Shown: piece by piece, positions 1 through 64,000 of the stretch
Layout of the letters: every line of letters starts with the position of its first letter
Position numbering within the stretch: the stretch's first letter is position 1
Source of the DNA: Escherichia phage phiWec172
Reading direction: 5' to 3' (one strand)
Sequence record: LC739530.1
Length of the DNA stretch: 64,000 nucleotides
Notes under the pieces: generated by a model
The model's input: only the letters and a program-made list of their open reading frames with translations
What the model was told of the DNA's origin: nothing
Databases searched by the model: none
Made by a program: the position numbers and the translations under genes

Positions 1-47
1 CCCCCCCCCCCGTTGATTGACAATTTACAGATTTTTATCAGGCTTGT

Positions 48-281
48 CTAGTCTTTTTCAATGATAATCTCATATTGTCCATCAACACTGTCGAAATAGA
101 TTCCTTCGTCATCTTCTGTCTTAAAGTAACATTGTATATCATCACTTGCGGGATAGTCTTGCCTTGCTATCTGGCAAACTTGAACAGCATTCTCTTTACT
201 CCCTGTAAACTCCTCAAGCCCTTTAAAATCGCATGAATGGCCATTACAAATTGAGAGGATGAGATAAACGGTTGTTAGCAT
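48..281 (-). CDS. hypothetical protein
   Basis: 77-aa ORF from track; no recognisable motif. Confidence 0.3.
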   Translation of the reverse strand: MLTTVYLILSICNGHSCDFKGLEEFTGSKENAVQVCQIARQDYPASDDIQCYFKTEDDEGIYFDSVDGQYEIIIEKD

Positions 282-346
282 GATTTAAGCCCTCTAAAAG
301 CCCCTGTAAGGGGCTGATTAGTGTTTATAAGGTGATTGTATAGGTT

Positions 347-889
347 TTAAAAAAAGCTCTTTAAGTCTCTCTCTGTGATGTTTCCCGTTAGTGTATCCAT
401 GATGTCACAAAAAACCTGAATACTGTCCGACTGTTGAACACTTTTAGCGAGAAGCTCCAGAGACTCATCAAGATAGTTCATATTTGGGTTATCCAGTGAA
501 GGAAGACAAAAAGGCGAATACATCGCATTAAATTCTGTTACGTAAACCTTTTTAATCCAACTTACATCAAAGTACTCTGTAAAACTTGCTACACTCGACA
601 TATTATCACAAGAATAATCATCGTTTAGCTCATCCTCTGGAATATCGAGTTCTAAGATAACAATATTTTGAGTCTTCATCTGAAAAGCTGCGGTGATAGT
701 GGCATTGCCTAGAGCTTGTTGGATACCTTCGGCTGTTATCTCTTCCTCATCGTCGCCATAGATTTTATTTTCTGGATAAACGTAAAAATTGCCGTCCATA
801 TCCGAACAATTCCATGCGCCCGATGGTTTATCACCGTTATTAATCAGGTTGATAAAGTTTTCTTGAGTAGTACCATGAAAGCATTTCAT
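347..889 (-). CDS. hypothetical protein
   Basis: 180-aa ORF, followed upstream (890-974) by a conserved cassette and RBS. Confidence 0.4.
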   Translation of the reverse strand: MKCFHGTTQENFINLINNGDKPSGAWNCSDMDGNFYVYPENKIYGDDEEEITAEGIQQALGNATITAAFQMKTQNIVILELDIPEDELNDDYSCDNMSSVASFTEYFDVSWIKKVYVTEFNAMYSPFCLPSLDNPNMNYLDESLELLAKSVQQSDSIQVFCDIMDTLTGNITERDLKSFF

Positions 890-974
890 TTTTGAATCTC
901 CAGTTTAGGATTTAGTGGTAAAGCTCTTTATCTGGGGCTTAAGATACCAACTTTTAAGCCCCTTGTAAAGTACT
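890..974 (-). promoter_or_regulatory. Repeated intergenic cassette type A (hairpin GGGGCTTAA-11nt-TTAAGCCCC plus conserved leader with GGAGA RBS)
   Basis: Near-identical copies at 1684-1769, 2756-2843, 3240-3311; sits between stop of upstream gene and ATG of 347..889. Confidence 0.5.
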
Positions 975-1178
975 TTATTTGTTATTTTTGACAACTTTTA
1001 AAACTGCACGGTAACCTAAGCAATAAGAATCACCGAAGAGTGACCGGCCCATGAAAGATTCTTCTGTAATATCTTTCGCCGTGACAGTTTTTTCTACGCC
1101 GTGAAAGAGAACTATATCACCAACTTTAATATCTTTGATGTGAGTTGTTTCAATGTGTAAGCCGTTGATAATAGCCAT
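975..1178 (-). CDS. hypothetical protein
   Basis: 67-aa ORF directly preceded by type B cassette. Confidence 0.35.
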   Translation of the reverse strand: MAIINGLHIETTHIKDIKVGDIVLFHGVEKTVTAKDITEESFMGRSLFGDSYCLGYRAVLKVVKNNK

Positions 1179-1278
1179 TTTAGAATCTCCAGTTTAGGAC
1201 TTTATTTAGTGGGGAGGTTATCGCCTCCCCGTTGATGTGTAATTTAACCTATCTAAAAATCAGTGTCAACAAAATTTT
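1179..1278 (-). promoter_or_regulatory. Repeated intergenic cassette type B with sigma70-like promoter (TTGACA-17-TAAATT), hairpin GGGGAGG-6nt-CCTCCCC and conserved RBS leader
   Basis: Minus-strand TTGACA at about 1264-1269, TAAATT at about 1241-1246, hairpin about 1213-1232; related copies at 2043-2132 and 3693-3770. Confidence 0.4.
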
Positions 1279-1683
1279 TTAGAGTTCTGCATAAATTGCA
1301 TCACAGACATCACGAAAATCGTGATTTGTCAAATTACGTTGTAACCAAGTGGCAAAGAAATCAGCGATTGCAAAATTAGCGTCATACTCGACGGATAGCC
1401 ATACTTTAACAGCAAATCTAAACATTTTCAAATCTAACTCCCTATTCATTACCTTAGATTTGCCTAGCATATCAATCATTTCATATTGCGCACCGTCTAG
1501 CGTGATACCTGCTGCAACGTCAGCCAATGAACTTTTTACGTTTTCAACGTCTAAAATAATACTTTGAATCTTCCCAATAATGCTGTGCAATGTTTCATCT
1601 GGTGCTGATGACGTAATAACATTAATCCGGTTAACGGTCAAACGTGCTTTTAAAATTGATAATTCACGGTTATTAATAGCCAT
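1279..1683 (-). CDS. hypothetical protein
   Basis: 134-aa ORF; stop immediately abuts cassette B. Confidence 0.4.
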   Translation of the reverse strand: MAINNRELSILKARLTVNRINVITSSAPDETLHSIIGKIQSIILDVENVKSSLADVAAGITLDGAQYEMIDMLGKSKVMNRELDLKMFRFAVKVWLSVEYDANFAIADFFATWLQRNLTNHDFRDVCDAIYAEL

Positions 1684-1769
1684 TTTTAAGTTCTCCAGTT
1701 TAGGATTGAGTGGTAAAGCTCTTTATCTGGGGCTTACTTTATCGAACTATAAGCCCCTTGTAAAGTACT
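1684..1769 (-). promoter_or_regulatory. Repeated intergenic cassette type A
   Basis: Hairpin GGGGCTTAC-11nt-GTAAGCCCC (plus-strand view) plus conserved leader ...CTAAACTGGAGAACTTAAAAATG. Confidence 0.5.
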
Positions 1770-2042
1770 TTATGCTAAATGCAGCTTTTTACCTTTTACC
1801 ATGATGTAACTTGTTGCGCTATTGCTGTATACATCTTGATAAATTCTGCGCAAACGGCCTTCGTAGTATACTTTCCAGCTAGTTGGAATCTTTTTCCCGT
1901 ATCCTGTAACAGTTTTTTGGAGTCCTGCAAGTTGCCAATCTAAAATGTGTTGTTCGGCTTGTAAATCCTCGAAGTGCATTACACCGTTCACATAGTGGCG
2001 TAGGGTTACGTTTAAAGTGCGACCGTTGTTAGTAGTATACAT
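1770..2042 (-). CDS. hypothetical protein
   Basis: 90-aa ORF flanked by cassettes. Confidence 0.4.
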   Translation of the reverse strand: MYTTNNGRTLNVTLRHYVNGVMHFEDLQAEQHILDWQLAGLQKTVTGYGKKIPTSWKVYYEGRLRRIYQDVYSNSATSYIMVKGKKLHLA

Positions 2043-2132
2043 TTTTGAATCTCCTAGTTTAAGGACTTTACTTAGTGGGGAAGTTCATTCCCTCACCGTT
2101 GATTAGTAATTTACTTGTTTTAAAAACCAAAA
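2043..2132 (-). promoter_or_regulatory. Repeated intergenic cassette type B (imperfect hairpin, TAAATT -10-like box)
   Basis: Shares ...CAACGG-hairpin-...AAAGTCCTTAAACTAGGAGATTCAAAAA leader with 1179-1278. Confidence 0.35.
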
Positions 2133-2465
2133 TCAAGAGGAATTTTTTCGTTTGCTCAATTCTTGAACAATTACAACGTAATAATCTTTTAAGTCACTGA
2201 CATTCAAAGCATTTATCAGTGAATTATAATCATCGACTAACTGAAAATCATCTTTGAAGATGTCACTTATCTGATAGGTTTTCGCTTTATATCTGAAGCT
2301 CATCTCTAGCCGCTTTATTTGCTCATCACTGAGGCGTCCTAGAAAGCTCTCTACAAGGTTATTGCTAACCTGCTGTGTGATTGCCTTATTTGCTAGATTA
2401 TAGGCTTTATATGCCTTATATAGCGCGAAAATGGCAATGATTGCAGTGATACCAGTCATTAACAC
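2133..2465 (-). CDS. hypothetical membrane protein
   Basis: 110 aa; hydrophobic N-terminus MLMTGITAIIAIFALY suggests one TM helix. Confidence 0.4.
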   Translation of the reverse strand: MLMTGITAIIAIFALYKAYKAYNLANKAITQQVSNNLVESFLGRLSDEQIKRLEMSFRYKAKTYQISDIFKDDFQLVDDYNSLINALNVSDLKDYYVVIVQELSKRKNSS

Positions 2466-2755
2466 GGTGTTTCCTCTTTACGTGATACTTTGCCACTTAC
2501 AGTTATCTCATAAGATTCTAATAAATCGCTTTTAGACTTTACAGGGCTTTTAAAAGTATCATCGTAGATATTGACTTGTAATACAGGTTTTTTATATTCC
2601 CTGCAACTATTCCATAAGCAAATTACTACACGACGGCCTTTTATTTTGCCGTGTAACCATTCCATAACATCATGACTATTCCTTGATGTTTCAATAAAAT
2701 CAATTTTGTTAAGTAACTTGCTTAGATTTTCACGGGCTTTATTTGATAGTTTCAT
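2459..2755 (-). CDS. hypothetical protein
   Basis: 98-aa ORF preceded by cassette A. Confidence 0.4.
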   Translation of the reverse strand: MKLSNKARENLSKLLNKIDFIETSRNSHDVMEWLHGKIKGRRVVICLWNSCREYKKPVLQVNIYDDTFKSPVKSKSDLLESYEITVSGKVSRKEETPC

Positions 2756-2843
2756 TTTTGAAACTCCAGTTTAGGATTGAGTGGTAAAGCTCTTTATCTG
2801 GGGCTTACTTTATCGAACTGTAAGCCCCCTGTAAAGTACTTTA
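2756..2843 (-). promoter_or_regulatory. Repeated intergenic cassette type A
   Basis: Hairpin GGGGCTTAC...GTAAGCCCC plus conserved leader. Confidence 0.5.
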
Positions 2844-3239
2844 TTAGTTAATTTTGAAAATTGTCACATAGCCGTCACTGCCGATTATTTGAGACACTCC
2901 AGCTTTTTCCACTGAATAGCCCATATTTTCAAGATGATAAACAGCATCATCATAACCATATGCGCCACCCTGATAACGTCTCTTATCGCATCTTATCAGG
3001 TTTTTACCACGTCCTGCAAGTGCATGGAGAATTGTTTTTTCACTTGAAAGAGTACCATCTAACATGGTTGCCGTGTAATGGTTGATTTTATTCCCGTTGA
3101 TATCATACTTAAAATTGAACGAGTGAACAACAATTATTTTGCCGTTAAATTTTTCATCAAGCGCCTTCTCTAATACATTACGAAAATTTTCTTTATTGAT
3201 GAATTTCGGTGCGCGGTATGCCATTTTTAAGTTCTCCAA
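2844..3239 (-). CDS. hypothetical protein
   Basis: 131-aa ORF. Confidence 0.4.
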   Translation of the reverse strand: MENLKMAYRAPKFINKENFRNVLEKALDEKFNGKIIVVHSFNFKYDINGNKINHYTATMLDGTLSSEKTILHALAGRGKNLIRCDKRRYQGGAYGYDDAVYHLENMGYSVEKAGVSQIIGSDGYVTIFKIN

Positions 3240-3311
3240 TTTAGGATTGAGTGGTAAAGCTCTTTATCTGGGGCTTAAGATACTACCTTTTTAAACCCCA
3301 TGTAAAGCACT
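3240..3311 (-). promoter_or_regulatory. Repeated intergenic cassette type A (imperfect hairpin)
   Basis: Same conserved leader GTGGTAAAGCTCTTTATCTGGGGCTTAAG... (plus-strand view). Confidence 0.45.
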
Positions 3312-3473
3312 TTATGAAATAATTTTTATAAAATCTTTCATGGTTATCTTGTCGCCATTTGTTAGGGCTATGCAGTCATTATCCATCACTGACTTGTAAA
3401 GGTAGAAAACTTTCCCAATTTTTGGGTATCCGTCTAAATCTTTGTAGCTTATTACATTGCCTTCTTTAATCAT
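3312..3473 (-). CDS. small hypothetical protein (about 53 aa), below ORF-track length cutoff
   Basis: ATG-initiated frame MIKEGNVISYKDLDGYPKIGK... read on minus strand; stop overlaps end of cassette A. Confidence 0.3.
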   Translation of the reverse strand: MIKEGNVISYKDLDGYPKIGKVFYLYKSVMDNDCIALTNGDKITMKDFIKIIS

Positions 3474-3485
3474 TGTCAAGCCCTT

Positions 3486-3692
3486 TTAAACGTCATAGTA
3501 GTAAACTGCTGTATGTCTTGTAAACTGTCTTGTGTGATTTGTCAAATAACAATCTGACCTGATTGATGTATCAACATATTTATCAAAATCCTTTTCTGAG
3601 ATACGTTGCCATACATCACAAATAAGCATAAAGAAACGGCGCTTTTTAGTCTTGTTATTGTCTACAATCATCAATTGGCGTTGATATAACAT
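3486..3692 (-). CDS. hypothetical protein
   Basis: 68-aa ORF preceded by cassette B. Confidence 0.4.
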   Translation of the reverse strand: MLYQRQLMIVDNNKTKKRRFFMLICDVWQRISEKDFDKYVDTSIRSDCYLTNHTRQFTRHTAVYYYDV

Positions 3693-3770
3693 TTTAGAAT
3701 CTCCAGTTTAGGGAGTGGGCTTGCTTGCCCGTCTGATGCAAATATTACGTAAACCTGTTTTGTGTGTCAA
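3693..3770 (-). promoter_or_regulatory. Cassette type B with strong sigma70-like promoter (TTGACA-17-TAATAT), hairpin GGGC-6nt-GCCC and conserved RBS leader
   Basis: Minus-strand TTGACA at about 3765-3770, TAATAT at about 3742-3747, hairpin about 3717-3730. Confidence 0.45.
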
Positions 3771-4165
3771 TAGTTTTTATTAAATATTTTTGTAAGTTTG
3801 GGAGAGGAACGGGCGCGCACGACTACCACAAAACAGAACTACAATCAAGAATTATTTTTCAATCCGCTACAAATTTTTCTGTTGACTTTTCTTTTTAGAT
3901 GTGGTAGCCTTGTGAGAAATGGCGACATCCCCACCTACACCCACCTACCTGCACAATTCTAAAATGATTTTTCTTGCCCGACCTGATTTTTCTCTGCACG
4001 TTTTGAAAATGATTTTTCTATCCGGCGATGAGATTTTTTGGGATATCTGTACAGACCCCTCCAGATACCTGCACAAATTGAAAATGAAAAAGGCCGCCTT
4101 ACCTTAAATTTTTCAATGGGTTAGGCAGCCTTCTTAGATGATTTGTAGATACTGTGAAGTACTAA
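3771..4165. repeat. About 400-bp non-coding region with iteron-like direct repeats
   Basis: Three copies of CTGCAC(A/G)-N5-(A/G)AAAATGA at about 3949, 3995, 4069; tandem CACCTAC; GC island GGGCGCGC; no ORF with coding character (track ORF 3919..4107 looks spurious). Confidence 0.4.
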
Positions 4166-4945
4166 TCAGCTTATGAATTTGAACTTTTTAGAATACAGCA
4201 AGTAGTGAACTTCATCCTGATTTGTTGTGTAGATGTACGCTGCTGGGTAGTTATCAAAGAATACACCTTCATATCTTCCAAACGGGTCAACTGGGAACAT
4301 TTCACTGTTACACATACCCATCTCACTAACCAGAGGGTAACTAACCTCAACCTTGCCATCAACAAGCTGATAGAGGGTAACTTGATTAGTCTTCCCGTCA
4401 CTTAGCACGACACCATCATAGAATTGTGGTGCTGAGGTAGCATACTTAGTGGTAACTACACTTGCCATTGCTTCATCATAGACGTATAGGTACACATCAA
4501 CGTTATACATAACACTATTAATGAGGCTTTTCACAGCTTGTGCATCTAAACCGCCTATACCTGCCCCAATCATGGGTAAACCAATCTTACGAATGTTGTG
4601 CAGCCAGCAAAATTTACGGAGTTTTTCTAGTGACTCCACTAAGTATCGGTATGATGCACACTTCCCAACATCCAACTGTGTATATAGGTTAAAAATGTAA
4701 CCATACTCCGTTCGAGCATGTGACACCTCACCAGCCATCTGGTATCCGATATCATGGGCACTGTAGCCAAACTTTTTATGGAACTTCCGGTCAGCTTCTT
4801 CAGCTTTTGGGAAAATCTTAGCAATTTTTTGAGCGATTCCAGCACCCATGAGGTTACGACAGTTGCAACCATGAGCAATTAACTCAATGTCTGTGTTTTT
4901 GAAGGCAGCTAGTAAGTTACCTTTTACAACTTTTACAATACCCAT
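4166..4945 (-). CDS. Macro-domain (ADP-ribose-binding/processing) protein with C-terminal extension
   Basis: N-terminus VVKGNLLAAF..DIELIAHGCNCRNLMGAGIAQKIAKIFP resembles macro-domain core (compare YmdB [32 protein letters not shown]); about 90 extra C-terminal residues. Confidence 0.5.
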   Translation of the reverse strand: MGIVKVVKGNLLAAFKNTDIELIAHGCNCRNLMGAGIAQKIAKIFPKAEEADRKFHKKFGYSAHDIGYQMAGEVSHARTEYGYIFNLYTQLDVGKCASYRYLVESLEKLRKFCWLHNIRKIGLPMIGAGIGGLDAQAVKSLINSVMYNVDVYLYVYDEAMASVVTTKYATSAPQFYDGVVLSDGKTNQVTLYQLVDGKVEVSYPLVSEMGMCNSEMFPVDPFGRYEGVFFDNYPAAYIYTTNQDEVHYLLYSKKFKFIS

Positions 4946-5182
4946 TTAACATCTCTCCCAAGATTCTTTATCTTCTGAAGGCTTTACACGTTGCCCTTCG
5001 TGGTCTACCCAGATACATCCACAACCTTCACAGATTACTGGCATTGCATAGCCAGCTTTAAAGTCATCTTCAGTGATAAGACCTTTTAAGTCACCTGTAT
5101 CACGTCCGAACATTTCGATAGCACAATCTTTGCAGAAGTCAGCCATGAATAATTGCCTCTTGGATGATGATGCCTTCGCCAC
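4946..5182 (-). CDS. Small Cys-rich putative zinc-binding protein
   Basis: 78 aa with FCKDCA ... CEGCGC cysteine clusters. Confidence 0.4.
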   Translation of the reverse strand: MAKASSSKRQLFMADFCKDCAIEMFGRDTGDLKGLITEDDFKAGYAMPVICEGCGCIWVDHEGQRVKPSEDKESWERC

Positions 5183-5372
5183 AGCGACTTTTGAAATCTT
5201 CTAATGGTTCAGAGATGAAGCCGCGTAAACGGTCACTGAATTTACGTTTTAAACCCTTCTTATAAGTTAGCACATCTTCCCCTGCAAACGGGACGACTTC
5301 ATCTCTCCCTATGAATACTGCTGAACGTACAATCTTGCGGGTCTTTTTATCTCTGGCTAGTATTACTTTCAT
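5139..5372 (-). CDS. hypothetical protein
   Basis: 77-aa ORF; 5-prime end overlaps neighbour, true start may be internal. Confidence 0.3.
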   Translation of the reverse strand: MKVILARDKKTRKIVRSAVFIGRDEVVPFAGEDVLTYKKGLKRKFSDRLRGFISEPLEDFKSRCGEGIIIQEAIIHG

Positions 5373-5676
5373 AGTTTACCTTCTCAGTTAGCTCATACAA
5401 GTCAACATGCTCAATGCTATCAATGTTGATACCAATCTTTTTGAAGCGTTCTATCACTTCGTTGTCAGTCATCCATATCAGACACCAATGATTATGGATG
5501 GATTCTTCAAGAAGGTCAACACAGTCTTTAAAAGTTTTTGTATCACTTCTTGTTCCGACTACTGCGATTGTCCCATACAACCACTTACCATTGCCATAAG
5601 ATACTTGTGCTACGCCAACTTCTTTATCTTTCTCGTCGTAGTAAACGGCTACAAAGTCTCTTCCATTAATCTGCAT
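5347..5676 (-). CDS. hypothetical protein
   Basis: 109-aa ORF. Confidence 0.4.
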   Translation of the reverse strand: MQINGRDFVAVYYDEKDKEVGVAQVSYGNGKWLYGTIAVVGTRSDTKTFKDCVDLLEESIHNHWCLIWMTDNEVIERFKKIGINIDSIEHVDLYELTEKVNYESNTSQR

Positions 5677-5678
5677 AT

Positions 5679-5948
5679 TTACTTCCTCGTTTTAAGAACT
5701 GCTAAGATTTCTTTAGAATCTGGTAAGAACCATGTGTAGTGATTCTCTTTGATTTCTGGATGAGTGTCAACCTTTATTTTGCAGTCTTTACCAACATGCT
5801 TAAGCTGTGCTGTGACACCCTGCATAAAGATATGACACATCACATTATCCATAATGGTTGGTATGAAGTCAATTCGCATATAAGTTTCTTTTGGGCGTGG
5901 TAACAGTAAGTACCCTTCTACGTAAAAAGTATCTTCATTCTCTGTCAT
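5679..5948 (-). CDS. hypothetical protein
   Basis: 89-aa ORF. Confidence 0.4.
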   Translation of the reverse strand: MTENEDTFYVEGYLLLPRPKETYMRIDFIPTIMDNVMCHIFMQGVTAQLKHVGKDCKIKVDTHPEIKENHYTWFLPDSKEILAVLKTRK

Positions 5949-6214
5949 TGCTGTTTATTTCCTAATAAAATCATGTCAATAAGGTTGTTAGCTTTGATTG
6001 TGCACTGGTAAAAGCCGTCACGATAGGACTCAAGGGCTGCTGCTACATCACTGCCTGTGTTACCTTTGATGATATACCGTGATTCTTCTTGAGTGTACTT
6101 ATCACTCTCACTTACTTGGGAGTTTTTGAATGTACTGCTCACTTTGTTCGTTGAACACCCTGACATAGTTATCAGTAACACAAACATTATAAAACTCTGG
6201 CTTAGTTTTTTCAT
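5945..6214 (-). CDS. Putative lipoprotein; candidate outer-membrane spanin (Rz1-like) overlapping the upstream gene
   Basis: Signal peptide with lipobox LITMSGC; starts inside 6108..6455 in another frame. Confidence 0.35.
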   Translation of the reverse strand: MKKLSQSFIMFVLLITMSGCSTNKVSSTFKNSQVSESDKYTQEESRYIIKGNTGSDVAAALESYRDGFYQCTIKANNLIDMILLGNKQQ

Positions 6215-6455
6215 ATGTTAGTACCTCTTTTGTATGCTTATTCTTAGCAAGCACATCTTTCAAATCATTTTTGTAATTGGTGCTCAGTGTGACTAATCCT
6301 TCCTGATAAGCATCTTTAGCAACACTTATGAGCTTTTGATTGTTTAGCTCAGTTTCAGCAACTTGATAGTCTCTGTAAGAGTATCCTCCCCAGACACCTG
6401 CACCAACTAAGAAAACAATTATGAAAGTAGCTTGACAGAACTCTTTAAATGTCAT
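6108..6455 (-). CDS. Putative inner-membrane spanin (Rz-like): N-terminal TM helix plus periplasmic domain
   Basis: N-terminal hydrophobic segment ATFIIVFLVGAGVWGG; embedded overlapping lipoprotein gene. Confidence 0.35.
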   Translation of the reverse strand: MTFKEFCQATFIIVFLVGAGVWGGYSYRDYQVAETELNNQKLISVAKDAYQEGLVTLSTNYKNDLKDVLAKNKHTKEVLTYEKTKPEFYNVCVTDNYVRVFNEQSEQYIQKLPSK

Positions 6456-6469
6456 TTAACAATCTCCTA

Positions 6470-6497
6470 AAATGAAAAAGGCTCCCGAAGGAGCCTG
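6470..6497 (-). terminator. Intrinsic terminator (GGCUCC-UUCG-GGAGCC then U5 on minus strand)
   Basis: Perfect 6-7 bp GC stem with UUCG tetraloop followed by TTTTT in direction of transcription, downstream of 6508..6972. Confidence 0.6.
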
Positions 6498-6507
6498 TAT
6501 CTTAACC

Positions 6508-6972
6508 TTAACCGAGGACTTTAGCAAGGATATTCGCAGCCATCGAAGAAGCTTTTGCAGCAGCAACTACGCCAGCTTTGATAGTGCTATCCTTAATAGC
6601 AGATACCGTTGCAGCATCAGTAAAGAGATAAGTAGTTGTTTTAGAACCACTTGTAAAGGAAAGCATAAGAGCAGTTTCCAGATTGAAAGAGCGATACGGA
6701 GCACCTTCTTTAACAATACCTTCAGCACCTAATTCTGAAGCCATACCCATATCATAGATAGTCATCAGATTTTCTTTATGTGCTGTCGTTGAGCCAGAAC
6801 CTTTTACGTGTTTCTTAACATTCAAAAGAGCACGATACTCTCGGATGTTACCGTCTGCTTTTACATTGACAGCACGGAAGATTTTACCCTCAAAGTTGCT
6901 CTTGATAATGTTACGAACTACTTCAGATTTGTTTGCCGTAACGTCCAGTGCTACCGTAATGATATTGTTCAT
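6508..6972 (-). CDS. hypothetical protein
   Basis: 154-aa ORF. Confidence 0.45.
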   Translation of the reverse strand: MNNIITVALDVTANKSEVVRNIIKSNFEGKIFRAVNVKADGNIREYRALLNVKKHVKGSGSTTAHKENLMTIYDMGMASELGAEGIVKEGAPYRSFNLETALMLSFTSGSKTTTYLFTDAATVSAIKDSTIKAGVVAAAKASSMAANILAKVLG

Positions 6973-6982
6973 AAGTTTTCTC

Positions 6983-7678
6983 TCAATGTTTAACTAACAT
7001 GGTTTTAATGTGTGGAAGGATTCTGTTCACCTTCTGCACATTCTTCTCTGTGTCTTCTATAAAACATACTATATTAAAGTAAGGCAGAATGCAAGACTGA
7101 ATTATCCTCACTTTCAAACTTTCTGCACTTATAGAGTTAGTCCCAAAACCACGCATAAAAAGCATGTAGTCATGCTCTGTGTTATGCCTTAAAAACATCT
7201 CAGTAGGTATTCTCTGAGATTCACCTCTCGCTGTCAAGAGTCCAACAGCAGCATGATTAGCAATTGCATCAATGATATTGAAAACATACGTCGGCTTTGC
7301 TCTTACAGAATCAAGAAGATTGGTATACTGCGAGAATGAACCGTCGGTCAATTCCGTTGAGCAATCTTCGTGATTAAAATTTGTAAGAACACCATCAATA
7401 TCTGCTAAGATGAGATTCCCTTTTTCTACAAGGTCTTTATTGACTATGACTAAGCTATCACGACTCACACCTATAGTTTGTCCAGTCTCTTTATCTACAA
7501 CATTCACAATTGGCTCTGATGTGTGGAACTCTTCGAGTGAACATACAACTTCTCTTGCGGTGTCTTCAAAATCCCTACACTGTTCTGGAGTCCATATGTC
7601 AGAATCAAGACCTAACTCATGAGGATGCAAGTCATAAGCATGGCACAGTACTTCATCAGACTTTCTTAATTTTTTCAT
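6983..7678 (-). CDS. HAD-superfamily phosphatase (possible nucleotidase)
   Basis: Motif LILADIDGVLTNF (DxDGT-type HAD motif I). Confidence 0.4.
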   Translation of the reverse strand: MKKLRKSDEVLCHAYDLHPHELGLDSDIWTPEQCRDFEDTAREVVCSLEEFHTSEPIVNVVDKETGQTIGVSRDSLVIVNKDLVEKGNLILADIDGVLTNFNHEDCSTELTDGSFSQYTNLLDSVRAKPTYVFNIIDAIANHAAVGLLTARGESQRIPTEMFLRHNTEHDYMLFMRGFGTNSISAESLKVRIIQSCILPYFNIVCFIEDTEKNVQKVNRILPHIKTMLVKH

Positions 7679-8204
7679 GATTTACCTTAGAAATGTTTGT
7701 TGCAAATTCACATTGAGCGATAACTTTCATGTTGTTATAGACATCTTGAGAATATTTCTTAGCTTTAGGGATTCTGTACGAATACCCAGCATTATATGAT
7801 GCTAAAACTTTTTGTAAAATCTTCTTTGACTTTGGCTGACCATGCACCTTTGTCCAAAACTCAAGTTCTTTGTGCGTTTCCTTCGCAGCATAGTCAAAGT
7901 CTTTTAAGAGTTTCTTTTTAGCCACATTAGGACTAATTTTGTTACGCTTTACAACAGTCTTCAAGTGATTCTGGAAAATACCATAATCATGTGTCTTTTT
8001 ATTCTCTACCTTCAGACCTAACTCTGACTCTTGTAAGGCTATAGCAGCTAGAGTGATACCCCAACCTTTACCCATGTTATTCTCACCATACTGGTAAGCT
8101 TTTAACATGTTTACTTTTTGGCTAATTGATAGCTCTGGGCAGTCAACTGCATAAGATAAGTGTGCTGTAAACATTAAGCACAAACCTAGAATCAATTTCT
8201 TCAT
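7656..8204 (-). CDS. Secreted lytic transglycosylase-like protein (SLT domain)
   Basis: N-terminal signal peptide MKKLILGLCLMFTAHLSYA; motifs QESELG, YGIFQ, SYNAGYSY resemble SLT E-S / GLMQ / AYNAG. Confidence 0.45.
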   Translation of the reverse strand: MKKLILGLCLMFTAHLSYAVDCPELSISQKVNMLKAYQYGENNMGKGWGITLAAIALQESELGLKVENKKTHDYGIFQNHLKTVVKRNKISPNVAKKKLLKDFDYAAKETHKELEFWTKVHGQPKSKKILQKVLASYNAGYSYRIPKAKKYSQDVYNNMKVIAQCEFATNISKVNHEKIKKV

Positions 8205-8235
8205 TGGTTCTCCTGTTTAGTTTATCGTGACAACA

Positions 8236-8266
8236 ATTATACAGCACTCTGCACAAAATACAAATA
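8236..8266 (-). promoter_or_regulatory. Candidate extended -10 promoter (TGTATAAT) for 7656..8204
   Basis: Minus-strand TGTATAAT at about 8236-8243, weak -35; strong SD AGGAGA upstream of ATG. Confidence 0.3.
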
Positions 8267-8293
8267 AAAAAGGCCGCCGAAGCAGCCTTTTAA
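8266..8293 (-). terminator. Intrinsic terminator downstream of rIIB (stem with one mismatch, UUCG loop, U-run)
   Basis: AAAGGCCGC-CGAA-GCAGCCTTT palindrome; T-run on minus strand. Confidence 0.45.
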
Positions 8294-8304
8294 GAAATTA
8301 CTTA

Positions 8305-9414
8305 TTAGATTTCACGTTTACGCTGAGAGATAAGTTCTCCAGCAGTACCAACGATGACATGAAAAGCTTCAGTCTTGCCATCCCATGCTTTCAGTACTTT
8401 ACGTTGATTATCAACGATTGCTGCAACTTCATAACGAGACGAGCGCATCTTCATATCGTTGTAATCAGTTGGAACAGATACAACATCTCGTGGATGAACA
8501 CGAACCTTCAGAATTGTATCACCTGAGAAGCAACGAACATAATCCCAAGCACCAACATGAAGACCCTGAGAGCAAGTCACGTTACGGTTATTATCAACCA
8601 TCCAACGTGGCATTTCTACAATATTACCTAAATCATTAGGTACTCTGTAGGTGTGGGAGTCAACCAGCTTGCCTTCACGAGTGGATACTTTCTTCCAACC
8701 AATGATGTAGCCTTCTTCATCAATTTCAACATCAAGGTGAGATACGAAGCCCCAAAGTTGTTCTACAGAATCTTTAGATGGGTTTTCCATCAGTTTTTCG
8801 AAGAACATTACAAGTCGTTCAAAACCTTTATCACCAGTCTTCATCATGTGAAGAATACGGTCAACCAGAGTAGAACGCATCTCAACAGCACCGTAGAATA
8901 GCTTGTCACCTTTGATTGTGATAGCCCCCTGAGTGAAGTTTTCGATAGACTTACGAATGTTCATCAGTTCAAAGGCTTTCTTAAACTCACCTTTCACAAC
9001 ATGAACTACAATCTCTTGATAGTTCGGATGAGTAGATTCAACAATTTCAGACTCTGAACCGTAAGTCATAATTACAGAGTCACCAGTAATCATGTACTCA
9101 ATCTTGTCATCTTTCTGCATAGCTTCATGCAGTTTATTTACCGGAGCTTTCTGTACAGCATCTTTAACAACCTTTTCAACTGGTTTGCCAGCTTTCTTTT
9201 TAAAGGTCTTAGCAACTTGCTTCAAAGTCTTCGTAGCTGGTGTAGAAGTCACCTTCTTATTTCCTTTTAAGGTTGCTTCATGACGCTCTACAGCACGACC
9301 AACTGAACGGGTTGAAGTATTAAATCTCTGTGCAATAGCTGTTTTAGTCAGCTTGCCATCTTTAACCAGTTTGTAAATTTCTGCGTCAATCTGTGATTTA
9401 GTTTTAGTAGTCAT
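8305..9414 (-). CDS. rIIB: rIIB-like protein
   Basis: C-terminal motifs VEMPR, CSQGLHV, VHPRDVVSVPTDYNDMKMR match T4 rIIB as recalled. Confidence 0.65.
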   Translation of the reverse strand: MTTKTKSQIDAEIYKLVKDGKLTKTAIAQRFNTSTRSVGRAVERHEATLKGNKKVTSTPATKTLKQVAKTFKKKAGKPVEKVVKDAVQKAPVNKLHEAMQKDDKIEYMITGDSVIMTYGSESEIVESTHPNYQEIVVHVVKGEFKKAFELMNIRKSIENFTQGAITIKGDKLFYGAVEMRSTLVDRILHMMKTGDKGFERLVMFFEKLMENPSKDSVEQLWGFVSHLDVEIDEEGYIIGWKKVSTREGKLVDSHTYRVPNDLGNIVEMPRWMVDNNRNVTCSQGLHVGAWDYVRCFSGDTILKVRVHPRDVVSVPTDYNDMKMRSSRYEVAAIVDNQRKVLKAWDGKTEAFHVIVGTAGELISQRKREI

Positions 9415-9493
9415 CTTATTACTCTCTCTTGTTAGTTAATAAATCATTTTGTGAGGATATTCTAAGGGGCTTTGAAGCCCCTTGTCAAACACT

Positions 9494-11860
9494 TTAATCG
9501 TAAATTGTAGTCCCTTCTGGAACACACTTCACATCAAAGCCCAAGAACTTACTCACTTCGATGGGTGACACTTTATTCCAATCTAAATGAGAAAGCAAGA
9601 AGTTTTCTTGTTTTCTTTTTGAGAAGTAGTTTGTCACCTTAATAAACATACGGTCACCAGCTTTCTTAATTTTCTTGTAAAGCTTTGTATCATTATCAAG
9701 ACACCTTTTCAAATCTTGCAACACACTAATAGTGTAAGTGTATGCAAATTGTGCAGCAACGTATTGGATTTTACCGAACATTGCCTCAACAGCATCTTCA
9801 TTACCTTCTAGGAAGATAGTTTTGTTTGTGTCCCGTGAATAGCAATAACCATCAGAAATCTTCCTGTTATTGAACGTAAAGTTTCTGGTAATAATCCAAC
9901 AGCTTGTAAGGTTAAGGACACCACGCATACAGATGCGTGTCATATACCTGTTATGATTAATCCAATGAACATCAGTTAAGCTGTCGTTCAAGAGCTTCTC
10001 ATCTACTTCAATCCAGTCTTCTGGTATCTTTTTCCAATTTGCTTTTCGGAAAACATAGACTGTCTTCCCTATAACATTAGCAACTGACTTAGCTACATCT
10101 TCTGGAGATGAGCAAAAACATTCACCATCAACTGTGTCGCCAACTGCCTTAATGTAAAGCTGAGGTTCTTCAATTGTGTCTAAGTCTTCTGACACCTCTG
10201 TGTATGAGGCTACACCTTCTGCTGGAACAGCTTTCCAGAGTTTTACAACACCTCTTACAGCTTCTTTACGCTGATAGTGATGTTCCTTATCAGACATCTT
10301 CACAATCTTTAACAAGCTTTTATCAAGTTTGTGTAGGTTGATTAAGTCATCTAGCTCTTTTTCAGTCGAGAATACAAACACAATACCATTATATCTGTGA
10401 AACAGACTTGACTCACTGGCGTAATCTCGACATGCACCACGCAGAATCTGATTGCGGCCTACAGTCTTCTCAGTGCCATTTTTATTACGACGGTCATTAA
10501 TCACGAACAAAAACTGTTCAATTTGGCTTTTACGCATTGCACCAAAGATATTGAACATACTTGCCTCTTGAGTGTAGGAAAGTGCTGTTGCACGAATCTT
10601 ACTCTCTAAAGAGTTGAACTTGACATAAGCAACTGGATTATAAAGATAATCCACTTTAGGGATATTGTTCCCGTTCCTATCAACCTTGATATTACCTTTA
10701 CCGTCACGTTCATAAATGACTGAGCCGTCTTCTGCGTAGATAATCCCACGACGGATGTTTAGTAATTCTACTTCCAGAGAATCAAGCTTAACGCCTCCCC
10801 ACTCTAGCTTTGGACACACAACATTAAACATCTCTCGTGAGTTCAAACGTAACTCAGCATAAGCCTGTGCAGCATCCATGAGTGTAGGTTGGCTGTTAAC
10901 TTTCTTGATAACATCCTTTGTAATGGCTTCAGTTATCTTTTTAGTAGCCTCAATGATAACATTTTTTGTCGTATCATTCATCTGCAATGCTTCACGAGAA
11001 GCTGCAATAGCAACTGAACCAATAGGCATGTAAATGTTTACAAGGTCTACGCTCCTACGGAAAAACTCTGGCAAGACTTTGAAGAAATCATCACCAAGTA
11101 ATGCTTCCATATTAACTGGATAGGCAATATTACCCATCACCACATTAAACTCTGTCCTGTTACCACTAGAACGCCAGCTTTGCTTATGAATCATAGCGTC
11201 ATAAACACCTTCTTCACGAGCAATGACATTCATGTCTGCTAACACGTCATCATATACAATATTACTTTCTGGTTTTACAGCAAAGTATGAGTATACGTGA
11301 CCAGCCTCTTCAAAGAACTTTGAAATACGGTGGTCAGCAACTGCCACACGTACAGCTAAACCATTAGGTTCTTTTGTTGGGTTAGTGGTCAGCTTAGTTA
11401 CTTGAGGGATACCATTCTCAAGGTAAACAGAGTACTTATTAACAACACCATCAACATAGCTAGATACTGTGAATGACTGAGCAATTGCAAATGGAGATTT
11501 TGAACCGATACCCATTGCACCAATGTAATCATTAGAGTCATTCTTCGTAGAAGCCCCGTAGTTTAGGTACAAACTCATAACTTTATCATGAGTCAATCCA
11601 GTTCCAAAATCACGGACTTCAAAGTAAGGCTCAAAACGAGTAGGTAAATGCACATGGAACGGGATATTCTCTTTTCCAGCTTCTTTCTGAGCATCTACTG
11701 CGTTACATGACAGTTCACGAATCACTGCCCTTTCTTTAAAGGTATATACACCAGAACTCAAAAGGCTGAACATTTCAGGTGTCATTGTAATCTGTGCTTG
11801 AGATGTCTCCAAAGAAGTTGAACTCTTAATCACTTCTGCGTGGTCATTTACCATGCGCAT
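9494..11860 (-). CDS. rIIA: rIIA-like protein (N-terminal GHKL/HATPase-like domain)
   Basis: AVIRELSCNAVDAQ, FEVRDFGTGL, NDYIGAMGIGSKSPF match T4 rIIA N-terminal motifs; 788 aa. Confidence 0.7.
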   Translation of the reverse strand: MRMVNDHAEVIKSSTSLETSQAQITMTPEMFSLLSSGVYTFKERAVIRELSCNAVDAQKEAGKENIPFHVHLPTRFEPYFEVRDFGTGLTHDKVMSLYLNYGASTKNDSNDYIGAMGIGSKSPFAIAQSFTVSSYVDGVVNKYSVYLENGIPQVTKLTTNPTKEPNGLAVRVAVADHRISKFFEEAGHVYSYFAVKPESNIVYDDVLADMNVIAREEGVYDAMIHKQSWRSSGNRTEFNVVMGNIAYPVNMEALLGDDFFKVLPEFFRRSVDLVNIYMPIGSVAIAASREALQMNDTTKNVIIEATKKITEAITKDVIKKVNSQPTLMDAAQAYAELRLNSREMFNVVCPKLEWGGVKLDSLEVELLNIRRGIIYAEDGSVIYERDGKGNIKVDRNGNNIPKVDYLYNPVAYVKFNSLESKIRATALSYTQEASMFNIFGAMRKSQIEQFLFVINDRRNKNGTEKTVGRNQILRGACRDYASESSLFHRYNGIVFVFSTEKELDDLINLHKLDKSLLKIVKMSDKEHHYQRKEAVRGVVKLWKAVPAEGVASYTEVSEDLDTIEEPQLYIKAVGDTVDGECFCSSPEDVAKSVANVIGKTVYVFRKANWKKIPEDWIEVDEKLLNDSLTDVHWINHNRYMTRICMRGVLNLTSCWIITRNFTFNNRKISDGYCYSRDTNKTIFLEGNEDAVEAMFGKIQYVAAQFAYTYTISVLQDLKRCLDNDTKLYKKIKKAGDRMFIKVTNYFSKRKQENFLLSHLDWNKVSPIEVSKFLGFDVKCVPEGTTIYD

Positions 11861-11872
11861 AATACTTTCCTC

Positions 11873-12064
11873 TTAGTTTACTGTTAAATTACTTATTAAA
11901 CATTTTACCAGAACCACCACACATAGGGCAACAACCTGCTCTTGTATACCCTTCCCATTGCAGTAATCACACTTCTTGTACTCTGCATAGTACTTGCAAA
12001 GAAGGTAAACAAAAACTGCTACACTACTAAGTGACAGTAAAATTTCTATCCAATATGCTTGCAT
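11873..12064 (-). CDS. hypothetical small membrane protein
   Basis: 63 aa, hydrophobic N-terminus. Confidence 0.3.
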   Translation of the reverse strand: MQAYWIEILLSLSSVAVFVYLLCKYYAEYKKCDYCNGKGIQEQVVALCVVVLVKCLISNLTVN

Positions 12065-12381
12065 GACTCACCTCTCATATTTTTGTAAAGGATAAAGCTT
12101 CTGTCATGGACGATACTTGTAGATACTGCAAAGTTACTTTCAAGCATCTGTTTGTTTGGATTGTAGAAGCTTTCTTTAAACTCGTCAAGCGCAAATTGGT
12201 GATGTTGTGGAAGACCTTTTATACATATTTTTATTGTGATTGCTGCTGCAATCTTGCCAGTCAGTTCTTCTTTAGCTGCTACTAAAATTTTGTTAAGGAA
12301 CTTATGACCATTTTCAGGTTTCTTAATGTTCTCCCAACGTTCTTCTAAGACAATGTTGATATTCATCTCTTTGATTTTCAT
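12046..12381 (-). CDS. hypothetical protein
   Basis: 111-aa ORF; RBS GGAGAAAAC upstream. Confidence 0.4.
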   Translation of the reverse strand: MKIKEMNINIVLEERWENIKKPENGHKFLNKILVAAKEELTGKIAAAITIKICIKGLPQHHQFALDEFKESFYNPNKQMLESNFAVSTSIVHDRSFILYKNMRGESCKHIG

Positions 12382-12394
12382 AGTTTTCTCCAGA

Positions 12395-12422
12395 AATTAA
12401 AAAGGCTCCCGTAGGAGCCTCT
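12395..12422 (-). terminator. Intrinsic terminator after nadV (GGCUCC-UACG-GGAGCC then U5)
   Basis: GC stem with UNCG-type tetraloop and T-run on minus strand. Confidence 0.55.
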
Positions 12423-12434
12423 TATCATATACTT

Positions 12435-14216
12435 TTAAAGCTGCTTGTCAATATTATTTCGAATATCACCAAGAGATGTGTAACCGTACTGCTCAGAGTC
12501 ACTAAAGACTAAACGTAAAGCACAAGCTGGGTGGTCAAGTGCATCTGCAAAGCTCTGGAATCCATAGCCATCTACAGCTTTCAACTTATCACCATCCCAC
12601 ATAGGTGCTACACCACCAAAAGCAGACTTCTTAACACCACTATCTGTTTTAGGGTCTTTTGCAAGCATAATCTCTTTACCACCAATGCTTGCAAGAGTTG
12701 CTTTAACAGCAAATGCAAAGGTGTCACGAGTCATGTACTGGTAAGTGTAAGAGCCTACGCCAAACACTACGTTAGAGCTTGCAAAACCCATTTCATACAG
12801 ACGCTTCAGGATTTCGTTTGCACGTTCCAGCGTGATAGAGTCACCATAGATAAGGCCGATATGCTCATCCAGTACCTTAAACCCTTTAGAGTTAATAGTT
12901 CCCCCAAAGATGTTATACAGTGTCTTGATAGCTCCATCAATCTCCGCTACAGGACGTGTTACAACGTTTGCAGAACCAACCATATAAGCATTTTTCAACA
13001 GCACTGTATCAGCAACTTCAAAGTCTTCTCTGTCAACAACCATTTCGTAGCCTTCTGACAGTAGCCATCCAGCAATACCATAATTGATGTTTTCAAGCTT
13101 CATGTTCAGGACAGAGTTCAGCATTGTGTCACTTGCCTCTAGCTTGCTTAGGTGCTCGTAATAAGCCTTCTTAGCACACTCTAAGTGAATTGCTTTATAA
13201 CCTGTGACAATATGTACAGGGTCTCCAGAGTCAGGGCGAATTACCAGTTTGCCATCACGTTCCATAATTTCTTTACGGAGTGCTGGTAAGATTTCTGACA
13301 CAGTTCTCCAGAAGTTGTAAGTATCTGAAACAATACTTGCAATACCAGTTGGGTAAGTTTCTGTTAAGAAACGACGGAAGGTTTGTAACTCACCTTTAAA
13401 GCGTCTTTCTTCTTCAATCAACTCATTACCACCTTCCCAAGCAATGTTTGCACACATTACAGAGTGTTCAGTGGCTGGTACAGAGTTACCAATATCAGAG
13501 ATTGGGTAGGACTGACCGTAGATGCGTTTAGCTGTATAAACAGCAGGGAAACTATCAGTTCCTTTAAAGCTGGTTAAGTGACCTACAGCGTTAAATGCGT
13601 CATCAGTAAAGCCGGACATACCACGCATAGCAAAGTCATGGCACTGATAGGGTAGATGCAAGTCGTTGTCACAAGTAAGGTCAGCCCACTTCTTACAGAT
13701 ACGTTTGTAGTGCAATGCAATAGTTGCAATGGTACAAGCCTTCCAAATCTCAGCAGAGAAAGCATCTTCCAGATACCCAGCTACCCAATGGAAACCTGAA
13801 ATAGTGTTCTGGAAGACAATCATTGGGGCACGCATAGGGACAACTGTGCCTTCTTCTACAGCGTATACTTCAACTGGTAGATAACCTAAGTCGTTAAGTG
13901 CTTCCCAATGCTCTCGACCGATAGCATCTTTACCTAGAACACCGTTCATGACTTCTAAGATTTCGTCAATTGCTTCTTTTTTGTCACGTTCAAAGAAAGT
14001 GGCGTTCCAGTGGTCTATCAAGTAATCTTTAACAAAACGTTGAATACCAAAAGCCACTACACCGTCAATTGCTAAAGGGCTGTTAAACCATTTGTCACTA
14101 CGTGGTGTCAGGTTCAACATAAGATATTGCGTAGCATCTGGATACTGATATATATGTGATGCCTTGTAAGCATCTGCATTAAGACCTGCTGGTACTGCAT
14201 AAAGTGATTTAGTCAT
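12435..14216 (-). CDS. nadV: Nicotinamide phosphoribosyltransferase (NAMPT/NadV), with a roughly 90-aa internal insertion
   Basis: N-terminus DAYKASHIYQYP, core VIRPDSGDP and GLIYGDSI motifs match the NAMPT family; 593 aa versus about 490 typical. Confidence 0.75.
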   Translation of the reverse strand: MTKSLYAVPAGLNADAYKASHIYQYPDATQYLMLNLTPRSDKWFNSPLAIDGVVAFGIQRFVKDYLIDHWNATFFERDKKEAIDEILEVMNGVLGKDAIGREHWEALNDLGYLPVEVYAVEEGTVVPMRAPMIVFQNTISGFHWVAGYLEDAFSAEIWKACTIATIALHYKRICKKWADLTCDNDLHLPYQCHDFAMRGMSGFTDDAFNAVGHLTSFKGTDSFPAVYTAKRIYGQSYPISDIGNSVPATEHSVMCANIAWEGGNELIEEERRFKGELQTFRRFLTETYPTGIASIVSDTYNFWRTVSEILPALRKEIMERDGKLVIRPDSGDPVHIVTGYKAIHLECAKKAYYEHLSKLEASDTMLNSVLNMKLENINYGIAGWLLSEGYEMVVDREDFEVADTVLLKNAYMVGSANVVTRPVAEIDGAIKTLYNIFGGTINSKGFKVLDEHIGLIYGDSITLERANEILKRLYEMGFASSNVVFGVGSYTYQYMTRDTFAFAVKATLASIGGKEIMLAKDPKTDSGVKKSAFGGVAPMWDGDKLKAVDGYGFQSFADALDHPACALRLVFSDSEQYGYTSLGDIRNNIDKQL

Positions 14217-14231
14217 CTTTTAATCTCTCTC

Positions 14232-14723
14232 TTAGTTATGTCTTGCAAACTCACCATGAAGTTCTATTCGCTTTTTAATTACAGCTTCTTTTGCTTCTTC
14301 TACCGTTTTAAATCTTCCACAAAAGTATTCTTTACGGTAAAGCATGACTCTTGCTTTGTAAAGACCTGTTTGTTTACAAAAACTTACACCCTTCACACCA
14401 GTTTTATTATTCTTGTGTATACCCCTATTCCTCTGATTTTGTGACTTTGTGCTAAGTCTTAAATTCTCCAACTTATTATTAGCTTTATCAAGGTCTATGT
14501 GGTCTATCTCATATCCACTTGGTATCTCACCTCCAGACATAATCCATGCAATATTATGTGCATAGTACCTCTTCTTATTTATCTGGACTTGGATATAACC
14601 CTTCTTAGACCTTGTGCCAGCCACATTACCAGCAATAGCGGTACTGCAAAGGGTTACTCTCCAAATTAATAAACCTGTATCTGGTTCATATATTAGGTAT
14701 TTTTCAAAATAACCCTTATTCAT
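14232..14723 (-). CDS. HNH homing endonuclease with AP2 DNA-binding domain
   Basis: IDHIDLDKANNKLENLRLSTKSQN (HNH) and GVKGVSF..GLYKARV..GRFKTVEEAKEA (AP2-like). Confidence 0.7.
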   Translation of the reverse strand: MNKGYFEKYLIYEPDTGLLIWRVTLCSTAIAGNVAGTRSKKGYIQVQINKKRYYAHNIAWIMSGGEIPSGYEIDHIDLDKANNKLENLRLSTKSQNQRNRGIHKNNKTGVKGVSFCKQTGLYKARVMLYRKEYFCGRFKTVEEAKEAVIKKRIELHGEFARHN

Positions 14724-14731
14724 ACTGTTAC

Positions 14732-15628
14732 CTAATCAAGGTTTGCTACAGTAACTTGACTGTAATGTGTTAAGCCACGGTCTTTAGCTTCGCCTAAAGA
14801 GTTTGTAGTGTAAATATGGTCGATACCATTGTCAAGAAGGTTTTCAACATCTTTAGAGAAGATACCATGTGTTACATATAGTTCCACACGTTTTGCACCT
14901 GCTTCACGAAGATGTTTCGCTGCTTCTATGAAGGTTCGACCACCATCACAGATATCATCCAGAATCATGACGGTTTTATCTGTCAAATCAACATCATCAA
15001 GGATTCGCATACCAGTAATTTCACCAGTCTTAAGGTTACGCACTTTAGACATTGTGATGTATGGTTTATCCACCTCTTTAGCAGTCTCTGCAATCTTCTT
15101 AGCAGCACCTGCATCTGGGGCTACTAAGTAATCAATCAGTGGGTCATTTGCGTAGTGGACTGCAATCTCCTTTTGAGGAATACTCTGGAAGCAGTTAAAC
15201 AGGTTATCTGGAACGTAACTGTGAGGGTCAACTGCACAGACTGCACCAAACCCCATTGCATTTACCTGTTTAGCAAAAACCTTTAAAGCTGCTGCGTCGC
15301 CTTTAAACATGTGACGGTCATATCGTGCATTTGGTAAGTAGTAAAAGATGACAGTCTTTAAAGCATAATCATGAGGAATTAAATCATCAATTGCTTCTTT
15401 AGCAAGTGCCACAGCAAACAATGTGTCCTTATCATAACCTTTTACAATCATAATCACATTGTTGATAGATGATGCTGCATAAGCAGTGAAATCAACAAAC
15501 TCCGGTGAAAAGTGTCCACCAATCTCACCAGAAGGGAATTGGACGATGTTAAACTCTTCTTCATGAGTCCCTTTAGTTGGTGAATGAACTGTAACACGGA
15601 TAGATGTTTTCATAGTTTTCTCTCTCAA
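14732..15628 (-). CDS. prs: Ribose-phosphate pyrophosphokinase (PRPP synthetase)
   Basis: PRPP-binding motif VMILDDICDGGRTF; 298 aa. Confidence 0.7.
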   Translation of the reverse strand: MREKTMKTSIRVTVHSPTKGTHEEEFNIVQFPSGEIGGHFSPEFVDFTAYAASSINNVIMIVKGYDKDTLFAVALAKEAIDDLIPHDYALKTVIFYYLPNARYDRHMFKGDAAALKVFAKQVNAMGFGAVCAVDPHSYVPDNLFNCFQSIPQKEIAVHYANDPLIDYLVAPDAGAAKKIAETAKEVDKPYITMSKVRNLKTGEITGMRILDDVDLTDKTVMILDDICDGGRTFIEAAKHLREAGAKRVELYVTHGIFSKDVENLLDNGIDHIYTTNSLGEAKDRGLTHYSQVTVANLD

Positions 15629-15903
15629 TCAAAAGTTACGTTTGTTACTGCCATTGCAGATTTGCATTTTGCAGGGTCTACAACGTGATAAAGTACACTA
15701 CAGTTACCTGTGCTGTCTGGTACAGGCTTTACCCATTGCTGCTTTATAGTTGGCTCTCCTAAGTCTTTGTAAGAACCATCTGTAAAGTTGTTTACCATCT
15801 CAAGTGCAATTGGCTCTGGAACATGACCACGTATCATGTACATTTCACAACCATTACCTCCTTCACTGACTAATGGTAAAATCTCCCACTTTTCTTTAGC
15901 CAT
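15625..15903 (-). CDS. hypothetical protein
   Basis: 92-aa ORF. Confidence 0.4.
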   Translation of the reverse strand: MAKEKWEILPLVSEGGNGCEMYMIRGHVPEPIALEMVNNFTDGSYKDLGEPTIKQQWVKPVPDSTGNCSVLYHVVDPAKCKSAMAVTNVTFD

Positions 15904-16411
15904 TGTAAGTTGCCCTATAAACTGTCTCGAACTTCAACAGGAGAGATATTGCCAAATCTGTATAGTGGTTGTCAAGCACATCTGGCATATTATTTTTGAT
16001 ATATTTCTCTTGCTCTTCGTAGGTCATCTTAGGGGTACTTAAAAGACTATCCCCTTGCTTCTGGTTATCAAGTTTAGTCTGGATAAACCAGTTTGCACAG
16101 TGATGTTCACCACCTTTTGTAACAGGTTTGTGGTGACCTAATGTGAAGGATTGACTGCCTGTGTATCTGCAAAGTTTATTGAGTACTGTAATGGTGTTCT
16201 TCACAACAAAGCATTCATATAGGTTGTCTATGGTATAGTGTGGGTAATATCGAAATAATGCTCTTTCACGAGTACTCTCACGATTCCAGAGAATCATGTG
16301 ATTGGAGTTGGAAGGGTCGTATTGGTGAGAGTCAATGAACTCTTGACGTTCCTCAAAACTGAGTCTTAACACTGACATTGCAGCAGAACGTTTCAGATTT
16401 GACAGATACAT
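15896..16411 (-). CDS. hypothetical protein
   Basis: 171-aa ORF. Confidence 0.4.
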   Translation of the reverse strand: MYLSNLKRSAAMSVLRLSFEERQEFIDSHQYDPSNSNHMILWNRESTRERALFRYYPHYTIDNLYECFVVKNTITVLNKLCRYTGSQSFTLGHHKPVTKGGEHHCANWFIQTKLDNQKQGDSLLSTPKMTYEEQEKYIKNNMPDVLDNHYTDLAISLLLKFETVYRATYNG

Positions 16412-16462
16412 ATTATCTCCAAAATAAAAAGGGAACCTTTACAGTTCCCTTATAGTATCTGC

Positions 16463-16783
16463 TTACTGAGCTACTTTCAAGATTCTTGTGAATGGAATTT
16501 CACTTTCTTCCATTAACTCTTTAGTTTCTTTGGTAACTTTCACAAAGTTGTCTAGGCAGATAATCTTCTTATCTTTCTTACTATAGGTTAATTTAACCTT
16601 TTCAATATCTTTCTCAGAGCTTTTCTCTTCATTGAAGAGTTTTACAGCCTCTTTGAATGGGAGATATGAGCCATCATTATCACTAATGAATCCTGTACCA
16701 CAATAGTAGGAGTTATGCTCTCTAGCCATAAACTGGCACAGTAAGAAAATCTGTAATTTACGAGTGTTATAAACTTTGCTCAT
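16463..16783 (-). CDS. hypothetical protein
   Basis: 106-aa ORF. Confidence 0.4.
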   Translation of the reverse strand: MSKVYNTRKLQIFLLCQFMAREHNSYYCGTGFISDNDGSYLPFKEAVKLFNEEKSSEKDIEKVKLTYSKKDKKIICLDNFVKVTKETKELMEESEIPFTRILKVAQ

Positions 16784-16785
16784 GA

Positions 16786-17052
16786 TTATTTAGCCTTCTT
16801 ATTACGTTTACGGTTACGAGCTTTCTTAGCTGCTCGTTTAATAGCTGCTGCACCAGACGGACGGTGGGCTTGTTTCTTACCACCTTTGCCACGGCCTACA
16901 TAGATGTAAGGCTGCTGTTCAATTTGGCTTGTAAGAACCTGTGCAACCGCTGAAGCATCTACACCGACCTGCTTTCCAGTCATAGAAACAATTGCTGCTG
17001 CTTTTGCCAGTGCAGCTAAGAAACCAGCTTTCATATTACCTAAAATTCCCAT
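16786..17052 (-). CDS. hypothetical protein with highly basic C-terminal tail
   Basis: C-terminus AAIKRAAKKARNRKRNKKAK. Confidence 0.4.
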   Translation of the reverse strand: MGILGNMKAGFLAALAKAAAIVSMTGKQVGVDASAVAQVLTSQIEQQPYIYVGRGKGGKKQAHRPSGAAAIKRAAKKARNRKRNKKAK

Positions 17053-17067
17053 TTTTAGTCTCTCTCA

Positions 17068-17424
17068 TTAAAGTTTAATACAGAACTTATGAAGTTCTTC
17101 TTCAGTGATTCCTATTGGAGTGATACCCTCTCTCATGTTTTGAATCCTGTAGAAGTCTCCAAATTTATCTGACTCGTGTATGACAAAGGTGACATTCTTT
17201 ACAATCGTTGCAAGAGCACATAATGAATGTGCACCAAATTTTTCTCTTGTATAAATAATCCAGGCATCTAACTTGTTGATGTCATAAGTCCACTTGCCAG
17301 AATAATCATTCTGCTCGCCATTGACAATCGCCTTGCCACCCATACTCTTTTCTCCAGAGGTTTTGGTTATCAGAACCACGATACGGTTTAACTGTTGGTT
17401 TAGATGAATCATACTTACCATCAA
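17068..17424 (-). CDS. hypothetical protein (true start probably internal)
   Basis: 118-aa ORF overlapping 3-prime end of nrdG by about 119 nt. Confidence 0.3.
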   Translation of the reverse strand: MMVSMIHLNQQLNRIVVLITKTSGEKSMGGKAIVNGEQNDYSGKWTYDINKLDAWIIYTREKFGAHSLCALATIVKNVTFVIHESDKFGDFYRIQNMREGITPIGITEEELHKFCIKL

Positions 17425-17791
17425 TCACCACGTCAACATATTTCATCACATCTAGGTGGATTTTTTCGTGTAACTGAAAACCTGTCCAAAGCCATATAGA
17501 TTTTTCTGGGTAAACAGTTTTAATACGTTTGCATATGTTGGTGACCTCTTGAATGTTTCTGTCATCCAGAGGCTCTCCACCAAGTATTGACAACCCACTA
17601 ATGGCCTTATCATCCATTAACTTAATGATGCCGTAGAGGTTTGCATAAGTAAACTCTTTACCAGCATTAAACTTCCAAGACTCCCTGTTAAAGCAGCCTT
17701 CACAGTGATGTTTACAGCCAGCTACGAAGAGGCTTACCCGAACCCCTTCACCATTAGCTGTGTCAAATGGTCGAATCTCCATGTAATTCAT
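17306..17791 (-). CDS. nrdG: Anaerobic ribonucleotide reductase activating protein (radical SAM)
   Basis: CKHHCEGC (CxxxCxxC radical SAM) and RGSDNQ motif as in E. coli NrdG. Confidence 0.7.
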   Translation of the reverse strand: MNYMEIRPFDTANGEGVRVSLFVAGCKHHCEGCFNRESWKFNAGKEFTYANLYGIIKLMDDKAISGLSILGGEPLDDRNIQEVTNICKRIKTVYPEKSIWLWTGFQLHEKIHLDVMKYVDVVIDGKYDSSKPTVKPYRGSDNQNLWRKEYGWQGDCQWRAE

Positions 17792-17826
17792 CTAGTTACC
17801 TCACCAAGACTATTTAATTGTTTTAC

Positions 17827-18222
17827 TCATTCAAACACTACCTGACAAGGAACCTGTTTAGTAATAAATTCTTCACAGTGTTCTTTAATGAAGTTTTGTA
17901 ATGGTACACAATCTTGTGCGCAAGTCATTAGCATAATGTACTCTGGGTTCATGATGTTTTCAAGGGTGTAGAAGACAACAGCGTTAGATAGTTCATGCCC
18001 ATCTTCTTCAGACCAAGTTCCAGTGACTACAGCTAATTTGTCAAGCAATTCATTAGGCAATGCTACACCATCTTCTACAGAATCACTTAGAACATTGTCA
18101 CCGATATACAATGTGAAGGTCGTATGGAATGTTGAGTATCTTACGTGGTTCTTTTCACAAGAGCCACACTCTGAGGCGTAATCTTTAATCCACTCTAACT
18201 GTTTTTGGTTCAACTTAATCAT
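17827..18222 (-). CDS. hypothetical protein
   Basis: 131-aa ORF. Confidence 0.4.
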   Translation of the reverse strand: MIKLNQKQLEWIKDYASECGSCEKNHVRYSTFHTTFTLYIGDNVLSDSVEDGVALPNELLDKLAVVTGTWSEEDGHELSNAVVFYTLENIMNPEYIMLMTCAQDCVPLQNFIKEHCEEFITKQVPCQVVFE

Positions 18223-18419
18223 AATTTCACCTTAGTTGGTAATGCACTGAATGCTATAGCTAATCCTAAAAATGGTTTGAAGCATGACCATAAATCCATC
18301 TGACCATGATATGAGAAACTCCATTGTGGGTCTGAAAAACCCCATACCATAACGCTAACACCAAAGAAGAAGATTAGAATGTGGAGTATGTATATCAACG
18401 CTTTTGATATCTTAAACAT
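18219..18419 (-). CDS. hypothetical small membrane protein
   Basis: 66 aa, hydrophobic (ILHILIFFFGVSVMVWGF). Confidence 0.3.
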   Translation of the reverse strand: MFKISKALIYILHILIFFFGVSVMVWGFSDPQWSFSYHGQMDLWSCFKPFLGLAIAFSALPTKVKL

Positions 18420-18572
18420 TTTAACTTATCTCTCAATTCACAATAAGAGAGTCCTAAAAAGAACCCCAGTAAGACAGAACCTATGAACAACCCAATAATA
18501 CTATCTGTCATATCTAACATCCAATAAAAAGGTGATGTAAGCCTATCAAGACCCACATCACCTTGTCAAGTT

Positions 18573-19520
18573 TTACATAGAGACTCTATCACGAATCTCA
18601 GCGATTTTTGCATCGTTCATTCGGGATTCACCTTTAATCTTAGTCCATCCAAGATACCCACACACCCTGTTAATCACAGAGATATCATGTGAATGGCAAA
18701 CCTCACATTCTTCAACATCAGCCTTTGGTCTGTTACCACAATGTTCACAGATTGCTAAGTCAAAGTTAAGCCCCTGATAAAAACCTTTCAACATCCCTCT
18801 GGTAATACAACTTTTAAGTGCTGTTAAGTTTTCTGGGTTAGCTACCCTGACATACTGGATTCTCCCACCTCTACAGATATGGAAGAATGGCTCTTCTAAG
18901 TCCTGCTTCTCAAATGGTGATATGTCTGCTGCAACATTCATATGGAAACTGTTTGTAAAGTATTCCTTATCAGAAACACCTTTGATAACGCCAAACATAT
19001 CTCTGAACTGTTTTAGCTGAGTTCCGCAAAGTGATTCTGCTGGAGTACCATAGACGGCATATAAGAAGCCGTCTTCATTTTTAAACTCTTCAGTTTTCAT
19101 GTTAATGTATGCCAGAACATCGTATGTAAAACTACAGCTTCCAACTTCATGAAGCCGTTTACCTTCAGCAAGAACAGATAGCTCATCAAGCGCAGTAACC
19201 CCAAAAGAAGCTGTGAAGGACTTCACAATATCCCAACCAACCCTGTCAGTAGGATTCTTAGTTCCTTTATACAGACCACCTTGTGTAAATGCAAGAGGGT
19301 TAGAACTTGCTGGCATATTAGCAATCATTTCGTAGCGTTTCTTGTGGAAGCTGCGAATTATTTCTAGGTACTTATCAAGCTCTTTCCAGAAATCTAAACC
19401 ATTCTCTTTAGAATACTGGTAAATCATCGGTAAGTTCAAAGATACAGCACCAATGTTTGCACGACCTACATAAAACTCTTCACCATATTCGTTATAGTAT
19501 GGTGATAAAAATGCTCTACA
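18573..19520 (-). CDS. nrdD: Anaerobic ribonucleoside-triphosphate reductase NrdD, exon 2 (glycyl-radical and zinc-ribbon region)
   Basis: Glycyl-radical motif RVCGYLG, Cys cluster CEHCG..CEVC; open frame extends upstream of track start to CRAFLSPYY... Confidence 0.65.
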   Translation of the reverse strand, partial: CRAFLSPYYNEYGEEFYVGRANIGAVSLNLPMIYQYSKENGLDFWKELDKYLEIIRSFHKKRYEMIANMPASSNPLAFTQGGLYKGTKNPTDRVGWDIVKSFTASFGVTALDELSVLAEGKRLHEVGSCSFTYDVLAYINMKTEEFKNEDGFLYAVYGTPAESLCGTQLKQFRDMFGVIKGVSDKEYFTNSFHMNVAADISPFEKQDLEEPFFHICRGGRIQYVRVANPENLTALKSCITRGMLKGFYQGLNFDLAICEHCGNRPKADVEECEVCHSHDISVINRVCGYLGWTKIKGESRMNDAKIAEIRDRVSM

Positions 19521-20262
19521 CTTGTTGTTCAGGTAAGTTCGCTAAGCTTACCCCGCTTTATTCAAGCTGCTTACTGTCGCCAGTAAGTCCAGACTATATC
19601 TTCTACTTATTTCTAAGTAGCGTACCATTTCGAGTCGCTTGACCCTACACCGCTACATTCATCACGGTTAGTCGTTCGGCATTTAGATGTATTCAAACTC
19701 ATACTCAAAGTTATTATGCTCTTTCACACCCTTCAATATTGAAGAGATGGTCTTGCGATTGTGTCCAAGTATATTGGATAACTCTCGTATTGACTTAGCA
19801 ACAATAACTTCCTTTGTCACTTTGTGTGTGGCTTTCACGGCATATGAACGCTTTTGGAACTTGTAGCATCCGTTCTCATAACCTTCTTTAGCATTCTCAG
19901 AATGAGTACCCCATTCTAAGTTAGATGCGTGGTTATTTAGTTTGTTATCGTCCTTATGTTTTACAATTGGAAGATTATTTGGGTTAGGTACATACTTCTC
20001 AGCAACTAACCTGTGGACATACATGTCACGATTCTTCTTACCGTAAAACCTCACTTTCATATACCCAGTGTTGGATTTCCACTGCGTAAGCTCTACACCA
20101 TTTTCCCTAAAGACTTTTCCATCTTCAGTGACGTGATAGTTTGGCATGTAAGACTCCTATGTTGTATAGTTTCTTACATCGTACATCATTTAGCACAGGA
20201 TTGTCTACATATGTAGAGTTTCCCTGTTTAGGCACGTTTTAGATGAGCTATAGAGCCTGTTA
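19521..20262 (-). mobile_element. Group I intron in nrdD carrying an HNH endonuclease ORF
   Basis: Exon 1 ends in U, in-frame TAA right after; P-like AACAGGGAAAC, Q-like AAUCCUGUGC, R-like UCAAGCGACUCG, S-like AGAUAUAGUCUGG; terminal G before exon 2. Confidence 0.6.
19683..20147 (-). CDS. HNH homing endonuclease (intron-encoded)
   Basis: HKDDNKLNNHASNLEWGTHSEN HNH motif; lies inside the nrdD intron. Confidence 0.65.
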   Translation of the reverse strand: MPNYHVTEDGKVFRENGVELTQWKSNTGYMKVRFYGKKNRDMYVHRLVAEKYVPNPNNLPIVKHKDDNKLNNHASNLEWGTHSENAKEGYENGCYKFQKRSYAVKATHKVTKEVIVAKSIRELSNILGHNRKTISSILKGVKEHNNFEYEFEYI

Positions 20263-21459
20263 ACCCATCGGCGAAATAACCTTGCCAGAACGCTCAAAAG
20301 CCTCTGCTACAGCCCCATGACCAGACACACTTAAGAAATCTGGATACATTGCTTTAGAGCAACACTCAATAGCTTTACTGTACAGGTGGCATTGACAGAT
20401 ATTCTCATTATGTCTCTTCTGGTCATAAATATAAACCAGTTTAGGGAATACAACAGGTTTCTTGCTCTTACCTTGTCCATTCATACGAACATCTAGGAGA
20501 GTACTTGCAATCATATATTGCAGTCGGTTATCTTCATTGGACATATCTGAATCAAGTAACCCGAATGTCAAAGTTGTAAATGCAAAATCCCCACGACTAC
20601 AAGGTACAGTGTTTAGTTTCATTTCAAGTGACTGGAAACCTTGAGTCAGTTCAATCTGTAGCTGCTCCATGACATAATTGTGGTAATGCTCTTTAGGAAT
20701 ACCATAAGATGCTGCTTTCTCAGCATGATAGCGTAGAGACTTCTTAGCATACGGTACAAGTACCTTATCAATCTCTGCTAAAGTAAAACCACCAAATTGC
20801 TGTGCAGTTGCTGAAAGAACTATGTCACCAATAACCTGTAAGGCCGACAGCACAGACTTTGGTTCACAGTATTCAATGCCAGACATTTCAAAGCCACCTT
20901 TCAGTACTTTACCGATGTCAAACAGACAACAGTTGATACCACCAAAAATTAGGTCTCTTAAGTCATGGATGTAGATAAACCCTTTTTCAATGGCTTCAAG
21001 TTCCTCTGGTGTTAAGTGGTACTGCTTAAAGATTTCTTTAGTCAGATAACCACGAATAATTGAACCTTTTGTAGAAATTAAACTGCTGTCAAAGTTAGCA
21101 TTCTCTCTGTCGCCTAAGAAGAGTGTATCTTTGGTCTTCTGGTAGAGTTCATCCCAATTTTGAGCAACTTCTTTACGGTAATTTCTATATGTTGAGTAAG
21201 ACTCATAAATCTCGTGATTGACTTCTGCCAAAGCACCCTCAACAATACTGTGAATATCATTTACAGAAATCAGCAAATTATTCTGCTTAGTGGACTTTAC
21301 CAGAATCCTCATAAATGCTGACTCAAGAGCTTGGGTAACATCTGGTGGGAGTTCTTTATATCCAACCCTGTTAGCTGACTTAGTTACTGCTGCTAAAACT
21401 TTTTTGATATCAGGTTCTTCAAGTGAGCCATTCTTTTTAATAATCTGTACTTTGTTCAT
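20263..21459 (-). CDS. nrdD: Anaerobic ribonucleoside-triphosphate reductase NrdD, exon 1 (ATP-cone and N-terminal core)
   Basis: ATP-cone-like N-terminus VQIIKKNGSLEEPDIKKV; ends ...GKVISPMG at 5-prime splice site. Confidence 0.65.
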
Positions 21460-21477
21460 TATTGCCCCTTTACATGC

Positions 21478-21500
21478 TAAAAAGGTCTCCGAAGAGACCC
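21478..21500 (-). terminator. Intrinsic terminator (GGUCUC-UUCG-GAGACC then U5) upstream of nrdD
   Basis: Perfect 6-bp stem, UUCG loop, T-run on minus strand. Confidence 0.5.
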
Positions 21501-21507
21501 TTTCATT

Positions 21508-21714
21508 TTAAATCTTTTTAGAAAACTTTGAAACGAGTTTTCTTAGTTTTTCAGTGATGCCTAGCTGTATCTCTAATATTTCAAAGATAACCCATAGTAA
21601 CATGGCTCCAAACAATGAACCTTGTTCAAAATCAGTAAATAGGTTAACAACAAGCATACCAATCACAATAGCTGGTGCATCAACAACCAAACCTTCCCAA
21701 AGGCGTTTAAGCAT
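21508..21714 (-). CDS. hypothetical small membrane protein
   Basis: 68 aa, hydrophobic. Confidence 0.35.
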   Translation of the reverse strand: MLKRLWEGLVVDAPAIVIGMLVVNLFTDFEQGSLFGAMLLWVIFEILEIQLGITEKLRKLVSKFSKKI

Positions 21715-21949
21715 TATTCACCTCTGTCATAAAATTCTGTAGCGTTCCAACAGGTTTTAGGTTTTGACCGTCAGTTTTCATGATGAATGGCATCTGACGA
21801 ACTGGCATCTGTGCAATATCCATCAGGTCTGGCAGTTCATAATCCTGCCCTAACATTCTCACAACATGGTCAATACCACGAGCTTTCGCAAAATTCTTTG
21901 CAGTCTCACACTGAGGGCATCCAGTTTTGGAGTAAATTACATAAGTCAT
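21707..21949 (-). CDS. nrdH: Glutaredoxin-like protein (NrdH-type redoxin)
   Basis: CPQC active site near N-terminus, 80 aa, adjacent to nrdB. Confidence 0.65.
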   Translation of the reverse strand: MTYVIYSKTGCPQCETAKNFAKARGIDHVVRMLGQDYELPDLMDIAQMPVRQMPFIMKTDGQNLKPVGTLQNFMTEVNNA

Positions 21950-23022
21950 TAAGGAACCTCTAAAAATCCACTATTCAAATCATCTACAACAGTATTCAAT
22001 AAATACGCACCGTTCTGTTGCTCCTGATTAGCATTCTGCTCTTTATCAATTTCCATCTTCTTAATCATATACTTCAAAGGTGGTTCTTTAGGAGCTACAA
22101 AATCTCTGGGAATGCCAAACATGTCATACAGTGGGGCAGCATTATAGTAAACCCACTCATGAAGAAGCTTTGTATTTAACCCAACTACAGCACGTCCTTC
22201 GGAGAAGATATAATACGACCATTTCTCTTCACTTTCAACCACTTCATCTAAGATTACTTTAATCTCTGGAAGAATTTGTTGAAAAGCTTTCTGCCACTCA
22301 TCATCTCTTAAAGTTTCTTTTAAAACTTCAATATCAATTTTAGTGTGAAGGATTTCGTCAAGCATAATTTTCTGGACAGCTTGAGCAATACCCTGAAATT
22401 TATCTTGAGCATCAAGTGCAAAAGTACATGCAAAGGATGCCATAAAAGATATACCTTCAAGTGCAGTCACTGCAAATAGACCTTTTAGAATCACTTTATG
22501 GAAGTGTAAAGGGTCTTTGTCCAGAAGTGAATCACGGACATAACTCAGTCGGTAATTTATCCCTTCATCCAGTAATTCTTCAAGAACACGATTCACAGTT
22601 TTTAATCGGTCTTGCACAGCAACATTCTGGTTAATCTCATCTAAGATTGTTTCAGGGTTTTTAATACATTGCCTTACAATCTCTGAGTAAGTAAGGGCAT
22701 GTAGGTTTTCAATCTCAGACTGCTTCATAATTGCAGTTGCATAGATGTCATCAGAGATAAAGGGTGCAAAGGCAAATGCCAAGCTCTTAGCAACTTGAGT
22801 ATCTGCTTCCCATTGCCACTTGAGAATCTCAAGCATTACACCTGACATAGATGCTGGAACACTCTCAAAATCAAGACGTGATTGTTCAAAAGGGAACTCA
22901 TCTTCTGACCAATCTTGTGCTTTTTGTTGCTTATATAGTTCAAAGATTTTTGGGTAGTGTTTATTAAGTGAGTCAAAAGTTTTTCTCTCACCACCTAAAA
23001 AGATTGGGTGCTGGTTAATCAT
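21949..23022 (-). CDS. nrdB: Ribonucleotide reductase class I small subunit
   Basis: Start adjusted to internal ATG (MINQHPIF...) giving ATGA overlap with upstream gene; track ORF extends to 23082 from a TTG. Confidence 0.7.
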   Translation of the reverse strand: MINQHPIFLGGERKTFDSLNKHYPKIFELYKQQKAQDWSEDEFPFEQSRLDFESVPASMSGVMLEILKWQWEADTQVAKSLAFAFAPFISDDIYATAIMKQSEIENLHALTYSEIVRQCIKNPETILDEINQNVAVQDRLKTVNRVLEELLDEGINYRLSYVRDSLLDKDPLHFHKVILKGLFAVTALEGISFMASFACTFALDAQDKFQGIAQAVQKIMLDEILHTKIDIEVLKETLRDDEWQKAFQQILPEIKVILDEVVESEEKWSYYIFSEGRAVVGLNTKLLHEWVYYNAAPLYDMFGIPRDFVAPKEPPLKYMIKKMEIDKEQNANQEQQNGAYLLNTVVDDLNSGFLEVP

Positions 23023-23360
23023 AATGTGATTTCTCCTTTCTTTATCATTTCTAAGGCTTGTTTTCTGTCTAAAACTTCCCAATTTTCTTTGTTAAACATC
23101 TCATAAGGTCTTGCGTAGATTTTACAATCTGCTGTAGAGATGTAAGAGATACCAGCAACCCATGAGTCATCATTTTGTTTTATCATCATGTCTGTGCTAC
23201 TCACATAGTACATCGTTTTCCGAGGCTTGTGGAGCAAGTATATAGGTCGCTTATGTTTTTCTATTAAATCTTTCATGGTCTCTCCAAAGTTATTTTTAGA
23301 GGGTCTTTTACGACCCTCATAGTTGTTAAAACTAAACACCACAACCCTCGCAATAAGCAT
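23019..23360 (-). CDS. hypothetical protein between nrdA and nrdB
   Basis: 113-aa ORF. Confidence 0.4.
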   Translation of the reverse strand: MLIARVVVFSFNNYEGRKRPSKNNFGETMKDLIEKHKRPIYLLHKPRKTMYYVSSTDMMIKQNDDSWVAGISYISTADCKIYARPYEMFNKENWEVLDRKQALEMIKKGEITL

Positions 23361-25566
23361 CTTGCAGTGCGGATTTACCTACACCAATGCGGCTGTTAAG
23401 GTAGTACATGGTTTTCATACCTACCGAGTTGGCATAAATCATGTACTTCAAAGCTTGAGCCAATGATACCTTCTTAGCTTTTGCGTAGTCAACATAGAAA
23501 TCTGAAGAGATAGCTTGACCAGTGAACTTTTGAACAATTGCATAACAATCAATCAGGTCAAAGGTGTCAATACCCCAAGCAATCTCATAGACATACTTCA
23601 ACTCTTCATAATCTGGAACAATAAACAGTACGTTACCAGTTGCAGATTTTTTAGTTAAAATAAAGTCACGAATTGGGTACAAGCCATTTGTCGTATTAGT
23701 TGCTAGTGAAGAACTCTCATTAGGCATGTAAGCTTCTAATACAGAGTTTCGGATTCCACCATTTTCTTTGATACGTTGTGCTAAGTCATCCCAATCATAT
23801 CGTAGTTTTGCATCATGCTTTTCATCAATCTTCTTGTTAGCTGTCTTTGGAGGAACCCAGCCTTCAGGGTACTTAGTGAACTTCATGTACTCTGGAACAC
23901 CACGCTCTTTAGCAAGTCTCAGAGAGGCTTCATGCAGATAGTAAGAGTGCATCTCTGCAAGTTCATGAAGTTTCGTTTTACCTGCTCGTGAAGAGTAGTT
24001 CACGTAGTTCTTCGCAAGGTAATGAGCCACATTTGTAAGGCCAATCCCAACAGAACGACGCTTCTGAACATGGTTACGCATCGACGGATACGGATAATCC
24101 ATAAGGTCAATAACGGAGTCAACCATTGCAAGAGCATAATAAGCAACGTCAGCGTATTCATCTTCTGAAATTCTCCCTGCAACCAAACTAGCTAGGAAGC
24201 AAAGAGCCACCTCACCATCCTCTTTCACAGCATCATCTCTGTAAAGGTCTGTCTCTTTCTCAAAACCATACACTGGCAACACAACTTCCATACAAAGATT
24301 TGACATCTTCAATGGTTCTTTAAATGGTGTATGTGTGTTCGCATTGTTAGTGAAGAATGGATACACACGACCTGTAGCATAACGCTGTTGAATAAACAGC
24401 TTAGCAATTTCACGAGCCTTGACTCGTCTATGTTTAACACCTGAATGTACTGCATGACCAACTGCCATAGCAAACTCATCAGCAGATGCTGTGTAGAACA
24501 TGTCATAGAGTTTTGGTGCATCTTTGTAAGAGAATAGCAACCAATCTGTATCATACTGAACACACTGCCAGAAATAATCGTTTGTGCCGAATGAGTAGTC
24601 CATCTCGTTAATGCGTTTAGAAGGAACCGTTGTAGGGTGCTTCAAACGCAGTAAATCTTCAATCTGCGGGTCTAGAGCAGTGTAGAAGTTATTAGCTGAA
24701 CCACCACGACTCTTCTGTTTATTTGCCTCTACAGATGAACGTACAAGCTTGTAATAAGGTAGCTTACCCATGTGCTCAATAGTATTTTGACGGATACCAT
24801 CACCAATAGTGCGAGTCTCCATCAGCATACCAATACCAGCTTGCTTTGTAGTCATATCATAAGCAACCTTTGCAGCAATACCAAGTGATTCAGCAGTATC
24901 ATTTGCCTTAATCAAACAGCATGACGCATAACCTGATTTAGTAGCTCTTAAACCATTTAAATAAGGTGTAGGAGCGTTAATCTTCAGGTCAGATAGGTAA
25001 GTGTACAGCTTGATAACATCTTGCAGTCTACGGTGCTTTGGTTGCTTCTCAAAGGCTTTCATAGCCATACCCATAAACATAAATTGTGGTGACTCAAAAA
25101 GTCTTCCCGTTTTAATATCACGGATACCATACTTGTCTCTGAACTGTTTCAAGACTGCATAACCGTAAGAGATATCTTTTGAGTGCACGATGTAACCTTG
25201 CAGGTATTCAAGCTCTTCCTGTGAGTAATCCATCTTCTCCCAAAGTCCTGCTCTCTCCATATTTTTAACGAAGGTAATCAGCGTAGGAACCTTAGTAAAG
25301 CCTCCAAAGGCTTCTTTGTAGATAATCCCCAGAAGTAGCCGTCCAGCCATATCTGAGTACTCTTGAGTTTGTTTATCAACACAAACATCAATCATGGCTT
25401 GGTGCATCTCTTTTGTAGTGCAACCCTCATAGACACGTTTCATAGCTTCCATAGTGACTTCTGACCAGATAATTCCACGCTTATCTGCCCATGATGCCCA
25501 CTTATTCAGTCTTTCTGGGTCAAAGTTTACTACTGTACCATTTGATTTTTTAATTGTCTTAATCAT
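23332..25566 (-). CDS. nrdA: Ribonucleotide reductase class I large subunit
   Basis: 744 aa; N-terminal ATP-cone-like region, C-terminal CEGCGV cysteine pair. Confidence 0.8.
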   Translation of the reverse strand: MIKTIKKSNGTVVNFDPERLNKWASWADKRGIIWSEVTMEAMKRVYEGCTTKEMHQAMIDVCVDKQTQEYSDMAGRLLLGIIYKEAFGGFTKVPTLITFVKNMERAGLWEKMDYSQEELEYLQGYIVHSKDISYGYAVLKQFRDKYGIRDIKTGRLFESPQFMFMGMAMKAFEKQPKHRRLQDVIKLYTYLSDLKINAPTPYLNGLRATKSGYASCCLIKANDTAESLGIAAKVAYDMTTKQAGIGMLMETRTIGDGIRQNTIEHMGKLPYYKLVRSSVEANKQKSRGGSANNFYTALDPQIEDLLRLKHPTTVPSKRINEMDYSFGTNDYFWQCVQYDTDWLLFSYKDAPKLYDMFYTASADEFAMAVGHAVHSGVKHRRVKAREIAKLFIQQRYATGRVYPFFTNNANTHTPFKEPLKMSNLCMEVVLPVYGFEKETDLYRDDAVKEDGEVALCFLASLVAGRISEDEYADVAYYALAMVDSVIDLMDYPYPSMRNHVQKRRSVGIGLTNVAHYLAKNYVNYSSRAGKTKLHELAEMHSYYLHEASLRLAKERGVPEYMKFTKYPEGWVPPKTANKKIDEKHDAKLRYDWDDLAQRIKENGGIRNSVLEAYMPNESSSLATNTTNGLYPIRDFILTKKSATGNVLFIVPDYEELKYVYEIAWGIDTFDLIDCYAIVQKFTGQAISSDFYVDYAKAKKVSLAQALKYMIYANSVGMKTMYYLNSRIGVGKSALQDAYCEGCGV

Positions 25567-25583
25567 TTTTGAATCCTACAGAT

Positions 25584-25607
25584 GAAAAGAGCCTCCGAAG
25601 AGGCTCC
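25584..25607 (-). terminator. Intrinsic terminator (GAGCCUC-UUCG-GAGGCUC) upstream of nrdA
   Basis: 7-bp stem with UUCG loop; short T-run. Confidence 0.45.
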
Positions 25608-25612
25608 CTAGT

Positions 25613-25951
25613 TTAAATCTTGAAAATTTGCTCATTCTGCCACATATCGTAAAACTTATCACTTACTTTTGTGACTGAAGAAGTGTGCATACAATTCAGG
25701 GAGAACCATGATGATGTATTATCATCCATAAGTGTTTCAAGTTTTTGTGTAACATTCACATCCATGTCTGCAACAACGTAATTGCCTCGCATCTTGCAAA
25801 CAATTCTTCCAAACAAGATTGCACTTCTGCCTCTTTGGTCATCACAGTACATAACTGTGTCTCCGTGCTTAACATCTTGTCCGATACTGTCAACACCTAA
25901 TTTAGCACCTGAGATAATGTCATCATAAGATAGCTTTTTTGCTTTAGACAC
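25613..25951 (-). CDS. hypothetical protein
   Basis: 112-aa ORF. Confidence 0.4.
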   Translation of the reverse strand: MSKAKKLSYDDIISGAKLGVDSIGQDVKHGDTVMYCDDQRGRSAILFGRIVCKMRGNYVVADMDVNVTQKLETLMDDNTSSWFSLNCMHTSSVTKVSDKFYDMWQNEQIFKI

Positions 25952-26276
25952 GGTATTTCTCCAAGTTTCTTTTTAGATACAACCAACCATCGTCAGTTCT
26001 TTCTACACCCATAAAGAGGGGGGCCATCACAACTTTCCCAAAAGTATTTCTGTGTTGGCAGATTTCAAAGGAATACTCTTTCTCAATATCAATCCCGTAT
26101 TTGTACAGGACTGCTTTTAAAACTTGTTCATTGTCCAGAAGTGTATCTGGAGTCTCACCATACTTTTCAAGTAACGGGTCATTCATAAACACCGTCATAG
26201 AAATATTGTAGTTTGAGAAGTGGCTCTTCTGAGCCACACCCTCTTTATTAATGTTCTGTGAATCCATTATAACCAA
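25944..26276 (-). CDS. hypothetical protein
   Basis: 110-aa ORF. Confidence 0.4.
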   Translation of the reverse strand: MVIMDSQNINKEGVAQKSHFSNYNISMTVFMNDPLLEKYGETPDTLLDNEQVLKAVLYKYGIDIEKEYSFEICQHRNTFGKVVMAPLFMGVERTDDGWLYLKRNLEKYRV

Positions 26277-27003
26277 CCCCTTTTAACCAGCACTTCAGGT
26301 TATTAGCATCATAATTCAGTTTCGGGTATGAGGTTACATGGAACTGCTCACCATCATAGTAGACAATATCTGCAATCCATAGTCCATTCTCTTTACAGAA
26401 GTCTTTATCTGCTTTAGAGGTAATTGGATTAACTTCTACAAAACCATCTACACCCAAATCCTTTAAGCTACCTACAAGACCTTTGCAGATAACGCATGTC
26501 TCAGATACTACCACAAAAAGTTCTTGGCTTTCAAGTTCTACAATGTATTCACCAAGCTGTACTTTAGGGAGATTCGATTGCTTCATAATCTTCCCATCTG
26601 CTGCACGAACAATTGCATACCACTCTTTACCATCAACTACTGACATTCTGATAATACACTCTTGACCAGTACGCTTTTCAATGTCTGCAAGACGCTTTAA
26701 AGCTTCTTCATAGTCATCTGTGTACTTCAGGTCATTATTATGGCAAACAGCTTTCATAGCACCGTTATGGTCATGTTGTGACAGGTAAATCAAGCCGTCA
26801 AGAACATATTGTAAATCTGCCTGAGCATCCAGTGTCTCAATGGGGTCTTTCTCTTCAATTGCTTTTACAAGCTCTTTTGCTTCTTCAAGCATACACAGAG
26901 ATTGAGATTTTAAAGATTCCCAATACTCATCACTGTAAGGTTGCTTTTGAGTGTTTCCACAACGAAGGTTCCAGTTTTTTACTGATTCTCTTGAGTTAAA
27001 CAT
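26248..27003 (-). CDS. hypothetical protein
   Basis: 251-aa ORF. Confidence 0.45.
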   Translation of the reverse strand: MFNSRESVKNWNLRCGNTQKQPYSDEYWESLKSQSLCMLEEAKELVKAIEEKDPIETLDAQADLQYVLDGLIYLSQHDHNGAMKAVCHNNDLKYTDDYEEALKRLADIEKRTGQECIIRMSVVDGKEWYAIVRAADGKIMKQSNLPKVQLGEYIVELESQELFVVVSETCVICKGLVGSLKDLGVDGFVEVNPITSKADKDFCKENGLWIADIVYYDGEQFHVTSYPKLNYDANNLKCWLKGVGYNGFTEH

Positions 27004-27242
27004 TCGGACTCCTTAAAATATTTGTTAACCTTTAGCTCTCGTGTTTCAATATATTCTAGATGTTCACGTAGCTCTTGACGTTTAAGCATTAGGTGCTGCA
27101 TTTGAGATTCAACAGCTTCAACTTCTTTAATTATTGACTCTTTAGCATTTGCAAGAATGCGCTCAAGTTCTTCAATCTTGCTGTCAACTTTTGCTACATG
27201 ACTTACAGCTTTACTTTTGTTAAACATTTTATTCTCTCTCAA
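26979..27242 (-). CDS. hypothetical coiled-coil protein
   Basis: 87 aa, charged heptad-like sequence. Confidence 0.35.
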   Translation of the reverse strand: MRENKMFNKSKAVSHVAKVDSKIEELERILANAKESIIKEVEAVESQMQHLMLKRQELREHLEYIETRELKVNKYFKESECLTQENQ

Positions 27243-27248
27243 TAGTTA

Positions 27249-27746
27249 TCAAGCACAATTTGCTTTCATTACCTTATGGATTCTTTTTTCAGCATCTTCA
27301 TAAGTTTCTTTAGTAATAAACTTAATTGCTGCAATATTGGCATTGTAGAAGAGTCTGAGCTTCGAGTCAATCCTTTTTGTCATTACATCGAACTTATGTT
27401 GAAGGTTTGCTTCACCATAAACTAGGCCACCTTTTGTGTAGTAGGTTTGGATAATGTAAAAGTCAAAAAATTCTTTTCCAAAACTCTCAATATCTTTTTT
27501 AATATACTCAGAAGAAGTCTCGTAAGTCATCCAATCACTTTCCTTAGTGACTATTTTCTTCCGAGTCTTACCAGCAACTTTTCTTTTGGTCACGCTATTA
27601 AACTGTTTCCTTCCGATATAATATTGTCCAGTCTTCTTACAGTGTACTAAATAGATAAAGCCAAAATGTTTAGTGGGGTCAACTTCCCCACATAAAGATA
27701 CCCAATGACCATAGGTAGGGTAATTACCAAATCCTTTAATCTTCAT
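27249..27746 (-). CDS. GIY-YIG homing endonuclease
   Basis: GFIYLVHCKKTGQYYIGRKQ (GIY...YIG motif) near N-terminus; free-standing between DNA-metabolism genes. Confidence 0.6.
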   Translation of the reverse strand: MKIKGFGNYPTYGHWVSLCGEVDPTKHFGFIYLVHCKKTGQYYIGRKQFNSVTKRKVAGKTRKKIVTKESDWMTYETSSEYIKKDIESFGKEFFDFYIIQTYYTKGGLVYGEANLQHKFDVMTKRIDSKLRLFYNANIAAIKFITKETYEDAEKRIHKVMKANCA

Positions 27747-28776
27747 TCATACAAGGCTCCCAATTATATTTCTTAAAAGTAAAATCGTCTTTCTTGTTTC
27801 TTTCCTGATAAGCTAAGAAAAAGTGTTGCTGCATTAACTCTAAAGGTGTTCTGGTAATTGTTTGACCATCCCACGAGACATAAGTGTATGACTCTTTCTT
27901 AGCATAAAGTTCATAGATAGCATCAAGACACTCTTTGTAAGTGGTTTTACCTTCAAGGGCTTTCATTATAGTAGCCTTACCAACACCCTTTAAACCAAAA
28001 TAATTATCCGCATTATCACCAGCCACAGCTTGGTAACAAAGGAATTTAAAACCTACCCCAACTGTCTTCTTAGCTTTTGGTGTCGATTTTATTGGACAAT
28101 CCCAAATTTCACCAACGTTGTTATCAGCAATGAAAATCAAAGGTGACTTTTCATAGGTCATATCAATACAGTAAGTCCCTTCAGCTTGGCGAAGGTCTTT
28201 ATCAATACTCATTAAGGCAGCCTTTTTTCCCATCTTTTCAGCTTTAGCAATAACGATAGAGTCAGCTTCAAATCCATCAAGAATCAATTTGAACTCTGGT
28301 CTTGACAGAAGATATTCACGACAAGCAACTAAGTGTGTTGGTGTGACAGCATCTTTACGGTTACCTTGATATTGGTGCTCAAGACCTTTAATGTCTTTGT
28401 GTTTATGCACACCTTTCTCTGTTAAATAACCTACCCAAGTTCTCTCTTTACCAACAACCTTAAGCCATTCCTGAAGCACCTGTTGAGTAGCCATGATAGC
28501 TTCTTTTTCACTCTTAGCTTCTTTCCAAGTCTGTCTTTCCCATTCATCTTCATCAAATGTCAGGCCAAGTTCTTCCACAAGGATTCTCTGGTCTGCTAAC
28601 CATCTTGCAGCATCTTTCGCATTATCAAATGGCTCAGATTCTTCTGCTGTGAGTTTATTGACATATTTATATTTTGCTTTCTCAACTACACAAGCACCTT
28701 TGTAGGCAATACTGTCAGAGTCAATAAAAACATGTGTAACTGAATCGGGAAGTTTTGTTAATGTGTACTTCTCCAT
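27736..28776 (-). CDS. 5-prime to 3-prime exonuclease / flap endonuclease (RNase H-like)
   Basis: N-terminal acidic motif VFIDSDSIAYKGA and H3TH-like AGDNADNYFGLKGVGKATIMKAL. Confidence 0.65.
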   Translation of the reverse strand: MEKYTLTKLPDSVTHVFIDSDSIAYKGACVVEKAKYKYVNKLTAEESEPFDNAKDAARWLADQRILVEELGLTFDEDEWERQTWKEAKSEKEAIMATQQVLQEWLKVVGKERTWVGYLTEKGVHKHKDIKGLEHQYQGNRKDAVTPTHLVACREYLLSRPEFKLILDGFEADSIVIAKAEKMGKKAALMSIDKDLRQAEGTYCIDMTYEKSPLIFIADNNVGEIWDCPIKSTPKAKKTVGVGFKFLCYQAVAGDNADNYFGLKGVGKATIMKALEGKTTYKECLDAIYELYAKKESYTYVSWDGQTITRTPLELMQQHFFLAYQERNKKDDFTFKKYNWEPCMNED

Positions 28777-28780
28777 TATG

Positions 28781-28812
28781 GCTCTCCATATGAAAAAGCC
28801 CCATACTGAGTA
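28781..28812 (-). terminator. Candidate terminator after putative SSB gene
   Basis: Imperfect hairpin AGCCCTGTAC/GTATGGGGCT followed by TTTTT on minus strand. Confidence 0.3.
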
Positions 28813-28838
28813 CAGGGCTTTAAAGTAACTTTTAGAGA

Positions 28839-29705
28839 TTAGTCTTCTGTATCGAAGTCTTCATCTTCTTCGTCATCTGGGTCTGGCAAATCTTCATCAT
28901 CACCGTCATCAGAATCATCAGAATCATTCGAAGGTTTGTGGTCTGTTGCGTCTTCTTCAGTGATTTCACCGTTATCTTCAACACCATCAAGACCAAGCAT
29001 AGCCAGTTCATCTTCATCCAGTTCAGGTTCACCATTAGCACCGTTACCACCAGTGTAAGGTACAAGAGTATCAATGATAAACTGTTCCTGAATAGGTTTT
29101 GTCAGAACATTGTTCTCAAAAGTGTAGAAGTGAGTAGAAAGAATCACACTACCAAAAGAACCGTTACCAACTGCGATATCTGGATGAATTACATCATAGT
29201 TCTTATCATCTTCATGTTTATCAGATGCTTGAGCTTTGATTTTCTTCATCGGTTGTTTAACAGCTACACGCTTACCATTTACTTCTTCAATAAGCATAAC
29301 AGGGAATGACTGTTTAGCTGTCCATACAGCACCATCTTTATAAGCTGCTGCACGACTTACTTTCAAGATGTAGTAAGTGTCTGCTTCAAATGGTGGTTTG
29401 CAGCCAAACTTCTCTTCGAAGTCATCTGCATCAACTGCTTCAGTAGTAACTTTATCCCAACCTTCTGGGTTCTTCTTAGACTTAGTAAACTCTTTAAAGA
29501 GCTTGTTACCATCTTCTGCCAGAATTGAAACACTGTAGTTGCAGTCTTTTCCTGGGAATTTCTTGTCAATAGATTTACCTTTACCCGGACGTGGTGAAGT
29601 GTTCAGGTAATAAAACCAGACATCTTTCAGCAGGTAACGCAGAGTTTGACGTTCAGTACCATTGTATTTCTCTACCGGAGCTTTCATTTTAACAACTTTA
29701 GACAT
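28839..29705 (-). CDS. Putative single-stranded DNA-binding protein with acidic C-terminal tail
   Basis: C-terminus DSDDSDDGDDEDLPDPDDEEDEDFDTED typical of phage SSBs; placement among replication genes. Confidence 0.4.
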   Translation of the reverse strand: MSKVVKMKAPVEKYNGTERQTLRYLLKDVWFYYLNTSPRPGKGKSIDKKFPGKDCNYSVSILAEDGNKLFKEFTKSKKNPEGWDKVTTEAVDADDFEEKFGCKPPFEADTYYILKVSRAAAYKDGAVWTAKQSFPVMLIEEVNGKRVAVKQPMKKIKAQASDKHEDDKNYDVIHPDIAVGNGSFGSVILSTHFYTFENNVLTKPIQEQFIIDTLVPYTGGNGANGEPELDEDELAMLGLDGVEDNGEITEEDATDHKPSNDSDDSDDGDDEDLPDPDDEEDEDFDTED

Positions 29706-29777
29706 TATTTAAACCTCTATCTCAATTTATGAAGAGTACCAATTCTAATTTGTTGATACTCTATTGTCAAATACTAA

Positions 29778-29927
29778 TTACTGGAAGTTGTGCTTATCTT
29801 TAGAAGCTGCTTTACGTGCAGTTTTTCCAGTTCTTACACGTTTTTCTTCATAGTATTTTGCTGGTTTTCCAGCAGTGGCTTTTAAGGAATCCCCAAAAAC
29901 TTTTTCAAATGCTTTAGAGTGTTTCAT
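29778..29927 (-). CDS. small basic hypothetical protein (about 49 aa), below track cutoff
   Basis: ATG with GGAGAA RBS; ATGA overlap with stop of 29924..30217. Confidence 0.3.
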   Translation of the reverse strand: MKHSKAFEKVFGDSLKATAGKPAKYYEEKRVRTGKTARKAASKDKHNFQ

Positions 29928-30217
29928 GATATTCTCCGATATACTTGATATTCAAACACATTTTCTTTAATTATAAACAGCCAACTAATATTATGCTGAG
30001 GCAGCGCAACGATGACTGTAATCATGCTTTGGTGGAAATCTTCTTTTATCTCAACTTCTCCATCGCATTTCATAAGGAGCATTCTATAGAACCTATCAAT
30101 CTTTGTCAAACACTCTTCCTGAAATTTATTTAAACTTTTTTCTTCAAAGAAGGGTGTGAACCCCTCTCTTTTATAACTATCACTCAGTTTCGAATGGGCA
30201 GTCATCTGCATCCTCAC
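29924..30217 (-). CDS. hypothetical protein
   Basis: 97-aa ORF. Confidence 0.4.
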   Translation of the reverse strand: MRMQMTAHSKLSDSYKREGFTPFFEEKSLNKFQEECLTKIDRFYRMLLMKCDGEVEIKEDFHQSMITVIVALPQHNISWLFIIKENVFEYQVYRRIS

Positions 30218-32171
30218 TTAATACAGGTGGAATCGTTGAGCTTTGACGCTGTTCTTCAGTATAGACTTCACCAGTCTCACGGTCAAACACTTCATCCTCA
30301 TAATGTGGCAAAGAGTCATCGTAATGGTCTTCAGCTTCACCAATACCAAACTGTTGGCGAATATTTTCTGCTGCGCCATCAATGTCAACTCCACAACCAG
30401 ATGCTTTGATGAGGCGTCCTGTATCTGGATTGTACCAAGTATGACCAGCAATACCCGTTGACTTACCATGACGACGACACTTAGTTAACTTGATTTTTGT
30501 CAAGTTTTTCTTAACAGGGTCTGGGTCAACCTTGTTACGCATTAACAGAATGTTGTTCATAGAAATCTGGAAATACGCACCAGAGCCTTTAATATCCTCT
30601 TCAGAGATATCTCCACCTTCAGAGTTAGCCTTCTGACCACCTGCACTCTTACGAACGTGACAGACGTTCACCTGTGCATACTGGTAGCGTTTGCAACGGC
30701 GCAATAGCTCAGACAAAACTTCCTCTTCATCCGTATCTGAACGTGACAGAGCCAACGTAATAGGGTCAAGAATAATAATCTTACAGTCTAAACTGTTAAC
30801 AAGATAGTCAACAAATTCCAGCAGGTTATCTTGGTCAATTGCACCTTGATGGTCAACGATGTGGATACGACGACATTTAGACAGTTCTGCATGTGCTTCC
30901 TTCAATTCATCCCAATCACGTTCGTCATAAGGAATCTCAGAAATCTGCTTGCTCAGGTGGATTGCACAGAGCATCTCCATCAACTCTTCATATGTATCTT
31001 CGACAGGAATTACACCAATATTGTAATCAGTATCTTTCCAAGCAGTGTAAATCATTTCACGAGTGTATGCAGATTTACCCACTGAAGATGGTGCTGCCAG
31101 AGTTGTAATCTCACCTAAACCATAACCGCCATAAGTCAGCCTGTTCAAATCTCCGAAAGATTCTGGGAAAGGAATCAATGGAATCTGACCACGATTCTTC
31201 ATTGCCTCAAAACCATCTGCGAAGTTCTTGATACCAGCAGGACAGTAACGAGGTGCATTGTAGATACGCTGCTTAAATCCTTCCAGAACTGTATCTTTCT
31301 CTTTATAGAACTTTGTCCACCATTCGTTAAGGTCTTTTACACCCTCTGGATACTGGAATAAACGAACCTTCTCAATAGGTAGGATACCAGCAGCCTCTTT
31401 AGTAGCTTTAGCACCTGCTTCATCGTTATCAAAGCACAAGTAAATCTCATCAAATGATGTGATGTACTGATAGTTGTCTTTGATAGACTTAATGTTTGCA
31501 CCTGACGGAACAGATACGTGACAGTAATTCTTACGACGAGACTTATCTTTAATCGCCAAAGAAGTCATGTAGATTGCTGTCGCACATTCCATCTCACCTT
31601 CCCAGATGAATAGACGGTTACCACCTTCTGGAGCAATCCATGAACCGAACATTGCCAGTTCACCTTTAATGTCTCCAACACCACCAGAAAAGTCTTTTAG
31701 CTTACCACGTAGGTGCTCTTTTGGATGGTCTTCTGGGTAACGGTGACGAACACGGTAACCAACATGTTCTAGCTTACCATCTTCATTACGTTTGTAAGTT
31801 GGATAGAAATGTGCGTCAATTTCACCATCACTGTCAATGTCAACCTTGATACCTAAGCGTTCAAGGACTTTTGCAGGAATCTTCCTATCTTTCAAGTCCA
31901 TTGCTTCTAGGTTTTCTTTCACATCGTCTAAATCCATTCCACGGAAAGTACGGTTTTTATTGTCTGAACCAGTAGAATAAGTGCTCACGATTTGTCCTTT
32001 ATCAAAATCCCACTCTGGGAAACCTTTGTTACAACTAAAGCAAGTCATCGAATAAGAATCATCGTCATGATGATAGATTGAACCAGCATCTGATGAACCA
32101 CAACGTGGACATGCACAATGACCAATAAACTGACCAGCCTCTTTCAATTTACGACCTTTAGACATTAGCAC
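30180..32171 (-). CDS. Bifunctional DNA primase-helicase (zinc ribbon, TOPRIM and DnaB-like helicase)
   Basis: N-terminal CxxC..CxxC zinc ribbon (CPRCGS...CFSC), Walker A GLGEITTLAAPSSVGKS; 663 aa. Confidence 0.7.
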   Translation of the reverse strand: MLMSKGRKLKEAGQFIGHCACPRCGSSDAGSIYHHDDDSYSMTCFSCNKGFPEWDFDKGQIVSTYSTGSDNKNRTFRGMDLDDVKENLEAMDLKDRKIPAKVLERLGIKVDIDSDGEIDAHFYPTYKRNEDGKLEHVGYRVRHRYPEDHPKEHLRGKLKDFSGGVGDIKGELAMFGSWIAPEGGNRLFIWEGEMECATAIYMTSLAIKDKSRRKNYCHVSVPSGANIKSIKDNYQYITSFDEIYLCFDNDEAGAKATKEAAGILPIEKVRLFQYPEGVKDLNEWWTKFYKEKDTVLEGFKQRIYNAPRYCPAGIKNFADGFEAMKNRGQIPLIPFPESFGDLNRLTYGGYGLGEITTLAAPSSVGKSAYTREMIYTAWKDTDYNIGVIPVEDTYEELMEMLCAIHLSKQISEIPYDERDWDELKEAHAELSKCRRIHIVDHQGAIDQDNLLEFVDYLVNSLDCKIIILDPITLALSRSDTDEEEVLSELLRRCKRYQYAQVNVCHVRKSAGGQKANSEGGDISEEDIKGSGAYFQISMNNILLMRNKVDPDPVKKNLTKIKLTKCRRHGKSTGIAGHTWYNPDTGRLIKASGCGVDIDGAAENIRQQFGIGEAEDHYDDSLPHYEDEVFDRETGEVYTEEQRQSSTIPPVLSEDADDCPFETE

Positions 32172-32358
32172 CTCTTCGTTGTAGTTCTGCCTTCAATCCG
32201 TTTTCAATCTTGTCCAGTTCATGAATTTCATCTGCAATCTCTTTCCTTCGTGATTCAACTCTCTTAAGACGTTCAATCATTACCTCATTGGAAAGAGATG
32301 AGAGTTCCACTAAACGGTGGTCAATAACTTTAAAATTGTCTTTTACTCTCATCTTCAT
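32158..32358 (-). CDS. hypothetical protein
   Basis: 66-aa charged ORF. Confidence 0.35.
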   Translation of the reverse strand: MKMRVKDNFKVIDHRLVELSSLSNEVMIERLKRVESRRKEIADEIHELDKIENGLKAELQRRGANV

Positions 32359-32366
32359 TCTCTCTT

Positions 32367-33110
32367 TTAAACTTTAATGATGGCTCTTAGCTTGTTCTCA
32401 AGGTCTGCAAGAGTACCATTATTATGAATAATGTCACGCTCATATTTTGTAGAAATCCCATTTTCTGAAACATGTGATGAAACTTTGTCCACATTGTCTC
32501 TTTTTACTTCAATAGTTTGGTGTGCAAATCTACTCAGCCATTCAGCTTCAGAGTCAAATCTTAAATCACTGATTAAGACAAAACCATATTGGTTTCTAAG
32601 TGAGCACATTTCATGGAATCTAACCATTCTTTTTTCAAGGTCTTTAGACCAGAACTTGTCGCCCATTACTTTACGGACAACTTCAGTACCCCAAACCTGT
32701 TGAATTTGTCTTGATGAGAATTTATACTTTTTACTAAACCCCAGACGTGTCAATAGAGTCGGTTTAGCAACCTTCTTAAGCTCCATGATTAATCGTCCGG
32801 TTAACTCTGACATAAGCTTGAAGTCCATATGGTAACGTTCATCTCTGAAGGTGAACTCCATAGCTTCCGTAACTTTAAACATCAGTTCAGAGTATGATAA
32901 GTCAAAAACCTGTGGAGTCTCTTTAGTTTCACCGTACAGGTCATTCCAAGTCAAGTCAAATATCTTTGATGCAGATAGTTTAAGGTTGTCTGCAAAGGCC
33001 ATTACAGCAACATTGTAGCCATACTCATCCTCTAAGATGTTCTTCACAATAGAACATGAGGTGTCTTTTCCAGAACGTGCCTTTCCAGTAAATGCGATAA
33101 TATTACTCAT
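32367..33110 (-). CDS. Deoxynucleoside monophosphate kinase
   Basis: N-terminus IIAFTGKARSGKDT resembles T4 gp1 dNMP kinase (LIFLSGVKRSGKDT). Confidence 0.55.
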   Translation of the reverse strand: MSNIIAFTGKARSGKDTSCSIVKNILEDEYGYNVAVMAFADNLKLSASKIFDLTWNDLYGETKETPQVFDLSYSELMFKVTEAMEFTFRDERYHMDFKLMSELTGRLIMELKKVAKPTLLTRLGFSKKYKFSSRQIQQVWGTEVVRKVMGDKFWSKDLEKRMVRFHEMCSLRNQYGFVLISDLRFDSEAEWLSRFAHQTIEVKRDNVDKVSSHVSENGISTKYERDIIHNNGTLADLENKLRAIIKV

Positions 33111-33171
33111 TTTATCTCCCTTAATTACTAAAAAGCCCCCAACTAAGGAGGCTTGTAAGATTTATAAAGAC

Positions 33172-33972
33172 TTAGTGCAGTTGCTCAGCAGACTCTTTTT
33201 CAGCCATAGCTGAGATTTGCTTCACAAAATCATCACCGAAGTTAATGCGTAGTTTCTCTTCAATGATTGAAGCACCAATGTTCACCAAAACATCATTGAT
33301 TGCTTGCATACTAACGCCACCAGTCATTTCCTCAATGAACTCAATACTCACACCCATCATCTGTGACAGTTGGATTAGTGCAACGATATTCATCATCGTA
33401 GATATAGCTGGAATCATCAGTGCAACTTTCACCTGAAGTGGTTCAATGTCAGCTACAGAGTCATTTTCAACAGCTTCTTCCAAAGACTCTTTAGTTTGCT
33501 GGATAATCTCTTTGATTCGTGGGTTTAATTCTTCTACGCCCCAATCAAGTTTTTCATATCGTGAAAGTTTCTCTTCCATACGCTTCTCAAGAACAGCCAT
33601 AACAGCACTCGTTGATGAGATAAGTGTATCAATAATGAAATCAGTGTCCTTAGTCAGCAACAGTTCCTTATCTTCGTCTGACATCCTGATATAGTCATTC
33701 TTTTGCATTTCATAAAAAATGAACTCAGCAAGTGCATCAACACCAACCGCAATAGATGCCAGAGCAAGTGTAGTGTCTGTCAACATCATATTAACCTGTT
33801 CTGCAAAAGCACCGTTATCAGACTTGTCTTCAGGCAAGTTATAGCTTGCAGGCATAAACTGTTCTGTGTAGTTGTTGCCACGAAGAATCATAGCCATGCT
33901 TTCTACGGCATTGATTAAGAATGCTTCATCAACACCTTTCTCTTCAAGCATCTTTTCTACATCGATATTCAT
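33172..33972 (-). CDS. hypothetical protein
   Basis: 266-aa ORF. Confidence 0.45.
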   Translation of the reverse strand: MNIDVEKMLEEKGVDEAFLINAVESMAMILRGNNYTEQFMPASYNLPEDKSDNGAFAEQVNMMLTDTTLALASIAVGVDALAEFIFYEMQKNDYIRMSDEDKELLLTKDTDFIIDTLISSTSAVMAVLEKRMEEKLSRYEKLDWGVEELNPRIKEIIQQTKESLEEAVENDSVADIEPLQVKVALMIPAISTMMNIVALIQLSQMMGVSIEFIEEMTGGVSMQAINDVLVNIGASIIEEKLRINFGDDFVKQISAMAEKESAEQLH

Positions 33973-33973
33973 A

Positions 33974-34396
33974 TTATTTCTCTCTCAGTTGGTTAAGTTT
34001 CTTTCTAGAACATTTTAAGTTTTCGGATGAAGAAAAGTCAAGTGTCTTTTCAGAACGTGGATAATAGTGCCTATCCCAAGAAGTTTCAACATCGTTAATC
34101 AGTGATGCTAGATTACACAGGTCTGTACCACTTTGCAACCTCTTTTTAAGAGAATCTAGTAAAGCAACTGTGTCTTTAGCTTTACGTCTCGCTGTAGCAA
34201 CATCTTTCATATGCTCAAATACAGAGCATTTTAAGTCATCTTCATAGTCTTCAGACAACTCTATTTCATGTTGTATATCAACCATTCTCCTGTGATGGTG
34301 AGCATATTCCCGTTGAGCAGCAATGTCAAGTTCTTCCAACTTCTGCAAAGCTCTAACAAAGTCAGCTATGTCTGGGTGAACAAACATTTTCTGCAT
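33974..34396 (-). CDS. hypothetical protein
   Basis: 140-aa ORF; first gene of the minus-strand block. Confidence 0.45.
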   Translation of the reverse strand: MQKMFVHPDIADFVRALQKLEELDIAAQREYAHHHRRMVDIQHEIELSEDYEDDLKCSVFEHMKDVATARRKAKDTVALLDSLKKRLQSGTDLCNLASLINDVETSWDRHYYPRSEKTLDFSSSENLKCSRKKLNQLREK

Positions 34397-34654
34397 GTAA
34401 GCCTCTTTTAAGTAGCTATTAAGTTTTAATCTTTTATCTTAACGTATTCTATACGTTATACTTTAAAGCTTTTTAAAAGCTATTAAATAATCTTTTAAGA
34501 GTTTTAAAGTATCTGTATAGTTAAACTGTTAAGTAACCTTTTAAGTAAAAACCCACTTCGCAAAGATTAACACCTTGTCAAGTACATTGTCAACTTGCTT
34601 TTTATAATTTTTTGCAGTAATGTATGAAGTTAACGGTTTTAGAGGGAGTAAAAA
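34397..34654. promoter_or_regulatory. AT-rich divergent control region (strand switch) with perfect TATAAT and strong RBS for DNA polymerase
   Basis: TATAAT at about 34603-34608 on plus strand; GGGAG SD 8 nt before ATG at 34655; genes diverge from this region. Confidence 0.4.
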
Positions 34655-36797
34655 ATGGAAAACGTAGATTTTAAGAACTTACATTTGGTTGGTGATACAG
34701 AAACTGATGGTTTACTCCTTGAGTTCACTAAAGTGCACGTAATGGCTTTCGCAGACTATAAATCTGACGATGAAGAGCCACCTGTATGGGTCTTTACAGA
34801 TGAGCCTATCCTCGGTCACAAGTATACCAAGTACATTAAGGGTGGTTTACGTGAAGGTGTTGAATTTGCGTTAAAGGCAAAACGTCTTTGCATCCATAAC
34901 GGTCTCGGTTATGACTGGTGGGTCTTCAATCACATTGCACCTGATTTATGGAACTTTGATAATCCAAAATGTAAGCCGTGGAGTAATTTCTTTCAGGATT
35001 CTCTTATCCAGTCTCGTGTTCAGTGGATGGATAGACCAACTCCAAAGGGTTATAAAGGTGCTCATGGTTTGGCTGCATGGGGTGCTCGTGTTGGTGTTCG
35101 TAAGCCAGAGATTGAACATTGGGGTGTGTGGAATGCAGAAATCTTCACTCGTGTTGTAGAAGATATCCGTATTAACGCCAAAACTAAACGGGCACTTGAT
35201 AACGAGTATCTCAAGCTTAAGAAGTGTGGTATAGACACTTATGAAACTTACATGCGAGCTAAAGAAACATCTTTCTGGATGAGTCAACAAGCTATCAATG
35301 GTTGGAAAGCTGATAAAGAGCTTATGGAGTTCCATGTAAAGGAACTTGACAAGTTGACTAATGAGCTTGCTTCAGAGGTTGAACCACATCTACCTCCAAC
35401 TATTAAGACCAAAGGTAAAGTGACTGGAGAAGAGTTTGCAAAAGCTTGGAATGAGTATGTTGAAACATTTGGTCATGCAGATGGACTGAAAAGAATTACC
35501 AAGTACCCTAAAACAAAGTATCGTCAGCAGGTGCGTAACGGTGAGATGCAGACATACGAAATCAAGCCATTTGGTAAGCCAACTACAAAGATTTTTAACA
35601 TTGAAAAAAGAAATTGCTATACACCAACCAACTCTGTAACTGGTGAAGAGTACAAGGAAGGTTTTGTAGCAATGAAGGATGCTCGTGCAATTTGCAATGA
35701 GTTGAATGCAAAGATTGGTAAGAAGTGCAAAGACTGGAAGCCAGTAAAAACAGTCAAAACTGTGAAGTACTATAACAGCCACGTTGTTAACCACTTTGAA
35801 CTTGAGTCAAGTCGCTACACAGGTTTGATTGATGCACCATATACACCAATTGAGTTCGAAGTTTCTCGCATGACTCAGGTAGCAGTTGTTAAAGACTACT
35901 TGAAATCAGTTGGTTGGATTCCAGATGACTGGAACTACAAGAAAGACTCAGACGGTCGCCCTGTCAAAGTTTGTCGTTTCAAAGACAATAAAAAGATGAT
36001 TACAAAGCATCCTAAGTGGCAGGAAATGGTTGAGCGGTGTGGTTTGAGCTATGTTGAGCATGAAGGTGTACAGTACATTGAGCATAACTGGTCTGTGAAG
36101 AAATACACAGATTTGCTTGAGCCTTGCTTAATCCGTACTTCACCAAAACTTACTGAGTCATCTTATGATACGATTGAAGGTGAGCTTGGACAGAAGATTG
36201 CTAAGTACTATACTTTGATGCACCGACGCAGAACTATTGAGAACTCAAAGGATGATGAAAAAGGTTGGTTGAACCAGATTCGTCCTGATGGTCGCCTTAG
36301 TGCTGGTGCAATGGTGTTTGGCACTTCAACTGGACGTATGACACAATATGGTATTGTAAACGTACCATCTGGTGCTGCTGTCTATGGAGCGCCTATGAGG
36401 GAGGTGTGGATTTGTGAGGAAGGGACTAATATCGTTTCAGTTGACCAGAACTCTGCACAGCTTGTTTTACTGTGTAACTTTATGGGTGATAAAGACTTCA
36501 CCAAAGCGGTAACTGAAGGTAAAGAGTTTGTAGAGTTCACTAAACAGGATGATGGACGATACTACTGCAAGCATCTTGATAAGTACCTAAATCCAGAGGC
36601 TGATAAATATTGTCGTTACGATGCTGATAATGATTTGTATGAAGTCTACACAGGTACTGATGCGCATACACTTAACAGTATTTACTTTGGTCTGAACAAG
36701 GAAGAAGATATTGTTCGTTGTAGGGAGACACAGGATGAGGAACTTCTTCATGAGATTACAAAAGGTCGTAAGAAGAGCAAAAATGGCATTTATGCGT
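34655..36797 (+). CDS. DNA polymerase (family A), exon 1: 3-prime-5-prime exonuclease and N-terminal polymerase region up to motif B
   Basis: Exo motif GDTETDG; ends ...KKSKNGIYA within motif B; track ORF runs to stop at 36838 inside the intron. Confidence 0.7.
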
Positions 36798-37065
36798 CAG
36801 TGGCGCATGTAAAACGTTGTGAATTGCTGGAAGCCTAAGTCTGTAAAGATATGGTAATCAGCAGCGAAGCCTCTTAAGAGGAACGTTCAGAGACTATCGA
36901 AAAGCATACTTAACGTATGAACTGAGTAGAGTAGGGTGGTAAGCTAATGACCATCCCCAAGTGCAACGGTAGTATTACTACTACGTGATATAGTCCGACA
37001 CTCCGTAGAAATGCGGAGAAGTTCATAAGAGAACTGGTACACCTTGCGAGTGTATTGACCAGATG
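36798..37065 (+). ncRNA. ORF-less group I intron (about 268 nt) interrupting DNA polymerase motif B
   Basis: P1: exon AUGCGU pairs with intron GCGCAU (U.G at splice site); P AAUUGCUGGAAG, Q AAUCAGCAGC, R GUUCAGAGACUA, S GAUAUAGUCC; terminal G; splice restores ...GIYALLFGAGDEK... Confidence 0.75.
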
Positions 37066-37622
37066 TATTGTTCGGGGCTGGAGACGAGAAGTTTGCAAAA
37101 ACTATCAAGGCATCATCTACGGAAGAAGGTGCATTGACTAAACAAACTTACTATATGCGTCTGCCAAAGATTAAGAAGTTACTTGATAGCTTAGAAGCCG
37201 ATTTTAAGGCGTCTAAAAAGGCTCTGGAAGAGGTTTTTGGGAAGAATTCTTCAATTGCTAAAGGTGGTTATATCAGGGTCGCTGGAGCATGGATATGGTG
37301 CAAATCTCCACATAAACTACTGAACTACCTCCTGATGAGTTCGGAAGCACAGATTCAGAATGAGGCCATCAACCTTGCAGCAAGAAAAGCCTGTGAAGAT
37401 GGCCTGACAAAACTGAATGCTCGAAAACCAGCTATCGGAGCAAGGTTGCTTCTGGCATATCACGATGAAAATAGTTGGGAATGTCCAGAGGGTATGACAC
37501 AGGATATGAAAGCAATTGCTGACTGGATGTATGGACAAGCTTCAAAAAACTTAGGTTTGAGGAAAGAAACACTTGTAACTGGTACAGCAAAGGTTGGTAA
37601 GTCGTGGTATGAGGTACATTGA
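37066..37622 (+). CDS. DNA polymerase (family A), exon 2: motif B C-terminal half and motif C
   Basis: FGAGDEK(F) matches T7 YGAGDEK; motif C LLLAYHDENSWE. Confidence 0.7.
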
Positions 37623-38134
37623 TGAGAGATTGTGGATTCACACATGAACAGTTAAAATCTTGGTTAGATTATGACCCCGAAACAGGGGTCTTAACATGGA
37701 TTGGTAGACCTCCACACAGTAGTAGGGTGGTTATTGGAAGCCAAGCCGGAGCAATTAAGCGCACAAGGTCTGGTGTGTATATGCACACACAGATTTTAGG
37801 ATACAGGACAGGCAATCACCGAATTGCTTGGTTCTGGATGACAGGCAAGTGGCCTGATAAGCAAATTGACCACAAAGATGGAGATGGTTTGAATAACGCT
37901 TGGGACAATCTAAGAGAGGCCACAAAAGAACAGAACATGTCTAATAGGAGACAACCTAGAACATCAAAAAACTTAAAAGGTACAAGTAGAAGTAAGTCTG
38001 GTAAGTGGAAAGCCCAGATTAACCATAATGGCAAGACTATACATATAGGGACATACACAACAGAAGAAGAAGCCCATAAAGCTTACTGTGAAGCTGCTAT
38101 TAAACTCCACGGAGAGTTTGCAAAACTAAGTTGA
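37619..38134 (+). CDS. HNH homing endonuclease with AP2 domain (free-standing, abutting polymerase exon 2)
   Basis: IDHKDGDGLNNAWDNLREATKEQN (HNH); GKWKAQINHNGKTIHIGTYTTEEEAHKAY (AP2); start overlaps polymerase stop (TGATG). Confidence 0.7.
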   Translation: MMRDCGFTHEQLKSWLDYDPETGVLTWIGRPPHSSRVVIGSQAGAIKRTRSGVYMHTQILGYRTGNHRIAWFWMTGKWPDKQIDHKDGDGLNNAWDNLREATKEQNMSNRRQPRTSKNLKGTSRSKSGKWKAQINHNGKTIHIGTYTTEEEAHKAYCEAAIKLHGEFAKLS

Positions 38135-38185
38135 CAAGGTGCTCAGGGAAGAGTACCTTATACTGTATCTTATATAGGAGGGCTT

Positions 38186-38395
38186 ATGAGCCATCGTGGA
38201 AGAACCCATGCAGCAATGATGAAAGGTGCTTCAAAGGAAACTATCAAGAACCGTAAGCAGAAGTTGTTTGAGAGAATGAACAGGTTAATTGACAATTCAT
38301 CTCTTTCTGGTTCTGAGAAGGTTTTCTTGAAAGGTAATCTGAAAAGCATTGCACAAGAACTTATTGACATTGAGTATTGGAGACATCAAAAATGA
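38186..38395 (+). CDS. hypothetical protein
   Basis: 69-aa ORF. Confidence 0.35.
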   Translation: MSHRGRTHAAMMKGASKETIKNRKQKLFERMNRLIDNSSLSGSEKVFLKGNLKSIAQELIDIEYWRHQK

Positions 38396-38610
38396 CACTT
38401 GCAGACGTTATTCAGCAACTTCACGACAATTGCTATACTCCAGAGTTGATTCAGGAGATGTGTATTGTAGTGATGCCTAGCAAGTTCGTAAAAGCCTTTA
38501 ACAGTGACACTTTAAGGTCTGCACACATTCTTATTGTTGAAGGGAAGATTGCAAAAGACCGTACTGGAGTCCTTAAGGGTGAACGTATTAATATTGACTT
38601 ATCCTTTTAA
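38377..38610 (+). CDS. hypothetical protein
   Basis: 77-aa ORF. Confidence 0.35.
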   Translation: METSKMTLADVIQQLHDNCYTPELIQEMCIVVMPSKFVKAFNSDTLRSAHILIVEGKIAKDRTGVLKGERINIDLSF

Positions 38611-38619
38611 GGGGAAACG

Positions 38620-38826
38620 ATGGAAGTCCTAGTAAACTATATCTATCGTTATGATGTTGTTCACTCCACTACAACCGTAGCTCAACGTAACCCAATCGTC
38701 CCACGAGAAGGTGAGTTTGTTCGCATTGATGGTTGTACTTACACTGTGGAAAGCATCATTCATAAGTTTGATGTTGCTGGCGATGTTCAAGTTATCGACG
38801 TAGAGATTGGTGGTAAGAGAAAATGA
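38620..38826 (+). CDS. hypothetical protein
   Basis: 68-aa ORF. Confidence 0.35.
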   Translation: MEVLVNYIYRYDVVHSTTTVAQRNPIVPREGEFVRIDGCTYTVESIIHKFDVAGDVQVIDVEIGGKRK

Positions 38827-39923
38827 CAACACTGTACAAACAAAATAAAGATGGTTCCTTCAACGTTTGGTCATGTGTTGCTGTAGGTGACAAAGTTATT
38901 ACAACCTACGGTAAAGAAAATGGCAAGATGATGTTTGAAGAGTATACAGCAGAACCGAAGAACATCGGTAAAAAGAATGAGCGTAATGCTGAACAGCAAG
39001 CTCTCTTTGAAGTTGCTGCTAAGTATAAAAAGCAAGTTGACCGTAAAGGTTATGCTTACACAAAAGAATCTGCACAGAATACTGAGAAGGTAGGTGTACA
39101 GCTTGCTCATGATGCTGCAAAGGTTAGTCATGCAAAGTATCTGAAGTTCCCTGCTGATGCTCAACCAAAACTTGATGGTGTCCGTTGTAGAATTTCAAGA
39201 GATACTGATTCAGTTAGTTTCACAGCTTATTCTCGTGAGAATACTGTTTACAACGTTCCAGCAGAACTAATCCCAGACTTACTTTTGTTGCTTAAATTAC
39301 ATCCGCAAGTTGAAGACTTTGATGGAGAGATTTATGCTCATGGTTGGGACTTAGAAGATATTGTGTCTATGATTAAGAATGCTGACAATCCAGACCGTCA
39401 CCTTCTTAAATTCTACTGGTATGATATCTGTGACAATTCAAAATCTTGGCCTGAGCGTCGTGAAGTTATTGATAGTTCACCTCTCGTTCAGCTTGGGGAT
39501 ACCTGTAGAGTGGTTCCTGTACAGACTATCCGTGTAAATTCTTGGGAAGAGTTTGATGAAGCTCATGATAAGTGGGTTGAAGCTAAGTTTGAAGGTGCAA
39601 TGTACCGTTCAATCTCTGAAGACTCCTTCTATGAGTGTTGTCACCGTTCATACTTCTTGATTAAGCACAAGAAGATGCACACTGAAGAGTTTAAAGTGAC
39701 TGGTGTAAAGACCGATAAGCGTGGTCATGGTAAGTTCGTTGTAGAGACTCTTCCTAACGTCTTTGTAGATGTCTCATGGAAGACTACTCATGAGAAGAAA
39801 CAGTATCTTGCTGAGCATCCTGAAGAGTTTATCGGGAAGCCTTTAACGGTTCAGTTCCAGAAGATGACTCGTAAGGGTTCTTTACAGTTCCCTGTTGGCC
39901 TAGTTATTAGGGATTACGAATAA
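38823..39923 (+). CDS. ATP-dependent DNA ligase
   Basis: Adenylation motif I KLDGVR; 366 aa; ATGA overlap with upstream ORF. Confidence 0.65.
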   Translation: MTTLYKQNKDGSFNVWSCVAVGDKVITTYGKENGKMMFEEYTAEPKNIGKKNERNAEQQALFEVAAKYKKQVDRKGYAYTKESAQNTEKVGVQLAHDAAKVSHAKYLKFPADAQPKLDGVRCRISRDTDSVSFTAYSRENTVYNVPAELIPDLLLLLKLHPQVEDFDGEIYAHGWDLEDIVSMIKNADNPDRHLLKFYWYDICDNSKSWPERREVIDSSPLVQLGDTCRVVPVQTIRVNSWEEFDEAHDKWVEAKFEGAMYRSISEDSFYECCHRSYFLIKHKKMHTEEFKVTGVKTDKRGHGKFVVETLPNVFVDVSWKTTHEKKQYLAEHPEEFIGKPLTVQFQKMTRKGSLQFPVGLVIRDYE

Positions 39924-39946
39924 AAAGTTGTTGACATAGAAAATTT

Positions 39947-39986
39947 GGTGAGTATGCTGAGCAGCATAAACCAACGGGTACTCACC
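39947..39986 (+). other. Large inverted repeat GGTGAGTA-24nt-TACTCACC with nested palindrome, downstream of ligase
   Basis: 8-bp perfect stem; inner TGCTGAGCAGCA palindrome; no U-run, so not a canonical terminator. Confidence 0.3.
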
Positions 39987-40205
39987 AGCATCACTTAAGA
40001 GTCTTCTAAGAGGGTTTTAAGTAATGTATTGCACGGTAAGGTGATGTGAAGTCTGGTCTGGCATGGTGTAGTCTGGTATGGAAGGATGGCAGTAGCCTTA
40101 TAAAAAATCTGCCAAATAAGCTATAAAGTCTGTTGACAAGTCAGGTGTTATAGCTTATTTTTATACTCAATGTAATACAAAATTTAATATAACTTTGAGG
40201 TCATT

Positions 40206-40589
40206 ATGAAAAAGATTTTATTAGCTGCTGCAATGGTTATGGCAATGAATTTACCAGTCAATGCAACAGAACTTCCAAATGTGGACTTGTCAGGTGTTCC
40301 AGAAGATACTTGCCAGATTGTAAAAGGTGTTGCTCTATCTAAAGGTGAGTTACTTAAACCAATCTCTGAAGAATCTTTGACAGAGATGACTGATAAGGTG
40401 ACTGACTACCAGTATCGCGTTCTTGCAGAGTATTTCCTGCAATCTGCAAATATTAAAGAGAAACACCATGATGATATTGATGTACAGGTTATGCTCAATC
40501 ATCGTATCCAGTTTAAAGAAGATTTGATGCAAAAAGCTATGTATGGTGTTGAGTATTTCTTAGAAAACAGAAGCTGCACAGGTATTTGA
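40206..40589 (+). CDS. Secreted or periplasmic hypothetical protein
   Basis: Signal-peptide-like N-terminus MKKILLAAAMVMAMNLPVNA; GAGG RBS. Confidence 0.45.
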   Translation: MKKILLAAAMVMAMNLPVNATELPNVDLSGVPEDTCQIVKGVALSKGELLKPISEESLTEMTDKVTDYQYRVLAEYFLQSANIKEKHHDDIDVQVMLNHRIQFKEDLMQKAMYGVEYFLENRSCTGI

Positions 40590-40590
40590 T

Positions 40591-40803
40591 ATGGCTCTTA
40601 AAAAGTTACATCCCAGAAGCGGTTATGGTAAGATAATTGACGATACAGACGGCTTTACAGTCTTTACAGTTATCTGTCAAGATGATTCACAGATTGAAAA
40701 GGTTCTTGATGATTATCTTAATGATGAACGTGAAAAGGTTAGGGCTACAAACATAGATTCATTGATTGACACTTCACGCAAACGGAAGAAGAAAGATGAA
40801 TGA
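40591..40803 (+). CDS. hypothetical protein
   Basis: 70-aa ORF. Confidence 0.35.
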   Translation: MALKKLHPRSGYGKIIDDTDGFTVFTVICQDDSQIEKVLDDYLNDEREKVRATNIDSLIDTSRKRKKKDE

Positions 40804-41095
40804 AGCTTTTGACCCTTATGCCCCACAAGATGATTGGGAGGCTGACAGAGAGGCTGAAATGGAGAGTTATATTTGTCCAATGGATGTAGACGAAATGAGG
40901 GACTTCGTTGCACATCGTTTTAAGAGAGAGATTAAATCCAGAGGTCTTTCTCAAGAGCAAGTCGCTAAAATTTGTGGTATCTCTCAGGCTCGTGTATCCA
41001 ACATAATCCACCTCACTGGGAATGTCTCTCTTGAGTATATGTTGGGAGTATGTGAAAAATTTGGTGTTAATTTTAATTTAAGGTTGGCAGATTAA
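40766..41095 (+). CDS. Putative helix-turn-helix DNA-binding protein
   Basis: SQEQVAKICGISQARVSNIIHLTGN resembles an HTH motif. Confidence 0.35.
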   Translation: MTLHANGRRKMNEAFDPYAPQDDWEADREAEMESYICPMDVDEMRDFVAHRFKREIKSRGLSQEQVAKICGISQARVSNIIHLTGNVSLEYMLGVCEKFGVNFNLRLAD

Positions 41096-41096
41096 T

Positions 41097-41456
41097 ATGA
41101 AACGTGAAAACATTATCCATTCTGAAAACTTCGCATTAGGCTTTTATGGCGTACCCACTCACCTTGAAAAGTATTATGGTGTGAAGATTCTTTCCAATCT
41201 CATTATGGCTTACAAAGATGGTAAGATTAAGCACACTGAGAAGAAACGTGTCATGGGTTATATGGCTGTAGGTTCAGCAATCTCGAACATTAAGTTGGAA
41301 ACAACTAGCAGTCAGATTGTAAAAGACCACTTCATCAAAGAGCTTTACCAAAATCTTGATGGTGTAGATGCTCAGGCTGTTTGGCTAGATGTTGATGGTC
41401 ACAACTACACAAGTTTCGTTTTCAAAAACGATGACATTAAGTGTCTGTTCCCATAA
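41097..41456 (+). CDS. hypothetical protein
   Basis: 119-aa ORF. Confidence 0.4.
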   Translation: MKRENIIHSENFALGFYGVPTHLEKYYGVKILSNLIMAYKDGKIKHTEKKRVMGYMAVGSAISNIKLETTSSQIVKDHFIKELYQNLDGVDAQAVWLDVDGHNYTSFVFKNDDIKCLFP

Positions 41457-41469
41457 TAGGTGATTAACG

Positions 41470-41985
41470 ATGATTGATATCTACTTACAAGATGCTCATG
41501 CAGATTTCCTTAAAGAGATGCTTAAAAAGTTTATGGCTTCACAGTATGAGAATGAAGCATCTTTTAAAATAGTTACATGTGGCGACGAAGCTGGTTTTGT
41601 TGAGATTGAACATGAAGGTACTGGAAAGACTGTTTGTAAGTTACCTGATAGTATGTTCTCTAATACATTCTTAACAAAGACTAGTATAAATGTTAAGCTT
41701 GTTCCTCAGATTGAAACATACTCTGGTACAGATTACCCTAAAGGTTTTAAGTCATTGATGAAGTACTTCTTAGATGACTTTGTGGGTAATCTTCTGAGGG
41801 AGGTAAAAGAAAGTCGTACAGTGTTAACTGTAGAGAACATTGGAGGAACTATCAGGGTCACTTCTGACTGTTTTGTTATGAGCCTCTTCGACTTCGTTCC
41901 TAAGAACTTTGATGGTATTCTGGATGAAGAAGATGACTGTGTAGACTTTATATTGGTTCTTGAGCCAGTTTTTGAGGTTAAATAG
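41470..41985 (+). CDS. hypothetical protein
   Basis: 171-aa ORF. Confidence 0.4.
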   Translation: MIDIYLQDAHADFLKEMLKKFMASQYENEASFKIVTCGDEAGFVEIEHEGTGKTVCKLPDSMFSNTFLTKTSINVKLVPQIETYSGTDYPKGFKSLMKYFLDDFVGNLLREVKESRTVLTVENIGGTIRVTSDCFVMSLFDFVPKNFDGILDEEDDCVDFILVLEPVFEVK

Positions 41986-42246
41986 ATGAAAATTGAACAC
42001 TGCTATGAGTCTGATGGAACACCTATCCGATGTCCACATTGTGGGTGTACAGACTTACAAGGTGAGGTAAGTGAAATAGTCAACGGTCATATTGCTGAAG
42101 AAAGTACCCGATGCACAGGGTGTAATGAAATTATCGCTTTCTGGGCTTATGGTTCATACCAACCCTCTCCACATTTTATCTACCATCGTAGTAAAGTTGT
42201 GAAGAGTGTCATCAACTGGTTCATTAAGAAAGGGTTTACAAAATGA
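41986..42246 (+). CDS. hypothetical zinc-ribbon protein
   Basis: CPHCGC ... CTGCNE cysteine pairs. Confidence 0.4.
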   Translation: MKIEHCYESDGTPIRCPHCGCTDLQGEVSEIVNGHIAEESTRCTGCNEIIAFWAYGSYQPSPHFIYHRSKVVKSVINWFIKKGFTK

Positions 42247-42788
42247 TTAAGCTAATATTTGCAAGTGGTGAAAACGGTGAATTTGGTACTCCAACTGGTA
42301 TGCCGTGGCCTCGACATAAACAGGACATGCAAGAGTTTAAGAGACTCACTAAAAACAACTTAGTAGTGATGGGGAATGAGACTTTCAAGACTCTGGGTAG
42401 TAAACCTTTACCAGAACGTGCAAACCTCATCTTAACAAACTCTGTACCATACTTAGGCATAGACTTTGGCAAAGATGAGGTAATGTATGCTAAGGCCAGC
42501 AAAGAATCCTTTGGAGCATTTTTGAAGTATCTTGATAGCTCTATTGATGAAGATGTCTTTGTAATTGGTGGTGCAGGTGTCCTTGTCAATGCTTTACCGT
42601 ATGCTGGTGTAGTTTTCCATACAGTTTTCCATAAAGTTACTGAAGAGGCCACTGTGCATTTACCTTTTGAAAACTTCTTTGAGAAGCTGTATGATAACCG
42701 TGTATTTACAAAGGTACAGTCAAAACCATCAGAGGATGGTAAAGCAACTTTTGAAATTTATGTTCCACAAGTAAAAGGACACTTTTGA
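42243..42788 (+). CDS. frd: Dihydrofolate reductase
   Basis: N-terminus IKLIFASGENGEFGTPTGMPWPRHKQDMQEFK typical of DHFR; directly upstream of thymidylate synthase. Confidence 0.7.
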   Translation: MIKLIFASGENGEFGTPTGMPWPRHKQDMQEFKRLTKNNLVVMGNETFKTLGSKPLPERANLILTNSVPYLGIDFGKDEVMYAKASKESFGAFLKYLDSSIDEDVFVIGGAGVLVNALPYAGVVFHTVFHKVTEEATVHLPFENFFEKLYDNRVFTKVQSKPSEDGKATFEIYVPQVKGHF

Positions 42789-42789
42789 T

Positions 42790-43689
42790 ATGTCACAAGC
42801 AGATTCAAGTTACAAAAATATCCTGAACCATGTTTTATCCGTTGGTGAACTGCGTACTACACGAACTGGAGATGTTATCTCTGCATTTGCTCCACCACAG
42901 TTTCGCTTTGATATGCGTACTGGTTTTCCACTCTTAACATCTAAACAGGTGTTTACACGGCAAGTTATTGGGGAAGCTTTATGGTTCCTGAATGGTGAGA
43001 ATAAACTTGGCGAACTCCGTTACCGTACTTGGGGTGAAAATGATGGAGAACGCTGGACTATCTGGTCAGATGATTTTAAACGCTGGTTAAGCTCTAATTA
43101 TTCTTCTGAACAAGATTGGTTAGAAGATGCAGGCGGGAGAATCTACGGTGTTCAGTGGAGAAACTTTGAAGGTCATAATGGTTGTGTTGTAGACCAGTTA
43201 GAGACCTTAGTAACGAAGATGAAGGGTGATATCACAGACCGTTACATGCTTGTTAATGCTTGGAATGCAGCAGATATTGCAGCAAACTCAATGGCTTTAG
43301 CACCTTGTCATGTTCTGTTTCAGATTTATATCACTAACGAGGGTGAAGTTGACTTACAATGGTATCAACGTTCTGTAGACACCTTTTTAGGACTTCCGTT
43401 TAACATTGCATCTTATGGTTTTATTCTGGAAGTTCTTTGCAAGATGACTGGATACACTCCACGATACTTGATAGGTGTCTTTGGGGATACTCAGATTTAT
43501 CAGAACCATATGAAGCAGGTTTATGAACTGATGAACAATAAAGAGTTCCATGCACCTACTTTTGAGATTGGTGTGCAGCTTAACACACTAAGTGACCTAA
43601 AACACCTTACTGCAAGTGATTTTATTGGTGGCATTAACAACTACCAACATGCAGGAAAGATTGAAGCACCTTTGTCAGTAGGTAAGTAG
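42790..43689 (+). CDS. td: Thymidylate synthase (ThyA-type), uninterrupted
   Basis: Motifs PPQFRFD, ALAPCHVLFQ (active-site Cys), FNIASYGF; 299 aa. Confidence 0.8.
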   Translation: MSQADSSYKNILNHVLSVGELRTTRTGDVISAFAPPQFRFDMRTGFPLLTSKQVFTRQVIGEALWFLNGENKLGELRYRTWGENDGERWTIWSDDFKRWLSSNYSSEQDWLEDAGGRIYGVQWRNFEGHNGCVVDQLETLVTKMKGDITDRYMLVNAWNAADIAANSMALAPCHVLFQIYITNEGEVDLQWYQRSVDTFLGLPFNIASYGFILEVLCKMTGYTPRYLIGVFGDTQIYQNHMKQVYELMNNKEFHAPTFEIGVQLNTLSDLKHLTASDFIGGINNYQHAGKIEAPLSVGK

Positions 43690-43696
43690 AAACAAA

Positions 43697-43722
43697 AAAG
43701 GCTCCCGTAAAAAGGAGCCTTA
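43697..43722. terminator. Bidirectional intrinsic terminator between convergent td and structural block
   Basis: AAGGCTCC-8nt-GGAGCCTT hairpin flanked by A-run upstream and T-run downstream. Confidence 0.55.
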
Positions 43723-43733
43723 AAATTTTATTT

Positions 43734-44099
43734 TCAGTGTTCTTTTGTGTTCTTCTCAGTAATAGCTTGGAGGGCTGATACTGATTGAGCCAGATTGTTC
43801 ACACTGTCAGAGAATTTGTCAAGAGTTTTGGTAAGTTTTGCGTTTTCACCCTTAACATTCTCTAACTGAACTTTCTGGTTCTCCATCCCTAGCTGAATCA
43901 GTCTCATGTCAGACTGTAAATCACGAATAGCTGAATAGTTACTTTTGGAATAATTATCTAGCTGCTGTAACTTTGTTGTGACAGACACTTCTTGCTTACC
44001 ACTTGAAACTTGCATCGTGGTATACATCCCAATAACACTAAAAATACCAACTACAATTGCACCAATATTATTTTTAAAAGCTTCCTCTAGCCACTTCAT
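43734..44099 (-). CDS. Membrane-anchored coiled-coil protein
   Basis: TM helix IGAIVVGIFSVIGMY then coiled-coil region. Confidence 0.4.
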   Translation of the reverse strand: MKWLEEAFKNNIGAIVVGIFSVIGMYTTMQVSSGKQEVSVTTKLQQLDNYSKSNYSAIRDLQSDMRLIQLGMENQKVQLENVKGENAKLTKTLDKFSDSVNNLAQSVSALQAITEKNTKEH

Positions 44100-44294
44100 T
44101 TATTTCTCCCCCTTAAAAGCTTTTTCTAAGTTATCTACGAACTCATCATCAATAGGTGTGTCTGTTTTACTCGCAAGGTATCTTGCAAGCTTAAAGAACA
44201 CTTTCTCAATCATGTATTCACTTAGAAGGGATAAAATGAGTTTCCAGAAGAAGCTACCTAGATTTTTTAGAAGAATTGCTAGGATTGTAGGCAT
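44100..44294 (-). CDS. hypothetical small protein
   Basis: 64-aa ORF. Confidence 0.35.
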   Translation of the reverse strand: MPTILAILLKNLGSFFWKLILSLLSEYMIEKVFFKLARYLASKTDTPIDDEFVDNLEKAFKGEK

Positions 44295-44373
44295 TTAATC
44301 ACCTCATCAGCCAAGATGGTGAGAATACCCATAAAGAATATTAACACCATCTTAACAATCAGTCAACAATGGA

Positions 44374-46908
44374 TTAAGCAGTTCTTACCCAAGCCATTAA
44401 CTTGTAGAACTGGTTAGTAACACTAAATGCTGAACCAGAACCTGTACCACCAGTGTCACCACTGACTGTGTGGTTGTGAGCACCAATACCTACAGAGTGG
44501 GAATGGTCGCCAGCACCGCTAGTCCAAAAAGAGAAAGTATGACTGTGGTTCCCTGACGCATAAGTTTCATGCCCACCATTCCTATATGATACAGCATATG
44601 ATGAAGTCCTATTACCACCAGTACCAGTACCGTTCCATGCCTCAACGTAGTGAGTATGCTCACCATTTGTGCTAGTAGAACCACTACCATAGTGAGCGTG
44701 ACCACCCGTAATGTTAGTTCCCTTCGTACCATAATCAAAAGATGAAGTGGTAGCAGAGAAACTATGAGTGTGTGAAGGTAAATTACCAACATCTAACGCC
44801 ACAGAATCTGAACCACCTGTTGTAGCAACATCTGAACCATTTGCTGCTGCAATTCTAATAGTCCTACCAACACCATTGTTAAGGTACGTCCAAGTTAGAC
44901 CAGGCAGTGCTGTATTAGGGTTAACATTACTGTTAAACCACGTCACAATACCTACTGGATAGATTTTGTTAAGGTCTGTAGAGTCACTAATTGCCTGTGC
45001 AATCTTCTGGTCAGTTTCACCTTTAGTGTATGCACCGATATCTGAAGGGCTTGGCTTCAAAATGCTAGTATAATAGTGAGCAATTGTCCCAGCAACATAG
45101 CCAGATGGAGAACTATCAGAAGTCTCTGGTGTCGCAAACAACTGGATTGTTGCATTATCTGATGACTGAACCCTAGCTGTCGTAGCGTTTTGATAACCAC
45201 CAACATTGCAATAAATGTCATAATTATCACCAGATGTATTGACATAACCAACTTGGTCTACAACACCATTTGGTGAGTTTTTCCATGCAACAACATTTAA
45301 TCCTTTTGGATTACCACTCCCTGTTCTAAGAACAATTTCTGTTTTACAGGCTTGGTCAATTAAGCCAAAGTTAAAACCAGACCCCCCAAACAGTTCAATC
45401 ACTGCTGTTGCTGTACCCTGCGGCATGCTGACAGTAGCAATCTTAGCCCATTTACCACCAGCATTCTTGTTAAAGTCAGTACTTCTGACTCTCAGATACC
45501 TATTATCAGCAGATGATTTGTTATAGTATCGGTCATCAATGTTAGTCCAATCAGAAGGTTGAACTTGACCAGTAATTGTGATGCTTTTGTTAAACTGAAT
45601 ATTATTTGCTCTTAGGGAGAGTTCGGTTCCTAATGCCATTTCACGGATAGTGAAGTTTCCAAATCCGTTATGTCCCATAAACCATTTTTTGTTATTTGAT
45701 GAGTCATAACCTTGTAAGAATAGTCCACCACTATCAGTCACCCCTTGTAATTTAAGACCTTCACCATCAACCATAATAACCTGACCTTGTGTGAAGGTAT
45801 TTTTGGTGTCAATCTTAGCAAGATTACTCAAAGTCCCTGCCGGAATGTATCTAGAGTCAATGTTAGTCCAATCAGAAGGTTGAACTTGACCAGTGATTCT
45901 TACATTCTTATTTAATGCTACGCCAGACGAGTTTAAGACAATAGAAGTGCCACCCTTGTAATCATAAAATGTGATATTATCATTTGCATCACCTTTACCA
46001 ATATACCACAGTTTATTGTTTTCAACGTCTTTTGCTAGGATGAACAAAGATTCATTAACAGCTTTATTTTTTAGCATGATAGCAGCAGCATTAGAGCTAA
46101 CACTAACATAGTTGCTGAAGGTGTTTAAACCACTGAAAGTATTATCCGCAGCTAACTGTGCAAATCTCTGATTAGCAACTGTCTGAGTAAAGTATCTAGC
46201 ATCTAAGTTAGAGAAGTCAGAAGGTTGAACTTGACCATTGACAGCAAGGGTTTTACTAATCTCGACACTTGTGCCTAGAGTGATGGTTGAACCTTGTTTA
46301 CTCTCGATTAGGAAATCACGGCTACCACTAATTAGATTTCCCATAGCCCAAACTTTTTCGTTGCTTGAATCTCTACCTACGATAGCAGAGAATGCACCAC
46401 TCCCACTGGTAGGGTTTATTAGCGTTAGCTGCTCTCCGTTTACTACAATAGTCTGCTGAGAGTTAAATGTGTTTCTAGCACCAAGCTTTGCATATCTTGC
46501 ATCATTCTCTTCATTAGTTCTCATGCCAAGTTCATTAGGACTTGGTTTATTCAAAGTATGATAAACAGTTGCTGACCTTGAAGCATCTGCAATAGTTAGT
46601 TTAAGACCATTTGCGTTGATTTTAAAAGTCTTTAAAACATCCCCAACAGTAATCTCAGAAGAGCCTGTAGGGTCGAATACAGCCTTACCACCATAAAGTA
46701 ACTTAACAATCCCTAAGTCACCCGTCATATTGCTACCAGCAATCTGAACAAATCTTTCTAGTTTAAAAGATGCTAAGAAGTCTTGATAGGTCATTCGACG
46801 GTCTTCATCACCCAGCATTTCAGGTCTCTTTTTAATTCTGACATGAAGAAGGTCATCTGAACGGATTGTATCGATTGAGTTTAATTCACTCAACTTGTAA
46901 TCTGCCAT
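44374..46908 (-). CDS. Tail fiber protein with three internal repeats and His-rich C-terminal domain
   Basis: Repeats (V/I)(N/T)GQVQPSD(F/W)(S/T)N(L/I)D.RY x3; C-terminal HxH clusters ([28 protein letters not shown]). Confidence 0.65.
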
Positions 46909-46954
46909 TATAAATTTTCCTCTAAAAAGGGGCTTTCAAACCCCTGTAAAGAAA

Positions 46955-48127
46955 TTAAGCTGTTCTCTGCCATACATACAGGACGAAGGATGGCTGCTCA
47001 ATATTAACCGCCTGACCTCCACCAACACTATTCGTATTGCCACTATGTGTATGCTCAGAAGAAGAAATTGCCACAGAGCCACTATGTGTATGTGAACCAA
47101 TACCGACTGTGTGGCTGTGAGCACCAATGCCAACTACGTGGCTGTGGTTACCAGATGCACCAGATGTAACGCTAAAACTGTGTGAGTGTGCACCGTCACT
47201 AGATGTCCTTGATGTTCTCCATGCACCACCACCATCAGAGTCAGCTACAGCATTACCAGTACCATCATTTTTTCTAGGGTACACATCATGGTTGTGTGTA
47301 CCATCTGTGCTTGTGTTACCTGATACGTTGTGTGTATGGTTACCTGTTGTATTAGTCTCTTTTGTTCCATAGTCGAAAGAGTTGGTAGCCTTAGTTCCAT
47401 AGTCAAAAGCTGAAATTGACACAGTTGCATTATGAGTGTGACCACCACCGCTAAGCGACACAGAGTGAGAATGCTGAGGCATATTATTAACTGATAAAGT
47501 GACAGTTGAAGCCCCAAATACAGAGCCTGCTGGTCTTGTATCAGAGTTATAACCAACCAATGCCCTACCCTTTGAAACTAACTCCCAAGTACCTCCACAA
47601 ATTAAGTATGTAGAAGGGTTTGCAGAGTTCATGGAAAGATGGATAGTACCTACTGGATAAGAAGCCTGAACAGCCTTGTACAAGTTATTTACTGCTCTTG
47701 CTGTAGCGTACTTATCTGCATCTTCGTTATAAAGGTTAGATACTGTCCAGTTCTGAACATTACTTAGACCAACCTGTGCCTTAGTTGTATTGTGTGGGTT
47801 GCTCTTGTCCTGAATATGCTGTTGAACAAGATTATTAACCTCTTCTGAAGACATAATCTGTAGATTTGCTCTTGCCTCAGCTACATTAATAATATCTGAT
47901 AAGTTATTTGCAGCAACTAACTGAAGAGCATTAATAACATTATCTAAACCAATTTGTGTTTTAGTAACACCATGAGGGTTATTTCTTAGGCTTGAGTGTG
48001 GAGCAAGTAATTGCTCAAGAGTGCATCTCTTATCCTCAATACCCTGTTTAAGATGGAAGATATCACTAAGGTCAATTGGTAAGGCTGCTTGAGGCAAGGC
48101 ACTAATTTGAATTTCACCTACTGCCAT
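46955..48127 (-). CDS. Second tail fiber protein sharing the His-rich C-terminal domain
   Basis: N-terminal NPHxxTKxQ(I/V)GL.NV repeats; C-terminal HxH clusters and ...VWQRTA end similar to 44374..46908. Confidence 0.6.
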   Translation of the reverse strand: MAVGEIQISALPQAALPIDLSDIFHLKQGIEDKRCTLEQLLAPHSSLRNNPHGVTKTQIGLDNVINALQLVAANNLSDIINVAEARANLQIMSSEEVNNLVQQHIQDKSNPHNTTKAQVGLSNVQNWTVSNLYNEDADKYATARAVNNLYKAVQASYPVGTIHLSMNSANPSTYLICGGTWELVSKGRALVGYNSDTRPAGSVFGASTVTLSVNNMPQHSHSVSLSGGGHTHNATVSISAFDYGTKATNSFDYGTKETNTTGNHTHNVSGNTSTDGTHNHDVYPRKNDGTGNAVADSDGGGAWRTSRTSSDGAHSHSFSVTSGASGNHSHVVGIGAHSHTVGIGSHTHSGSVAISSSEHTHSGNTNSVGGGQAVNIEQPSFVLYVWQRTA

Positions 48128-48129
48128 TA

Positions 48130-56160
<8,031 letters not shown>

Positions 56161-56161
<1 letters not shown>

Positions 56162-56400
56162 TACATTTTTCCTGCTCTTCTAAGTTCGTTGTAAGCAATT
56201 TCCTCTTTATACGACCTCTGAATTTCAAGAAATTGTCTCAATGATAATAAATCAGAGAATGTCATAGCAAAGAGTTGGTCAAGTGTTTCTTTACACCCTT
56301 CCATACCATAAATAGCAAGCACAAATTTCATCTCGTCTGCTTCTTCATAGGTTGCCTCTACAGCAGCATCAGTTAGTGGTGTCTGTAGAGTGTTACCCAT
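56161..56400 (-). CDS. Putative tail assembly chaperone (small)
   Basis: 79 aa directly upstream of tape measure. Confidence 0.3.
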
Positions 56401-56402
56401 GT

Positions 56403-56801
56403 TTACTGAGAAGTTAGGCTTTTGAAAATGCTTGCTTCGAAAAAACTTCCGAAGTTTGCCTCCAGCGCAAATGCTAAGTAATCAATAAACTCACCGTAGT
56501 TTGCTTGGAAGTATGTATCAATATTAAGTGGGAAGTCATCAACAGTTGCCCCTTGAAACAATAAGGTAGCCATTTCTTCAAGGTTGATTTCTTCAATTCT
56601 GTCAAAACAAGCTTCAACAAGTTCTTTAAATGGAACCATTGGAGCTTCTTTCTTATCTTTATCAGTCAGACTTGACAGCATCTGTGCAAAAGTTGGAACA
56701 ACAATTTTACCCAACTTCATAGACATCTTAATACCATCTCTTGCCCCAAGCAGAATGATATTTACTTTCTTGCCATTAATTACTCTAGATTCTGTTTTCA
56801 T
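56403..56801 (-). CDS. Putative tail assembly chaperone
   Basis: 132 aa between tube and tape measure genes. Confidence 0.35.
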   Translation of the reverse strand: MKTESRVINGKKVNIILLGARDGIKMSMKLGKIVVPTFAQMLSSLTDKDKKEAPMVPFKELVEACFDRIEEINLEEMATLLFQGATVDDFPLNIDTYFQANYGEFIDYLAFALEANFGSFFEASIFKSLTSQ

Positions 56802-56837
56802 TGTGATTCCTTAATACTTTTAAAAGAAACAAAAAAG

Positions 56838-56864
56838 GGGGAGACCTTTTAAAGTCTCCCCCTT
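56838..56864 (-). terminator. Strong intrinsic terminator after tail tube gene
   Basis: GGGGGAGAC-8nt-GTCTCCCCC (9-bp GC-rich stem) followed by T6 on minus strand. Confidence 0.65.
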
Positions 56865-56874
56865 ATAGGATTTA

Positions 56875-57321
56875 TTAAACACTTGACGCTGGAATTGTAG
56901 AAGTGTAGTCTAACTTCTCACAACCAAAAATCCAAGTTTTAGAGTTCTGGTCACGACCAAGTTCAATCTGTGGTAACTCCTGCAACCAAGCGTTAATACC
57001 AGTTGCCAGAACAGAGCCTGATGGGTCGTAGATTACGAAGTTAGAAGAGATATCTTCTTCAAGTTCCATATTGTCTTGTTTAGCTTGAATTGCAGAAAGC
57101 ATCTGGTTAGAGAGAGAAGTCTGCATTAACTCAATCTCAATAGTACCTGTCTTGTCTGCATTTCTTGTCAGAGCAACCTGACCACCCGCCCCAACAACTG
57201 GTGTCACAAGTGGTGATGTTCTCTGTAGACGCAAGAATGAGTCTGGAGCAAAGCCTTCAATAGCAATGCCGTTCCAGCTACATACAACGTCTTTAGGGGA
57301 ATATTGCTGATACATAGCCAT
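56875..57321 (-). CDS. Tail tube protein
   Basis: 148 aa immediately downstream of sheath gene; followed by strong terminator. Confidence 0.5.
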   Translation of the reverse strand: MAMYQQYSPKDVVCSWNGIAIEGFAPDSFLRLQRTSPLVTPVVGAGGQVALTRNADKTGTIEIELMQTSLSNQMLSAIQAKQDNMELEEDISSNFVIYDPSGSVLATGINAWLQELPQIELGRDQNSKTWIFGCEKLDYTSTIPASSV

Positions 57322-57336
57322 TCCAATTTACCTCTA

Positions 57337-58689
57337 TTATTCGTAAGCCACTGTACCTTTCAAGTCAACATCCAAGATAGCTCCTGCTAAGATACCTGAG
57401 AAGGTAACGTCTTTCAGGATACGTGCTTTCTTGTCTGCTAAAGCAACTTGAGAGGCTTTAGGAACATTAACTGTGTAAGATGACAGGAAGTTTCTGTTGA
57501 CTGCTCTTTGCAGAGAGGTTTCAATGACTTGACGAATACGGGTAATACCAGTATCATCATAAGTAATCTTACCACCCTTCTGATTAATTAGCAAGTCTCT
57601 CAGAGAAGTTTTCAGGTCTGATTCTAACCAGTCAACACCACGGATGATATCAATCCATTCCCCACCAGAAGTAATACCTCTACGAACCACTGGAACACCA
57701 CCATCAAGGTCAATAAAGTTACAGTGACGTGCATCTAAAGCTGACTTCTGAATACTTGTCAGAGGTCTCTTATTAGCTGGCTGTAGAGAAGCAGCTACAC
57801 CAGTTAGCTGAGCATTACCCCAAGCAATCGAGCCTGCATCATATGGAGCACCATAAGCAATGTATGCCATTTCTGGATAGTCTTCTGCTGCCGTGTGATG
57901 CCACAAGCAAACTGTGCGAGTATACATACCCTTAGCAAGCTGTGCTGGAACATCATTTGCACTGGCTAATTCTGTGCCTTGTAGGGCTGTTACATCAGAG
58001 TTAGCTGTAAAGAAAATCTTCTTACGGGATTGAATCTCAGAAGCCATTGCTAAGACAAACTGTTGAGTTCTATCTTCTGCTGCAATGAAATACCAGTCAG
58101 TAGAATAGGCTTCAATAGCTGCCAGAGCAGTTGATGCTGTATCGGCAGTTGTACTTGCAATATATACAGTCTTTGCTGTGGTTGTTACTTTCACAAAGTC
58201 ATTATCACCAGCTTTGGTAATAATCATTATGGCAGAGCCATTGCTACCAGTCACATTCACAGAAACCTTATTTTTGATTGTTGGGTCAGCTTCAATCTGT
58301 GTTTTAAACTGTTGCAAAACTTTCTCAGCAGTGTCTGATTTCAGTGCTGTGTACTGGTATGGTTGAGAAATTCCACCACCAACAGCAACAGTAATTGAGT
58401 AGTCTGTACTTTCGGTAACGGCATCAGGAATTGATACAGTGTACTGCATAGCACGTCTACCAATATAAAGCTGAGTTACTTTAGGAGTCTGACTCCAAAG
58501 TTGTTTAGCAGCCTTATATGCAGCAGACCTCTCATCGAAATCTTCAGCAACTTCAGTTAAGGAAGTGTAGCCACGGACTCTTTCTTCAAAGTTATCTGTT
58601 GAAGCTAAGAATAGTGGCAAACCAAAACCTTCTCTTGTAGTTCCTGCGGTGTTCAATGTAATATCTACATTAACAATTGGATTCCACAT
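57337..58689 (-). CDS. Tail sheath protein
   Basis: 450 aa; position upstream of tube; N-terminal sheath-like sequence. Confidence 0.6.
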   Translation of the reverse strand: MWNPIVNVDITLNTAGTTREGFGLPLFLASTDNFEERVRGYTSLTEVAEDFDERSAAYKAAKQLWSQTPKVTQLYIGRRAMQYTVSIPDAVTESTDYSITVAVGGGISQPYQYTALKSDTAEKVLQQFKTQIEADPTIKNKVSVNVTGSNGSAIMIITKAGDNDFVKVTTTAKTVYIASTTADTASTALAAIEAYSTDWYFIAAEDRTQQFVLAMASEIQSRKKIFFTANSDVTALQGTELASANDVPAQLAKGMYTRTVCLWHHTAAEDYPEMAYIAYGAPYDAGSIAWGNAQLTGVAASLQPANKRPLTSIQKSALDARHCNFIDLDGGVPVVRRGITSGGEWIDIIRGVDWLESDLKTSLRDLLINQKGGKITYDDTGITRIRQVIETSLQRAVNRNFLSSYTVNVPKASQVALADKKARILKDVTFSGILAGAILDVDLKGTVAYE

Positions 58690-59289
58690 TTATTTTACCC
58701 CTTTGGAGTCTACATCTAGATGGATAGTATATTCTGGTGGCTCTTGTCCTTCTTCGTAAACCAATTCACCATCAACAATGACACGCTCAATAATACTTCC
58801 ACGTTCATCTTTCAGGACTGAGTTTTTTACAAGAGTTACAACAAGAGGTGCAGAATTTTCGAAATCTGTATTAAGATAAGTATAGTCATTTGGGATAGCT
58901 CCAGTATCTAGAACTGTAGCTCCTGTCTCTTCAAGAATTAAATCTCTGACTGAACTCATCTCTAATCTTTGTTTAAGCTCAAGCATAATACTGTGAGCGC
59001 CTTTACCATTTACCGTAATTAATACTGGAATCTGAAAAGCAATTCTGTAGCAAACTACATCATTCTCAACAAACTTATCAAGAACCCAACCATAAGGTGT
59101 TGCAGCATCTTGACAATATACGGTAATAAATGGCTGGTCAGGTTTTAAACCTTTGTCATTTGAGTTATCAGAAGGGTAAGCTCTAATTACATTTGGTCTA
59201 TTATTTTTATCACGAGCTAGTCTGTGACCAATAACATCCACTAAGGTTCTAACTAGACCTTTTTCAAGTTCTGCTGTTTCTAACTGCAT
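58690..59289 (-). CDS. hypothetical neck/tail completion protein
   Basis: 199 aa between head and sheath genes. Confidence 0.3.
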   Translation of the reverse strand: MQLETAELEKGLVRTLVDVIGHRLARDKNNRPNVIRAYPSDNSNDKGLKPDQPFITVYCQDAATPYGWVLDKFVENDVVCYRIAFQIPVLITVNGKGAHSIMLELKQRLEMSSVRDLILEETGATVLDTGAIPNDYTYLNTDFENSAPLVVTLVKNSVLKDERGSIIERVIVDGELVYEEGQEPPEYTIHLDVDSKGVK

Positions 59290-59665
59290 TCATTTTATCC
59301 CTTCTAATAATGATATATTCATAATGGGACGTATGGGCTAATTGTTGTGACCAATCCATAGTCATAAATACTTCATACTCATGACCATCAATCATAACAA
59401 TATCAGACTCATTCCACTCTACATCATCTGAAGTTCTAAGTTTATATGTAGTATACAGGATTCTTGTATCGGTAAGCCTGATACCTTCCGGTAAAGCAAT
59501 CTGTGTACCATTCTTTACAGAACCTTTGATATATGGCTGGATATTACCTTTACAGTTAACCTCTACAATATCTTGTGAAGCTACCCAATCACCATCATCG
59601 TTATAATAACCGTCTTCAGAGACTTTACGCTTTACTACAAAGCTGTGTCTGTTTAAGAGTCTCAT
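59264..59665 (-). CDS. hypothetical neck protein
   Basis: 133-aa ORF. Confidence 0.3.
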   Translation of the reverse strand: MRLLNRHSFVVKRKVSEDGYYNDDGDWVASQDIVEVNCKGNIQPYIKGSVKNGTQIALPEGIRLTDTRILYTTYKLRTSDDVEWNESDIVMIDGHEYEVFMTMDWSQQLAHTSHYEYIIIRRDKMNAVRNSRT

Positions 59666-60144
59666 TTCTTAATACCCTTCTTAGTAGAAATTTTATAAGC
59701 AAGGTTGTCTCTTAAGTCACCTGTCTCAACAAGAGGTGCGTTAAAGCCTTTTTTCTTGACTGTGGAAGGTGCGTTAGGAGGGAGGATAGCAGAATTACCA
59801 AAGCCCCTTTTAATTGCCTTCTGAGCATTCTTTGCAAATGCTTCTAAGGTATTTGAAGGGTCTGTGTTGAGACTGCTAAGTTGCTTATATAGATTCTTCT
59901 TAGTCTGCTCTAACAAGGTCTGTTTGTTTAGCATCATAGTGATTTCAAACAACCTACGATATACTTTACCAGAAGCTGAAGGGACTCCAATAACTTCTTG
60001 TAAATACATTAAAGCAGGATAAGAAAAACCAGAGCTATGTTGACCTTGTTCTTGAAAATACCCAACTTGAGCATTAGCCGTTTGCAAGTTCTTCATAGCC
60101 CCGACTAATTTTGCTCTAGCGGGGTGAATAACCCTTTTAACCAT
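59662..60144 (-). CDS. hypothetical head-tail joining protein
   Basis: 160-aa ORF. Confidence 0.3.
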   Translation of the reverse strand: MVKRVIHPARAKLVGAMKNLQTANAQVGYFQEQGQHSSGFSYPALMYLQEVIGVPSASGKVYRRLFEITMMLNKQTLLEQTKKNLYKQLSSLNTDPSNTLEAFAKNAQKAIKRGFGNSAILPPNAPSTVKKKGFNAPLVETGDLRDNLAYKISTKKGIKK

Positions 60145-60593
60145 TATTCATCTCGCTCGATAATAAATACGCCATTAACACGGTTGCAGTAATCTCTGCC
60201 TTCGTATCTGGCAGCATCACCATATTCTGTGTATTTCTTGACAGAGCAAGGATTCTGACGACGCATGTCAATATCACACTGATTAATACCACCTGCATAG
60301 GGTAGTCCTGAAACAGAGCTTTTAACAAGGTCATCATAAACAGCTTTCAGAGATTTGAATCTGGAAGAGTTACGTAAATAAACACCACCAACCTTCTCAT
60401 CTCCCATCTTGGCTACTTGAAAGAGTAAATATTTAAGAGCTTTGATGGCTGCTTTCTTTTCATCCTTTCCAGATTCTAGATAGAACCACTCTAGCACAGA
60501 CTGCTCAATAAGAATTTCATCATTATTAGTGTCTGTGCAGAGGATTCTTACTCTATCAAGAGGGTTATTGGCTGGGTCGCCTGTATAACACAT
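60144..60593 (-). CDS. hypothetical head completion protein
   Basis: 149-aa ORF. Confidence 0.3.
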   Translation of the reverse strand: MCYTGDPANNPLDRVRILCTDTNNDEILIEQSVLEWFYLESGKDEKKAAIKALKYLLFQVAKMGDEKVGGVYLRNSSRFKSLKAVYDDLVKSSVSGLPYAGGINQCDIDMRRQNPCSVKKYTEYGDAARYEGRDYCNRVNGVFIIERDE

Positions 60594-60613
60594 TCATAAC
60601 CCCCTTAAGAATA

Positions 60614-61717
60614 TTAGCCTCTAGCGTCAGCGCGAACATCTACCAGCAACTGAGGACGAGTGCAGTATGGCAGCATGTAAGAGTGAGCTTCGAAGTCAAT
60701 ACCTTCGTCACGGTCTTTTTCGTATTCAAATACGTACAGTTCCTGACCAAGTGTATTTGCATAACCCATCTTAGGACATGGGCCATATGCCACTTCGAAG
60801 ATGTTGTTAGCTTCACCCAGCATAGATACGTTAGGGAAGGCATGACCAACACCAACAGTTGCTGCTACACCATCAATGCCCACCAGAGTGTGAACCTTAC
60901 CACGCTTGTCTTTGAACTTACCGTTGTACTGGACAAACTTAACACCACCGTAGTAGAAGGTGTTCATATGAGCCTGAACGCCGTCAGTACCACCAGTTCT
61001 CAGAGAACCAGTAATCTGTTGCCAAGCCAGCGGAGTCTGCTGTGCAAGATAGGCGTCACGAATCTTAGGGTGTTTAGTCAGCTTGCTGAAGAACACACGG
61101 TCAACAACTACGTGAATTTCTTCACCGTTGATTACAGTGCCAGTCTTAGCTTCGTCTTCCATGTGCATACGCAGTTCTTCAATAGAAGCGTCGATGTCAG
61201 CATTAGGGTTGTCAAGGTCGAAGTGGACAGTCTTCTTCTCAACGTCGAACTGCTTGTACAGGTCAGCGTACAGAGTACCACGAGCATCAACAACTTTACC
61301 CTTCAGAGCTTGCATAAACAGGAACTCACGAGTAATATCGAACTTGGTACGAATCTTCATCAGCTTCTTAGCACGTACTACAGCTTCAGTAGTCAGTTCG
61401 TTTGCAGTGCCTGGCTGACGTACACCCTGAATCTCATCAGGAGTAATGCTTTCAACTTCTTTGAAGTACATCATTGGGAAGCTGATTTGACGAACACGCT
61501 CAGGTGCGCTAGTCTCTGCTTTACGGCTATCACGGTCTACCGCATCAAGCAAGCTAACATCCCAATCAGTCAAGTCCATAAGGAAAGTGGTTTGGGTGAT
61601 TGGTGCTGAACGGAACAGACCTAAGTTGGAAATATACCCATAAGTATTTGGGATAGACTGGACTTCACCAGTCAGGTCAGCAAGGAAAAATCTGCTTTTT
61701 TCAGAATTAGTCAACAT
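60614..61717 (-). CDS. Major capsid protein
   Basis: 367 aa; locally higher GC / biased codon usage typical of a highly expressed gene; downstream of decoration and protease genes. Confidence 0.6.
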   Translation of the reverse strand: MLTNSEKSRFFLADLTGEVQSIPNTYGYISNLGLFRSAPITQTTFLMDLTDWDVSLLDAVDRDSRKAETSAPERVRQISFPMMYFKEVESITPDEIQGVRQPGTANELTTEAVVRAKKLMKIRTKFDITREFLFMQALKGKVVDARGTLYADLYKQFDVEKKTVHFDLDNPNADIDASIEELRMHMEDEAKTGTVINGEEIHVVVDRVFFSKLTKHPKIRDAYLAQQTPLAWQQITGSLRTGGTDGVQAHMNTFYYGGVKFVQYNGKFKDKRGKVHTLVGIDGVAATVGVGHAFPNVSMLGEANNIFEVAYGPCPKMGYANTLGQELYVFEYEKDRDEGIDFEAHSYMLPYCTRPQLLVDVRADARG

Positions 61718-61750
61718 TGTAAAATTCTCCAGAATGTCTTATTATTGTTA

Positions 61751-62128
61751 TTACAGGCCAGTTGGTACGAAATCAATACCTTTAGCAGCCAGAGCTTTCT
61801 TGACTTCAGCAGCATTAACGCTTGATTCAAGAGTCAGCAGGTCTTTTAGTTCTGCATCACGGTGGATACCTACCACTTTCAACTGACCATGATAAGACAG
61901 TTGCAGGTCTGCGTAGAAATTAACGATACATACAGAATCTGCTTGTGCTTCTTCTCCAGCTTGTACCTTAGTACCATCTGCTTTCAGAACTTCACCTACA
62001 CGGTATTCTGTTGAAGCAACTGGAGTGTACTCTTTACGAGAGTGGCCTGTTGGGGTAATCTGTTCCCAAAGAATGATATCATTCAGAGGTTCTCTTTTAC
62101 CTAACTTAGTAAAACCTTGATATGCCAT
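61751..62128 (-). CDS. Head decoration protein (gpD-like)
   Basis: 125 aa between protease/scaffold and major capsid. Confidence 0.45.
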   Translation of the reverse strand: MAYQGFTKLGKREPLNDIILWEQITPTGHSRKEYTPVASTEYRVGEVLKADGTKVQAGEEAQADSVCIVNFYADLQLSYHGQLKVVGIHRDAELKDLLTLESSVNAAEVKKALAAKGIDFVPTGL

Positions 62129-62139
62129 TATTGTGTTCC

Positions 62140-63486
62140 TTATTTAATAAGAGATTTTAGAGCATTCTGGAGAGCCAGTTTGCGTTGTTCAGCGGTGTCT
62201 TCGGAAGCATTTTTAGCTGGTTCTTTTTCTTCTTCAACCAAATCAGCTTCGCCGTCATTACCCACTTCTTCCATAGCGTTGGAATGTTCAAGAACAGCAC
62301 CAGCAGTTTCTTTCAGCTTGGTAATTTCTGATTCTTTTTCTTCCATTGCAGAAGCATGGGACGCGATAGTTTCATTAAGTTTCTGGTTAGCACCTTCCAT
62401 AGCATTCATAAACAGAACACTCAGAGGGTTATCAAGACCAGCACCTAAAATAGTCGTTGCAGCTTCTTTTGCATCAAACCCAAAAACTTCAGCAGAAGCA
62501 GAAATCTTATTAGTCAAATCTGACAAAGCAGCTTCCTGTTCTTTAGCTTTCATTTGAGCAACCTGAAGACGCAAAGCTTCTAGTTCTTGCTTTTCTTGTT
62601 CAGTCATTTCTTCACCTGAATTGTTAACGTTTAAACTTACAGGAGCCTCTTCAGAACCTTGTAAGTAATTTAAGAAATCATCTTGAGACATGATTGAGTT
62701 AATTAAACCAAGTTCAAGAGCTTCCTGAGCAGAATAAACATTCGCCTCAGTATTCTTTACAGCTTCTTCAGAGAGATTACGAGATTCGGCTACAAAACCT
62801 GTAAAGGTTGCGTAGGTATCATTAATTCTCTTTTGAAGTCTTTCTTTGCTTTCTTCTGAAAGTGCTTGGAATGGTGAACCCATACCTTTAAACTCACCAG
62901 CTTTGATGACGTTAATTGTTACGCCATTCTTTTCAAACGCCTTAGTTAATTCCTGATGAACCATAATTACACCAATAGAACCAACATCTGCATCTGGTGA
63001 TGCAATAATTTCTTCAGCAGAAGATGCAAGAGCGTATGCAGCGGAACAAGCGAACTCATCTACATAAGCAATAATTTTCTTTTGGCCTCTTGAAGCCATA
63101 ATGTGACGTGCTAATTCAAAGCAACCTGAAGCTTCACCACCACCAGAATCAATATGCAGAACGATAGTCTTGATTGACTCATCTGCTAAAGCTTCGTCAA
63201 AGCCTCTACGTAAACCTTCATAAGAGCTTAAACCACCTGTACACATTGCATCAATGAATGTCATACGATGAGTTAAACCACCCATAATAGGGATAATAGC
63301 AATGTCATCTCTTACTTTTAAAAGACTTCTTGCGTCACCTTTGGGTTTATCAAAGTTTACTGCTGCTTGGACATCACCCAGTAATCTGTTATTTACATAA
63401 GTTGCTGCTGAGTGAGCTAATGATTCAGTGGCTAGTAAAGGTTGGTTGAATAATCTATCAGCAAGTCTGAAGATATTCGAACTCAT
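62140..63486 (-). CDS. Prohead protease (S49/ClpP-like) fused to scaffold-like coiled-coil domain
   Basis: Protease core IVLHIDSGGGEASG ... FACSAAYALAS; C-terminal charged Ala/Glu/Lys-rich coiled coil. Confidence 0.6.
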   Translation of the reverse strand: MSSNIFRLADRLFNQPLLATESLAHSAATYVNNRLLGDVQAAVNFDKPKGDARSLLKVRDDIAIIPIMGGLTHRMTFIDAMCTGGLSSYEGLRRGFDEALADESIKTIVLHIDSGGGEASGCFELARHIMASRGQKKIIAYVDEFACSAAYALASSAEEIIASPDADVGSIGVIMVHQELTKAFEKNGVTINVIKAGEFKGMGSPFQALSEESKERLQKRINDTYATFTGFVAESRNLSEEAVKNTEANVYSAQEALELGLINSIMSQDDFLNYLQGSEEAPVSLNVNNSGEEMTEQEKQELEALRLQVAQMKAKEQEAALSDLTNKISASAEVFGFDAKEAATTILGAGLDNPLSVLFMNAMEGANQKLNETIASHASAMEEKESEITKLKETAGAVLEHSNAMEEVGNDGEADLVEEEKEPAKNASEDTAEQRKLALQNALKSLIK

Positions 63487-63497
63487 TTTTACTCACC

Positions 63498-63830
63498 CTA
63501 TTTGTTTAAATCTACAGAGACTGAAGAGATAACATAGATACCTTCTTCAGCAAAGAATTGAGGTTTGCTAAGAGCACCAGTTGCCACGCATTTATCGTTA
63601 GCATCCCACAAGCTATAGTGTGAGACCGTTGCAGAAGCTGGGACAGTAATGTTAACTGTGTCTTCTGAGGCAATTAAGCCATTATCCGGTTCAGAAAAAT
63701 AAATAGCCACTGGCTGAGTAACCTTATTTGCTGTAGGGTCTGCCGTTGGGTCTACATTGTGTAAAATAATAGTCTTTGGGGTTAGCGTGGCGAGGATTTT
63801 GTTCTTACCATCAATAGTTAATGTTCCCAT
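63498..63830 (-). CDS. hypothetical head protein
   Basis: 110-aa ORF. Confidence 0.35.
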   Translation of the reverse strand: MGTLTIDGKNKILATLTPKTIILHNVDPTADPTANKVTQPVAIYFSEPDNGLIASEDTVNITVPASATVSHYSLWDANDKCVATGALSKPQFFAEEGIYVISSVSVDLNK

Positions 63831-63844
63831 TAATTAAACCTTAC

Positions 63845-64000
63845 TTTTTGTTTAAGGACTGTTGAATGGTTACCAGATTCATCTACCACATTTACAATCA
63901 TATCATATACTTTACCTTTGACAAGTACTTTGTAATCATTTTGTGAAAAAATGTACTCAAGTCTGTTTGTTTCTTTATTAACTGTCATTGGAGATTGAAA
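63845..64000 (-). CDS. Partial CDS (C-terminal end), continues beyond window; possibly portal or other head protein
   Basis: Open minus-strand frame running off the window edge. Confidence 0.3.

What the first reader, a model, noticed from the sequence alone, without database searches (positions are those of the whole stretch)
890..3770. Seven copies of a modular hairpin-plus-leader cassette separating small early genes
Every intergenic gap in this block holds an 70-100 bp cassette placed between the stop of one gene and the start of the next. Type A (890-974, 1684-1769, 2756-2843, 3240-3311) has hairpin GGGGCTTAN-loop-NTAAGCCCC and the conserved leader AGATAAAGAGCTTTACCACT(A/C)AATCCTAAACTGGAG. 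Type B (1179-1278, 2043-2132, 3693-3770) has a sigma70-like promoter, a different GC hairpin, and the shared ...CCTAAACTGGAGATTC(T/A)AAAATG initiation region. They resemble the mobile promoter/stem-loop cassettes of T4-type phages and could drive shuffling of small host-takeover genes.
Basis: seen in the sequence. Interest (0 to 1): 0.55.

Follow-up and report, generated by a model that had tools for sequence, protein, structure and literature searches.

The report
Promoter–hairpin–ribosome-site cassettes between early phage genes
The repeats are real: each small early gene of this Felix O1-type coliphage has a near-identical unit carrying a host-type promoter, an RNA hairpin and a ribosome-binding leader, and related phages gain, lose and reorder genes at these units, as described so far only for T4-type phages.

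Summary
The window is the first 64 kb of Escherichia phage phiWec174 (Felixounavirus). All seven cassettes exist at the stated coordinates, on the minus (coding) strand, far above chance. An eighth is cut by the window start. Five more lie across the record junction.

It reads TTTACA, 17 nt, TAnnnT, with the hairpin filling the spacer and overlapping the -10. This holds in 60 of 60 distinct copies from three Ounavirinae genera. The type A hairpin is longer than described: about 20 bp with an internal loop, running from upstream of -35 to about +15. It shows compensatory changes, sense-strand G·U pairs and no U-tract. Type B has the promoter first, then a hairpin at the predicted 5' end of its own transcript.

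Across 26 related early regions, variable ORFan genes come and go as gene-plus-cassette units. Some occupy different positions or are duplicated. 25 of 30 distinct homology breakpoints fall in cassettes, and private cassette variants are shared within single genomes.

This matches the PeSL elements of T4-type phages feature by feature. I found no paper reporting them for Felix O1-type phages. Promoter activity, hairpin function and recombination are inferred, not measured.

The parts
3693..3770 (-). Type B cassette, first promoter of the cluster. -35 TTGACA 3765-3770; -10 TAATAT 3742-3747; hairpin GGGC-AAGCAA-GCCC 3717-3730; SD GGAG 3701-3704. Followed by ATG 3690-3692 of a 68-aa ORFan.
3225..3314 (-). 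Type A cassette. Bipartite hairpin 3255-3314; -35 TTTACA 3301-3306; 18-nt spacer; -10 TATCTT 3277-3282; SD GGAG 3234-3237. ATG 3222-3224 of a 126-aa ORFan.
2756..2843 (-). Type A cassette. Bipartite hairpin 2785-2843; -35 TTTACA 2830-2835; -10 TAAAGT 2807-2812; SD GGAG 2764-2767. ATG 2753-2755 of a 98-aa ORFan.
2043..2136 (-). Type B cassette. -35 TTGATT 2131-2136, overlapping the upstream stop codon; -10 TAAATT 2108-2113; hairpin 2074-2097; leader variant CCTTAAACTAGGAG with SD 2051-2054. ATG 2040-2042 of a 90-aa ORFan.
1684..1772 (-). Type A cassette. Bipartite hairpin 1714-1772; -35 TTTACA 1759-1764; -10 TAAAGT 1736-1741; SD GGAG 1693-1696. ATG 1681-1683 of a 134-aa ORFan.
1179..1278 (-). 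Type B cassette. -35 TTGACA 1264-1269; -10 TAAATT 1241-1246; hairpin GGGGAGG-CGATAA-CCTCCCC 1211-1230; SD GGAG 1187-1190. ATG 1176-1178 of a 67-aa ORFan.
890..977 (-). Type A cassette. Bipartite hairpin 919-977; -35 TTTACA 964-969; TGn plus -10 TATCTT 941-946; predicted start near A933; SD GGAG 898-901. ATG 887-889 of a 180-aa ORFan.
1..50 (-). Promoter half of an eighth cassette (type B): -35 TAGACA 45-50, -10 TAAATT 22-27, then GTCAATCAAC and a G-run. Its hairpin and leader continue at the far end of the GenBank record (L001 21936-21991).
   Evidence: (D7, D11)
282..346 (-). The one long junction without a cassette. It has a hairpin AGCCCC-TTAC-AGGGGCT (299-315) followed by TTTT, and its own SD GAGGG before the 77-aa gene. 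It is conserved in relatives as a weak terminator-like site.
48..3692 (-). Ten small early ORFan genes served by the cassettes: 3486-3692, 3312-3473, 2844-3224, 2459-2755, 2133-2459, 1770-2042, 1279-1683, 975-1178, 347-889 and 48-281.
   Evidence: Felix O1 orthologues ORF16, 20, 21 and 22 were maximal at 5 min by RT-PCR.

Best explanation
These are self-contained early-expression cassettes of a Felix O1-type phage. They are equivalent to the PeSL elements of T4-type phages.

Each cassette gives the downstream ORFan gene three things: a host sigma70 promoter, an RNA hairpin, and a shared leader. The leader reads ...ACTNAAT..CCTAAACTGGAG-N8/9-ATG and supplies the ribosome-binding site.

Type A. 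The promoter is TTTACA, 17 nt, (TGn)TAnnnT. The hairpin's GC-rich 5' arm lies in the spacer and its 3' arm overlaps the end of the -10. Transcripts started here (predicted +1 at the A of CCCC-AGATAAAG) therefore lack the hairpin and carry an unstructured leader. Transcripts reading through from upstream fold the whole promoter region into a helix of about 20 bp interrupted by an internal loop.

Type B. The promoter comes first (TTGACA-like, 17 nt, TAAATT). The hairpin starts about 10 nt after the -10, which places it at the predicted 5' end of its own mRNA.

What the hairpins do (inferred). They act in RNA. I favour end-protection or processing. Type A would be a two-turn target of the RNase III type, or a barrier to 3' exonucleases, that cuts or protects read-through mRNA. 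Type B would be a 5'-terminal stabiliser. I put this at about 0.45, against about 0.3 for factor-independent attenuation of upstream transcription as proposed for PeSLs.

Recombination (shown by comparison only). Because the cassettes are near-identical direct repeats of 60-100 bp, homologous recombination between them deletes, duplicates, inserts and reorders gene-plus-cassette units, and homogenises cassettes within a genome.
For: Promoter:
- All 4 type A and 3 of the 4 complete type B copies are picked up by the consensus scan on the coding strand; the partial eighth copy at window 1-50 is picked up as well.
- In 60 distinct type A copies, the -35 is TTTACA. The spacer is 17 nt in 59 and 18 nt in 1. 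The -10 is TAnnnT in 60 of 60, while its three middle positions vary over 10 hexamers. 33 of 60 have an extended -10 TG. The copies come from Felixounavirus, Mooglevirus and Kolesnikvirus and were retrieved by flanks only.
- Chance matches to the same flanks have TAnnnT at 17 nt in 4 of 83, and none has a hairpin of 7 bp or more.
- The -35 to -10 distance stays at 17 when the hairpin length changes.
- Type B promoters are conserved in the same way, including those buried in the 3' end of the upstream gene.
- Felix O1 ORF16, 20, 21 and 22, which lie downstream of such cassettes, peak at 5 min after infection.

Hairpin:
- MFE is -24 to -27 kcal/mol, z -2.7 to -4.3.
- RNAalifold recovers both stems independently.
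- 96.9% of cells are paired. Covariation is 0.080 against 0.050 in shuffles (0 of 500 reach it) and 0.007-0.027 for slid controls.
- Compensatory pairs include GC to UA in the upper stem (GGTG/CACC) and in the lower stem (AGATTT or AAATTG with AGATTT).
- 103 G·U cells against 4 A·C cells means the structure fits the sense strand only.
- There is no T-tail; none is called terminator-like on the coding strand.
- The leader of a type A-initiated transcript is unstructured, z about 0.

Recombination:
- Gene-order maps of 26 early regions show variable genes always moving with a cassette. g25 and g10 occur in both orders. g29 occurs at two positions. g13 is duplicated in L019. Mordin has a tandem A-A with no gene between.
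- 120 of 139 HSP ends, or 25 of 30 distinct breakpoints, fall within 10 nt of cassettes that cover 23% of the region.
- Private variants are shared by 2-3 junctions of one genome only: SP4, REP8, VpaE1 and Tian.

Architecture: it matches the published PeSL description and the PST/T4 consensus TTTACW-N17-TAYWAT.
Against: - No transcript 5' or 3' ends, reporter data or recombination assays exist for these phages. I found none in the literature.
- Type A -10 hexamers are weak, matching TATAAT at 3-4 of 6 positions. T-7 is also a stem base, so part of the -10 conservation is shared with the hairpin.
- The sequences are related by descent and by conversion, so the covariation rests on a handful of independent events and the shuffle counts are not probabilities.
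- The breakpoint test uses a naive uniform null. Any whole-gene indel must end in intergenic DNA, and here nearly all intergenic DNA is cassette.
- Two copies break the lower stem (L053 upstream of g7, L125 upstream of g3).
- In Felix O1, ORF17, 19 and 23 peaked at 25 min, not 5 min.
Confidence: 0.75

Rival explanations
1. The hairpins are transcription terminators or attenuators that insulate each cassette from upstream transcription. This is the original PeSL model. RNA-level processing or stability plays no role.
For: - The PeSL stem-loop of phi1 reduced lacZ expression as strongly as rrnB T1.
- The hairpins sit exactly between cistrons.
- The upper stems are GC-rich with 8-9 bp.
Against: - None of the 60 type A variants or the type B variants has a U-tract after the stem. 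The following sequence is AGAUAAAG or ACUAAAU. None is called terminator-like on the coding strand.
- The same cluster uses canonical hairpin-plus-T-run terminators where it ends (L001 about 19945-19968) and upstream (window about 4085-4135).
- An AU-rich lower stem kept by compensatory change is not needed for termination.
Confidence: 0.3
2. The inverted repeats act in DNA. They would be operator palindromes (AAAGTACTTT / AAAGAGCTTT) for a phage repressor that shuts off early promoters, or cruciform or recombinase targets.
For: - AAAGTACTTT is a perfect palindrome and flanks the promoter on both sides.
- Arbiol et al. speculated about a DNA-binding protein at GGGG...CCCC.
Against: - In the variants AGATTTCTTTA...TAAAGAGATTT each half-site loses its own palindromy, yet the two arms stay complementary.
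- 103 G·U against 4 A·C cells means the pairing works only on the sense strand. Double-stranded DNA recognition or a cruciform would not give this.
Confidence: 0.1
3. Type A is only a hairpin plus leader with no promoter. The early genes are expressed from the few type B promoters as polycistronic RNA cut at the type A hairpins, T7-style.
For: - Type A -10 hexamers are weak, at 3-4 of 6.
- The two-turn interrupted helix fits the RNase III substrate rules of helix length and internal loop.
Against: - T-12 and A-11 lie in the loop, where everything else varies, yet they are invariant in 60 of 60 copies from three genera.
- The spacer is fixed at 17 nt.
- An extended -10 TG is present in 33 of 60.
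- The -35 TTTACA is invariant.
- PST/T4 PeSL promoters have the same consensus, TTTACW-N17-TAYWAT.
Confidence: 0.15
4. The repeats are remnants of tandem gene duplication, or a selfish miniature mobile element, with no regulatory role.
For: Copy number is high and the cassettes move with genes.
Against: - The flanking genes are unrelated to each other: separate blastp clusters and separate PHROGs.
- The cassettes are always in the gene orientation, run exactly from stop codon to start codon, and keep the SD-to-ATG spacing at 8-9 nt.
- They are confined to one cluster of the 86-kb genome.
Confidence: 0.03

Closest known systems
PeSL (promoter-early stem-loop) cassettes of T4-type phages: phi1/RB49, PST/T4 and nt-1/KVP40 (Arbiol et al. 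2010, PMC2839356; Comeau et al. 2014, PMC4122927)
   Same: - Sigma70-type early promoter. The PST/T4 consensus TTTACW-N17-TAYWAT matches type A.
- G-run/C-run stem-loop with G·T pairs, placed between -35 and -10, overlapping -10, or just downstream of -10.
[quoted passage not shown]
- Dense in ORFan-rich variable regions.
- Indels, replacements and ORF displacement at the elements.
   Different: - The host phage belongs to Ounavirinae, not to the T4-type phages.
- The cassettes are much more uniform, sharing about 35 nt of leader.
- The type A hairpin extends by a second AU-rich stem into a helix of about 20 bp that encloses the whole promoter.
- No U-tract follows the stems.
- Promoter and terminator activity and mini-circles have not been tested here.
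RNase III processing sites of the T7/T3 early region, e.g. R1.1 (Pertzev & Nicholson 2006, PMC1540722)
   Same: - Intercistronic position in an early operon read by host RNA polymerase.
- About two helical turns with an internal loop. In T7 this gives single-strand cleavage and leaves a protective 3' hairpin.
   Different: - No cleavage data exist.
- The internal loop here is symmetric, 3x3.
- The hairpin overlaps a promoter.
- Proximal-box and distal-box rules were not checked.
5'-terminal stem-loop mRNA stabilisers of the ompA type (from my own knowledge: Emory, Bouvet & Belasco 1992)
   Same: The type B hairpin begins about 10 nt after the -10, so only a few nt from the predicted 5' end of its own transcript.
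   Different: The transcription start is predicted, not mapped. No half-life data exist.
T4 genes with a promoter inside a hairpin, e.g. gene e and soc (from my own knowledge)
   Same: Read-through and internally initiated transcripts differ by the presence of a hairpin arm.
   Different: In T4 the hairpin hides the SD. Here the large hairpin does not include the SD.

Membership tests
PeSL cassettes | Sigma70-like early promoter in each element | tested here: met
   Consensus scan. -35, 17-nt spacer and TAnnnT conserved in 60 of 60 type A copies, and in type B. This is sequence evidence only.
PeSL cassettes | Stable stem-loop (often G-run/C-run, with G·T pairs) inside or next to the promoter | tested here: met
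   Folds z -2.7 to -4.3. RNAalifold and pair counts with compensatory changes.
PeSL cassettes | [quoted passage not shown] | tested here: met
   all seven copies, with SD-to-ATG spacing of 8-9 nt.
PeSL cassettes | Concentrated in a variable, ORFan-rich region | tested here: met
   All copies lie in one cluster of the 86-kb genome. The proteins have no Pfam hit and fall in PHROGs of unknown function. Gene content varies among 26 relatives.
PeSL cassettes | Indels, replacements and displacements between related phages occur at the elements | tested here: met
   25 of 30 distinct breakpoints in cassettes. g25/g10 in both orders, g29 at two positions, g13 duplicated, tandem cassette. Private variants shared within genomes. 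The null model is naive.
PeSL cassettes | Promoter and terminator activity in reporter assays | not testable with these tools
   Needs lacZ or GFP fusions as in Arbiol et al..
PeSL cassettes | Formation of mini-circles by recombination between neighbouring elements | not testable with these tools
   Needs inverse PCR on infected cells or virions.
PeSL cassettes | Described host range: T4-type myoviruses | tested here: not met
   The phage is a Felixounavirus (Ounavirinae). This concerns where PeSLs have been reported, not how they are built.
Intrinsic (Rho-independent) terminator | GC-rich hairpin directly followed by a U-tract | tested here: not met
   No cassette hairpin is called on the coding strand. 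The tails are AGAUAAAG or ACUAAAU in all variants.
E. coli RNase III processing site (T7 early type) | About two helical turns of double-stranded RNA | tested here: met
   Type A has 9 + 5 + 6 bp, joined by a 3x3 loop and a 1x1 mismatch.
E. coli RNase III processing site (T7 early type) | Internal loop or bulge at the target site | tested here: met
   A 3x3 internal loop (CAN/AGA) is conserved.
E. coli RNase III processing site (T7 early type) | No inhibitory base pairs in the proximal and distal boxes; cleavage by RNase III | not tested
   Box rules were not applied. Cleavage needs an in vitro assay or an rnc host.
5'-terminal stem-loop stabiliser | Hairpin within a few nt of the mRNA 5' end | tested here: inconclusive
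   The type B hairpin starts 10 nt after the -10 hexamer. The transcription start is predicted only.

The most novel reading that the evidence does not exclude
The type A cassette may be a dual-entry expression unit. A two-turn processing hairpin of the RNase III type encloses its own sigma70 promoter. Read-through RNA cut in the 3' side of the internal loop (CCCC-AGA-UAAAG) would then have essentially the same 5' end and the same unstructured leader as RNA started at the embedded promoter, and the upstream mRNA would keep a protective 3' hairpin.

In addition, the shared leader carries a small stem that occludes the SD: an anti-SD CC(U) lies 3-6 nt upstream of GGAG. This stem is kept through a linked double insertion in Felixounavirus and through CCUU/AAGG to CCUC/GAGG changes in Erwinia phages. 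It could be a common handle for global post-transcriptional control of all early genes, for example shut-off of the RegB or RegA type.
Probability: 0.25. Interest if true: 0.65.

Novelty: new member of a known kind. Interest (0 to 1): 0.45.

Why it matters
- It extends PeSL-type modular shuffling beyond the T4-type phages. Repeated promoter-hairpin-RBS linkers may be a general, possibly convergent, way for large virulent phages to trade small early genes.
- It fills a stated gap for Felix O1. The genome paper listed these repeats without interpretation, did not count them among its promoters, and said that temporal control and read-through were not understood.
- Felix O1-type phages are widely used for Salmonella and E. 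coli typing and biocontrol. The cassettes are ready-made, naturally tolerated insertion points and expression parts for engineering.
- They also flag the ORFan set that differs between otherwise near-identical therapeutic phages.

Tried and rejected
- Rfam scan of 1-4300 at E up to 1 gave three sub-threshold chance hits and no family.
- Intrinsic-terminator reading of the cassette hairpins: no T-tail.
- Operator-palindrome reading: variants lose half-site palindromy but keep inter-arm pairing, and the G·U asymmetry argues against it.
- Paralogy of the flanking genes as the source of the repeats: the genes fall in separate blastp clusters and separate PHROGs.
- Pfam on the ten proteins gave nothing.
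- Searches for PeSL, promoter or transcriptome work on Felix O1-type phages found only the uninterpreted direct repeats in the Felix O1 paper and unlabelled 14-bp repeat_region features in the Mordin record.
- Fold of the type A-initiated 5' UTR, looking for a 5' hairpin or an alternative pairing: unstructured, z about 0.
- MAFFT misaligned the GGGGTTAT/ATAGCCCC subgroup by one column. The 9 'unpaired' cells at two upper-stem pairs are therefore artefacts.


Full report
**Identity of the window.** Window 280-4200 is 100% identical to Escherichia phage phiWec174 (LC739531.1, 85,991 bp, Felixounavirus, Ounavirinae). The window is the first 64 kb of that record.

**The observation.** It is confirmed.
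- The 20-mer AGATAAAGAGCTTTACCACT occurs four times exactly, against 0.01 expected.
- CCTAAACTGGAG occurs six times with at most one mismatch, all between 898 and 3712.
- It occurs five more times in the remaining 22 kb of the genome, all in the continuation of the same gene cluster across the record junction.
- Window 1-50 is the promoter half of an eighth cassette.
- Minor corrections: the fourth type A copy ends at ATG 3224, not at the TTG at 3239. Three junctions (3480-3485, 2459-2465, 282-346) have no cassette.

**Anatomy on the coding strand: type A.** The order is: stop codon, AAAGTA, CTTTACA, N, GGGGCTTA, loop, TAAGCCCC, AGATAAAGAGCTTTACC, ACTNAAT, CCTAAACTGGAG, 8-9 nt, ATG.
- TTTACA is followed after 17 nt (18 in one copy) by TATCTT or TAAAGT. 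The consensus scan finds all four copies as promoter-like sites at 9 of 12 matches.
- The GC stem stands on a second stem, AAAGTACTTTA/TAAAGAGCTTT, separated from it by a 3x3 internal loop.
- The whole structure spans window 919-977, 1714-1772, 2785-2843 and 3255-3314. It folds at -24 to -27 kcal/mol, z -2.7 to -4.3.

**Anatomy on the coding strand: type B.** The order is: TTGACA or TTGATT, 17 nt, TAAATT or TAATAT, 4 nt, ATCAAC (ATCAGAC in the 3693-3770 copy), a GC hairpin, ACTAAATAAAGT (absent from that copy), then the same leader.

**Is type A a promoter?** I retrieved copies by their flanks only (CTTTACA, N29-33, GATAAAGAG) from IMG/VR and from GenBank relatives.
- In 60 distinct copies from Felixounavirus, Mooglevirus (Citrobacter phage Mordin) and Kolesnikvirus (Erwinia phage Tian), the -10 is TAnnnT in 60 of 60.
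- The spacer is 17 nt in 59 of 60.
- The three inner positions of the -10 vary over ten hexamers.
- 33 of 60 have TG at the extended -10 position.
- T-12 and A-11 are the only invariant loop positions.
- Chance matches to the same flanks in unrelated contigs have TAnnnT at 17 nt in 4 of 83, and none has a hairpin of 7 bp or more.
- When the hairpin is one base shorter, the -35 to -10 distance is kept and the distance from -10 to AGATAAAG changes.
- So both cassette types are promoter cassettes.

**Is the hairpin real, and on which strand?**
- RNAalifold on the 60 sequences returns the same two stems.
- For the named structure, 96.9% of cells are paired. The covariation score is 0.080 against 0.050 in shuffles (0 of 500 reach it) and 0.007-0.027 when partners are slid.
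- Double changes occur in the upper stem (GGGG/CCCC to GGTG/CACC; C-G to U-A) and in the lower stem (G-C to U-A, where AGATTT or AAATTG upstream goes with AGATTT downstream).
- Wobble pairs are G·U in 103 cells and A·C in 4. The structure therefore works on the sense strand only, which points to RNA rather than double-stranded DNA.
- Caveat: the sequences are related, and only a handful of independent substitutions underlie these numbers. Two copies break the lower stem.

**What the geometry implies (inference).**
- With +1 about 7 nt after the -10, type A transcripts start at the A of CCCC-AGATAAAG. They lack the hairpin, and their leader is unstructured, z about 0.
- Only read-through RNA from upstream folds the two-turn helix.
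- Type B transcripts start a few nt before their own hairpin.
- No cassette hairpin has a U-tract. The cluster is nevertheless bounded by canonical terminators: window about 4085-4135, homologous to Felix O1 t13, and L001 about 19945-19968, identical to Felix O1 t23.
[quoted passage not shown] There, single cleavage leaves a protective 3' hairpin.
- I therefore favour processing or end-protection over termination for the hairpins, but this step is not shown.

**Gene shuffling.** I mapped ORFs, protein clusters and cassette types in 26 Ounavirinae early regions. The conserved order is:

P g20 (g33) A g1 A (g13) A (g18) A g7 g8 B (g49) g0 A g2 B (g25)(g10) A g3 T g4 B (g34 A)(g35 L)(g29 A g42 A) g5 .. 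g9 B (g23 B) g11 T

Here P is the first promoter, A and B are the two cassette types, L is a leader-only junction, T is a terminator-like junction, and genes in brackets are variable.
- The bracketed genes are present or absent together with one cassette.
- g25 and g10 occur in both orders (L073 against L031).
- g29 sits after g4 in Mordin and L019, but at the start of the cluster in L029 and L072.
- g13 is duplicated in L019.
- Mordin has two type A cores in tandem with no gene between them.
- blastn of the phiWec174 cluster against 25 relatives places 120 of 139 internal HSP ends, or 25 of 30 distinct breakpoints, within 10 nt of cassettes that cover 23% of the region. The uniform null is naive, because nearly all intergenic DNA here is cassette.
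- Independent of that null, private cassette variants are shared by two or three different junctions of a single genome and by no other phage. These are SP4 CCCCG (three junctions), REP8 GGGGTTTA/TAAACCCC (two), VpaE1 TACCTT (two) and two pairs in Tian. Each orthologous junction also carries several hairpin families among close relatives. This is the signature of exchange between cassettes.

**Context.**
- The ten proteins in the window have no Pfam match and fall in ten different PHROGs of unknown function.
- In Felix O1, RT-PCR found ORF16, 20, 21 and 22 of this cluster maximal at 5 min, and ORF17, 19 and 23 maximal at 25 min.
- Type A occurs in 286 phage records at about 4.8 places each. 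These include Erwinia phages, at 78% identity.
- Type B occurs in 252 records.

**Comparison with what is known.**
- Arbiol et al. describe PeSLs as strong sigma70-like promoters plus a stem-loop, often a G-run followed by a C-run, with G-T pairs. The stem-loop is placed most often between -35 and -10 or overlapping -10, or just downstream of -10. [quoted passage not shown]
- Comeau et al. give TTTACW-N17-TAYWAT for PST/T4 PeSL promoters and report insertions, deletions, replacements and an ORF displacement at PeSLs.
- Every sequence-level feature is met here. Reporter activity and mini-circles cannot be tested with these tools.
- PeSLs have been reported only in T4-type phages, and I found no paper applying the concept to Felix O1-type phages.
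- The Felix O1 genome paper lists the 57-bp and 39-bp direct repeats between genes 15/16, 19/20, 18/19 and 20/21 without interpretation. It does not include them among its predicted promoters.
- The Mordin record marks 14-bp repeat_regions before the ribosome-binding sites, without a note.

**Verdict.** It needs one addition (type A is also a promoter, with a longer hairpin) and one reservation (host-takeover function is unverified). This is a new member of a known kind, of moderate interest. The less certain and more novel parts are the promoter-enclosing two-turn RNA helix and the conserved SD-occluding mini-stem.

Noticed in passing
window 1-11 and L001 21980-21991 (record ends of LC739531.1): The record starts with a C-run and ends with a C-run. 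Joined, they put about 22 G into the stem of a type B hairpin that reads GGGGAGGGAATGACCTTCCCC in its paralogues and in relatives. This is probably an assembly or circularisation artefact at a homopolymer, not biology.
   Followed up: partly
window 887-912, 1176-1201, 2040-2068 and all other cassette leaders; L010 (Erwinia phage Tian) early leaders: A 3-4 bp mini-stem pairs an anti-SD CC(U) with the SD: UCC-UAAACU-GGA. The two leader forms CCTAAACTGGAG and CCTTAAACTAGGAG differ by linked insertions on both sides, and no intermediates appear in about 155 leaders. Tian has CCUU-AUA-AAGG and CCUC-AAA-GAGG. The stem is present in 95% of cassette leaders and 10 of 13 Tian early leaders, against 8% of other SD-bearing genes in the window. 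Its function is unknown.
   Followed up: partly
window 3771-4165: A 400-bp non-coding spacer lies upstream of the first early promoter. It holds three direct repeats of about 43 nt (plus strand CTGCACAAnTnnAAAATGAttttt, D4) and, at about 4085-4135, the terminator of the preceding macro-domain/phosphatase operon, the homologue of Felix O1 t13. The repeats are conserved in relatives. They could be binding sites for a regulator.
   Followed up: no
L001 18230-19990 (record 82,230-83,990): A 1.7-kb non-coding region lies just downstream of the early cluster. It has 11 tandem copies of AACGCTCTAT and dozens of CTTGTTAG/CTGTTAAG motifs. In phage Pr103Blw the annotated 581-bp direct terminal repeat lies in the equivalent place. 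It is probably the genome terminus or packaging region.
   Followed up: no
L001 20854-21072 (record 84,854-85,072): A long spacer lies upstream of the 176-aa gene. It has two overlapping TTGACA motifs, a hairpin CCCCTTGACA...CGAGGGGG and then a complete type B cassette. Relatives have spurious 40-60-aa ORF calls here.
   Followed up: no
L001 20310-20345 and window 2131-2136: Some type B promoters lie inside, or overlap, the 3' end of the upstream coding sequence. TTGACG-17-TAAATT sits in the last codons of the 176-aa gene, and TTGATT overlaps the TGA stop at 2133-2135. The cassette boundary is therefore not strictly the intergenic space.
   Followed up: partly
L001 21415-21460 and 21608-21686: These are degenerate cassettes. 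One is a type A copy lacking ACCACTAAAT. The other is a 46-nt junction that keeps only AGATAAAG... and the leader. They are likely footprints of past recombination.
   Followed up: no
search results: Single records labelled Campylobacter phage A132 and a Staphylococcus phage carry a cassette; for A132, the only one listed, identity is about 90%. Given the Enterobacteriaceae-specific phage group, they are probably mislabelled or contaminated records.
   Followed up: no

What the first reader, a model, noticed from the sequence alone, without database searches (positions are those of the whole stretch)
3771..4165. Repeat-rich 400-bp non-coding region between the macro-domain gene and the first cassette
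This is the largest non-coding stretch in the early block. It holds three direct repeats of about 20 bp (CTGCAC(A/G)-N5-(A/G)AAAATGA at about 3949, 3995, 4069), a tandem CACCTAC pair, a GC island and a large-loop hairpin with T-run. The iteron-like spacing suggests a replication origin, protein-binding array or small RNA locus rather than a simple spacer.
Basis: seen in the sequence. Interest (0 to 1): 0.5.

Follow-up and report, generated by a model that had tools for sequence, protein, structure and literature searches.

The report
Conserved repeat array after phage terminator
A 473-bp gene-free stretch of a Felix O1-like coliphage holds a terminator, three copies of a 26-bp motif kept almost letter-perfect in all relatives examined, and a strong early promoter; the array is probably a docking site for an unidentified DNA-binding protein, possibly a replication origin, but this is untested.

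Summary
The window is Escherichia phage phiWec174 (Felixounavirus). Read that way, the gap 3693-4165 holds three things in order. First comes the intrinsic terminator of the macro-domain gene. Then come three same-orientation copies of RG-N-W4-TCATTTT-N6-GTGCAG, the first overlapping the terminator T-run. Last is a strong sigma-70 promoter with an AT-rich upstream stretch.

The motif occurs nowhere else in the 86-kb genome except for one degenerate copy after the rIIB terminator. The array (3-5 copies) is kept in four Ounavirinae genera and in an uncultured Ounavirinae-like contig. 37 of 39 core columns are invariant across three genera, while the spacers are about 70% identical.

It is not coding, not a structured RNA, not a tRNA or Rfam family, and not the genome end, which lies about 6.3 kb away.

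My best reading is a cis-acting array of protein-binding DNA sites, most likely an iteron-type origin. Composition skew, helix stability, repeat spacing and the lack of any recognisable initiator do not support an origin. A terminator or boundary regulatory role is nearly as likely. The binding protein is unknown.

The parts
4166..4945 (-). Macro-domain ('phosphatase', Tk.4-like) gene, the last gene of the operon upstream of the gap
   Evidence: ORF and annotation. Pfam Macro PF01661 at 29 bits; phrog_335. Only about 41% identical to the macro proteins of most Felixounaviruses.
4076..4135 (-). Intrinsic terminator of the macro gene: imperfect hairpin 4087-4135 followed by the T-run TTTTTCATTTTC (4076-4087)
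   Evidence: MFE fold. The consensus hairpin is kept in 7 distinct relatives with 2 compensatory pairs. The homologous element is published as terminator t13 of Felix O1 (PMC3185647).
4069..4094 (-). Repeat copy A: GCCTTTTTCATTTTCAATTTGTGCAG. Its T-rich half is the terminator T-run.
3994..4019 (-). Second repeat copy (copy C of relatives): AGAAAAATCATTTTCAAAACGTGCAG. Homology to about 250 relatives ends exactly here.
3949..3974 (-). Third repeat copy (copy D): AGAAAAATCATTTTAGAATTGTGCAG
   Evidence: Its extended flank GGTCNGGCAAG is shared with copy 3 of phiEa21-4.
3919..3948 (.). G/C-skewed block holding the tandem CCCACCTAC(A/C). The G-rich strand is the minus strand here.
   Evidence: Second-highest |G4Hunter| window of the whole genome (-1.56), and the top window in every relative's locus. 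The sequence and the G-rich strand differ between two alleles.
3838..3890 (.). AT-rich block (74% AT over 3836-3900), nearly invariant across three genera
   Evidence: Invariant columns of alignment A1; AT content; it holds 2 of the 6 ATTTTTC heptamers found in the gap.
3882..3910 (+). Candidate antisense promoter: TTGACT (invariant), 17 nt, then TAGCCT. It points into the array.
   Evidence: Read from the sequence and A1. It fails the promoter scan because the -10 matches only 3 of 6. phiEa21-4 has TTGACG/18/TATACT in the equivalent place and orientation.
3800..3829 (.). GC island (GGGAGAGGAACGGGCGCGCACGACTACCAC), moderately conserved
3742..3799 (-). Strong sigma-70 promoter: -35 TTGACA at 3765-3770, 17 nt, -10 TAATAT at 3742-3747. 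It is preceded by an 87% AT, UP-like stretch at 3771-3799.
   Evidence: Promoter scan 10 of 12. TTGAC and TAnTAT are invariant in 14 phages while the spacer varies. AT content.
3693..3733 (-). 5' leader of the 68-aa gene: small hairpin GGGC..GCCC (3717-3730) and the conserved ribosome-binding region CCTAAACTGGAGATTCTAAAATG
8236..8271 (-). Solitary degenerate motif copy, TTTTTTATTTGTATTTTGTGCAG (8249-8271). It sits directly after the rIIB terminator and overlaps the -35/spacer of a promoter whose -10 is TATAAT (8236-8241).
   Evidence: GTGCAG and the layout are conserved in Mooglevirus 3HA14. The terminator is Felix O1 t2.

Best explanation
The repeats are a conserved cis-acting DNA element. 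They form an array of three (three to five in relatives) same-orientation recognition sites of about 26 bp (RG-N-W4-TCATTTT-N6-GTGCAG) for a sequence-specific DNA-binding protein that has not been identified.

The array starts on the T-run of the terminator that closes the lysin-to-macro operon. It is followed by a G/C-skewed block, an invariant AT-rich block and a strong host-type early promoter.

I commit to an iteron-type replication origin, or replisome-loading site, as the most likely function. On this reading the bound protein, helped by transcription from the adjacent promoter(s), opens the neighbouring AT-rich DNA.

Shown here:
- the anatomy of the gap;
- the uniqueness of the array in the genome;
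- its deep conservation;
- that it is neither coding nor a structured RNA.

Inferred, not shown:
- that a protein binds the sites (I put this at about 0.7);
- that the function is replication initiation (about 0.4).
For: - Uniqueness. The core occurs 3 times against 0.21 expected and nowhere else in the 86-kb genome, apart from one degenerate copy at 8249-8271.
- Orientation. All copies point the same way.
- Sequence conservation. 37 of 39 core columns are invariant in 14 phages of Felixounavirus, Suspvirus and Mooglevirus. The spacers are 70% identical and the N6 positions 78%.
- Layout conservation. The same order (macro gene, terminator, 4 repeats, promoter) is present in Erwinia phage phiEa21-4, whose flanks cannot be aligned. 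An uncultured Ounavirinae-like 88-kb contig (L168) also has the macro gene, the array and a downstream gene. No terminator was detected there by the scan. In L168 the array adjoins a 170-bp stretch of 77% AT that carries a second family of 18-nt repeats.
- Retention. About 255 of 257 related records match the gap, although the genes on both sides are swapped between phages.
- Copy number and spacing. Patterns are stereotyped across further metagenomic contigs.
- Not coding. Spacings of 37, 39, 41 and 73 break the reading frame, and no synonymous variation is seen in the core.
- Not a structured RNA. The phiEa21-4 array folds with z = +0.29, and there are no Rfam or tRNA hits.
- Neighbouring features. 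There is a strong promoter, an AT-rich invariant block, the densest A/T-tract cluster in the window (18 against 6.0 +/- 3.1 per 473 bp) and the most G4-prone block outside the C11 run at the record start.
- DnaA-box resemblance in two lineages. In phiEa21-4 and L168 the GTGCA half reads as a DnaA box with one or two mismatches.
- Precedent. T4 oriE combines a cluster of direct repeats with dependence on an early promoter (PMC3016281).
Against: - GC and AT skew do not change at 4 kb. They simply follow the transcription strand.
- The gap is not a helix-stability minimum. Its best 100-bp window is at the 89th percentile, whereas the divergent gap at 34397-34654 is the least stable DNA and coincides with the skew switch.
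- Spacing is irregular and not helically phased: 45 and 75 here, and 37-41 and 73 elsewhere.
- No Rep-like or other DNA-binding domain is recognisable in the 15 neighbouring proteins scanned.
- The phiWec174 sites match the DnaA box at only 6 of 9 positions.
- The first copy always overlaps a terminator T-run, and the solitary copy overlaps a promoter. Both point towards a transcriptional role.
- No experimental data on replication or binding exist for this group in the literature I could search.
Confidence: 0.4

Rival explanations
1. Transcription boundary or regulatory element. A protein bound to the sites acts as a roadblock or insulator. It reinforces termination of the lysin-to-macro operon and shields the downstream block of small early genes. 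The same protein also regulates the promoter that the solitary copy overlaps.
For: - Copy A overlaps the terminator T-run in Felixounavirus, Suspvirus and Mooglevirus.
- The only other copy in the genome also follows a terminator (rIIB t2). It covers roughly -45 to -20 of a TATAAT promoter, and this is conserved in Mooglevirus.
- All four sites lie in one transcription unit and share one orientation.
- The array separates a tightly packed operon from a block of genes that each have their own promoter.
Against: - A gene-specific regulatory site would be expected to be lost sometimes, because the flanking genes are exchanged freely. The array is essentially universal.
- phiEa21-4 has no motif at its rIIB-region terminators.
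- Copies B to D have no hairpin upstream of them.
- Felix O1 RT-PCR shows no clean difference in timing across this junction.
Confidence: 0.27
2. Antisense non-coding RNA locus. A transcript starts near 3917 on the + strand from TTGACT/17/TAGCCT, runs through the array and carries 3-4 copies of CUGCAC-N6-AAAAUGA as binding sites for a protein or RNA partner.
For: - The TTGACT and its AT-rich upstream stretch are invariant in three genera.
- phiEa21-4 has a good promoter, TTGACG/18/TATACT, in the same position and orientation.
Against: - The -10 is weak (TAGCCT, or TAAGAG lacking the -7 T) and fails the scan.
- There is no convincing + strand terminator.
- No conserved RNA fold is seen (z = -1.16 on the + strand) and no Rfam hit.
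- The A5/T5 tract next to the core flips between copies, which fits shape read-out on DNA better than an RNA motif.
Confidence: 0.1
3. Relic of duplicated terminator tails. The repeats serve only as islands of homology for recombination between mosaic modules and have no function of their own.
For: - Each unit looks like a terminator T-run plus downstream sequence.
- The rIIB and macro terminators of phiWec174 are paralogous.
- Mosaic breakpoints fall at motif copies (window 4012), and the 3-copy form looks like a deletion between copies B and C.
Against: Neutral relics would not keep 37 of 39 core columns invariant, with stereotyped copy number and spacing, across lineages whose flanks can no longer be aligned.
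Confidence: 0.08
4. Small protein gene on the + strand (3919-4107, 62 aa), with the repeats encoding an LH-x-x-KM peptide motif.
For: - The ORF exists, and the spacings 45 and 75 are multiples of 3.
- Several records annotate ORFs here.
Against: - Annotated ORFs differ in strand, frame and length.
- Spacings of 37, 39, 41 and 73 in relatives put the copies in different frames, with stop codons between them.
- No synonymous variation occurs in CTGCAC or AAAATG over 56 instances.
- No Shine-Dalgarno sequence is present.
Confidence: 0.02
5. Genome terminus or packaging (pac) site.
For: - Some database records and contigs begin or end near this region.
Against: - Felixounaviruses have direct terminal repeats of about 0.6 kb (Bal31 mapping for UAB_Phi87; PhageTerm for Pr103Blw).
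- The homologous sequence in phiWec174 is at record 82816-83429, about 6.3 kb from the array.
- The 74-bp end overlap in the TH10 record looks like an assembly artefact.
Confidence: 0.01

Closest known systems
Phage T4 oriE 'iterons' (cluster of 12-nt direct repeats near repEA/repEB)
   Same: A lytic myovirus has a cluster of short same-orientation direct repeats in one place in the genome. The cluster is conserved in syntenic regions of relatives and lies next to an early, host-type promoter. In T4 the link between the repeats and origin activity is also unproven (PMC3016281).
   Different: The T4 repeats are 12 nt and evenly spaced. Here the units are about 26 bp, irregularly spaced, and begin on a terminator. 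T4 oriE lies near a transcription and skew switch, and this site does not. No repEA/EB-like genes were identified.
Iteron origins of lambda-like phages and plasmids (lambda ori/O protein, P1, R6K, pSC101)
   Same: Three to five direct repeats of about 20 bp in one orientation, a neighbouring AT-rich segment, and activation by nearby transcription. A single extra site at a promoter recalls Rep autoregulation. (The comparator details come from my own knowledge.)
   Different: The spacing is not regular (about 22 bp) or helically phased. No adjacent initiator gene is recognisable. In phiWec174 there are no DnaA or IHF sites. The AT-rich segment is not a stability minimum.
Phage T5 injection-stop (iss) / repeat region 3
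   Same: A large untranslated region full of repeats that is far better conserved than the small, variable early ORFs beside it. It sits about 7-8% of the genome length in from a physical end. DnaA-box-like elements occur there, as they do here in the phiEa21-4 and L168 lineages only (bioRxiv 10.1101/866236).
   Different: The T5 region is 1.2-1.6 kb, lies inside a 10-kb terminal repeat, is dominated by inverted repeats and palindromes, and has paired DnaA boxes. Felix O1-like phages have terminal repeats of only about 0.6 kb, about 6 kb away. Two-step DNA entry has never been reported for them. There is no sequence similarity.
Protein-dependent terminator or fork-barrier arrays (Tus-Ter; TTF-I 'Sal box' repeats downstream of rRNA genes)
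   Same: Several asymmetric protein sites of about 20 bp in one orientation, placed at the 3' end of a transcription unit. (Comparator details from my own knowledge.)
   Different: These are different organisms and proteins. No evidence here bears on polar arrest of either RNA polymerase or replication forks.
MarA/SoxS/Rob 'marbox' (AYnGCACnnWnnRYYAAAYn)
   Same: An asymmetric site of about 20 bp with a GCAC element and an A-rich element roughly one helical turn apart. It can overlap a -35 region, as the solitary copy does. (Comparator details from my own knowledge.)
   Different: The spacing is GCAC-N6-AAAAT rather than GCAC-N7-YAAAY, and only 9 of 14 specified positions match. The resemblance is in architecture only.

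Membership tests
Iteron-type replication origin | Three or more direct repeats of about 17-26 bp in one orientation, clustered at a single locus | tested here: met
   3 copies here and 3-5 in relatives. The array is unique in the genome.
Iteron-type replication origin | Regular, helically phased spacing of the repeats | tested here: not met
   Spacings are 45 and 75 here, and 73/39/45, 75/41/45 and 37/37/39 in relatives. A/T tracts are not phased (R <= 0.24).
Iteron-type replication origin | Adjacent easily melted AT-rich unwinding element | tested here: inconclusive
   There is a 74% AT invariant block at 3836-3900 and an 87% AT stretch at 3771-3799. However, the best 100-bp window is only at the 89th percentile of the window. 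L168 has a 77% AT, 170-bp stretch beside its array.
Iteron-type replication origin | Cognate initiator protein (usually encoded nearby) that binds the repeats | tested here: inconclusive
   No DNA-binding or Rep domain was found in the 15 neighbouring proteins scanned with Pfam and PHROGs. Most are families of unknown function. Binding itself cannot be tested here.
Iteron-type replication origin | Strand-composition (GC/AT skew) switch at the site | tested here: not met
   Skew keeps the same sign across 1-34 kb and switches at about 34 kb, where transcription diverges.
Iteron-type replication origin | Replication initiates here in vivo | not testable with these tools
   This needs marker-frequency sequencing or 2D gels. 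No such data were found for Felix O1-like phages.
DnaA-box cluster (oriC-like, T5 iss-like) | Several TTWTNCACA boxes with at most 1 mismatch | tested here: not met
   The phiWec174 gap has 1 such site, at background density, and the motif-associated 9-mers match at 6 of 9. In contrast, phiEa21-4 has 5 sites in 459 bp (the motif 9-mers match at 8 of 9), and L168 has 5 sites in 707 bp.
Intrinsic (rho-independent) terminator (the hairpin plus T-run) | GC-rich hairpin directly followed by a T-run, just after a stop codon on the coding strand, with the structure conserved | tested here: met
   Fold. 16-pair consensus with 2 compensatory pairs in relatives. Published as Felix O1 t13.
Sigma-70 promoter (3742-3770, minus strand) | -35 and -10 hexamers near consensus at 17-nt spacing, with the hexamers conserved while the spacer drifts | tested here: met
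   TTGACA/17/TAATAT matches 10 of 12. TTGAC and TAnTAT are invariant in 14 phages. Activity itself was not tested.
Small structured RNA or known RNA family | Match to an Rfam family, or a conserved fold with covariation, bounded by a promoter and a terminator | tested here: not met
   The best Rfam E-value is 0.21, on the terminator hairpin. There are no tRNAs. Folding z-scores are -2.5 (driven by the terminator), -1.2 and +0.3.
Protein-coding small ORF | Reading frame and start codon conserved in relatives, with substitutions biased to synonymous sites | tested here: not met
   Frames differ between copies and between lineages, and the core is invariant at all codon positions.
Genome terminus or pac site of a DTR phage | Coincides with or abuts the direct terminal repeat | tested here: not met
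   The DTR homologue is at record 82816-83429, about 6.3 kb away.
T5-type injection stop region | Conserved untranslated repeat region about 8% in from the end that enters first, flanked by variable pre-early genes | tested here: inconclusive
   The position (about 7% from an end, in two lineages) and the contrast between a conserved gap and variable small genes both fit. The palindromes, paired DnaA boxes and long terminal repeat are absent.
T5-type injection stop region | Two-step DNA transfer that halts at the site | not testable with these tools
   No report for Felix O1-like phages was found. It needs shear or time-resolved entry experiments.

The most novel reading that the evidence does not exclude
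The array and its flanking blocks could be a DNA-entry control site analogous to the phage T5 injection-stop signal, in a myovirus where two-step entry has never been described.

On this reading, the roughly 6.3 kb between one physical end and the array enters first. That stretch is a block of about 20 small, highly variable genes, each with its own strong host-type promoter. Entry, or use of the rest of the genome, then pauses at the protein-bound array until early products act.

The evidence does not exclude this. The position (about 7% from the end in two lineages), the pattern of a conserved gap beside variable genes, and the DnaA-box-like half-sites in two lineages all parallel T5.
Probability: 0.05. 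Interest if true: 0.8.

Novelty: new variant of a known kind. Interest (0 to 1): 0.45.

Why it matters
Felix O1-like phages are classic Salmonella typing phages and common candidates for therapy and biocontrol. Even so, their replication origin, their temporal control of transcription and almost all of their non-coding DNA are uncharacterised.

- This array is the most conserved non-coding element found here in the subfamily. It outlasts the genes on both sides.
- If it is the origin, it gives a handle for replication studies and for building phage-dependent replicons.
- If it is a boundary or regulatory element, it points to an unknown DNA-binding factor that organises early gene expression.
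- In either case, engineering projects that use this 'empty' gap as an insertion site should avoid the motif copies.
- The 26-mer is a ready-made bait for identifying the binding protein.

Tried and rejected
- tRNA or tmRNA: ARAGORN finds none in the window.
- Rfam: nothing beyond chance.
- Structured RNA: no excess stability outside the terminator.
- Sigma-70 promoter reading of the motif: in the sense orientation only some copies have a TAnnnT 17 nt after a TTTTCA (for example Mordin copy A). In the antisense orientation only two phiEa21-4 copies qualify. The distance from GTGCAG to the -10 differs between the solitary copy (7 nt) and the array copies (1 nt).
- Sigma-54, CRP, Fis, IHF, Fur, OmpR and CsrA consensus comparisons by eye: no consistent match.
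- Marbox: the spacing is off by one base.
- DnaA boxes: not met in phiWec174.
- Intrinsic curvature: the A/T tracts are dense but not phased.
- Inversion of the G/C-skewed block between the two alleles: only weak support (8 of 500 shuffles in one comparison, not significant in three others).
- Genome end: rejected.
- Pakpunavirus, which also has a macro gene, lacks the gap.
- Motif scans of IMG/VR and metagenomes: apart from Ounavirinae-like contigs, all hits were chance matches or unrelated tandem repeats. L147 looked similar but is an unrelated GC-rich phage.
- Neighbouring proteins: no DNA-binding domain found.
- Literature: no description of this array, and no origin mapping for the group. 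The supplementary intergenic fitness data of the PhageMaP Bas63 study are not held.
- One literature search was badly framed and returned nothing relevant.
Full report
**Identity and orientation.** The window is positions 1-64000 of Escherichia phage phiWec174 (LC739531.1, Felixounavirus, Ounavirinae; 100% identity). All genes in the first 12 kb lie on the minus strand, so the finding has to be read right to left. The gene at 4166-4945 is a macro-domain protein (Pfam PF01661, phrog_335). The next gene is a 68-aa ORF at 3486-3692. The non-coding gap is therefore 3693-4165 (473 bp), by far the largest in this block, where the other gaps are 12-100 bp.

**Check of the observation.**
- The three repeats start at 3949, 3994 and 4069 and are found in register by the repeat finder.
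- The sharper minus-strand core TCATTTT-N6-GTGCAG hits exactly these three places against 0.21 expected, and 0 of 100 shuffles reach three.
- The core has no further exact copy in the complete 85,991-bp genome.
- The CACCTAC pair is a 10-bp tandem at 3930-3948. The GC island is 3800-3829.
- The 'large-loop hairpin with T-run' is a long imperfect hairpin at 4087-4135, followed on the minus strand by TTTTTCATTTTC.

**Anatomy on the transcribed strand.** Reading 5' to 3' on the minus strand:
- the stop codon of the macro gene;
- the terminator hairpin and T-run (4135-4076);
- repeat copy A (4094-4069), whose T-rich half is the T-run itself;
- a spacer;
- the second copy (4019-3994);
- the third copy (3974-3949);
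- a G/C-skewed block (3948-3919);
- an AT-rich block (3890-3838);
- a GC island (3829-3800);
- an 87% AT stretch (3799-3771);
- the promoter TTGACA/17/TAATAT (3770-3742);
- a short leader hairpin and a ribosome-binding region;
- the ATG at 3692.

*The terminator.* It is well supported. The hairpin is kept in relatives with different sequences and two compensatory pairs. The homologous element is listed as terminator t13 of Felix O1 (PMC3185647).

*The promoter.* It is supported by consensus (10 of 12) and by the invariance of TTGAC and TAnTAT in 14 phages while the spacer varies.

**Conservation.**
- The gap matches 255 phage records. In most, homology to the left part ends exactly at window 4012, which is the edge of the second repeat.
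- I aligned 14 phages from Felixounavirus, Suspvirus and Mooglevirus (A1). Four of them (phiWec174, finno, BPS17L1, Si3) have three copies with spacings of 75 and 45. The other ten have four copies with spacings of 73 or 75, 39 or 41, and 45.
- Across 56 instances (34 unique), the consensus is RG-N-W4-TCATTTT-caAwty-GTGCAG-gta.
- Leaving out the copy that is absent from four phages, 37 of 39 core columns are invariant. The N6 positions are 78% identical and the inter-repeat spacers 70%.
- Further IMG/VR and metagenome contigs show the same stereotyped spacings.
- Erwinia phage phiEa21-4 (Kolesnikvirus) has a macro protein only about 40% identical and a gap that cannot be aligned. It nevertheless has the same layout: macro gene, terminator, four repeats TTTTTCATTTTCAATTTGTGCATAG at spacings 37, 37 and 39, then TTGACT/17/TATATT and the next gene.
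- A third deep lineage is an uncultured 88-kb contig (L168), whose proteins are 40-58% identical to both of the others. It again has the macro gene followed by five copies (three exact, two degenerate) of AAATTCATTTTAAAAACGTGCATAGG. Next to that array lie a 170-bp stretch of 77% AT and a second family of four 18-nt repeats. No cultured relative is in the phage collection.
- Pakpunaviruses, which also carry a macro gene, have no such gap.
- All motif hits outside Ounavirinae-like contigs were chance matches or unrelated tandem repeats.

**A fifth site.** Relaxing the pattern to ATTT-N6-9-GTGCA gives five hits in the genome: the three array copies, one chance hit inside a tRNA, and TTTTTTATTTGTATTTTGTGCAG at 8249-8271 on the minus strand.
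- This solitary copy directly follows the rIIB terminator (Felix O1 t2).
- It overlaps the -35/spacer of a promoter whose -10 is TATAAT (8236-8241).
- GTGCAG and the layout are kept in a Mooglevirus at 78% overall identity.
- The operon between this site and the array encodes an SLT-like protein, a PseT-like polynucleotide kinase, Rz/Rz1-like spanins, several proteins of unknown function and the macro protein. None has a recognisable DNA-binding domain.

**What it is not.**
- *Not coding.* The + strand ORF at 3919-4107 runs through the repeats, and various records annotate ORFs here. These differ in strand, frame and length. The spacings 37, 39, 41 and 73 put copies in different frames, and the cores show no synonymous variation.
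- *Not a known or structured RNA.* There are no tRNAs and no Rfam match better than E = 0.21. Outside the terminator the region folds no better than shuffles: + strand z = -1.16 and phiEa21-4 array z = +0.29.
- *Not the genome end.*
  - Felixounaviruses have direct terminal repeats of about 0.6 kb: 608 bp by Bal31 for UAB_Phi87 (PMC4837284), and 581 bp by PhageTerm for Pr103Blw (PMC8303462), annotated at that record's ends.
  - The homologous sequence in phiWec174 lies at record 82816-83429, inside an unannotated 1.8-kb gap.
  - The array therefore lies about 6.3 kb (7%) in from one physical end. In phiEa21-4 it lies about 7 kb from the equivalent non-coding gap.
- *Not a consistent sigma-70 promoter in either orientation.*
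  - Some copies have promoter-like hexamers: Mordin copy A in the sense orientation, and two phiEa21-4 copies in the antisense orientation.
  - This is not conserved.
  - The distance from GTGCAG to a -10 differs between the solitary copy (7 nt) and the array copies (1 nt).

**Tests of the origin idea.** Features that fit:
- the array is unique, same-orientation, deeply conserved and universally retained, even though the flanking genes are swapped (the phiWec174 macro allele is only about 41% identical to the common one);
- it is accompanied by an AT-rich invariant block;
- the gap has the densest cluster of A/T tracts in the window (18 against 6.0 +/- 3.1 per 473 bp) and holds 6 of the window's 13 ATTTTTC heptamers;
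- the adjacent block is the most G4-prone in the genome apart from the C11 run at the record start. In most relatives this block is the homopurine mirror repeat GGGGAGAGGGGGAGTAAGAGGGGGAGAGGGG;
- one strong promoter and one candidate promoter lie close by;
- in phiEa21-4 and L168 the GTGCA half reads as a DnaA box with one or two mismatches, and L168's AT-rich stretch holds TTWTTAACA-type boxes;
- T4 oriE offers a precedent for a repeat cluster next to an early promoter.

Features that do not fit:
- GC and AT skew do not change at 4 kb;
- the gap is not a helix-stability minimum, whereas the divergent gap at 34397-34654 is the least stable DNA in the window, coincides with the skew switch and contains a 27-nt palindrome;
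- the spacing is irregular and unphased;
- no initiator is recognisable;
- the phiWec174 sites match the DnaA box at only 6 of 9 positions, and the gap has only background density of such boxes.

**Verdict on mechanism.**
- The robust conclusion is that this is a cis-acting DNA element made of repeated, asymmetric recognition sites of about 26 bp. The A5/T5 tract beside the core flips polarity between copies, which suggests that DNA shape is read next to a base-specific core. I put the probability that a protein binds these sites at about 0.7.
- For function I commit to an iteron-type origin or replisome-loading site, at about 0.4.
- A terminator-reinforcing, boundary or regulatory role is close behind, at about 0.27. 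Two facts favour it: copy A always sits on a terminator T-run, and the solitary copy sits on a promoter.
- An antisense RNA crossing the array (about 0.1) and a functionless relic (about 0.08) are less likely.
- A T5-like DNA-entry stop is the most novel reading not excluded, at about 0.05. It has positional parallels only.

**Novelty.**
- The terminator and the neighbouring promoter-stem-loop repeats are already described for Felix O1.
- I found no description of this array, nor any origin mapping for the group, in the searchable literature.
- It is best classed as a new variant of a known kind of element, a conserved phage direct-repeat array of the iteron type, whose binding partner and function are unknown.

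Noticed in passing
window 8236-8271 (minus strand): A solitary degenerate copy of the array motif sits directly after the rIIB terminator. It overlaps the -35/spacer of a promoter with a consensus TATAAT. The operon it heads ends at the array 4.1 kb downstream.
   Followed up: partly
window 34397-34654: This is a divergent intergenic gap. It is the least stable DNA in the window, coincides with the sign switch of GC and AT skew at about 34 kb, and holds a 27-nt near-palindrome (34458-34512) and 23-nt direct repeats. It is a compositional candidate for a replication origin.
   Followed up: partly
window 890-974, 1684-1769, 2756-2843, 3225-3311 (and a second family at 1179-1278, 2043-2132): Repeated intergenic cassettes. 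Each has a -35 TTTACA followed by a GGGGCTTA...TAAGCCCC stem-loop that contains the -10, then a near-identical ribosome-binding region CCTAAACTGGAGATTCNAAAATG. They correspond to the 57-bp and 39-bp direct repeats reported for Felix O1. From memory, they resemble the T4 promoter-early stem-loops.
   Followed up: partly
L017 18223-20007 (phiWec174 record 82223-84007, outside the window): An unannotated 1.8-kb gap where convergent gene blocks meet. It contains the homologue (82816-83429, 89% identical) of the 581-bp direct terminal repeat of phage Pr103Blw, so the physical genome ends probably lie here.
   Followed up: partly
window 1-11: The record starts with a run of eleven C. This is the highest |G4Hunter| window of the genome and is probably a record-start or assembly artefact.
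   Followed up: no
window 3919-3948, and the equivalent block in L003, L005-L007, L009-L013: The block next to the array exists as two unrelated-looking alleles. phiWec174, finno, pEC-M719, Meda and Ro111lw have the CCCACCTAC tandem, with the G-rich strand on the sense strand. Most others have a perfect homopurine mirror repeat and canonical G4 motif (GGGGAGAGGGGGAGTAAGAGGGGGAGAGGGG) on the antisense strand. An inversion is only weakly supported.
   Followed up: partly
window 4166-4945: The macro-domain protein of phiWec174 is only about 41% identical to that of most Felixounaviruses, and just 12 records are 95% identical or more. This looks like an allele replacement whose left boundary falls at the second repeat copy (window 4012).
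   Followed up: partly
window 3693-4165: Six of the 13 ATTTTTC heptamers in the 64-kb window lie in this gap, all on the + strand, and two pairs are 19 bp apart. The gap also has the highest density of A/T tracts of 4 or more in the window, but the tracts are not helically phased.
   Followed up: partly
L168 596-766 (IMGVR_UViG_3300045988_063805): An uncultured Ounavirinae-like contig has a 170-bp stretch of 77% AT beside its motif array. The stretch holds four copies of an 18-nt repeat (GTTAATGAGTTGTTAAAA) and several TTWTTAACA boxes, which resemble the variant DnaA boxes described for T5.
   Followed up: partly
window 6983-7678 and 4166-4945: The operon upstream of the gap combines a PseT-like polynucleotide kinase/phosphatase (phrog_3970) with the macro-domain (Tk.4-like) protein. 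This pairing suggests RNA repair or ADP-ribose metabolism.
   Followed up: no

Follow-up and report, generated by a model that had tools for sequence, protein, structure and literature searches.

Phage macrodomain proteins that counter the bacterial defence system DarTG2 have been described independently in T4 and PhiKZ under one name, AdfM. In T4, tk.4 was the single hit of a transposon screen on a DarTG2 host (HIDEN-SEQ), and a clean knockout sensitised the phage to DarTG2; the gene was accordingly named adfM, for anti-DarT factor macrodomain, and the preprint says of an enzymatic activity of Tk.4 only that it 'seems likely' (10.1101/2025.11.20.689424). The second AdfM, PhiKZ gp104, strips from DNA the ADP-ribose that DarT2 has attached, and resistance depends on it; its active-site residues are N23 and K78 (PMC13309987). 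A bacterial relative, the S. coelicolor macrodomain SCO6735, cleaves thymidine-linked ADP-ribose on DNA and protects against DarT; its substrates include both DNA and protein, the Q85A exchange abolishes all activity, and Asn27 is needed to position the glutamine (PMC9411070). The literature searched yielded no anti-DarTG2 data on Ounavirinae.

Here we describe a member of this family in a 64,000-nucleotide stretch of Escherichia phage phiWec172 (LC739530.1; hereafter the window), which is the genome of a lytic Felixounavirus, a Felix O1-like myovirus. Both this family and its probable function have been recorded before, in the literature and in database annotation; the one new element is a C-terminal domain. 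The gene, its coordinates matching an entry of the ORF list exactly, starts with ATG and encodes 259 amino acids plus a stop codon:

4166–4945, minus strand: complete coding sequence of the two-domain macro protein, the Ounavirinae member of PHROG 335 (ORF list)
4475–4945, minus strand: macro domain, residues 1–157, an ADP-ribose-binding/hydrolase fold of the TARG1/DarG/SCO6735 class (Pfam, DarG models and Foldseek)
4448–4474, minus strand: linker helix, residues 158–166, between both domains (DSSP on the AF2 model)
4169–4447, minus strand: C-terminal domain, residues 167–259, beta-rich and ending in a helix

Homologs of the macro protein occur in 2705 of 50,697 phage records, and the start at M1, together with the opening MGIVK, is conserved in them. 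The protein is 100% identical in phiWec174 and phiWec177. Compared with its relative in VpaE1_ev035 (95% protein identity, nucleotide divergence of ~11%), the gene has a dN/dS of 0.076 overall, 0.07 in the macro part and 0.10 in the C-terminal part. It is therefore a real gene under selection and, given the low ratio in both parts, the macro and C-terminal parts are both expressed and selected.

The Pfam Macro profile (PF01661) matched residues 25–140 with 29.0 bits (E=1.1e-6; profile positions 2–116 of 118), above its gathering cut-off of 22 bits, and the NCBIfam and PADLOC DarG models matched residues ~4–174 at E~1e-15. A sequence search of the PDB returned TARG1 (2.5e-8), the T. aquaticus DarG macro domain (8e-7) and Poa1p (9e-5), with further matches to M. 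tuberculosis DarG, SCO6735 (5e3b, E=0.0014) and BT_1257. An AlphaFold2 (AF2) model of the full-length protein, built on 19 family sequences, reached a pLDDT of 87.2 and a pTM of 0.86. Its best PDB match in Foldseek was the DarG macrodomain 5m31 (E=7.7e-9, target-normalised TM 0.71), followed by TARG1, M. tuberculosis DarG and Poa1p (top set 5m31, 4j5r, 5m3e and 5m3i); Poa1p scored E=2.7e-7 and SCO6735 (5e3b) E=2.7e-6. More than 50 macro structures were matched with a probability of 1.00 and target-normalised TM values of 0.7–0.79, the top matches aligning solely to the N-terminal ~160 residues. The predicted fold is the three-layered alpha/beta/alpha one of macro domains, and its two glycine-rich ADP-ribose-binding loops, MGAGIA (33–38) and IGAGIGG (126–132), are invariant or nearly so among the 19 family members.

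The macro domain that the earlier note had proposed for this ORF is thus genuine, a profile match and a predicted macro fold with DarG 5m31 as best match both being present. The note had assigned it the N-terminal 170 residues; the location is right, and the fold is slightly shorter, ending at about residue 157. Its closest relatives in sequence and structure, and its active-site residues, make the domain a member of the TARG1/DarG/SCO6735 (ALC1-like) class.

PHROG 335, labelled 'phosphatase', matched residues 1–258 of the macro protein (E=6.5e-85). The same family takes in T4 Tk.4 (1.3e-65), PhiKZ gp104 (8.2e-43) and phiEa21-4 gp14 (1.4e-75), a Kolesnikvirus homolog whose GenBank annotation reads 'similar to RB49 Tk.4'. 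By BLASTP, the macro protein and T4 Tk.4 share 33% identity over 159 aa (E=3e-22). PhiKZ gp104, its sequence translated from the construct printed in PMC13309987, matched the family profile with a probability of 94% (hhalign, E=1.2e-7) and is ~26% identical to the macro protein. To judge from this homology to T4 Tk.4 and PhiKZ gp104, and from its status as an orphan without a toxin gene, the macro protein belongs to the AdfM family. It contains the sole macro domain found in the window, and the DarT/DUF4433 family gave no match among the 30 window ORFs scanned (small ORFs in part).

The resemblance to T4 Tk.4 extends to the motifs: both proteins carry HGCNC, MGxG(I/V)A, NLYTQ (with Gln for the catalytic Lys) and IGAGIG, and each is encoded by its phage as an orphan, without a neighbouring toxin gene. 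However, T4 Tk.4 consists of a macro domain only (155 aa), whereas the macro protein adds a C-terminal domain of ~95 residues, and the second glycine loop ends in GGLD in the macro protein but in GKGNW in T4 Tk.4. A genetic phenotype exists for T4 Tk.4, whereas we infer the role of the macro protein by homology. PhiKZ gp104 shares membership in PHROG 335, the catalytic Asn (N23 versus N28) and a GxxxGGLD loop, but keeps the catalytic Lys, K78, in place of Gln90. It is a single-domain protein of 162 aa that is imported into the phage nucleus, its de-ADP-ribosylation of DNA has been shown biochemically, and it represents a chimallivirus DarG2-like antitoxin (PMC13309987).

Two elements of the active site can be placed on the sequence:

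4862–4873, minus strand: codons of His25-Gly-Cys-Asn28, the 'HGCN' motif (hhalign and MAFFT alignments)
4676–4678, minus strand: codon of Gln90, within the invariant 'NLYTQ' motif (phmmer and hhalign to TARG1 and PhiKZ AdfM)

In these alignments, Asn28 corresponds to N22 of DarG, N23 of PhiKZ AdfM and N27 of SCO6735; H25, G26 and N28 are invariant in the 19 family members. Gln90 occupies the position of the catalytic Lys in TARG1 (K84), DarG (K80) and PhiKZ AdfM (K78), which in SCO6735 is Gln85, an equivalence that is transitive, by way of the TARG1 and DarG alignments and not of a direct one. NLYTQ is invariant in the 19 Ounavirinae-type sequences and present in T4 Tk.4 and nearly all short homologs. 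The second glycine loop, IGAGIGGLD ('GxGxGGLD'), follows the pattern of DarG/AdfM and not that of TARG1, and the macro protein, like DarG, lacks the Asp125 partner of TARG1, having Gly131 there.

By alignment, then, the Tk.4-type phage clade has an Asn/Gln active site of the SCO6735 type. SCO6735 (PDB 5E3B) belongs to the same class as the macro protein and has both the Gln at the catalytic-Lys position and the supporting Asn; it differs in being a bacterial housekeeping or DNA-damage-linked protein without such a C-terminal domain, at ~22% identity. We considered whether the exchange of Lys for Gln marks an inactive, binding-only macro domain and rejected this: T4 Tk.4, which has an anti-DarTG2 phenotype, carries Gln, and Gln85 is essential in SCO6735, so Gln90 is no sign of inactivity.

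On these grounds, the macro protein is probably an AdfM-type DNA ADP-ribosyl-glycohydrolase that acts against DarT2. We infer the substrate, ADP-ribose linked to thymidine (dT) in DNA, along with the action against DarTG2 and whatever the C-terminal domain may contribute. Upon infection, bacterial DarTG2 releases the toxin DarT2, which uses NAD+ to place ADP-ribose on thymidines of single-stranded phage DNA and so blocks replication. The N-terminal macro domain would bind the ADP-ribose and hydrolyse the thymidine–ribose bond, restoring normal DNA. Catalysis would use an Asn28/Gln90 arrangement as in SCO6735 and not the Lys of DarG and TARG1: following the SCO6735 scheme, Gln would position the distal ribose, Asn would hold the Gln, and a backbone-activated water would start the reaction. 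The C-terminal domain would serve as an accessory module with a conserved fold and a fast-evolving sequence.

The earlier note had suggested a reversal of ADP-ribosylation, which is right in kind and can be made more specific, PHROG 335 also including T4 Tk.4 and PhiKZ gp104. If the AdfM-type reading is true, Felix O1-like phages, which are widely used in Salmonella and E. coli biocontrol and in typing, carry a ready-made counter to DarTG2. The family also offers a test bed for how Gln-type macrodomains (T4 Tk.4, SCO6735 and the macro protein) hydrolyse the thymidine–ADP-ribose bond. Against this reading stand the low identity to the tested proteins (33% to T4 Tk.4, ~26% to PhiKZ gp104), a Poa1p-like HxCNC motif with a His23 equivalent, which leaves room for a small-molecule substrate, and the fact that the characterised AdfMs are single-domain proteins of 155–162 aa, such that an extra domain could redirect specificity.

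Alternatively, the macro protein might be a de-ADP-ribosylase for another macromolecule, a protein or RNA whose modification comes from a phage enzyme or from the ADP-ribosyltransferase of a different bacterial defence, in place of an anti-DarT2 factor. TARG1, among the closest relatives in structure and sequence, acts on proteins, SCO6735 acts on protein as well as DNA (PMC9411070), and the C-terminal domain could confer a different target. Yet the sole known phenotypes in the PHROG 335 phage family are anti-DarTG2, and CmdTAC, a defence that works by mRNA ADP-ribosylation, protects strongly against wild-type T4, which has Tk.4 (PMC11618068). Because CmdTAC remains effective against T4, the Tk.4 type does not neutralise mRNA ADP-ribosylation. 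Nor was an ADP-ribosyltransferase gene recognised among the 30 window ORFs scanned. We regard an action on another macromolecule as unlikely. ORF 347–889 ('MKCFHGT...') was considered separately as a phage ADP-ribosyltransferase partner and rejected, with no support from Pfam or the PDB.

The small-molecule alternative is a Poa1p-like enzyme, an ADP-ribose-1''-phosphate phosphatase or O-acetyl-ADP-ribose deacetylase that would clear NAD-derived by-products, for example of RNA repair. Poa1p, the yeast ADP-ribose-1''-phosphate phosphatase (PDB 6LFQ–6LFU), whose substrate is a small molecule, has a nearly identical HxCNC...GxGIA...YPKAE segment. Its H23-S-C-N-C motif aligns with His25-Gly-Cys-Asn-Cys of the macro protein; His25 is thus the equivalent of Poa1p His23, the residue mutated in 6LFS, and in the alignment to that H23A chain (6lfs), Ala stands opposite His25. 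The match spans residues 4–60 (E=5e-6) and includes HxCNC and the His23 equivalent, and Poa1p is among the Foldseek matches (E=2.7e-7). A polynucleotide-kinase/phosphatase-like gene (PHROG 3970) lies 2 kb upstream of the macro gene, and PhageMaP noted a Tpt1-like NAD-binding fold in Gp107 of the Felixounavirus Bas63 (10.1101/2024.10.10.617714).

However, the sequence similarity to Poa1p covers the N-terminal third only, the remainder being closer to TARG1 and DarG, and the DarG models and the DarG and TARG1 structures score better across the whole domain. His25 is not universal beyond the 19 members, phiEa21-4 gp14 having Gln there, and the phenotype of the T4 ortholog is defence-specific. Relatives are labelled 'macro domain protein', 'Poa1p-like, high-affinity ADP-ribose binding module' or 'phosphatase'; the latter two labels arise because the N-terminal HGCNC motif, including His25, matches Poa1p, and 'phosphatase' derives from an A1pp motif note with no assay behind it. 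A Poa1p-like function is, in our assessment, quite improbable.

A C-terminal extension was part of the earlier note's description, and it is borne out by the model as a beta-rich domain (residues ~167–259) set off by the linker helix at 158–166. Whether modelled within the full-length protein or by itself, the domain has a pLDDT above 90 (90.4 alone); it comprises six to seven beta strands, one short helix in its interior and another at its C-terminus. The domain has no Pfam match and no PDB structure match, and in BFVD it matches nothing but its own family. When 1.84 billion representative proteins were searched exhaustively with a HMMER profile, it was found only fused to the macro domain of this phage subfamily; the remaining matches were weak, to multi-blade beta-propeller proteins with one hairpin motif in common. 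Of two entries that came up in the search of this domain, P0036 is a repeat of low complexity and P0035 is the macro gene again, in a copy truncated at its 5' end.

The propeller matches (profile E=1e-5 to 1e-3) raised the idea of a PQQ/BamB beta-propeller fragment, which we rejected, as the model is not a set of propeller blades. They trace to one hairpin motif of ~25 residues (P-x-x-x-DG-hydrophobic run) whose score is summed over many blades, and we treat the resemblance as motif-level only. The equal-length C-terminal part of phiEa21-4 gp14 has no detectable relation to the domain (hhalign probability 0.1%). The possibility that T4 encodes it as a separate small gene beside tk.4 was dismissed after the tk.4 region gave no match.

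The combination of an N-terminal macro domain with a C-terminal module is also the layout of DarG (DarG2), which provides the best structural match, 5m31. DarG nonetheless differs in having Lys instead of Gln and an unrelated, DarT-binding C-terminal domain, and no darT adjoins the macro gene. The NCBIfam DarG equivalog NF048014 scored 54.8 bits against a cut-off of 250, with model positions 2–165 of 338 matched. We rejected an identification of the macro protein as DarG because the score, the C-terminal domain and the gene context all speak against it.

Between alleles, identity is 10–30% in the C-terminal domain and 39–53% in the macro domain. The charge of the C-terminal domain is not conserved, with a pI of 4.7–10.1 across alleles, and this spread left both a DarG-like acidic DNA mimic and a basic DNA-binding domain unsupported. 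The presence of the domain is kept and its fold apparently so, with constraint within lineages and fast divergence between them. Such a pattern fits, without proving, a protein–protein interface under conflict; our best guess is that the accessory module binds to a partner that itself varies, which could be the toxin or else a protein of the host or the phage.

A more specific version would make the protein a bipartite DarG mimic, in which the macro domain would erase the DNA mark and the C-terminal domain would block the toxin or another host defence protein stoichiometrically, the alleles being specificity variants for the lineages of DarT2 or of other ADP-ribosyltransferases in Escherichia, Salmonella and Shigella hosts. 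We hold this version to be rather unlikely. Should the C-terminal domain prove to bind the toxin or to serve in targeting, phages would have rebuilt the two-part logic of DarG independently; if it is merely a stabilising appendage, the gene is one more AdfM homolog.

The alleles themselves differ along a sharply delimited segment:

4109–4802, minus strand: allele-specific cassette, codons ~49–259 and 3' flank (blastn against KP869109, L002)

Compared with KP869109, which carries the common Felixounavirus allele, blastn detected no nucleotide similarity at 4109–4802. The surrounding sequence aligned at 94.7% identity (5366–8933), 85% (4803–5146, which comprises codons 1–48 of the macro gene and the upstream gene) and 68–72% (3690–4108). 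The two alleles encode macro proteins with 41% identity. In tblastn searches, identity to the macro protein was at least 95% in 12 records and below 60% in all others, with none between; the ~41% class comprises about 245 full-length Felixounavirus matches. Clustering at 90% protein identity separated several alleles in Felixounavirus, Mooglevirus and Hafnia phages.

From the two identity classes and the similarity gap at 4109–4802, the macro gene therefore exists as discrete cassettes swapped by recombination, with a breakpoint within the conserved 5' end. Alleles with ~40% identity sit in phage genomes that are otherwise ~95% identical. We count discrete alleles, together with the strong purifying selection that acts inside a single allele, as signatures of an arms race, in support of a counter-defence role. 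If the AdfM-type function holds, several interchangeable allele cassettes could be part of the reason why near-identical therapeutic phages differ in host range.

The earlier note had linked the macro domain to NAD+ salvage genes, which are indeed present: a NAMPT gene at 12435–14216 and a PRPP-synthetase-like gene at 14732–15628. They form a separate gene block, 8–10 kb from the macro gene. In Bas63, the NAD+ genes alone counter NAD+-depleting defences such as Sir2-HerA, and they work there without the macro gene (10.1101/2024.10.10.617714). The proposed joint manipulation of NAD and ADP-ribose metabolism or signalling therefore finds no support as a shared mechanism, and the link is thematic only. 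NAD+ salvage and the macro gene are best read as separate counter-defences, the targets of which both happen to consume NAD+.

The note had further raised degradation of ADP-ribose-derived molecules, and nothing that we found points to it. In this scenario, the macro protein would bind or degrade either free ADP-ribose or immune signals derived from it (gcADPR or His-ADPR of the Thoeris type), acting on NAD/ADPR metabolism together with the NAD+ salvage genes. Macro domains do bind ADP-ribose derivatives, the Thoeris II effector senses His-ADPR by a macro domain (10.64898/2026.06.04.730250), and the same genome carries NAD+ reconstitution genes with anti-defence activity in Bas63. Against this, no phage macrodomain with such a role was found in the literature searched, the invariant catalytic Asn and Gln argue for a hydrolase of the DarG/SCO6735 type over a sponge, and the NAD+ genes are distant, in another block, and active without the macro gene in Bas63. 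A role in signal binding or degradation is very improbable.

Within the genome, the macro gene is part of a long block of minus-strand genes, downstream of homologs of rIIA/rIIB. The genes around it encode small proteins without assigned function, the polynucleotide-kinase-like protein, an SLT-like protein and spanins; those ~1 kb upstream bear spanin annotations in related phages. Positions 3000–7000 are 100% identical to Escherichia phage phiWec177 and are matched by 257 phage records, for the most part Felixounavirus. The location in an early region that the earlier note assumed is plausible from this block, but against it stand the spanin annotations and a frequency of sigma-70-like sites no higher than in shuffles. 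The stop codon of the upstream ORF, 4946–5182, abuts the start of the macro gene (TAAATG), and two expression signals flank the gene:

4953–4959, minus strand: Shine–Dalgarno sequence GGGAGAG, 7 nt before the ATG of the macro gene (sequence read)
4081–4135, minus strand: intrinsic terminator, a long GC-rich hairpin followed by UUUUUCAUUUU, 30 nt past the stop codon of the macro gene

An Rfam scan of window positions 1–10000 gave no match above threshold, and sigma-70-like sites around the macro gene showed no enrichment (24 versus 18.8 +/- 4.9 in shuffles). The terminator hairpin has a folding energy of -25.4 kcal/mol (z = -5.4), and 0 of 200 shuffles folded equally well. It is followed by a near-consensus sigma-70 promoter, TTGACA-17-TAATAT, which serves the next gene. 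The stem resembles those of the terminators at 8268–8291 and 6479–6496.

Downstream of the gene for the macro-domain protein, about 470 bp (3693-4165) lack a convincing ORF. The terminator of the macro gene falls inside this ORF-poor stretch, which also holds three direct repeats of approximately 43 nt each (CTGCACAAnTnnAAAATGA...), and a near-consensus sigma-70 promoter follows the terminator and repeats:

3949-3991, direct repeat
3994-4036, direct repeat
4069-4111, direct repeat
3742-3770, minus strand, promoter TTGACA-17-TAATAT

At the corresponding place, a relative with the common allele, the version of the macro protein carried by most Felixounavirus, has an annotated CDS of 84 aa on the opposite strand.

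In gp14 of Erwinia phage phiEa21-4 (2498-3280 of its record), a homologue of the macro protein, the motif reads AQGCNC, placing Gln where the Poa1p-type His stands. A metagenomic homologue, P0030 (338 aa; contig of 1398 bp), joins an NLYTQ-type macro domain to a different C-terminal region of about 170 residues. Its total length equals that of the NCBIfam DarG model, and P0030 may represent either a DarG-like antitoxin of the Gln type or a further phage variant.

Four further genes of the window were noted:

12435-14216, NAD+ salvage gene, NAMPT-like, 593 aa
14732-15628, NAD+ salvage gene, PRPP-synthetase-like
347-889, minus strand, ORF of 180 aa starting MKCFHGT..., PHROG 3303 (unknown function)
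6983-7678, minus strand, polynucleotide-kinase-like protein, PHROG 3970 (E=3.5e-133)

The NAMPT-like protein matched the NAPRTase profile in two stretches. Counterparts of the two salvage genes in Bas63, another Felixounavirus, are g79 and g80, which were validated against Sir2-HerA (10.1101/2024.10.10.617714). The N terminus of the 180-aa protein recalls the H-G-T motif of ADP-ribosyltransferase, a resemblance for which Pfam and PDB sequence searches gave no support; the PhageMaP study mentions Bas63 Gp107 with a Tpt1-like NAD-binding fold (10.1101/2024.10.10.617714). For the polynucleotide-kinase-like protein, the sole Pfam match was a weak one to the PNKP HAD phosphatase domain, the kinase domain not being matched in that scan.

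The small minus-strand genes are separated by a family of intergenic repeats of about 100-110 nt, whose copies are 65-87% identical. These repeats, which are also present in relatives, may be promoter/terminator modules:

884-994, repeat
1679-1789, repeat
2750-2860, repeat
3220-3330, repeat
near 1162-1271, weaker copy
near 2022-2147, weaker copy

Elsewhere in the window, the anaerobic ribonucleotide reductase NrdD is encoded by two ORFs:

18573-19439, N-terminal part, matching profile positions 1-250
20260-21459, C-terminal part, matching profile positions 284-560

The two ORFs lie about 820 bp apart, and this split arrangement suggests an intron, or else a mobile element inserted into the gene.

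What the first reader, a model, noticed from the sequence alone, without database searches (positions are those of the whole stretch)
5945..6455. Candidate overlapped spanin pair
A gene for a protein with an N-terminal TM helix (6108..6455) has embedded in its 3-prime portion, in another frame, a gene for a lipoprotein with lipobox LITMSGC (5945..6214) that extends beyond it. This is the classic Rz/Rz1 overlapped architecture. The lipoprotein is longer and less proline-rich than typical o-spanins, so the assignment is tentative; holin and endolysin were not confidently identified in the window.
Basis: inference. Interest (0 to 1): 0.4.

Follow-up and report, generated by a model that had tools for sequence, protein, structure and literature searches.

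The report
Felix O1-type overlapped spanin gene pair
These two overlapping genes are the inner- and outer-membrane spanin pair of Felix O1-like phages, already listed in the published spanin catalogue and thought to break the host's outer membrane at the last step of lysis, so the finding is correct but ordinary.

Summary
The window is Escherichia phage phiWec174, a Felixounavirus, with window coordinates equal to genome coordinates.

- **The two genes.** ORF 6108..6455(-) encodes a 115-aa protein with an N-terminal membrane helix. ORF 5945..6214(-) encodes an 89-aa lipoprotein precursor (lipobox TMSG|C, Cys20, Ser at +2). It starts in the +1 frame, 107 nt before the first gene ends, and runs past it.
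- **Prior knowledge.** The spanin catalogue of Kongari et al. 2018 lists the Felix O1 pair p014/p015 as 'overlapped' spanins of family 'JH2'. Lengths and overlap are the same; the i-spanin is identical and the o-spanin differs at 2 residues. Several relatives' records annotate the genes as i-/o-spanin.
- **My checks.**
  - The pair is intact in all 29 IMG/VR relatives and, at 26-38% protein identity, in Kolesnikvirus and Kuravirus.
  - The o-spanin-only part is under purifying selection (pN/pS 0.11), and the overlap shows the suppressed variability expected of dual coding.
  - It is the only lipobox ORF in the 86-kb genome.
- **Missing lysis genes.** The endolysin (77754..78218) and the putative holin lie outside the 64-kb window.
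- **What remains open.** Function has not been tested experimentally for this family. Interest is low.

The parts
6108..6455 (-). i-spanin gene (115 aa): N-terminal transmembrane anchor and an 88-aa periplasmic domain with one Cys (C92, codon 6182..6180)
   Evidence: ORF. PHROG 1152 'Rz-like spanin', E = 1.1e-41 over the full length. Identical to Felix O1 p014 in SpaninDB. pN/pS 0.150 in its non-overlapped part. C92 is invariant across four genera.
6384..6440 (-). Codons 6-24 of the i-spanin: the predicted transmembrane helix FCQATFIIVFLVGAGVWGG
   Evidence: Highest 19-residue Kyte-Doolittle window, 1.75. The Kongari supplement flags a TMD and starts the periplasmic domain at R28.
5945..6214 (-). 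o-spanin gene (89-aa precursor, 70-aa mature lipoprotein): signal peptide residues 1-19, lipobox TMSG|C, lipidated Cys20 (6157..6155), Ser at +2, single periplasmic Cys71 (6004..6002)
   Evidence: ORF; properties. PHROG 4180, E = 8.6e-49; PHROG 456 'Rz-like spanin', E = 4.7e-5. Differs at 2 residues from Felix O1 p015. Conserved in 29 of 29 IMG/VR loci and in Kolesnikvirus and Kuravirus. pN/pS 0.109. Only lipobox ORF in the genome.
6108..6214 (-). 107-nt dual-coding overlap: i-spanin codons 81-115 plus its stop, and o-spanin codons 1-36 in the +1 frame
   Evidence: Variable sites make up 0.243 of positions here against 0.394 and 0.429 in the flanking single-coding parts, with no codon-position periodicity. 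Synonymous divergence in the i-frame falls from 0.37 to 0.094.
6464..6468 (-). Shine-Dalgarno sequence AGGAG of the i-spanin
   Evidence: Read from the sequence. The same element is listed for Felix O1 in the Kongari supplement and is conserved in relatives.
6223..6227 (-). Shine-Dalgarno sequence GAGGT of the o-spanin, inside the i-spanin coding sequence
   Evidence: Read from the sequence. GAGGT is kept in all 30 sequences and is listed in the Kongari supplement.
6479..6496 (-). Terminator-like hairpin (AGGCTCC-TTCG-GGAGCCT, then T5) about 10 nt upstream of the i-spanin Shine-Dalgarno sequence; it is probably the terminator of the upstream gene block
   Evidence: Scan; fold -14.8 kcal/mol, z = -1.83. 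A hairpin sits at the same place with different stem sequences in Kuravirus and Kolesnikvirus. Similar hairpins occur at 8291..8268 and 12423..12400, so this is a common element of the region.

Best explanation
This is the two-component spanin of a Felix O1-like phage, in the 'overlapped' gene arrangement.

**Shown by sequence**
- Gene 6108..6455(-) encodes a small protein with one N-terminal membrane helix and an 88-aa C-terminal domain.
- Gene 5945..6214(-), translated in the +1 frame from its own Shine-Dalgarno sequence inside the first gene, encodes a lipoprotein precursor with a signal peptidase II site (TMSG|C) and Ser at +2.

**Inferred from the lambda and T4 paradigms**
- The first protein is anchored in the inner membrane, with its largely helical domain in the periplasm.
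- The second is lipidated at Cys20 and, lacking Asp at +2, is carried by the Lol system to the inner leaflet of the outer membrane.
- The two C-terminal regions bind each other and form a bridge across the periplasm, threaded through the peptidoglycan mesh.
- Each subunit is probably a disulfide-linked homodimer through its single invariant periplasmic cysteine (C92 in the i-spanin, C71 in the o-spanin).
- Once the holin and the endolysin (both encoded elsewhere in the genome) have degraded the peptidoglycan, the complexes are free to cluster and collapse. This fuses the inner and outer membranes and removes the last barrier to phage release.
For: - **Identity of the window.** It is 100% identical to Escherichia phage phiWec174, a Felixounavirus, at the same coordinates.
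- **Published catalogue.** Kongari et al. 2018 list Felix O1 p014/p015 as an overlapped i-/o-spanin pair (115 and 89 aa, 107-nt overlap, lipobox TMSG, family JH2). That i-spanin sequence is identical to the window's.
- **Annotation in relatives.** Andreotti, Mushroom, Sf14, phiSUSP1 and Mijalis annotate these genes as i-/o-spanin.
- **Family match.** PHROG 'Rz-like spanin' matches both proteins, at 1e-41 and 5e-5.
- **Conservation.**
  - The architecture is conserved in 29 of 29 IMG/VR loci.
  - It is also kept at 26-38% protein identity in Kolesnikvirus (overlap 137 nt) and Kuravirus.
  - The lipobox Cys, the +2 Ser and both periplasmic Cys are invariant across these genera.
- **Selection.** Purifying selection acts in both reading frames, with a dual-coding signature in the overlap.
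- **No rival candidate.** This is the only lipoprotein-signal ORF in the genome.
- **Other lysis genes.** A canonical endolysin, and a candidate holin (so annotated in Mushroom) that is itself unverified, exist elsewhere in the genome. This matches the scattered lysis genes described for this phage group.
Against: - No experiment on this family was found: no complementation, mutant phenotype or lipidation test. All literature hits are bioinformatic annotations.
- There is no sequence similarity to the experimentally validated spanins. Pfam found nothing above threshold. BLASTP against T4 PseT.3/PseT.2 gave nothing beyond the signal peptide.
- The genes lie among early-type genes (rII, polynucleotide kinase) and directly after a terminator-like hairpin, so the timing and route of expression are unknown.
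- The charge distribution around the transmembrane helix (K4/E5 before it, R28/D29 after it) does not settle topology by itself.
- Single-sequence AlphaFold models were of low confidence (pLDDT 47 and 56).
- The Kongari supplement predicts no coiled coil for the Felix O1 i-spanin.
- The window's o-spanin has Ser at position 63, where every other homologue examined has an aromatic residue.
Confidence: 0.88

Rival explanations
1. The lipoprotein is not a lysis protein. It could be a superinfection-exclusion or receptor-masking outer-membrane lipoprotein of the T5 Llp or phi80 Cor kind, expressed early, and the membrane protein upstream would be an unrelated neighbour.
For: The genes lie in an early-type region next to rIIA/rIIB and polynucleotide kinase, far from the endolysin. 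The mature protein has no proline-rich region. No functional test exists.
Against: The lipoprotein gene is always coupled by overlap to the same membrane-anchored partner, across four genera and down to about 30% identity. Both partners keep one invariant periplasmic Cys near their C-termini, the pattern described for spanins. The genome has no other lipoprotein candidate that could serve as a spanin. T4's validated spanins are likewise remote from its holin and endolysin (Kongari et al. 2018, Fig. 8 legend) and lie immediately upstream of pseT, the polynucleotide kinase gene (T4 annotation).
Confidence: 0.05
2. The pair is membrane-associated but acts in lysis timing or lysis inhibition (an rI/rIII-like or antiholin role linked to the neighbouring rII genes), not in outer-membrane disruption.
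For: It is close to rIIA/rIIB. The holin of this phage group is only putative (DUF7338).
Against: No similarity to RI, RIII or antiholin families appeared in PHROGs, Pfam or NCBIfam. The PHROG matches are to spanin families. An outer-membrane lipoprotein paired with an inner-membrane type II protein is the defining spanin layout (Kongari 2018).
Confidence: 0.04
3. The 89-aa ORF is a chance alternative-frame ORF and is not translated; only the 115-aa gene is real.
For: Several records annotate it with a truncated start or omit the partner gene: 73 aa in Andreotti and SUT_S720, 65 aa in LinBro, and only the i-spanin in vB_Si_DR094. A representative-library search found only 4 hits.
Against: pN/pS is 0.109 with strong third-position bias in its own frame outside the overlap, against 1.9-2.1 in the wrong frames. 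The full ORF with ATG, Shine-Dalgarno sequence and lipobox is intact in every genome examined, including those with truncated annotations. Shuffled genomes give 0.1 such ORFs per genome. Gene callers are known to miss or mis-start overlapped o-spanin genes (Kongari 2018).
Confidence: 0.01

Closest known systems
Felix O1 p014/p015 and the 'JH2' spanin family of SpaninDB (Kongari et al. 2018, BMC Bioinformatics 19:326); members include Felix O1, wV8, Mushroom, Moogle, UAB_Phi87 and FSL SP-010, plus phiEco32-like phages for the i-spanin
   Same: Same genes. The i-spanin is 115 of 115 residues identical and the o-spanin 87 of 89. The overlap (107 nt), +1 frame, Shine-Dalgarno sequences, lipobox TMSG|C, +2 Ser and cysteine pattern are all the same.
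   Different: There are only two substitutions in the o-spanin, N26S and F63S. F63S replaces an aromatic residue that is conserved in all other homologues examined. In the phiWec174 GenBank record both genes are labelled 'hypothetical protein'.
Phage P2 LysB/LysC (the paradigm of the 'overlapped' spanin architecture)
   Same: The o-spanin gene starts inside the 3' part of the i-spanin gene in another frame and extends beyond it. The pair is a type II inner-membrane protein plus an outer-membrane lipoprotein.
   Different: Kongari et al. place P2 in a separate sequence family from JH2. I did not compare the sequences directly. P2's pair sits in a lysis cassette; this one does not.
Phage T4 PseT.3/PseT.2 (experimentally validated 'separated' spanins)
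   Same: Sizes are similar (117 and 99 aa against 115 and 89 aa). The o-spanin lacks a proline-rich region and has a predicted C-terminal helix. The genes are far from the holin and endolysin and within about 0.5 kb of the polynucleotide kinase gene.
   Different: There is no detectable sequence similarity beyond the lipoprotein signal peptide. T4's genes overlap by only 4 nt. The cysteine pattern is 0 + 2 in T4 and 1 + 1 here. The order relative to the kinase gene is reversed.
Phage lambda Rz/Rz1 (the 'embedded' spanins on which the mechanism was worked out)
   Same: The functional class and the +1-frame nested translation of a lipoprotein are the same. Periplasmic cysteines are available for homodimer disulfides.
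   Different: Rz1 lies wholly inside Rz and has a 40-aa proline-rich, unstructured mature form; here the mature form is 70 aa with no proline. Pfam gave no hit above threshold, so there was none to any Rz or Rz1 model it holds.

Membership tests
Two-component spanin (functional class, criteria of Summer 2007 / Kongari 2018) | The i-spanin is a small protein with a single N-terminal transmembrane domain and a periplasmic C-terminal domain | tested here: met
   Hydrophobic stretch at residues 6-24 (Kyte-Doolittle 1.75), with no other hydrophobic segment. The Kongari supplement flags a TMD and an 88-aa periplasmic domain. The orientation (N-terminus inside) is inferred, not shown.
Two-component spanin (functional class, criteria of Summer 2007 / Kongari 2018) | The o-spanin has a signal peptidase II signal with a lipobox and a non-Asp residue at +2, for outer-membrane sorting | tested here: met
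   MKK n-region, hydrophobic core, TMSG|C at Cys20 and Ser21. Cys20 and Ser21 are invariant in the 9-sequence alignment across four genera. Actual lipidation is not testable here.
Two-component spanin (functional class, criteria of Summer 2007 / Kongari 2018) | The genes are adjacent, i-spanin first, in an embedded, overlapped or separated arrangement | tested here: met
   Overlapped arrangement: 107 nt, +1 frame. It is conserved in Kolesnikvirus (137 nt) and Kuravirus.
Two-component spanin (functional class, criteria of Summer 2007 / Kongari 2018) | At least one periplasmic cysteine, usually near the C-terminal interaction end, for intermolecular disulfides | tested here: met
   C92 in the i-spanin and C71 in the o-spanin are both invariant. 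Disulfide formation itself is not testable here.
Two-component spanin (functional class, criteria of Summer 2007 / Kongari 2018) | The periplasmic domain of the i-spanin is predominantly alpha-helical or coiled-coil | tested here: inconclusive
   The single-sequence AF2 model is all-helical but has pLDDT 46.9. The Kongari supplement gives 66% predicted helix and no predicted coiled coil for Felix O1.
Two-component spanin (functional class, criteria of Summer 2007 / Kongari 2018) | The i- and o-spanin interact physically through their C-termini, and the pair is needed for outer-membrane disruption (complements lambda Rz/Rz1 amber mutants) | not testable with these tools
   No experimental report for this family was found.
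SpaninDB family 'JH2' (the Felix O1-like sequence family) | Sequence similarity to family members above the BLASTCLUST thresholds used by Kongari et al. | tested here: met
   100% and 97.8% identity to the listed Felix O1 entries. PHROG 1152 matches at E = 1e-41.
Lambda Rz / Rz1 sequence families | A match to the family profiles, and a proline-rich region in the o-spanin | tested here: not met
   No Pfam family reached threshold for either protein. The mature o-spanin has no proline.
T4 PseT.3 / PseT.2 sequence families | Sequence similarity, and two conserved C-terminal cysteines in the o-spanin | tested here: not met
   BLASTP found no alignment for the i-spanin and only the signal peptide for the o-spanin (E = 0.043). 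There is one periplasmic Cys rather than two.

The most novel reading that the evidence does not exclude
The G+C-rich tetraloop hairpin with a T-run that sits about 10-20 nt upstream of the i-spanin start in Felixounavirus, Kuravirus and Kolesnikvirus might be more than the terminator of the upstream genes. Its stem sequence differs among the three lineages while its position is kept. It could be a conserved gate, through partial or regulated read-through or through transcript processing, that keeps spanin expression low or delays it in phages whose spanin genes lie outside a late lysis cassette. The window's unique F63S change in the o-spanin could separately mark a functionally altered allele.
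Probability: 0.1. Interest if true: 0.3.

Novelty: already known. Interest (0 to 1): 0.08.

Why it matters
It matters little beyond annotation. The phiWec174 GenBank record labels both genes 'hypothetical protein', and several relatives carry o-spanin genes with truncated starts that remove the signal peptide. These records can be corrected using the published catalogue.

The family is still untested experimentally and differs in sequence from the lambda, P2 and T4 paradigms. A complementation test would add one more independent solution to the outer-membrane step of phage lysis, but this would confirm what the field already expects.

Tried and rejected
- **Curated protein families.** Pfam and NCBIfam gave no family hit for either protein. 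NCBIfam gave only weak matches to lipoprotein signal peptides.
- **Solved structures.** Profile searches of PDB sequences with alignments of both families gave nothing meaningful, with E > 0.6.
- **T4 comparison.** BLASTP against T4 PseT.3/PseT.2 showed no homology.
- **Structure prediction.** Single-sequence AlphaFold2 models of both proteins had low confidence (pLDDT 46.9 and 56.4). I used them only as weak secondary-structure hints and ran no fold search.
- **Breadth of the o-spanin family.** An exhaustive phmmer search of the o-spanin against 1.84 billion representatives gave only 4 hits. This probably reflects how often overlapped o-spanin genes are not called, together with the short query, so it says little about how widespread the family is.
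- **The upstream hairpin.** Rfam gave only sub-threshold hits that probably reflect the generic hairpin. I considered whether the hairpin is specific to the spanin genes. Near-identical hairpins at 8291..8268 and 12423..12400 show it is a common terminator type in this region.
- **Other lysis genes in the window.** I looked for a second spanin, a u-spanin, a holin or an endolysin inside the window. There is no other lipobox ORF, and the endolysin and putative holin map to genome positions beyond 64 kb.
- **Searches not run.** I did not run the search for homologous proteins, because the verdict did not depend on it.

Full report
**Where the window comes from.** Bases 5000-9500 are 100% identical to Escherichia phage phiWec174 (LC739531.1; Ounavirinae, Felixounavirus) at the same coordinates. 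A further 277 phage records match, mostly Felix O1-like phages of Escherichia, Salmonella and Shigella. In the phiWec174 record every gene of this region is labelled 'hypothetical protein'.

**Checking the observation.** Both ORFs exist exactly as described.
- The 115-aa product of 6108..6455(-) has one hydrophobic stretch, residues 6-24, and is otherwise hydrophilic. It has one Cys in the helix (C7) and one in the C-terminal domain (C92).
- The 89-aa product of 5945..6214(-) begins MKKLSQSFIMFVLLITMSG|CST. This is a positively charged n-region, a hydrophobic core, a lipobox with Cys20 and Ser at +2. The 70-aa mature part has a single further Cys (C71) and no proline.
- Its ATG lies 107 nt before the stop of the first gene, in the +1 frame, 8 nt downstream of a GAGGT. 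The first gene has an AGGAG.

**Is it more than chance?** Three results say it is.
- A six-frame scan of the whole 85,991-bp genome (window plus the rest of the record) for lipoprotein-type N-termini on ORFs of 40 aa or more returned only this ORF. Shuffled genomes gave 0.1 per genome.
- All 29 related loci from IMG/VR keep the 115-aa gene, the 89-aa gene, its ATG, GAGGT, an [M/I]SGC lipobox, Cys71 and the 107-nt overlap. This holds even where the i-spanin is only 77% identical.
- Over 28 distinct nucleotide sequences, the part of the lipoprotein gene outside the overlap has pN/pS 0.109, with 46 of 70 variable sites at codon position 3. The wrong frames give 1.9-2.1.
  - The i-spanin-only part has pN/pS 0.150.
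  - In the overlap the fraction of variable sites drops to 0.243, from 0.39-0.43 in the flanks. Codon periodicity disappears, and i-frame synonymous divergence falls from 0.37 to 0.094.
  - This is the signature of two translated frames.

**Distant relatives.** A tblastn search with the i-spanin finds 401 phage records.
- These include Mooglevirus and Suspvirus (about 77% identity), Kuravirus podophages such as SU10 and LAMP (about 32%) and Kolesnikvirus, as in Erwinia phage Rouille and Salmonella SeKF_13 (about 27%).
- In each of the distant loci I examined, an ORF with a lipoprotein signal starts in the +1 frame inside the 3' part of the i-spanin homologue. In Kolesnikvirus it is MKRLF...TASC|ST, 91 aa, with a 137-nt overlap. 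In Kuravirus it is MRKLNQFF...[MT]SAC|ST.
- Alignments show homology of both partners across these genera.
  - The o-spanins share the C-terminal block LE-[FYW]-[YW]-[RQ]-D-x-[YF]-x-x-C...N-x-L.
  - The i-spanins share YEK-TKP-x-F-x-N-x-C-x-[TS]-[DE]-x-Y...FNE.
  - Cys20, Ser21 and Cys71 of the o-spanin and Cys92 of the i-spanin are invariant.

**What is already known.** Kongari et al. 2018 (PMC6139136) list 'Felix01, NC_005282.1, ovl' in their supplementary tables.
- The entry gives p014 as the i-spanin, with a sequence identical to the window's, a 115-aa length and an 88-aa periplasmic domain. It gives p015 as the o-spanin: 89 aa, 70 aa mature, signal MKKLSQSFIMFVLLITMSG, lipobox TMSG and a 107-nt overlap.
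- The main text places Felix O1, wV8, Mushroom, Moogle and others in the 'JH2' family. For the i-spanin it adds the phiEco32-like phages, so the Kuravirus link was also already seen.
- CPT genome announcements state that Felix O1-like phages encode an endolysin, an i-spanin, an o-spanin and a putative holin 'scattered around the genome' (PMC4319497). A Felixounavirus comparative paper also mentions the pair (PMC8300805).
- Andreotti, Mushroom, Sf14 and other records annotate the genes accordingly.
- None of the papers I found reports an experiment on this family.

**The other lysis genes.**
- In phage Mushroom the endolysin is at 70117..70581 and the annotated holin at 61949..62506, among the tRNA genes.
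- The phiWec174 counterparts are at 77754..78218(+) and 69219..69776(-). The first matches Phage_lysozyme at E = 9e-41 and PHROG endolysin at 6e-57. The second matches only DUF7338 and a PHROG of unknown function.

**Comparison with the paradigms.**
- No Pfam or NCBIfam family fits either protein, and no solved structure is related by sequence.
- T4 PseT.3/PseT.2 show no similarity beyond the signal peptide. They resemble this pair in size, in lacking a proline-rich region, and in lying next to the polynucleotide kinase gene and far from the holin and endolysin.
- The gene arrangement is the 'overlapped' type exemplified by P2 LysB/LysC, not the 'embedded' type of lambda Rz/Rz1.
- Single-sequence AlphaFold models were of low confidence. 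They suggest an all-helical i-spanin. For the o-spanin they suggest a disordered linker (residues 20-53) followed by a C-terminal helix (54-84, pLDDT 60-74). I draw nothing further from them.

**Mechanism.**
- Shown by sequence: two translated, co-conserved genes that encode a membrane-anchored protein and a lipoprotein precursor with an outer-membrane sorting signal, each with one invariant periplasmic cysteine.
- Inferred from the lambda and T4 work cited in Kongari et al.:
  - the two proteins bridge the periplasm through a C-terminal interaction;
  - they are held as disulfide-linked dimers and are restrained by the peptidoglycan;
  - they fuse the inner and outer membranes once the endolysin has removed the wall.

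**Rivals.** I considered three other readings: an exclusion-type lipoprotein, a lysis-timing role, and a spurious ORF.
- All are disfavoured by the strict coupling of the two genes across four genera, by the cysteine pattern and by the absence of any other spanin candidate.
- The spurious-ORF reading is further contradicted by the selection analysis.

**Verdict.** The feature is already catalogued, so interest is low.

Noticed in passing
window 6479..6496 (-); also 8268..8291 (-) and 12400..12423 (-); L036/L037 about 1095..1125; L038/L039 about 1150..1175: A G+C-rich hairpin with a UUCG-type loop and a T-run lies 10-20 nt upstream of the i-spanin Shine-Dalgarno sequence. There is no room for a promoter between the hairpin and the start codon. 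It is at the same place in Kuravirus and Kolesnikvirus with different stem sequences (GCCACC/GGTGGC and GGACTC/GAGTCC), and is absent in two IMG/VR relatives (L028, L030). Similar hairpins punctuate the whole rII-to-spanin region, so it is probably an ordinary terminator, but how the spanin mRNA is made is unclear.
   Followed up: partly
window 6026..6028 (-), o-spanin codon 63: The window's o-spanin has Ser63 (TCC). Every other homologue examined has an aromatic residue in the conserved LE[FYW][YW][RQ]D motif: 29 IMG/VR loci, Felix O1, Andreotti, SUT_S720, LinBro, Kolesnikvirus and Kuravirus. This is a single T-to-C change, presumably shared with phiWec177, which is 100% identical over this region.
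   Followed up: partly
L001 1937..2158; L041 943..1164; L042 937..1134: Several GenBank records (Andreotti, SUT_S720, LinBro) annotate the o-spanin from an internal start (73 or 65 aa). This removes all or part of the signal peptide and leaves no functional lipoprotein signal, although the full 89-aa ORF is intact in each. SU10 and LAMP likewise annotate only a 57-aa 3' fragment of the Kuravirus o-spanin.
   Followed up: yes
L035 1178..1524 (Citrobacter phage BSwM KMM4, OP902293.1): The i-spanin reading frame is split by a frameshift (36-aa N-terminal piece plus a 109-aa remainder) and is not annotated, while the o-spanin is intact. This is either a sequencing error or a spanin-defective isolate.
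   Followed up: no
window 7656..8204 (-): A 182-aa protein with a cleavable-looking signal peptide (MKKLILGLCLMFTAHLSYA) has a weak, sub-threshold match to the SLT lytic transglycosylase domain (Pfam E = 0.0023). It sits between rIIB and the polynucleotide kinase gene. It is annotated 'putative lysin' in Andreotti and 'T4 RegB-like' in Mushroom, falls in PHROG 600 (unknown function) and has no PDB sequence match. It could be a secreted muralytic enzyme distinct from the endolysin.
   Followed up: partly
window 5945..7678 (-) compared with T4 134002..135781 (L040): In both Felix O1-like phages and T4 the spanin pair lies within about 0.5 kb of the polynucleotide kinase (pseT) gene, downstream of it here and upstream in T4. 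The spanin proteins show no detectable sequence similarity.
   Followed up: partly
phiWec174 genome 69219..69776 (-) = L005 5219..5776, outside the window: The gene annotated as 'holin' in phage Mushroom lies in the middle of the tRNA gene array and matches only DUF7338 and a PHROG of unknown function. The holin assignment for this phage group therefore looks unverified.
   Followed up: partly
window 4166..4945 (-); L036 1639..2079; L038 1695..2477: A macro-domain or 'phosphatase' gene (Appr-1-p processing family) follows the spanin pair directly in Kuravirus and Kolesnikvirus. In the window it follows after four small ORFs. This is a conserved neighbourhood of unknown meaning.
   Followed up: no
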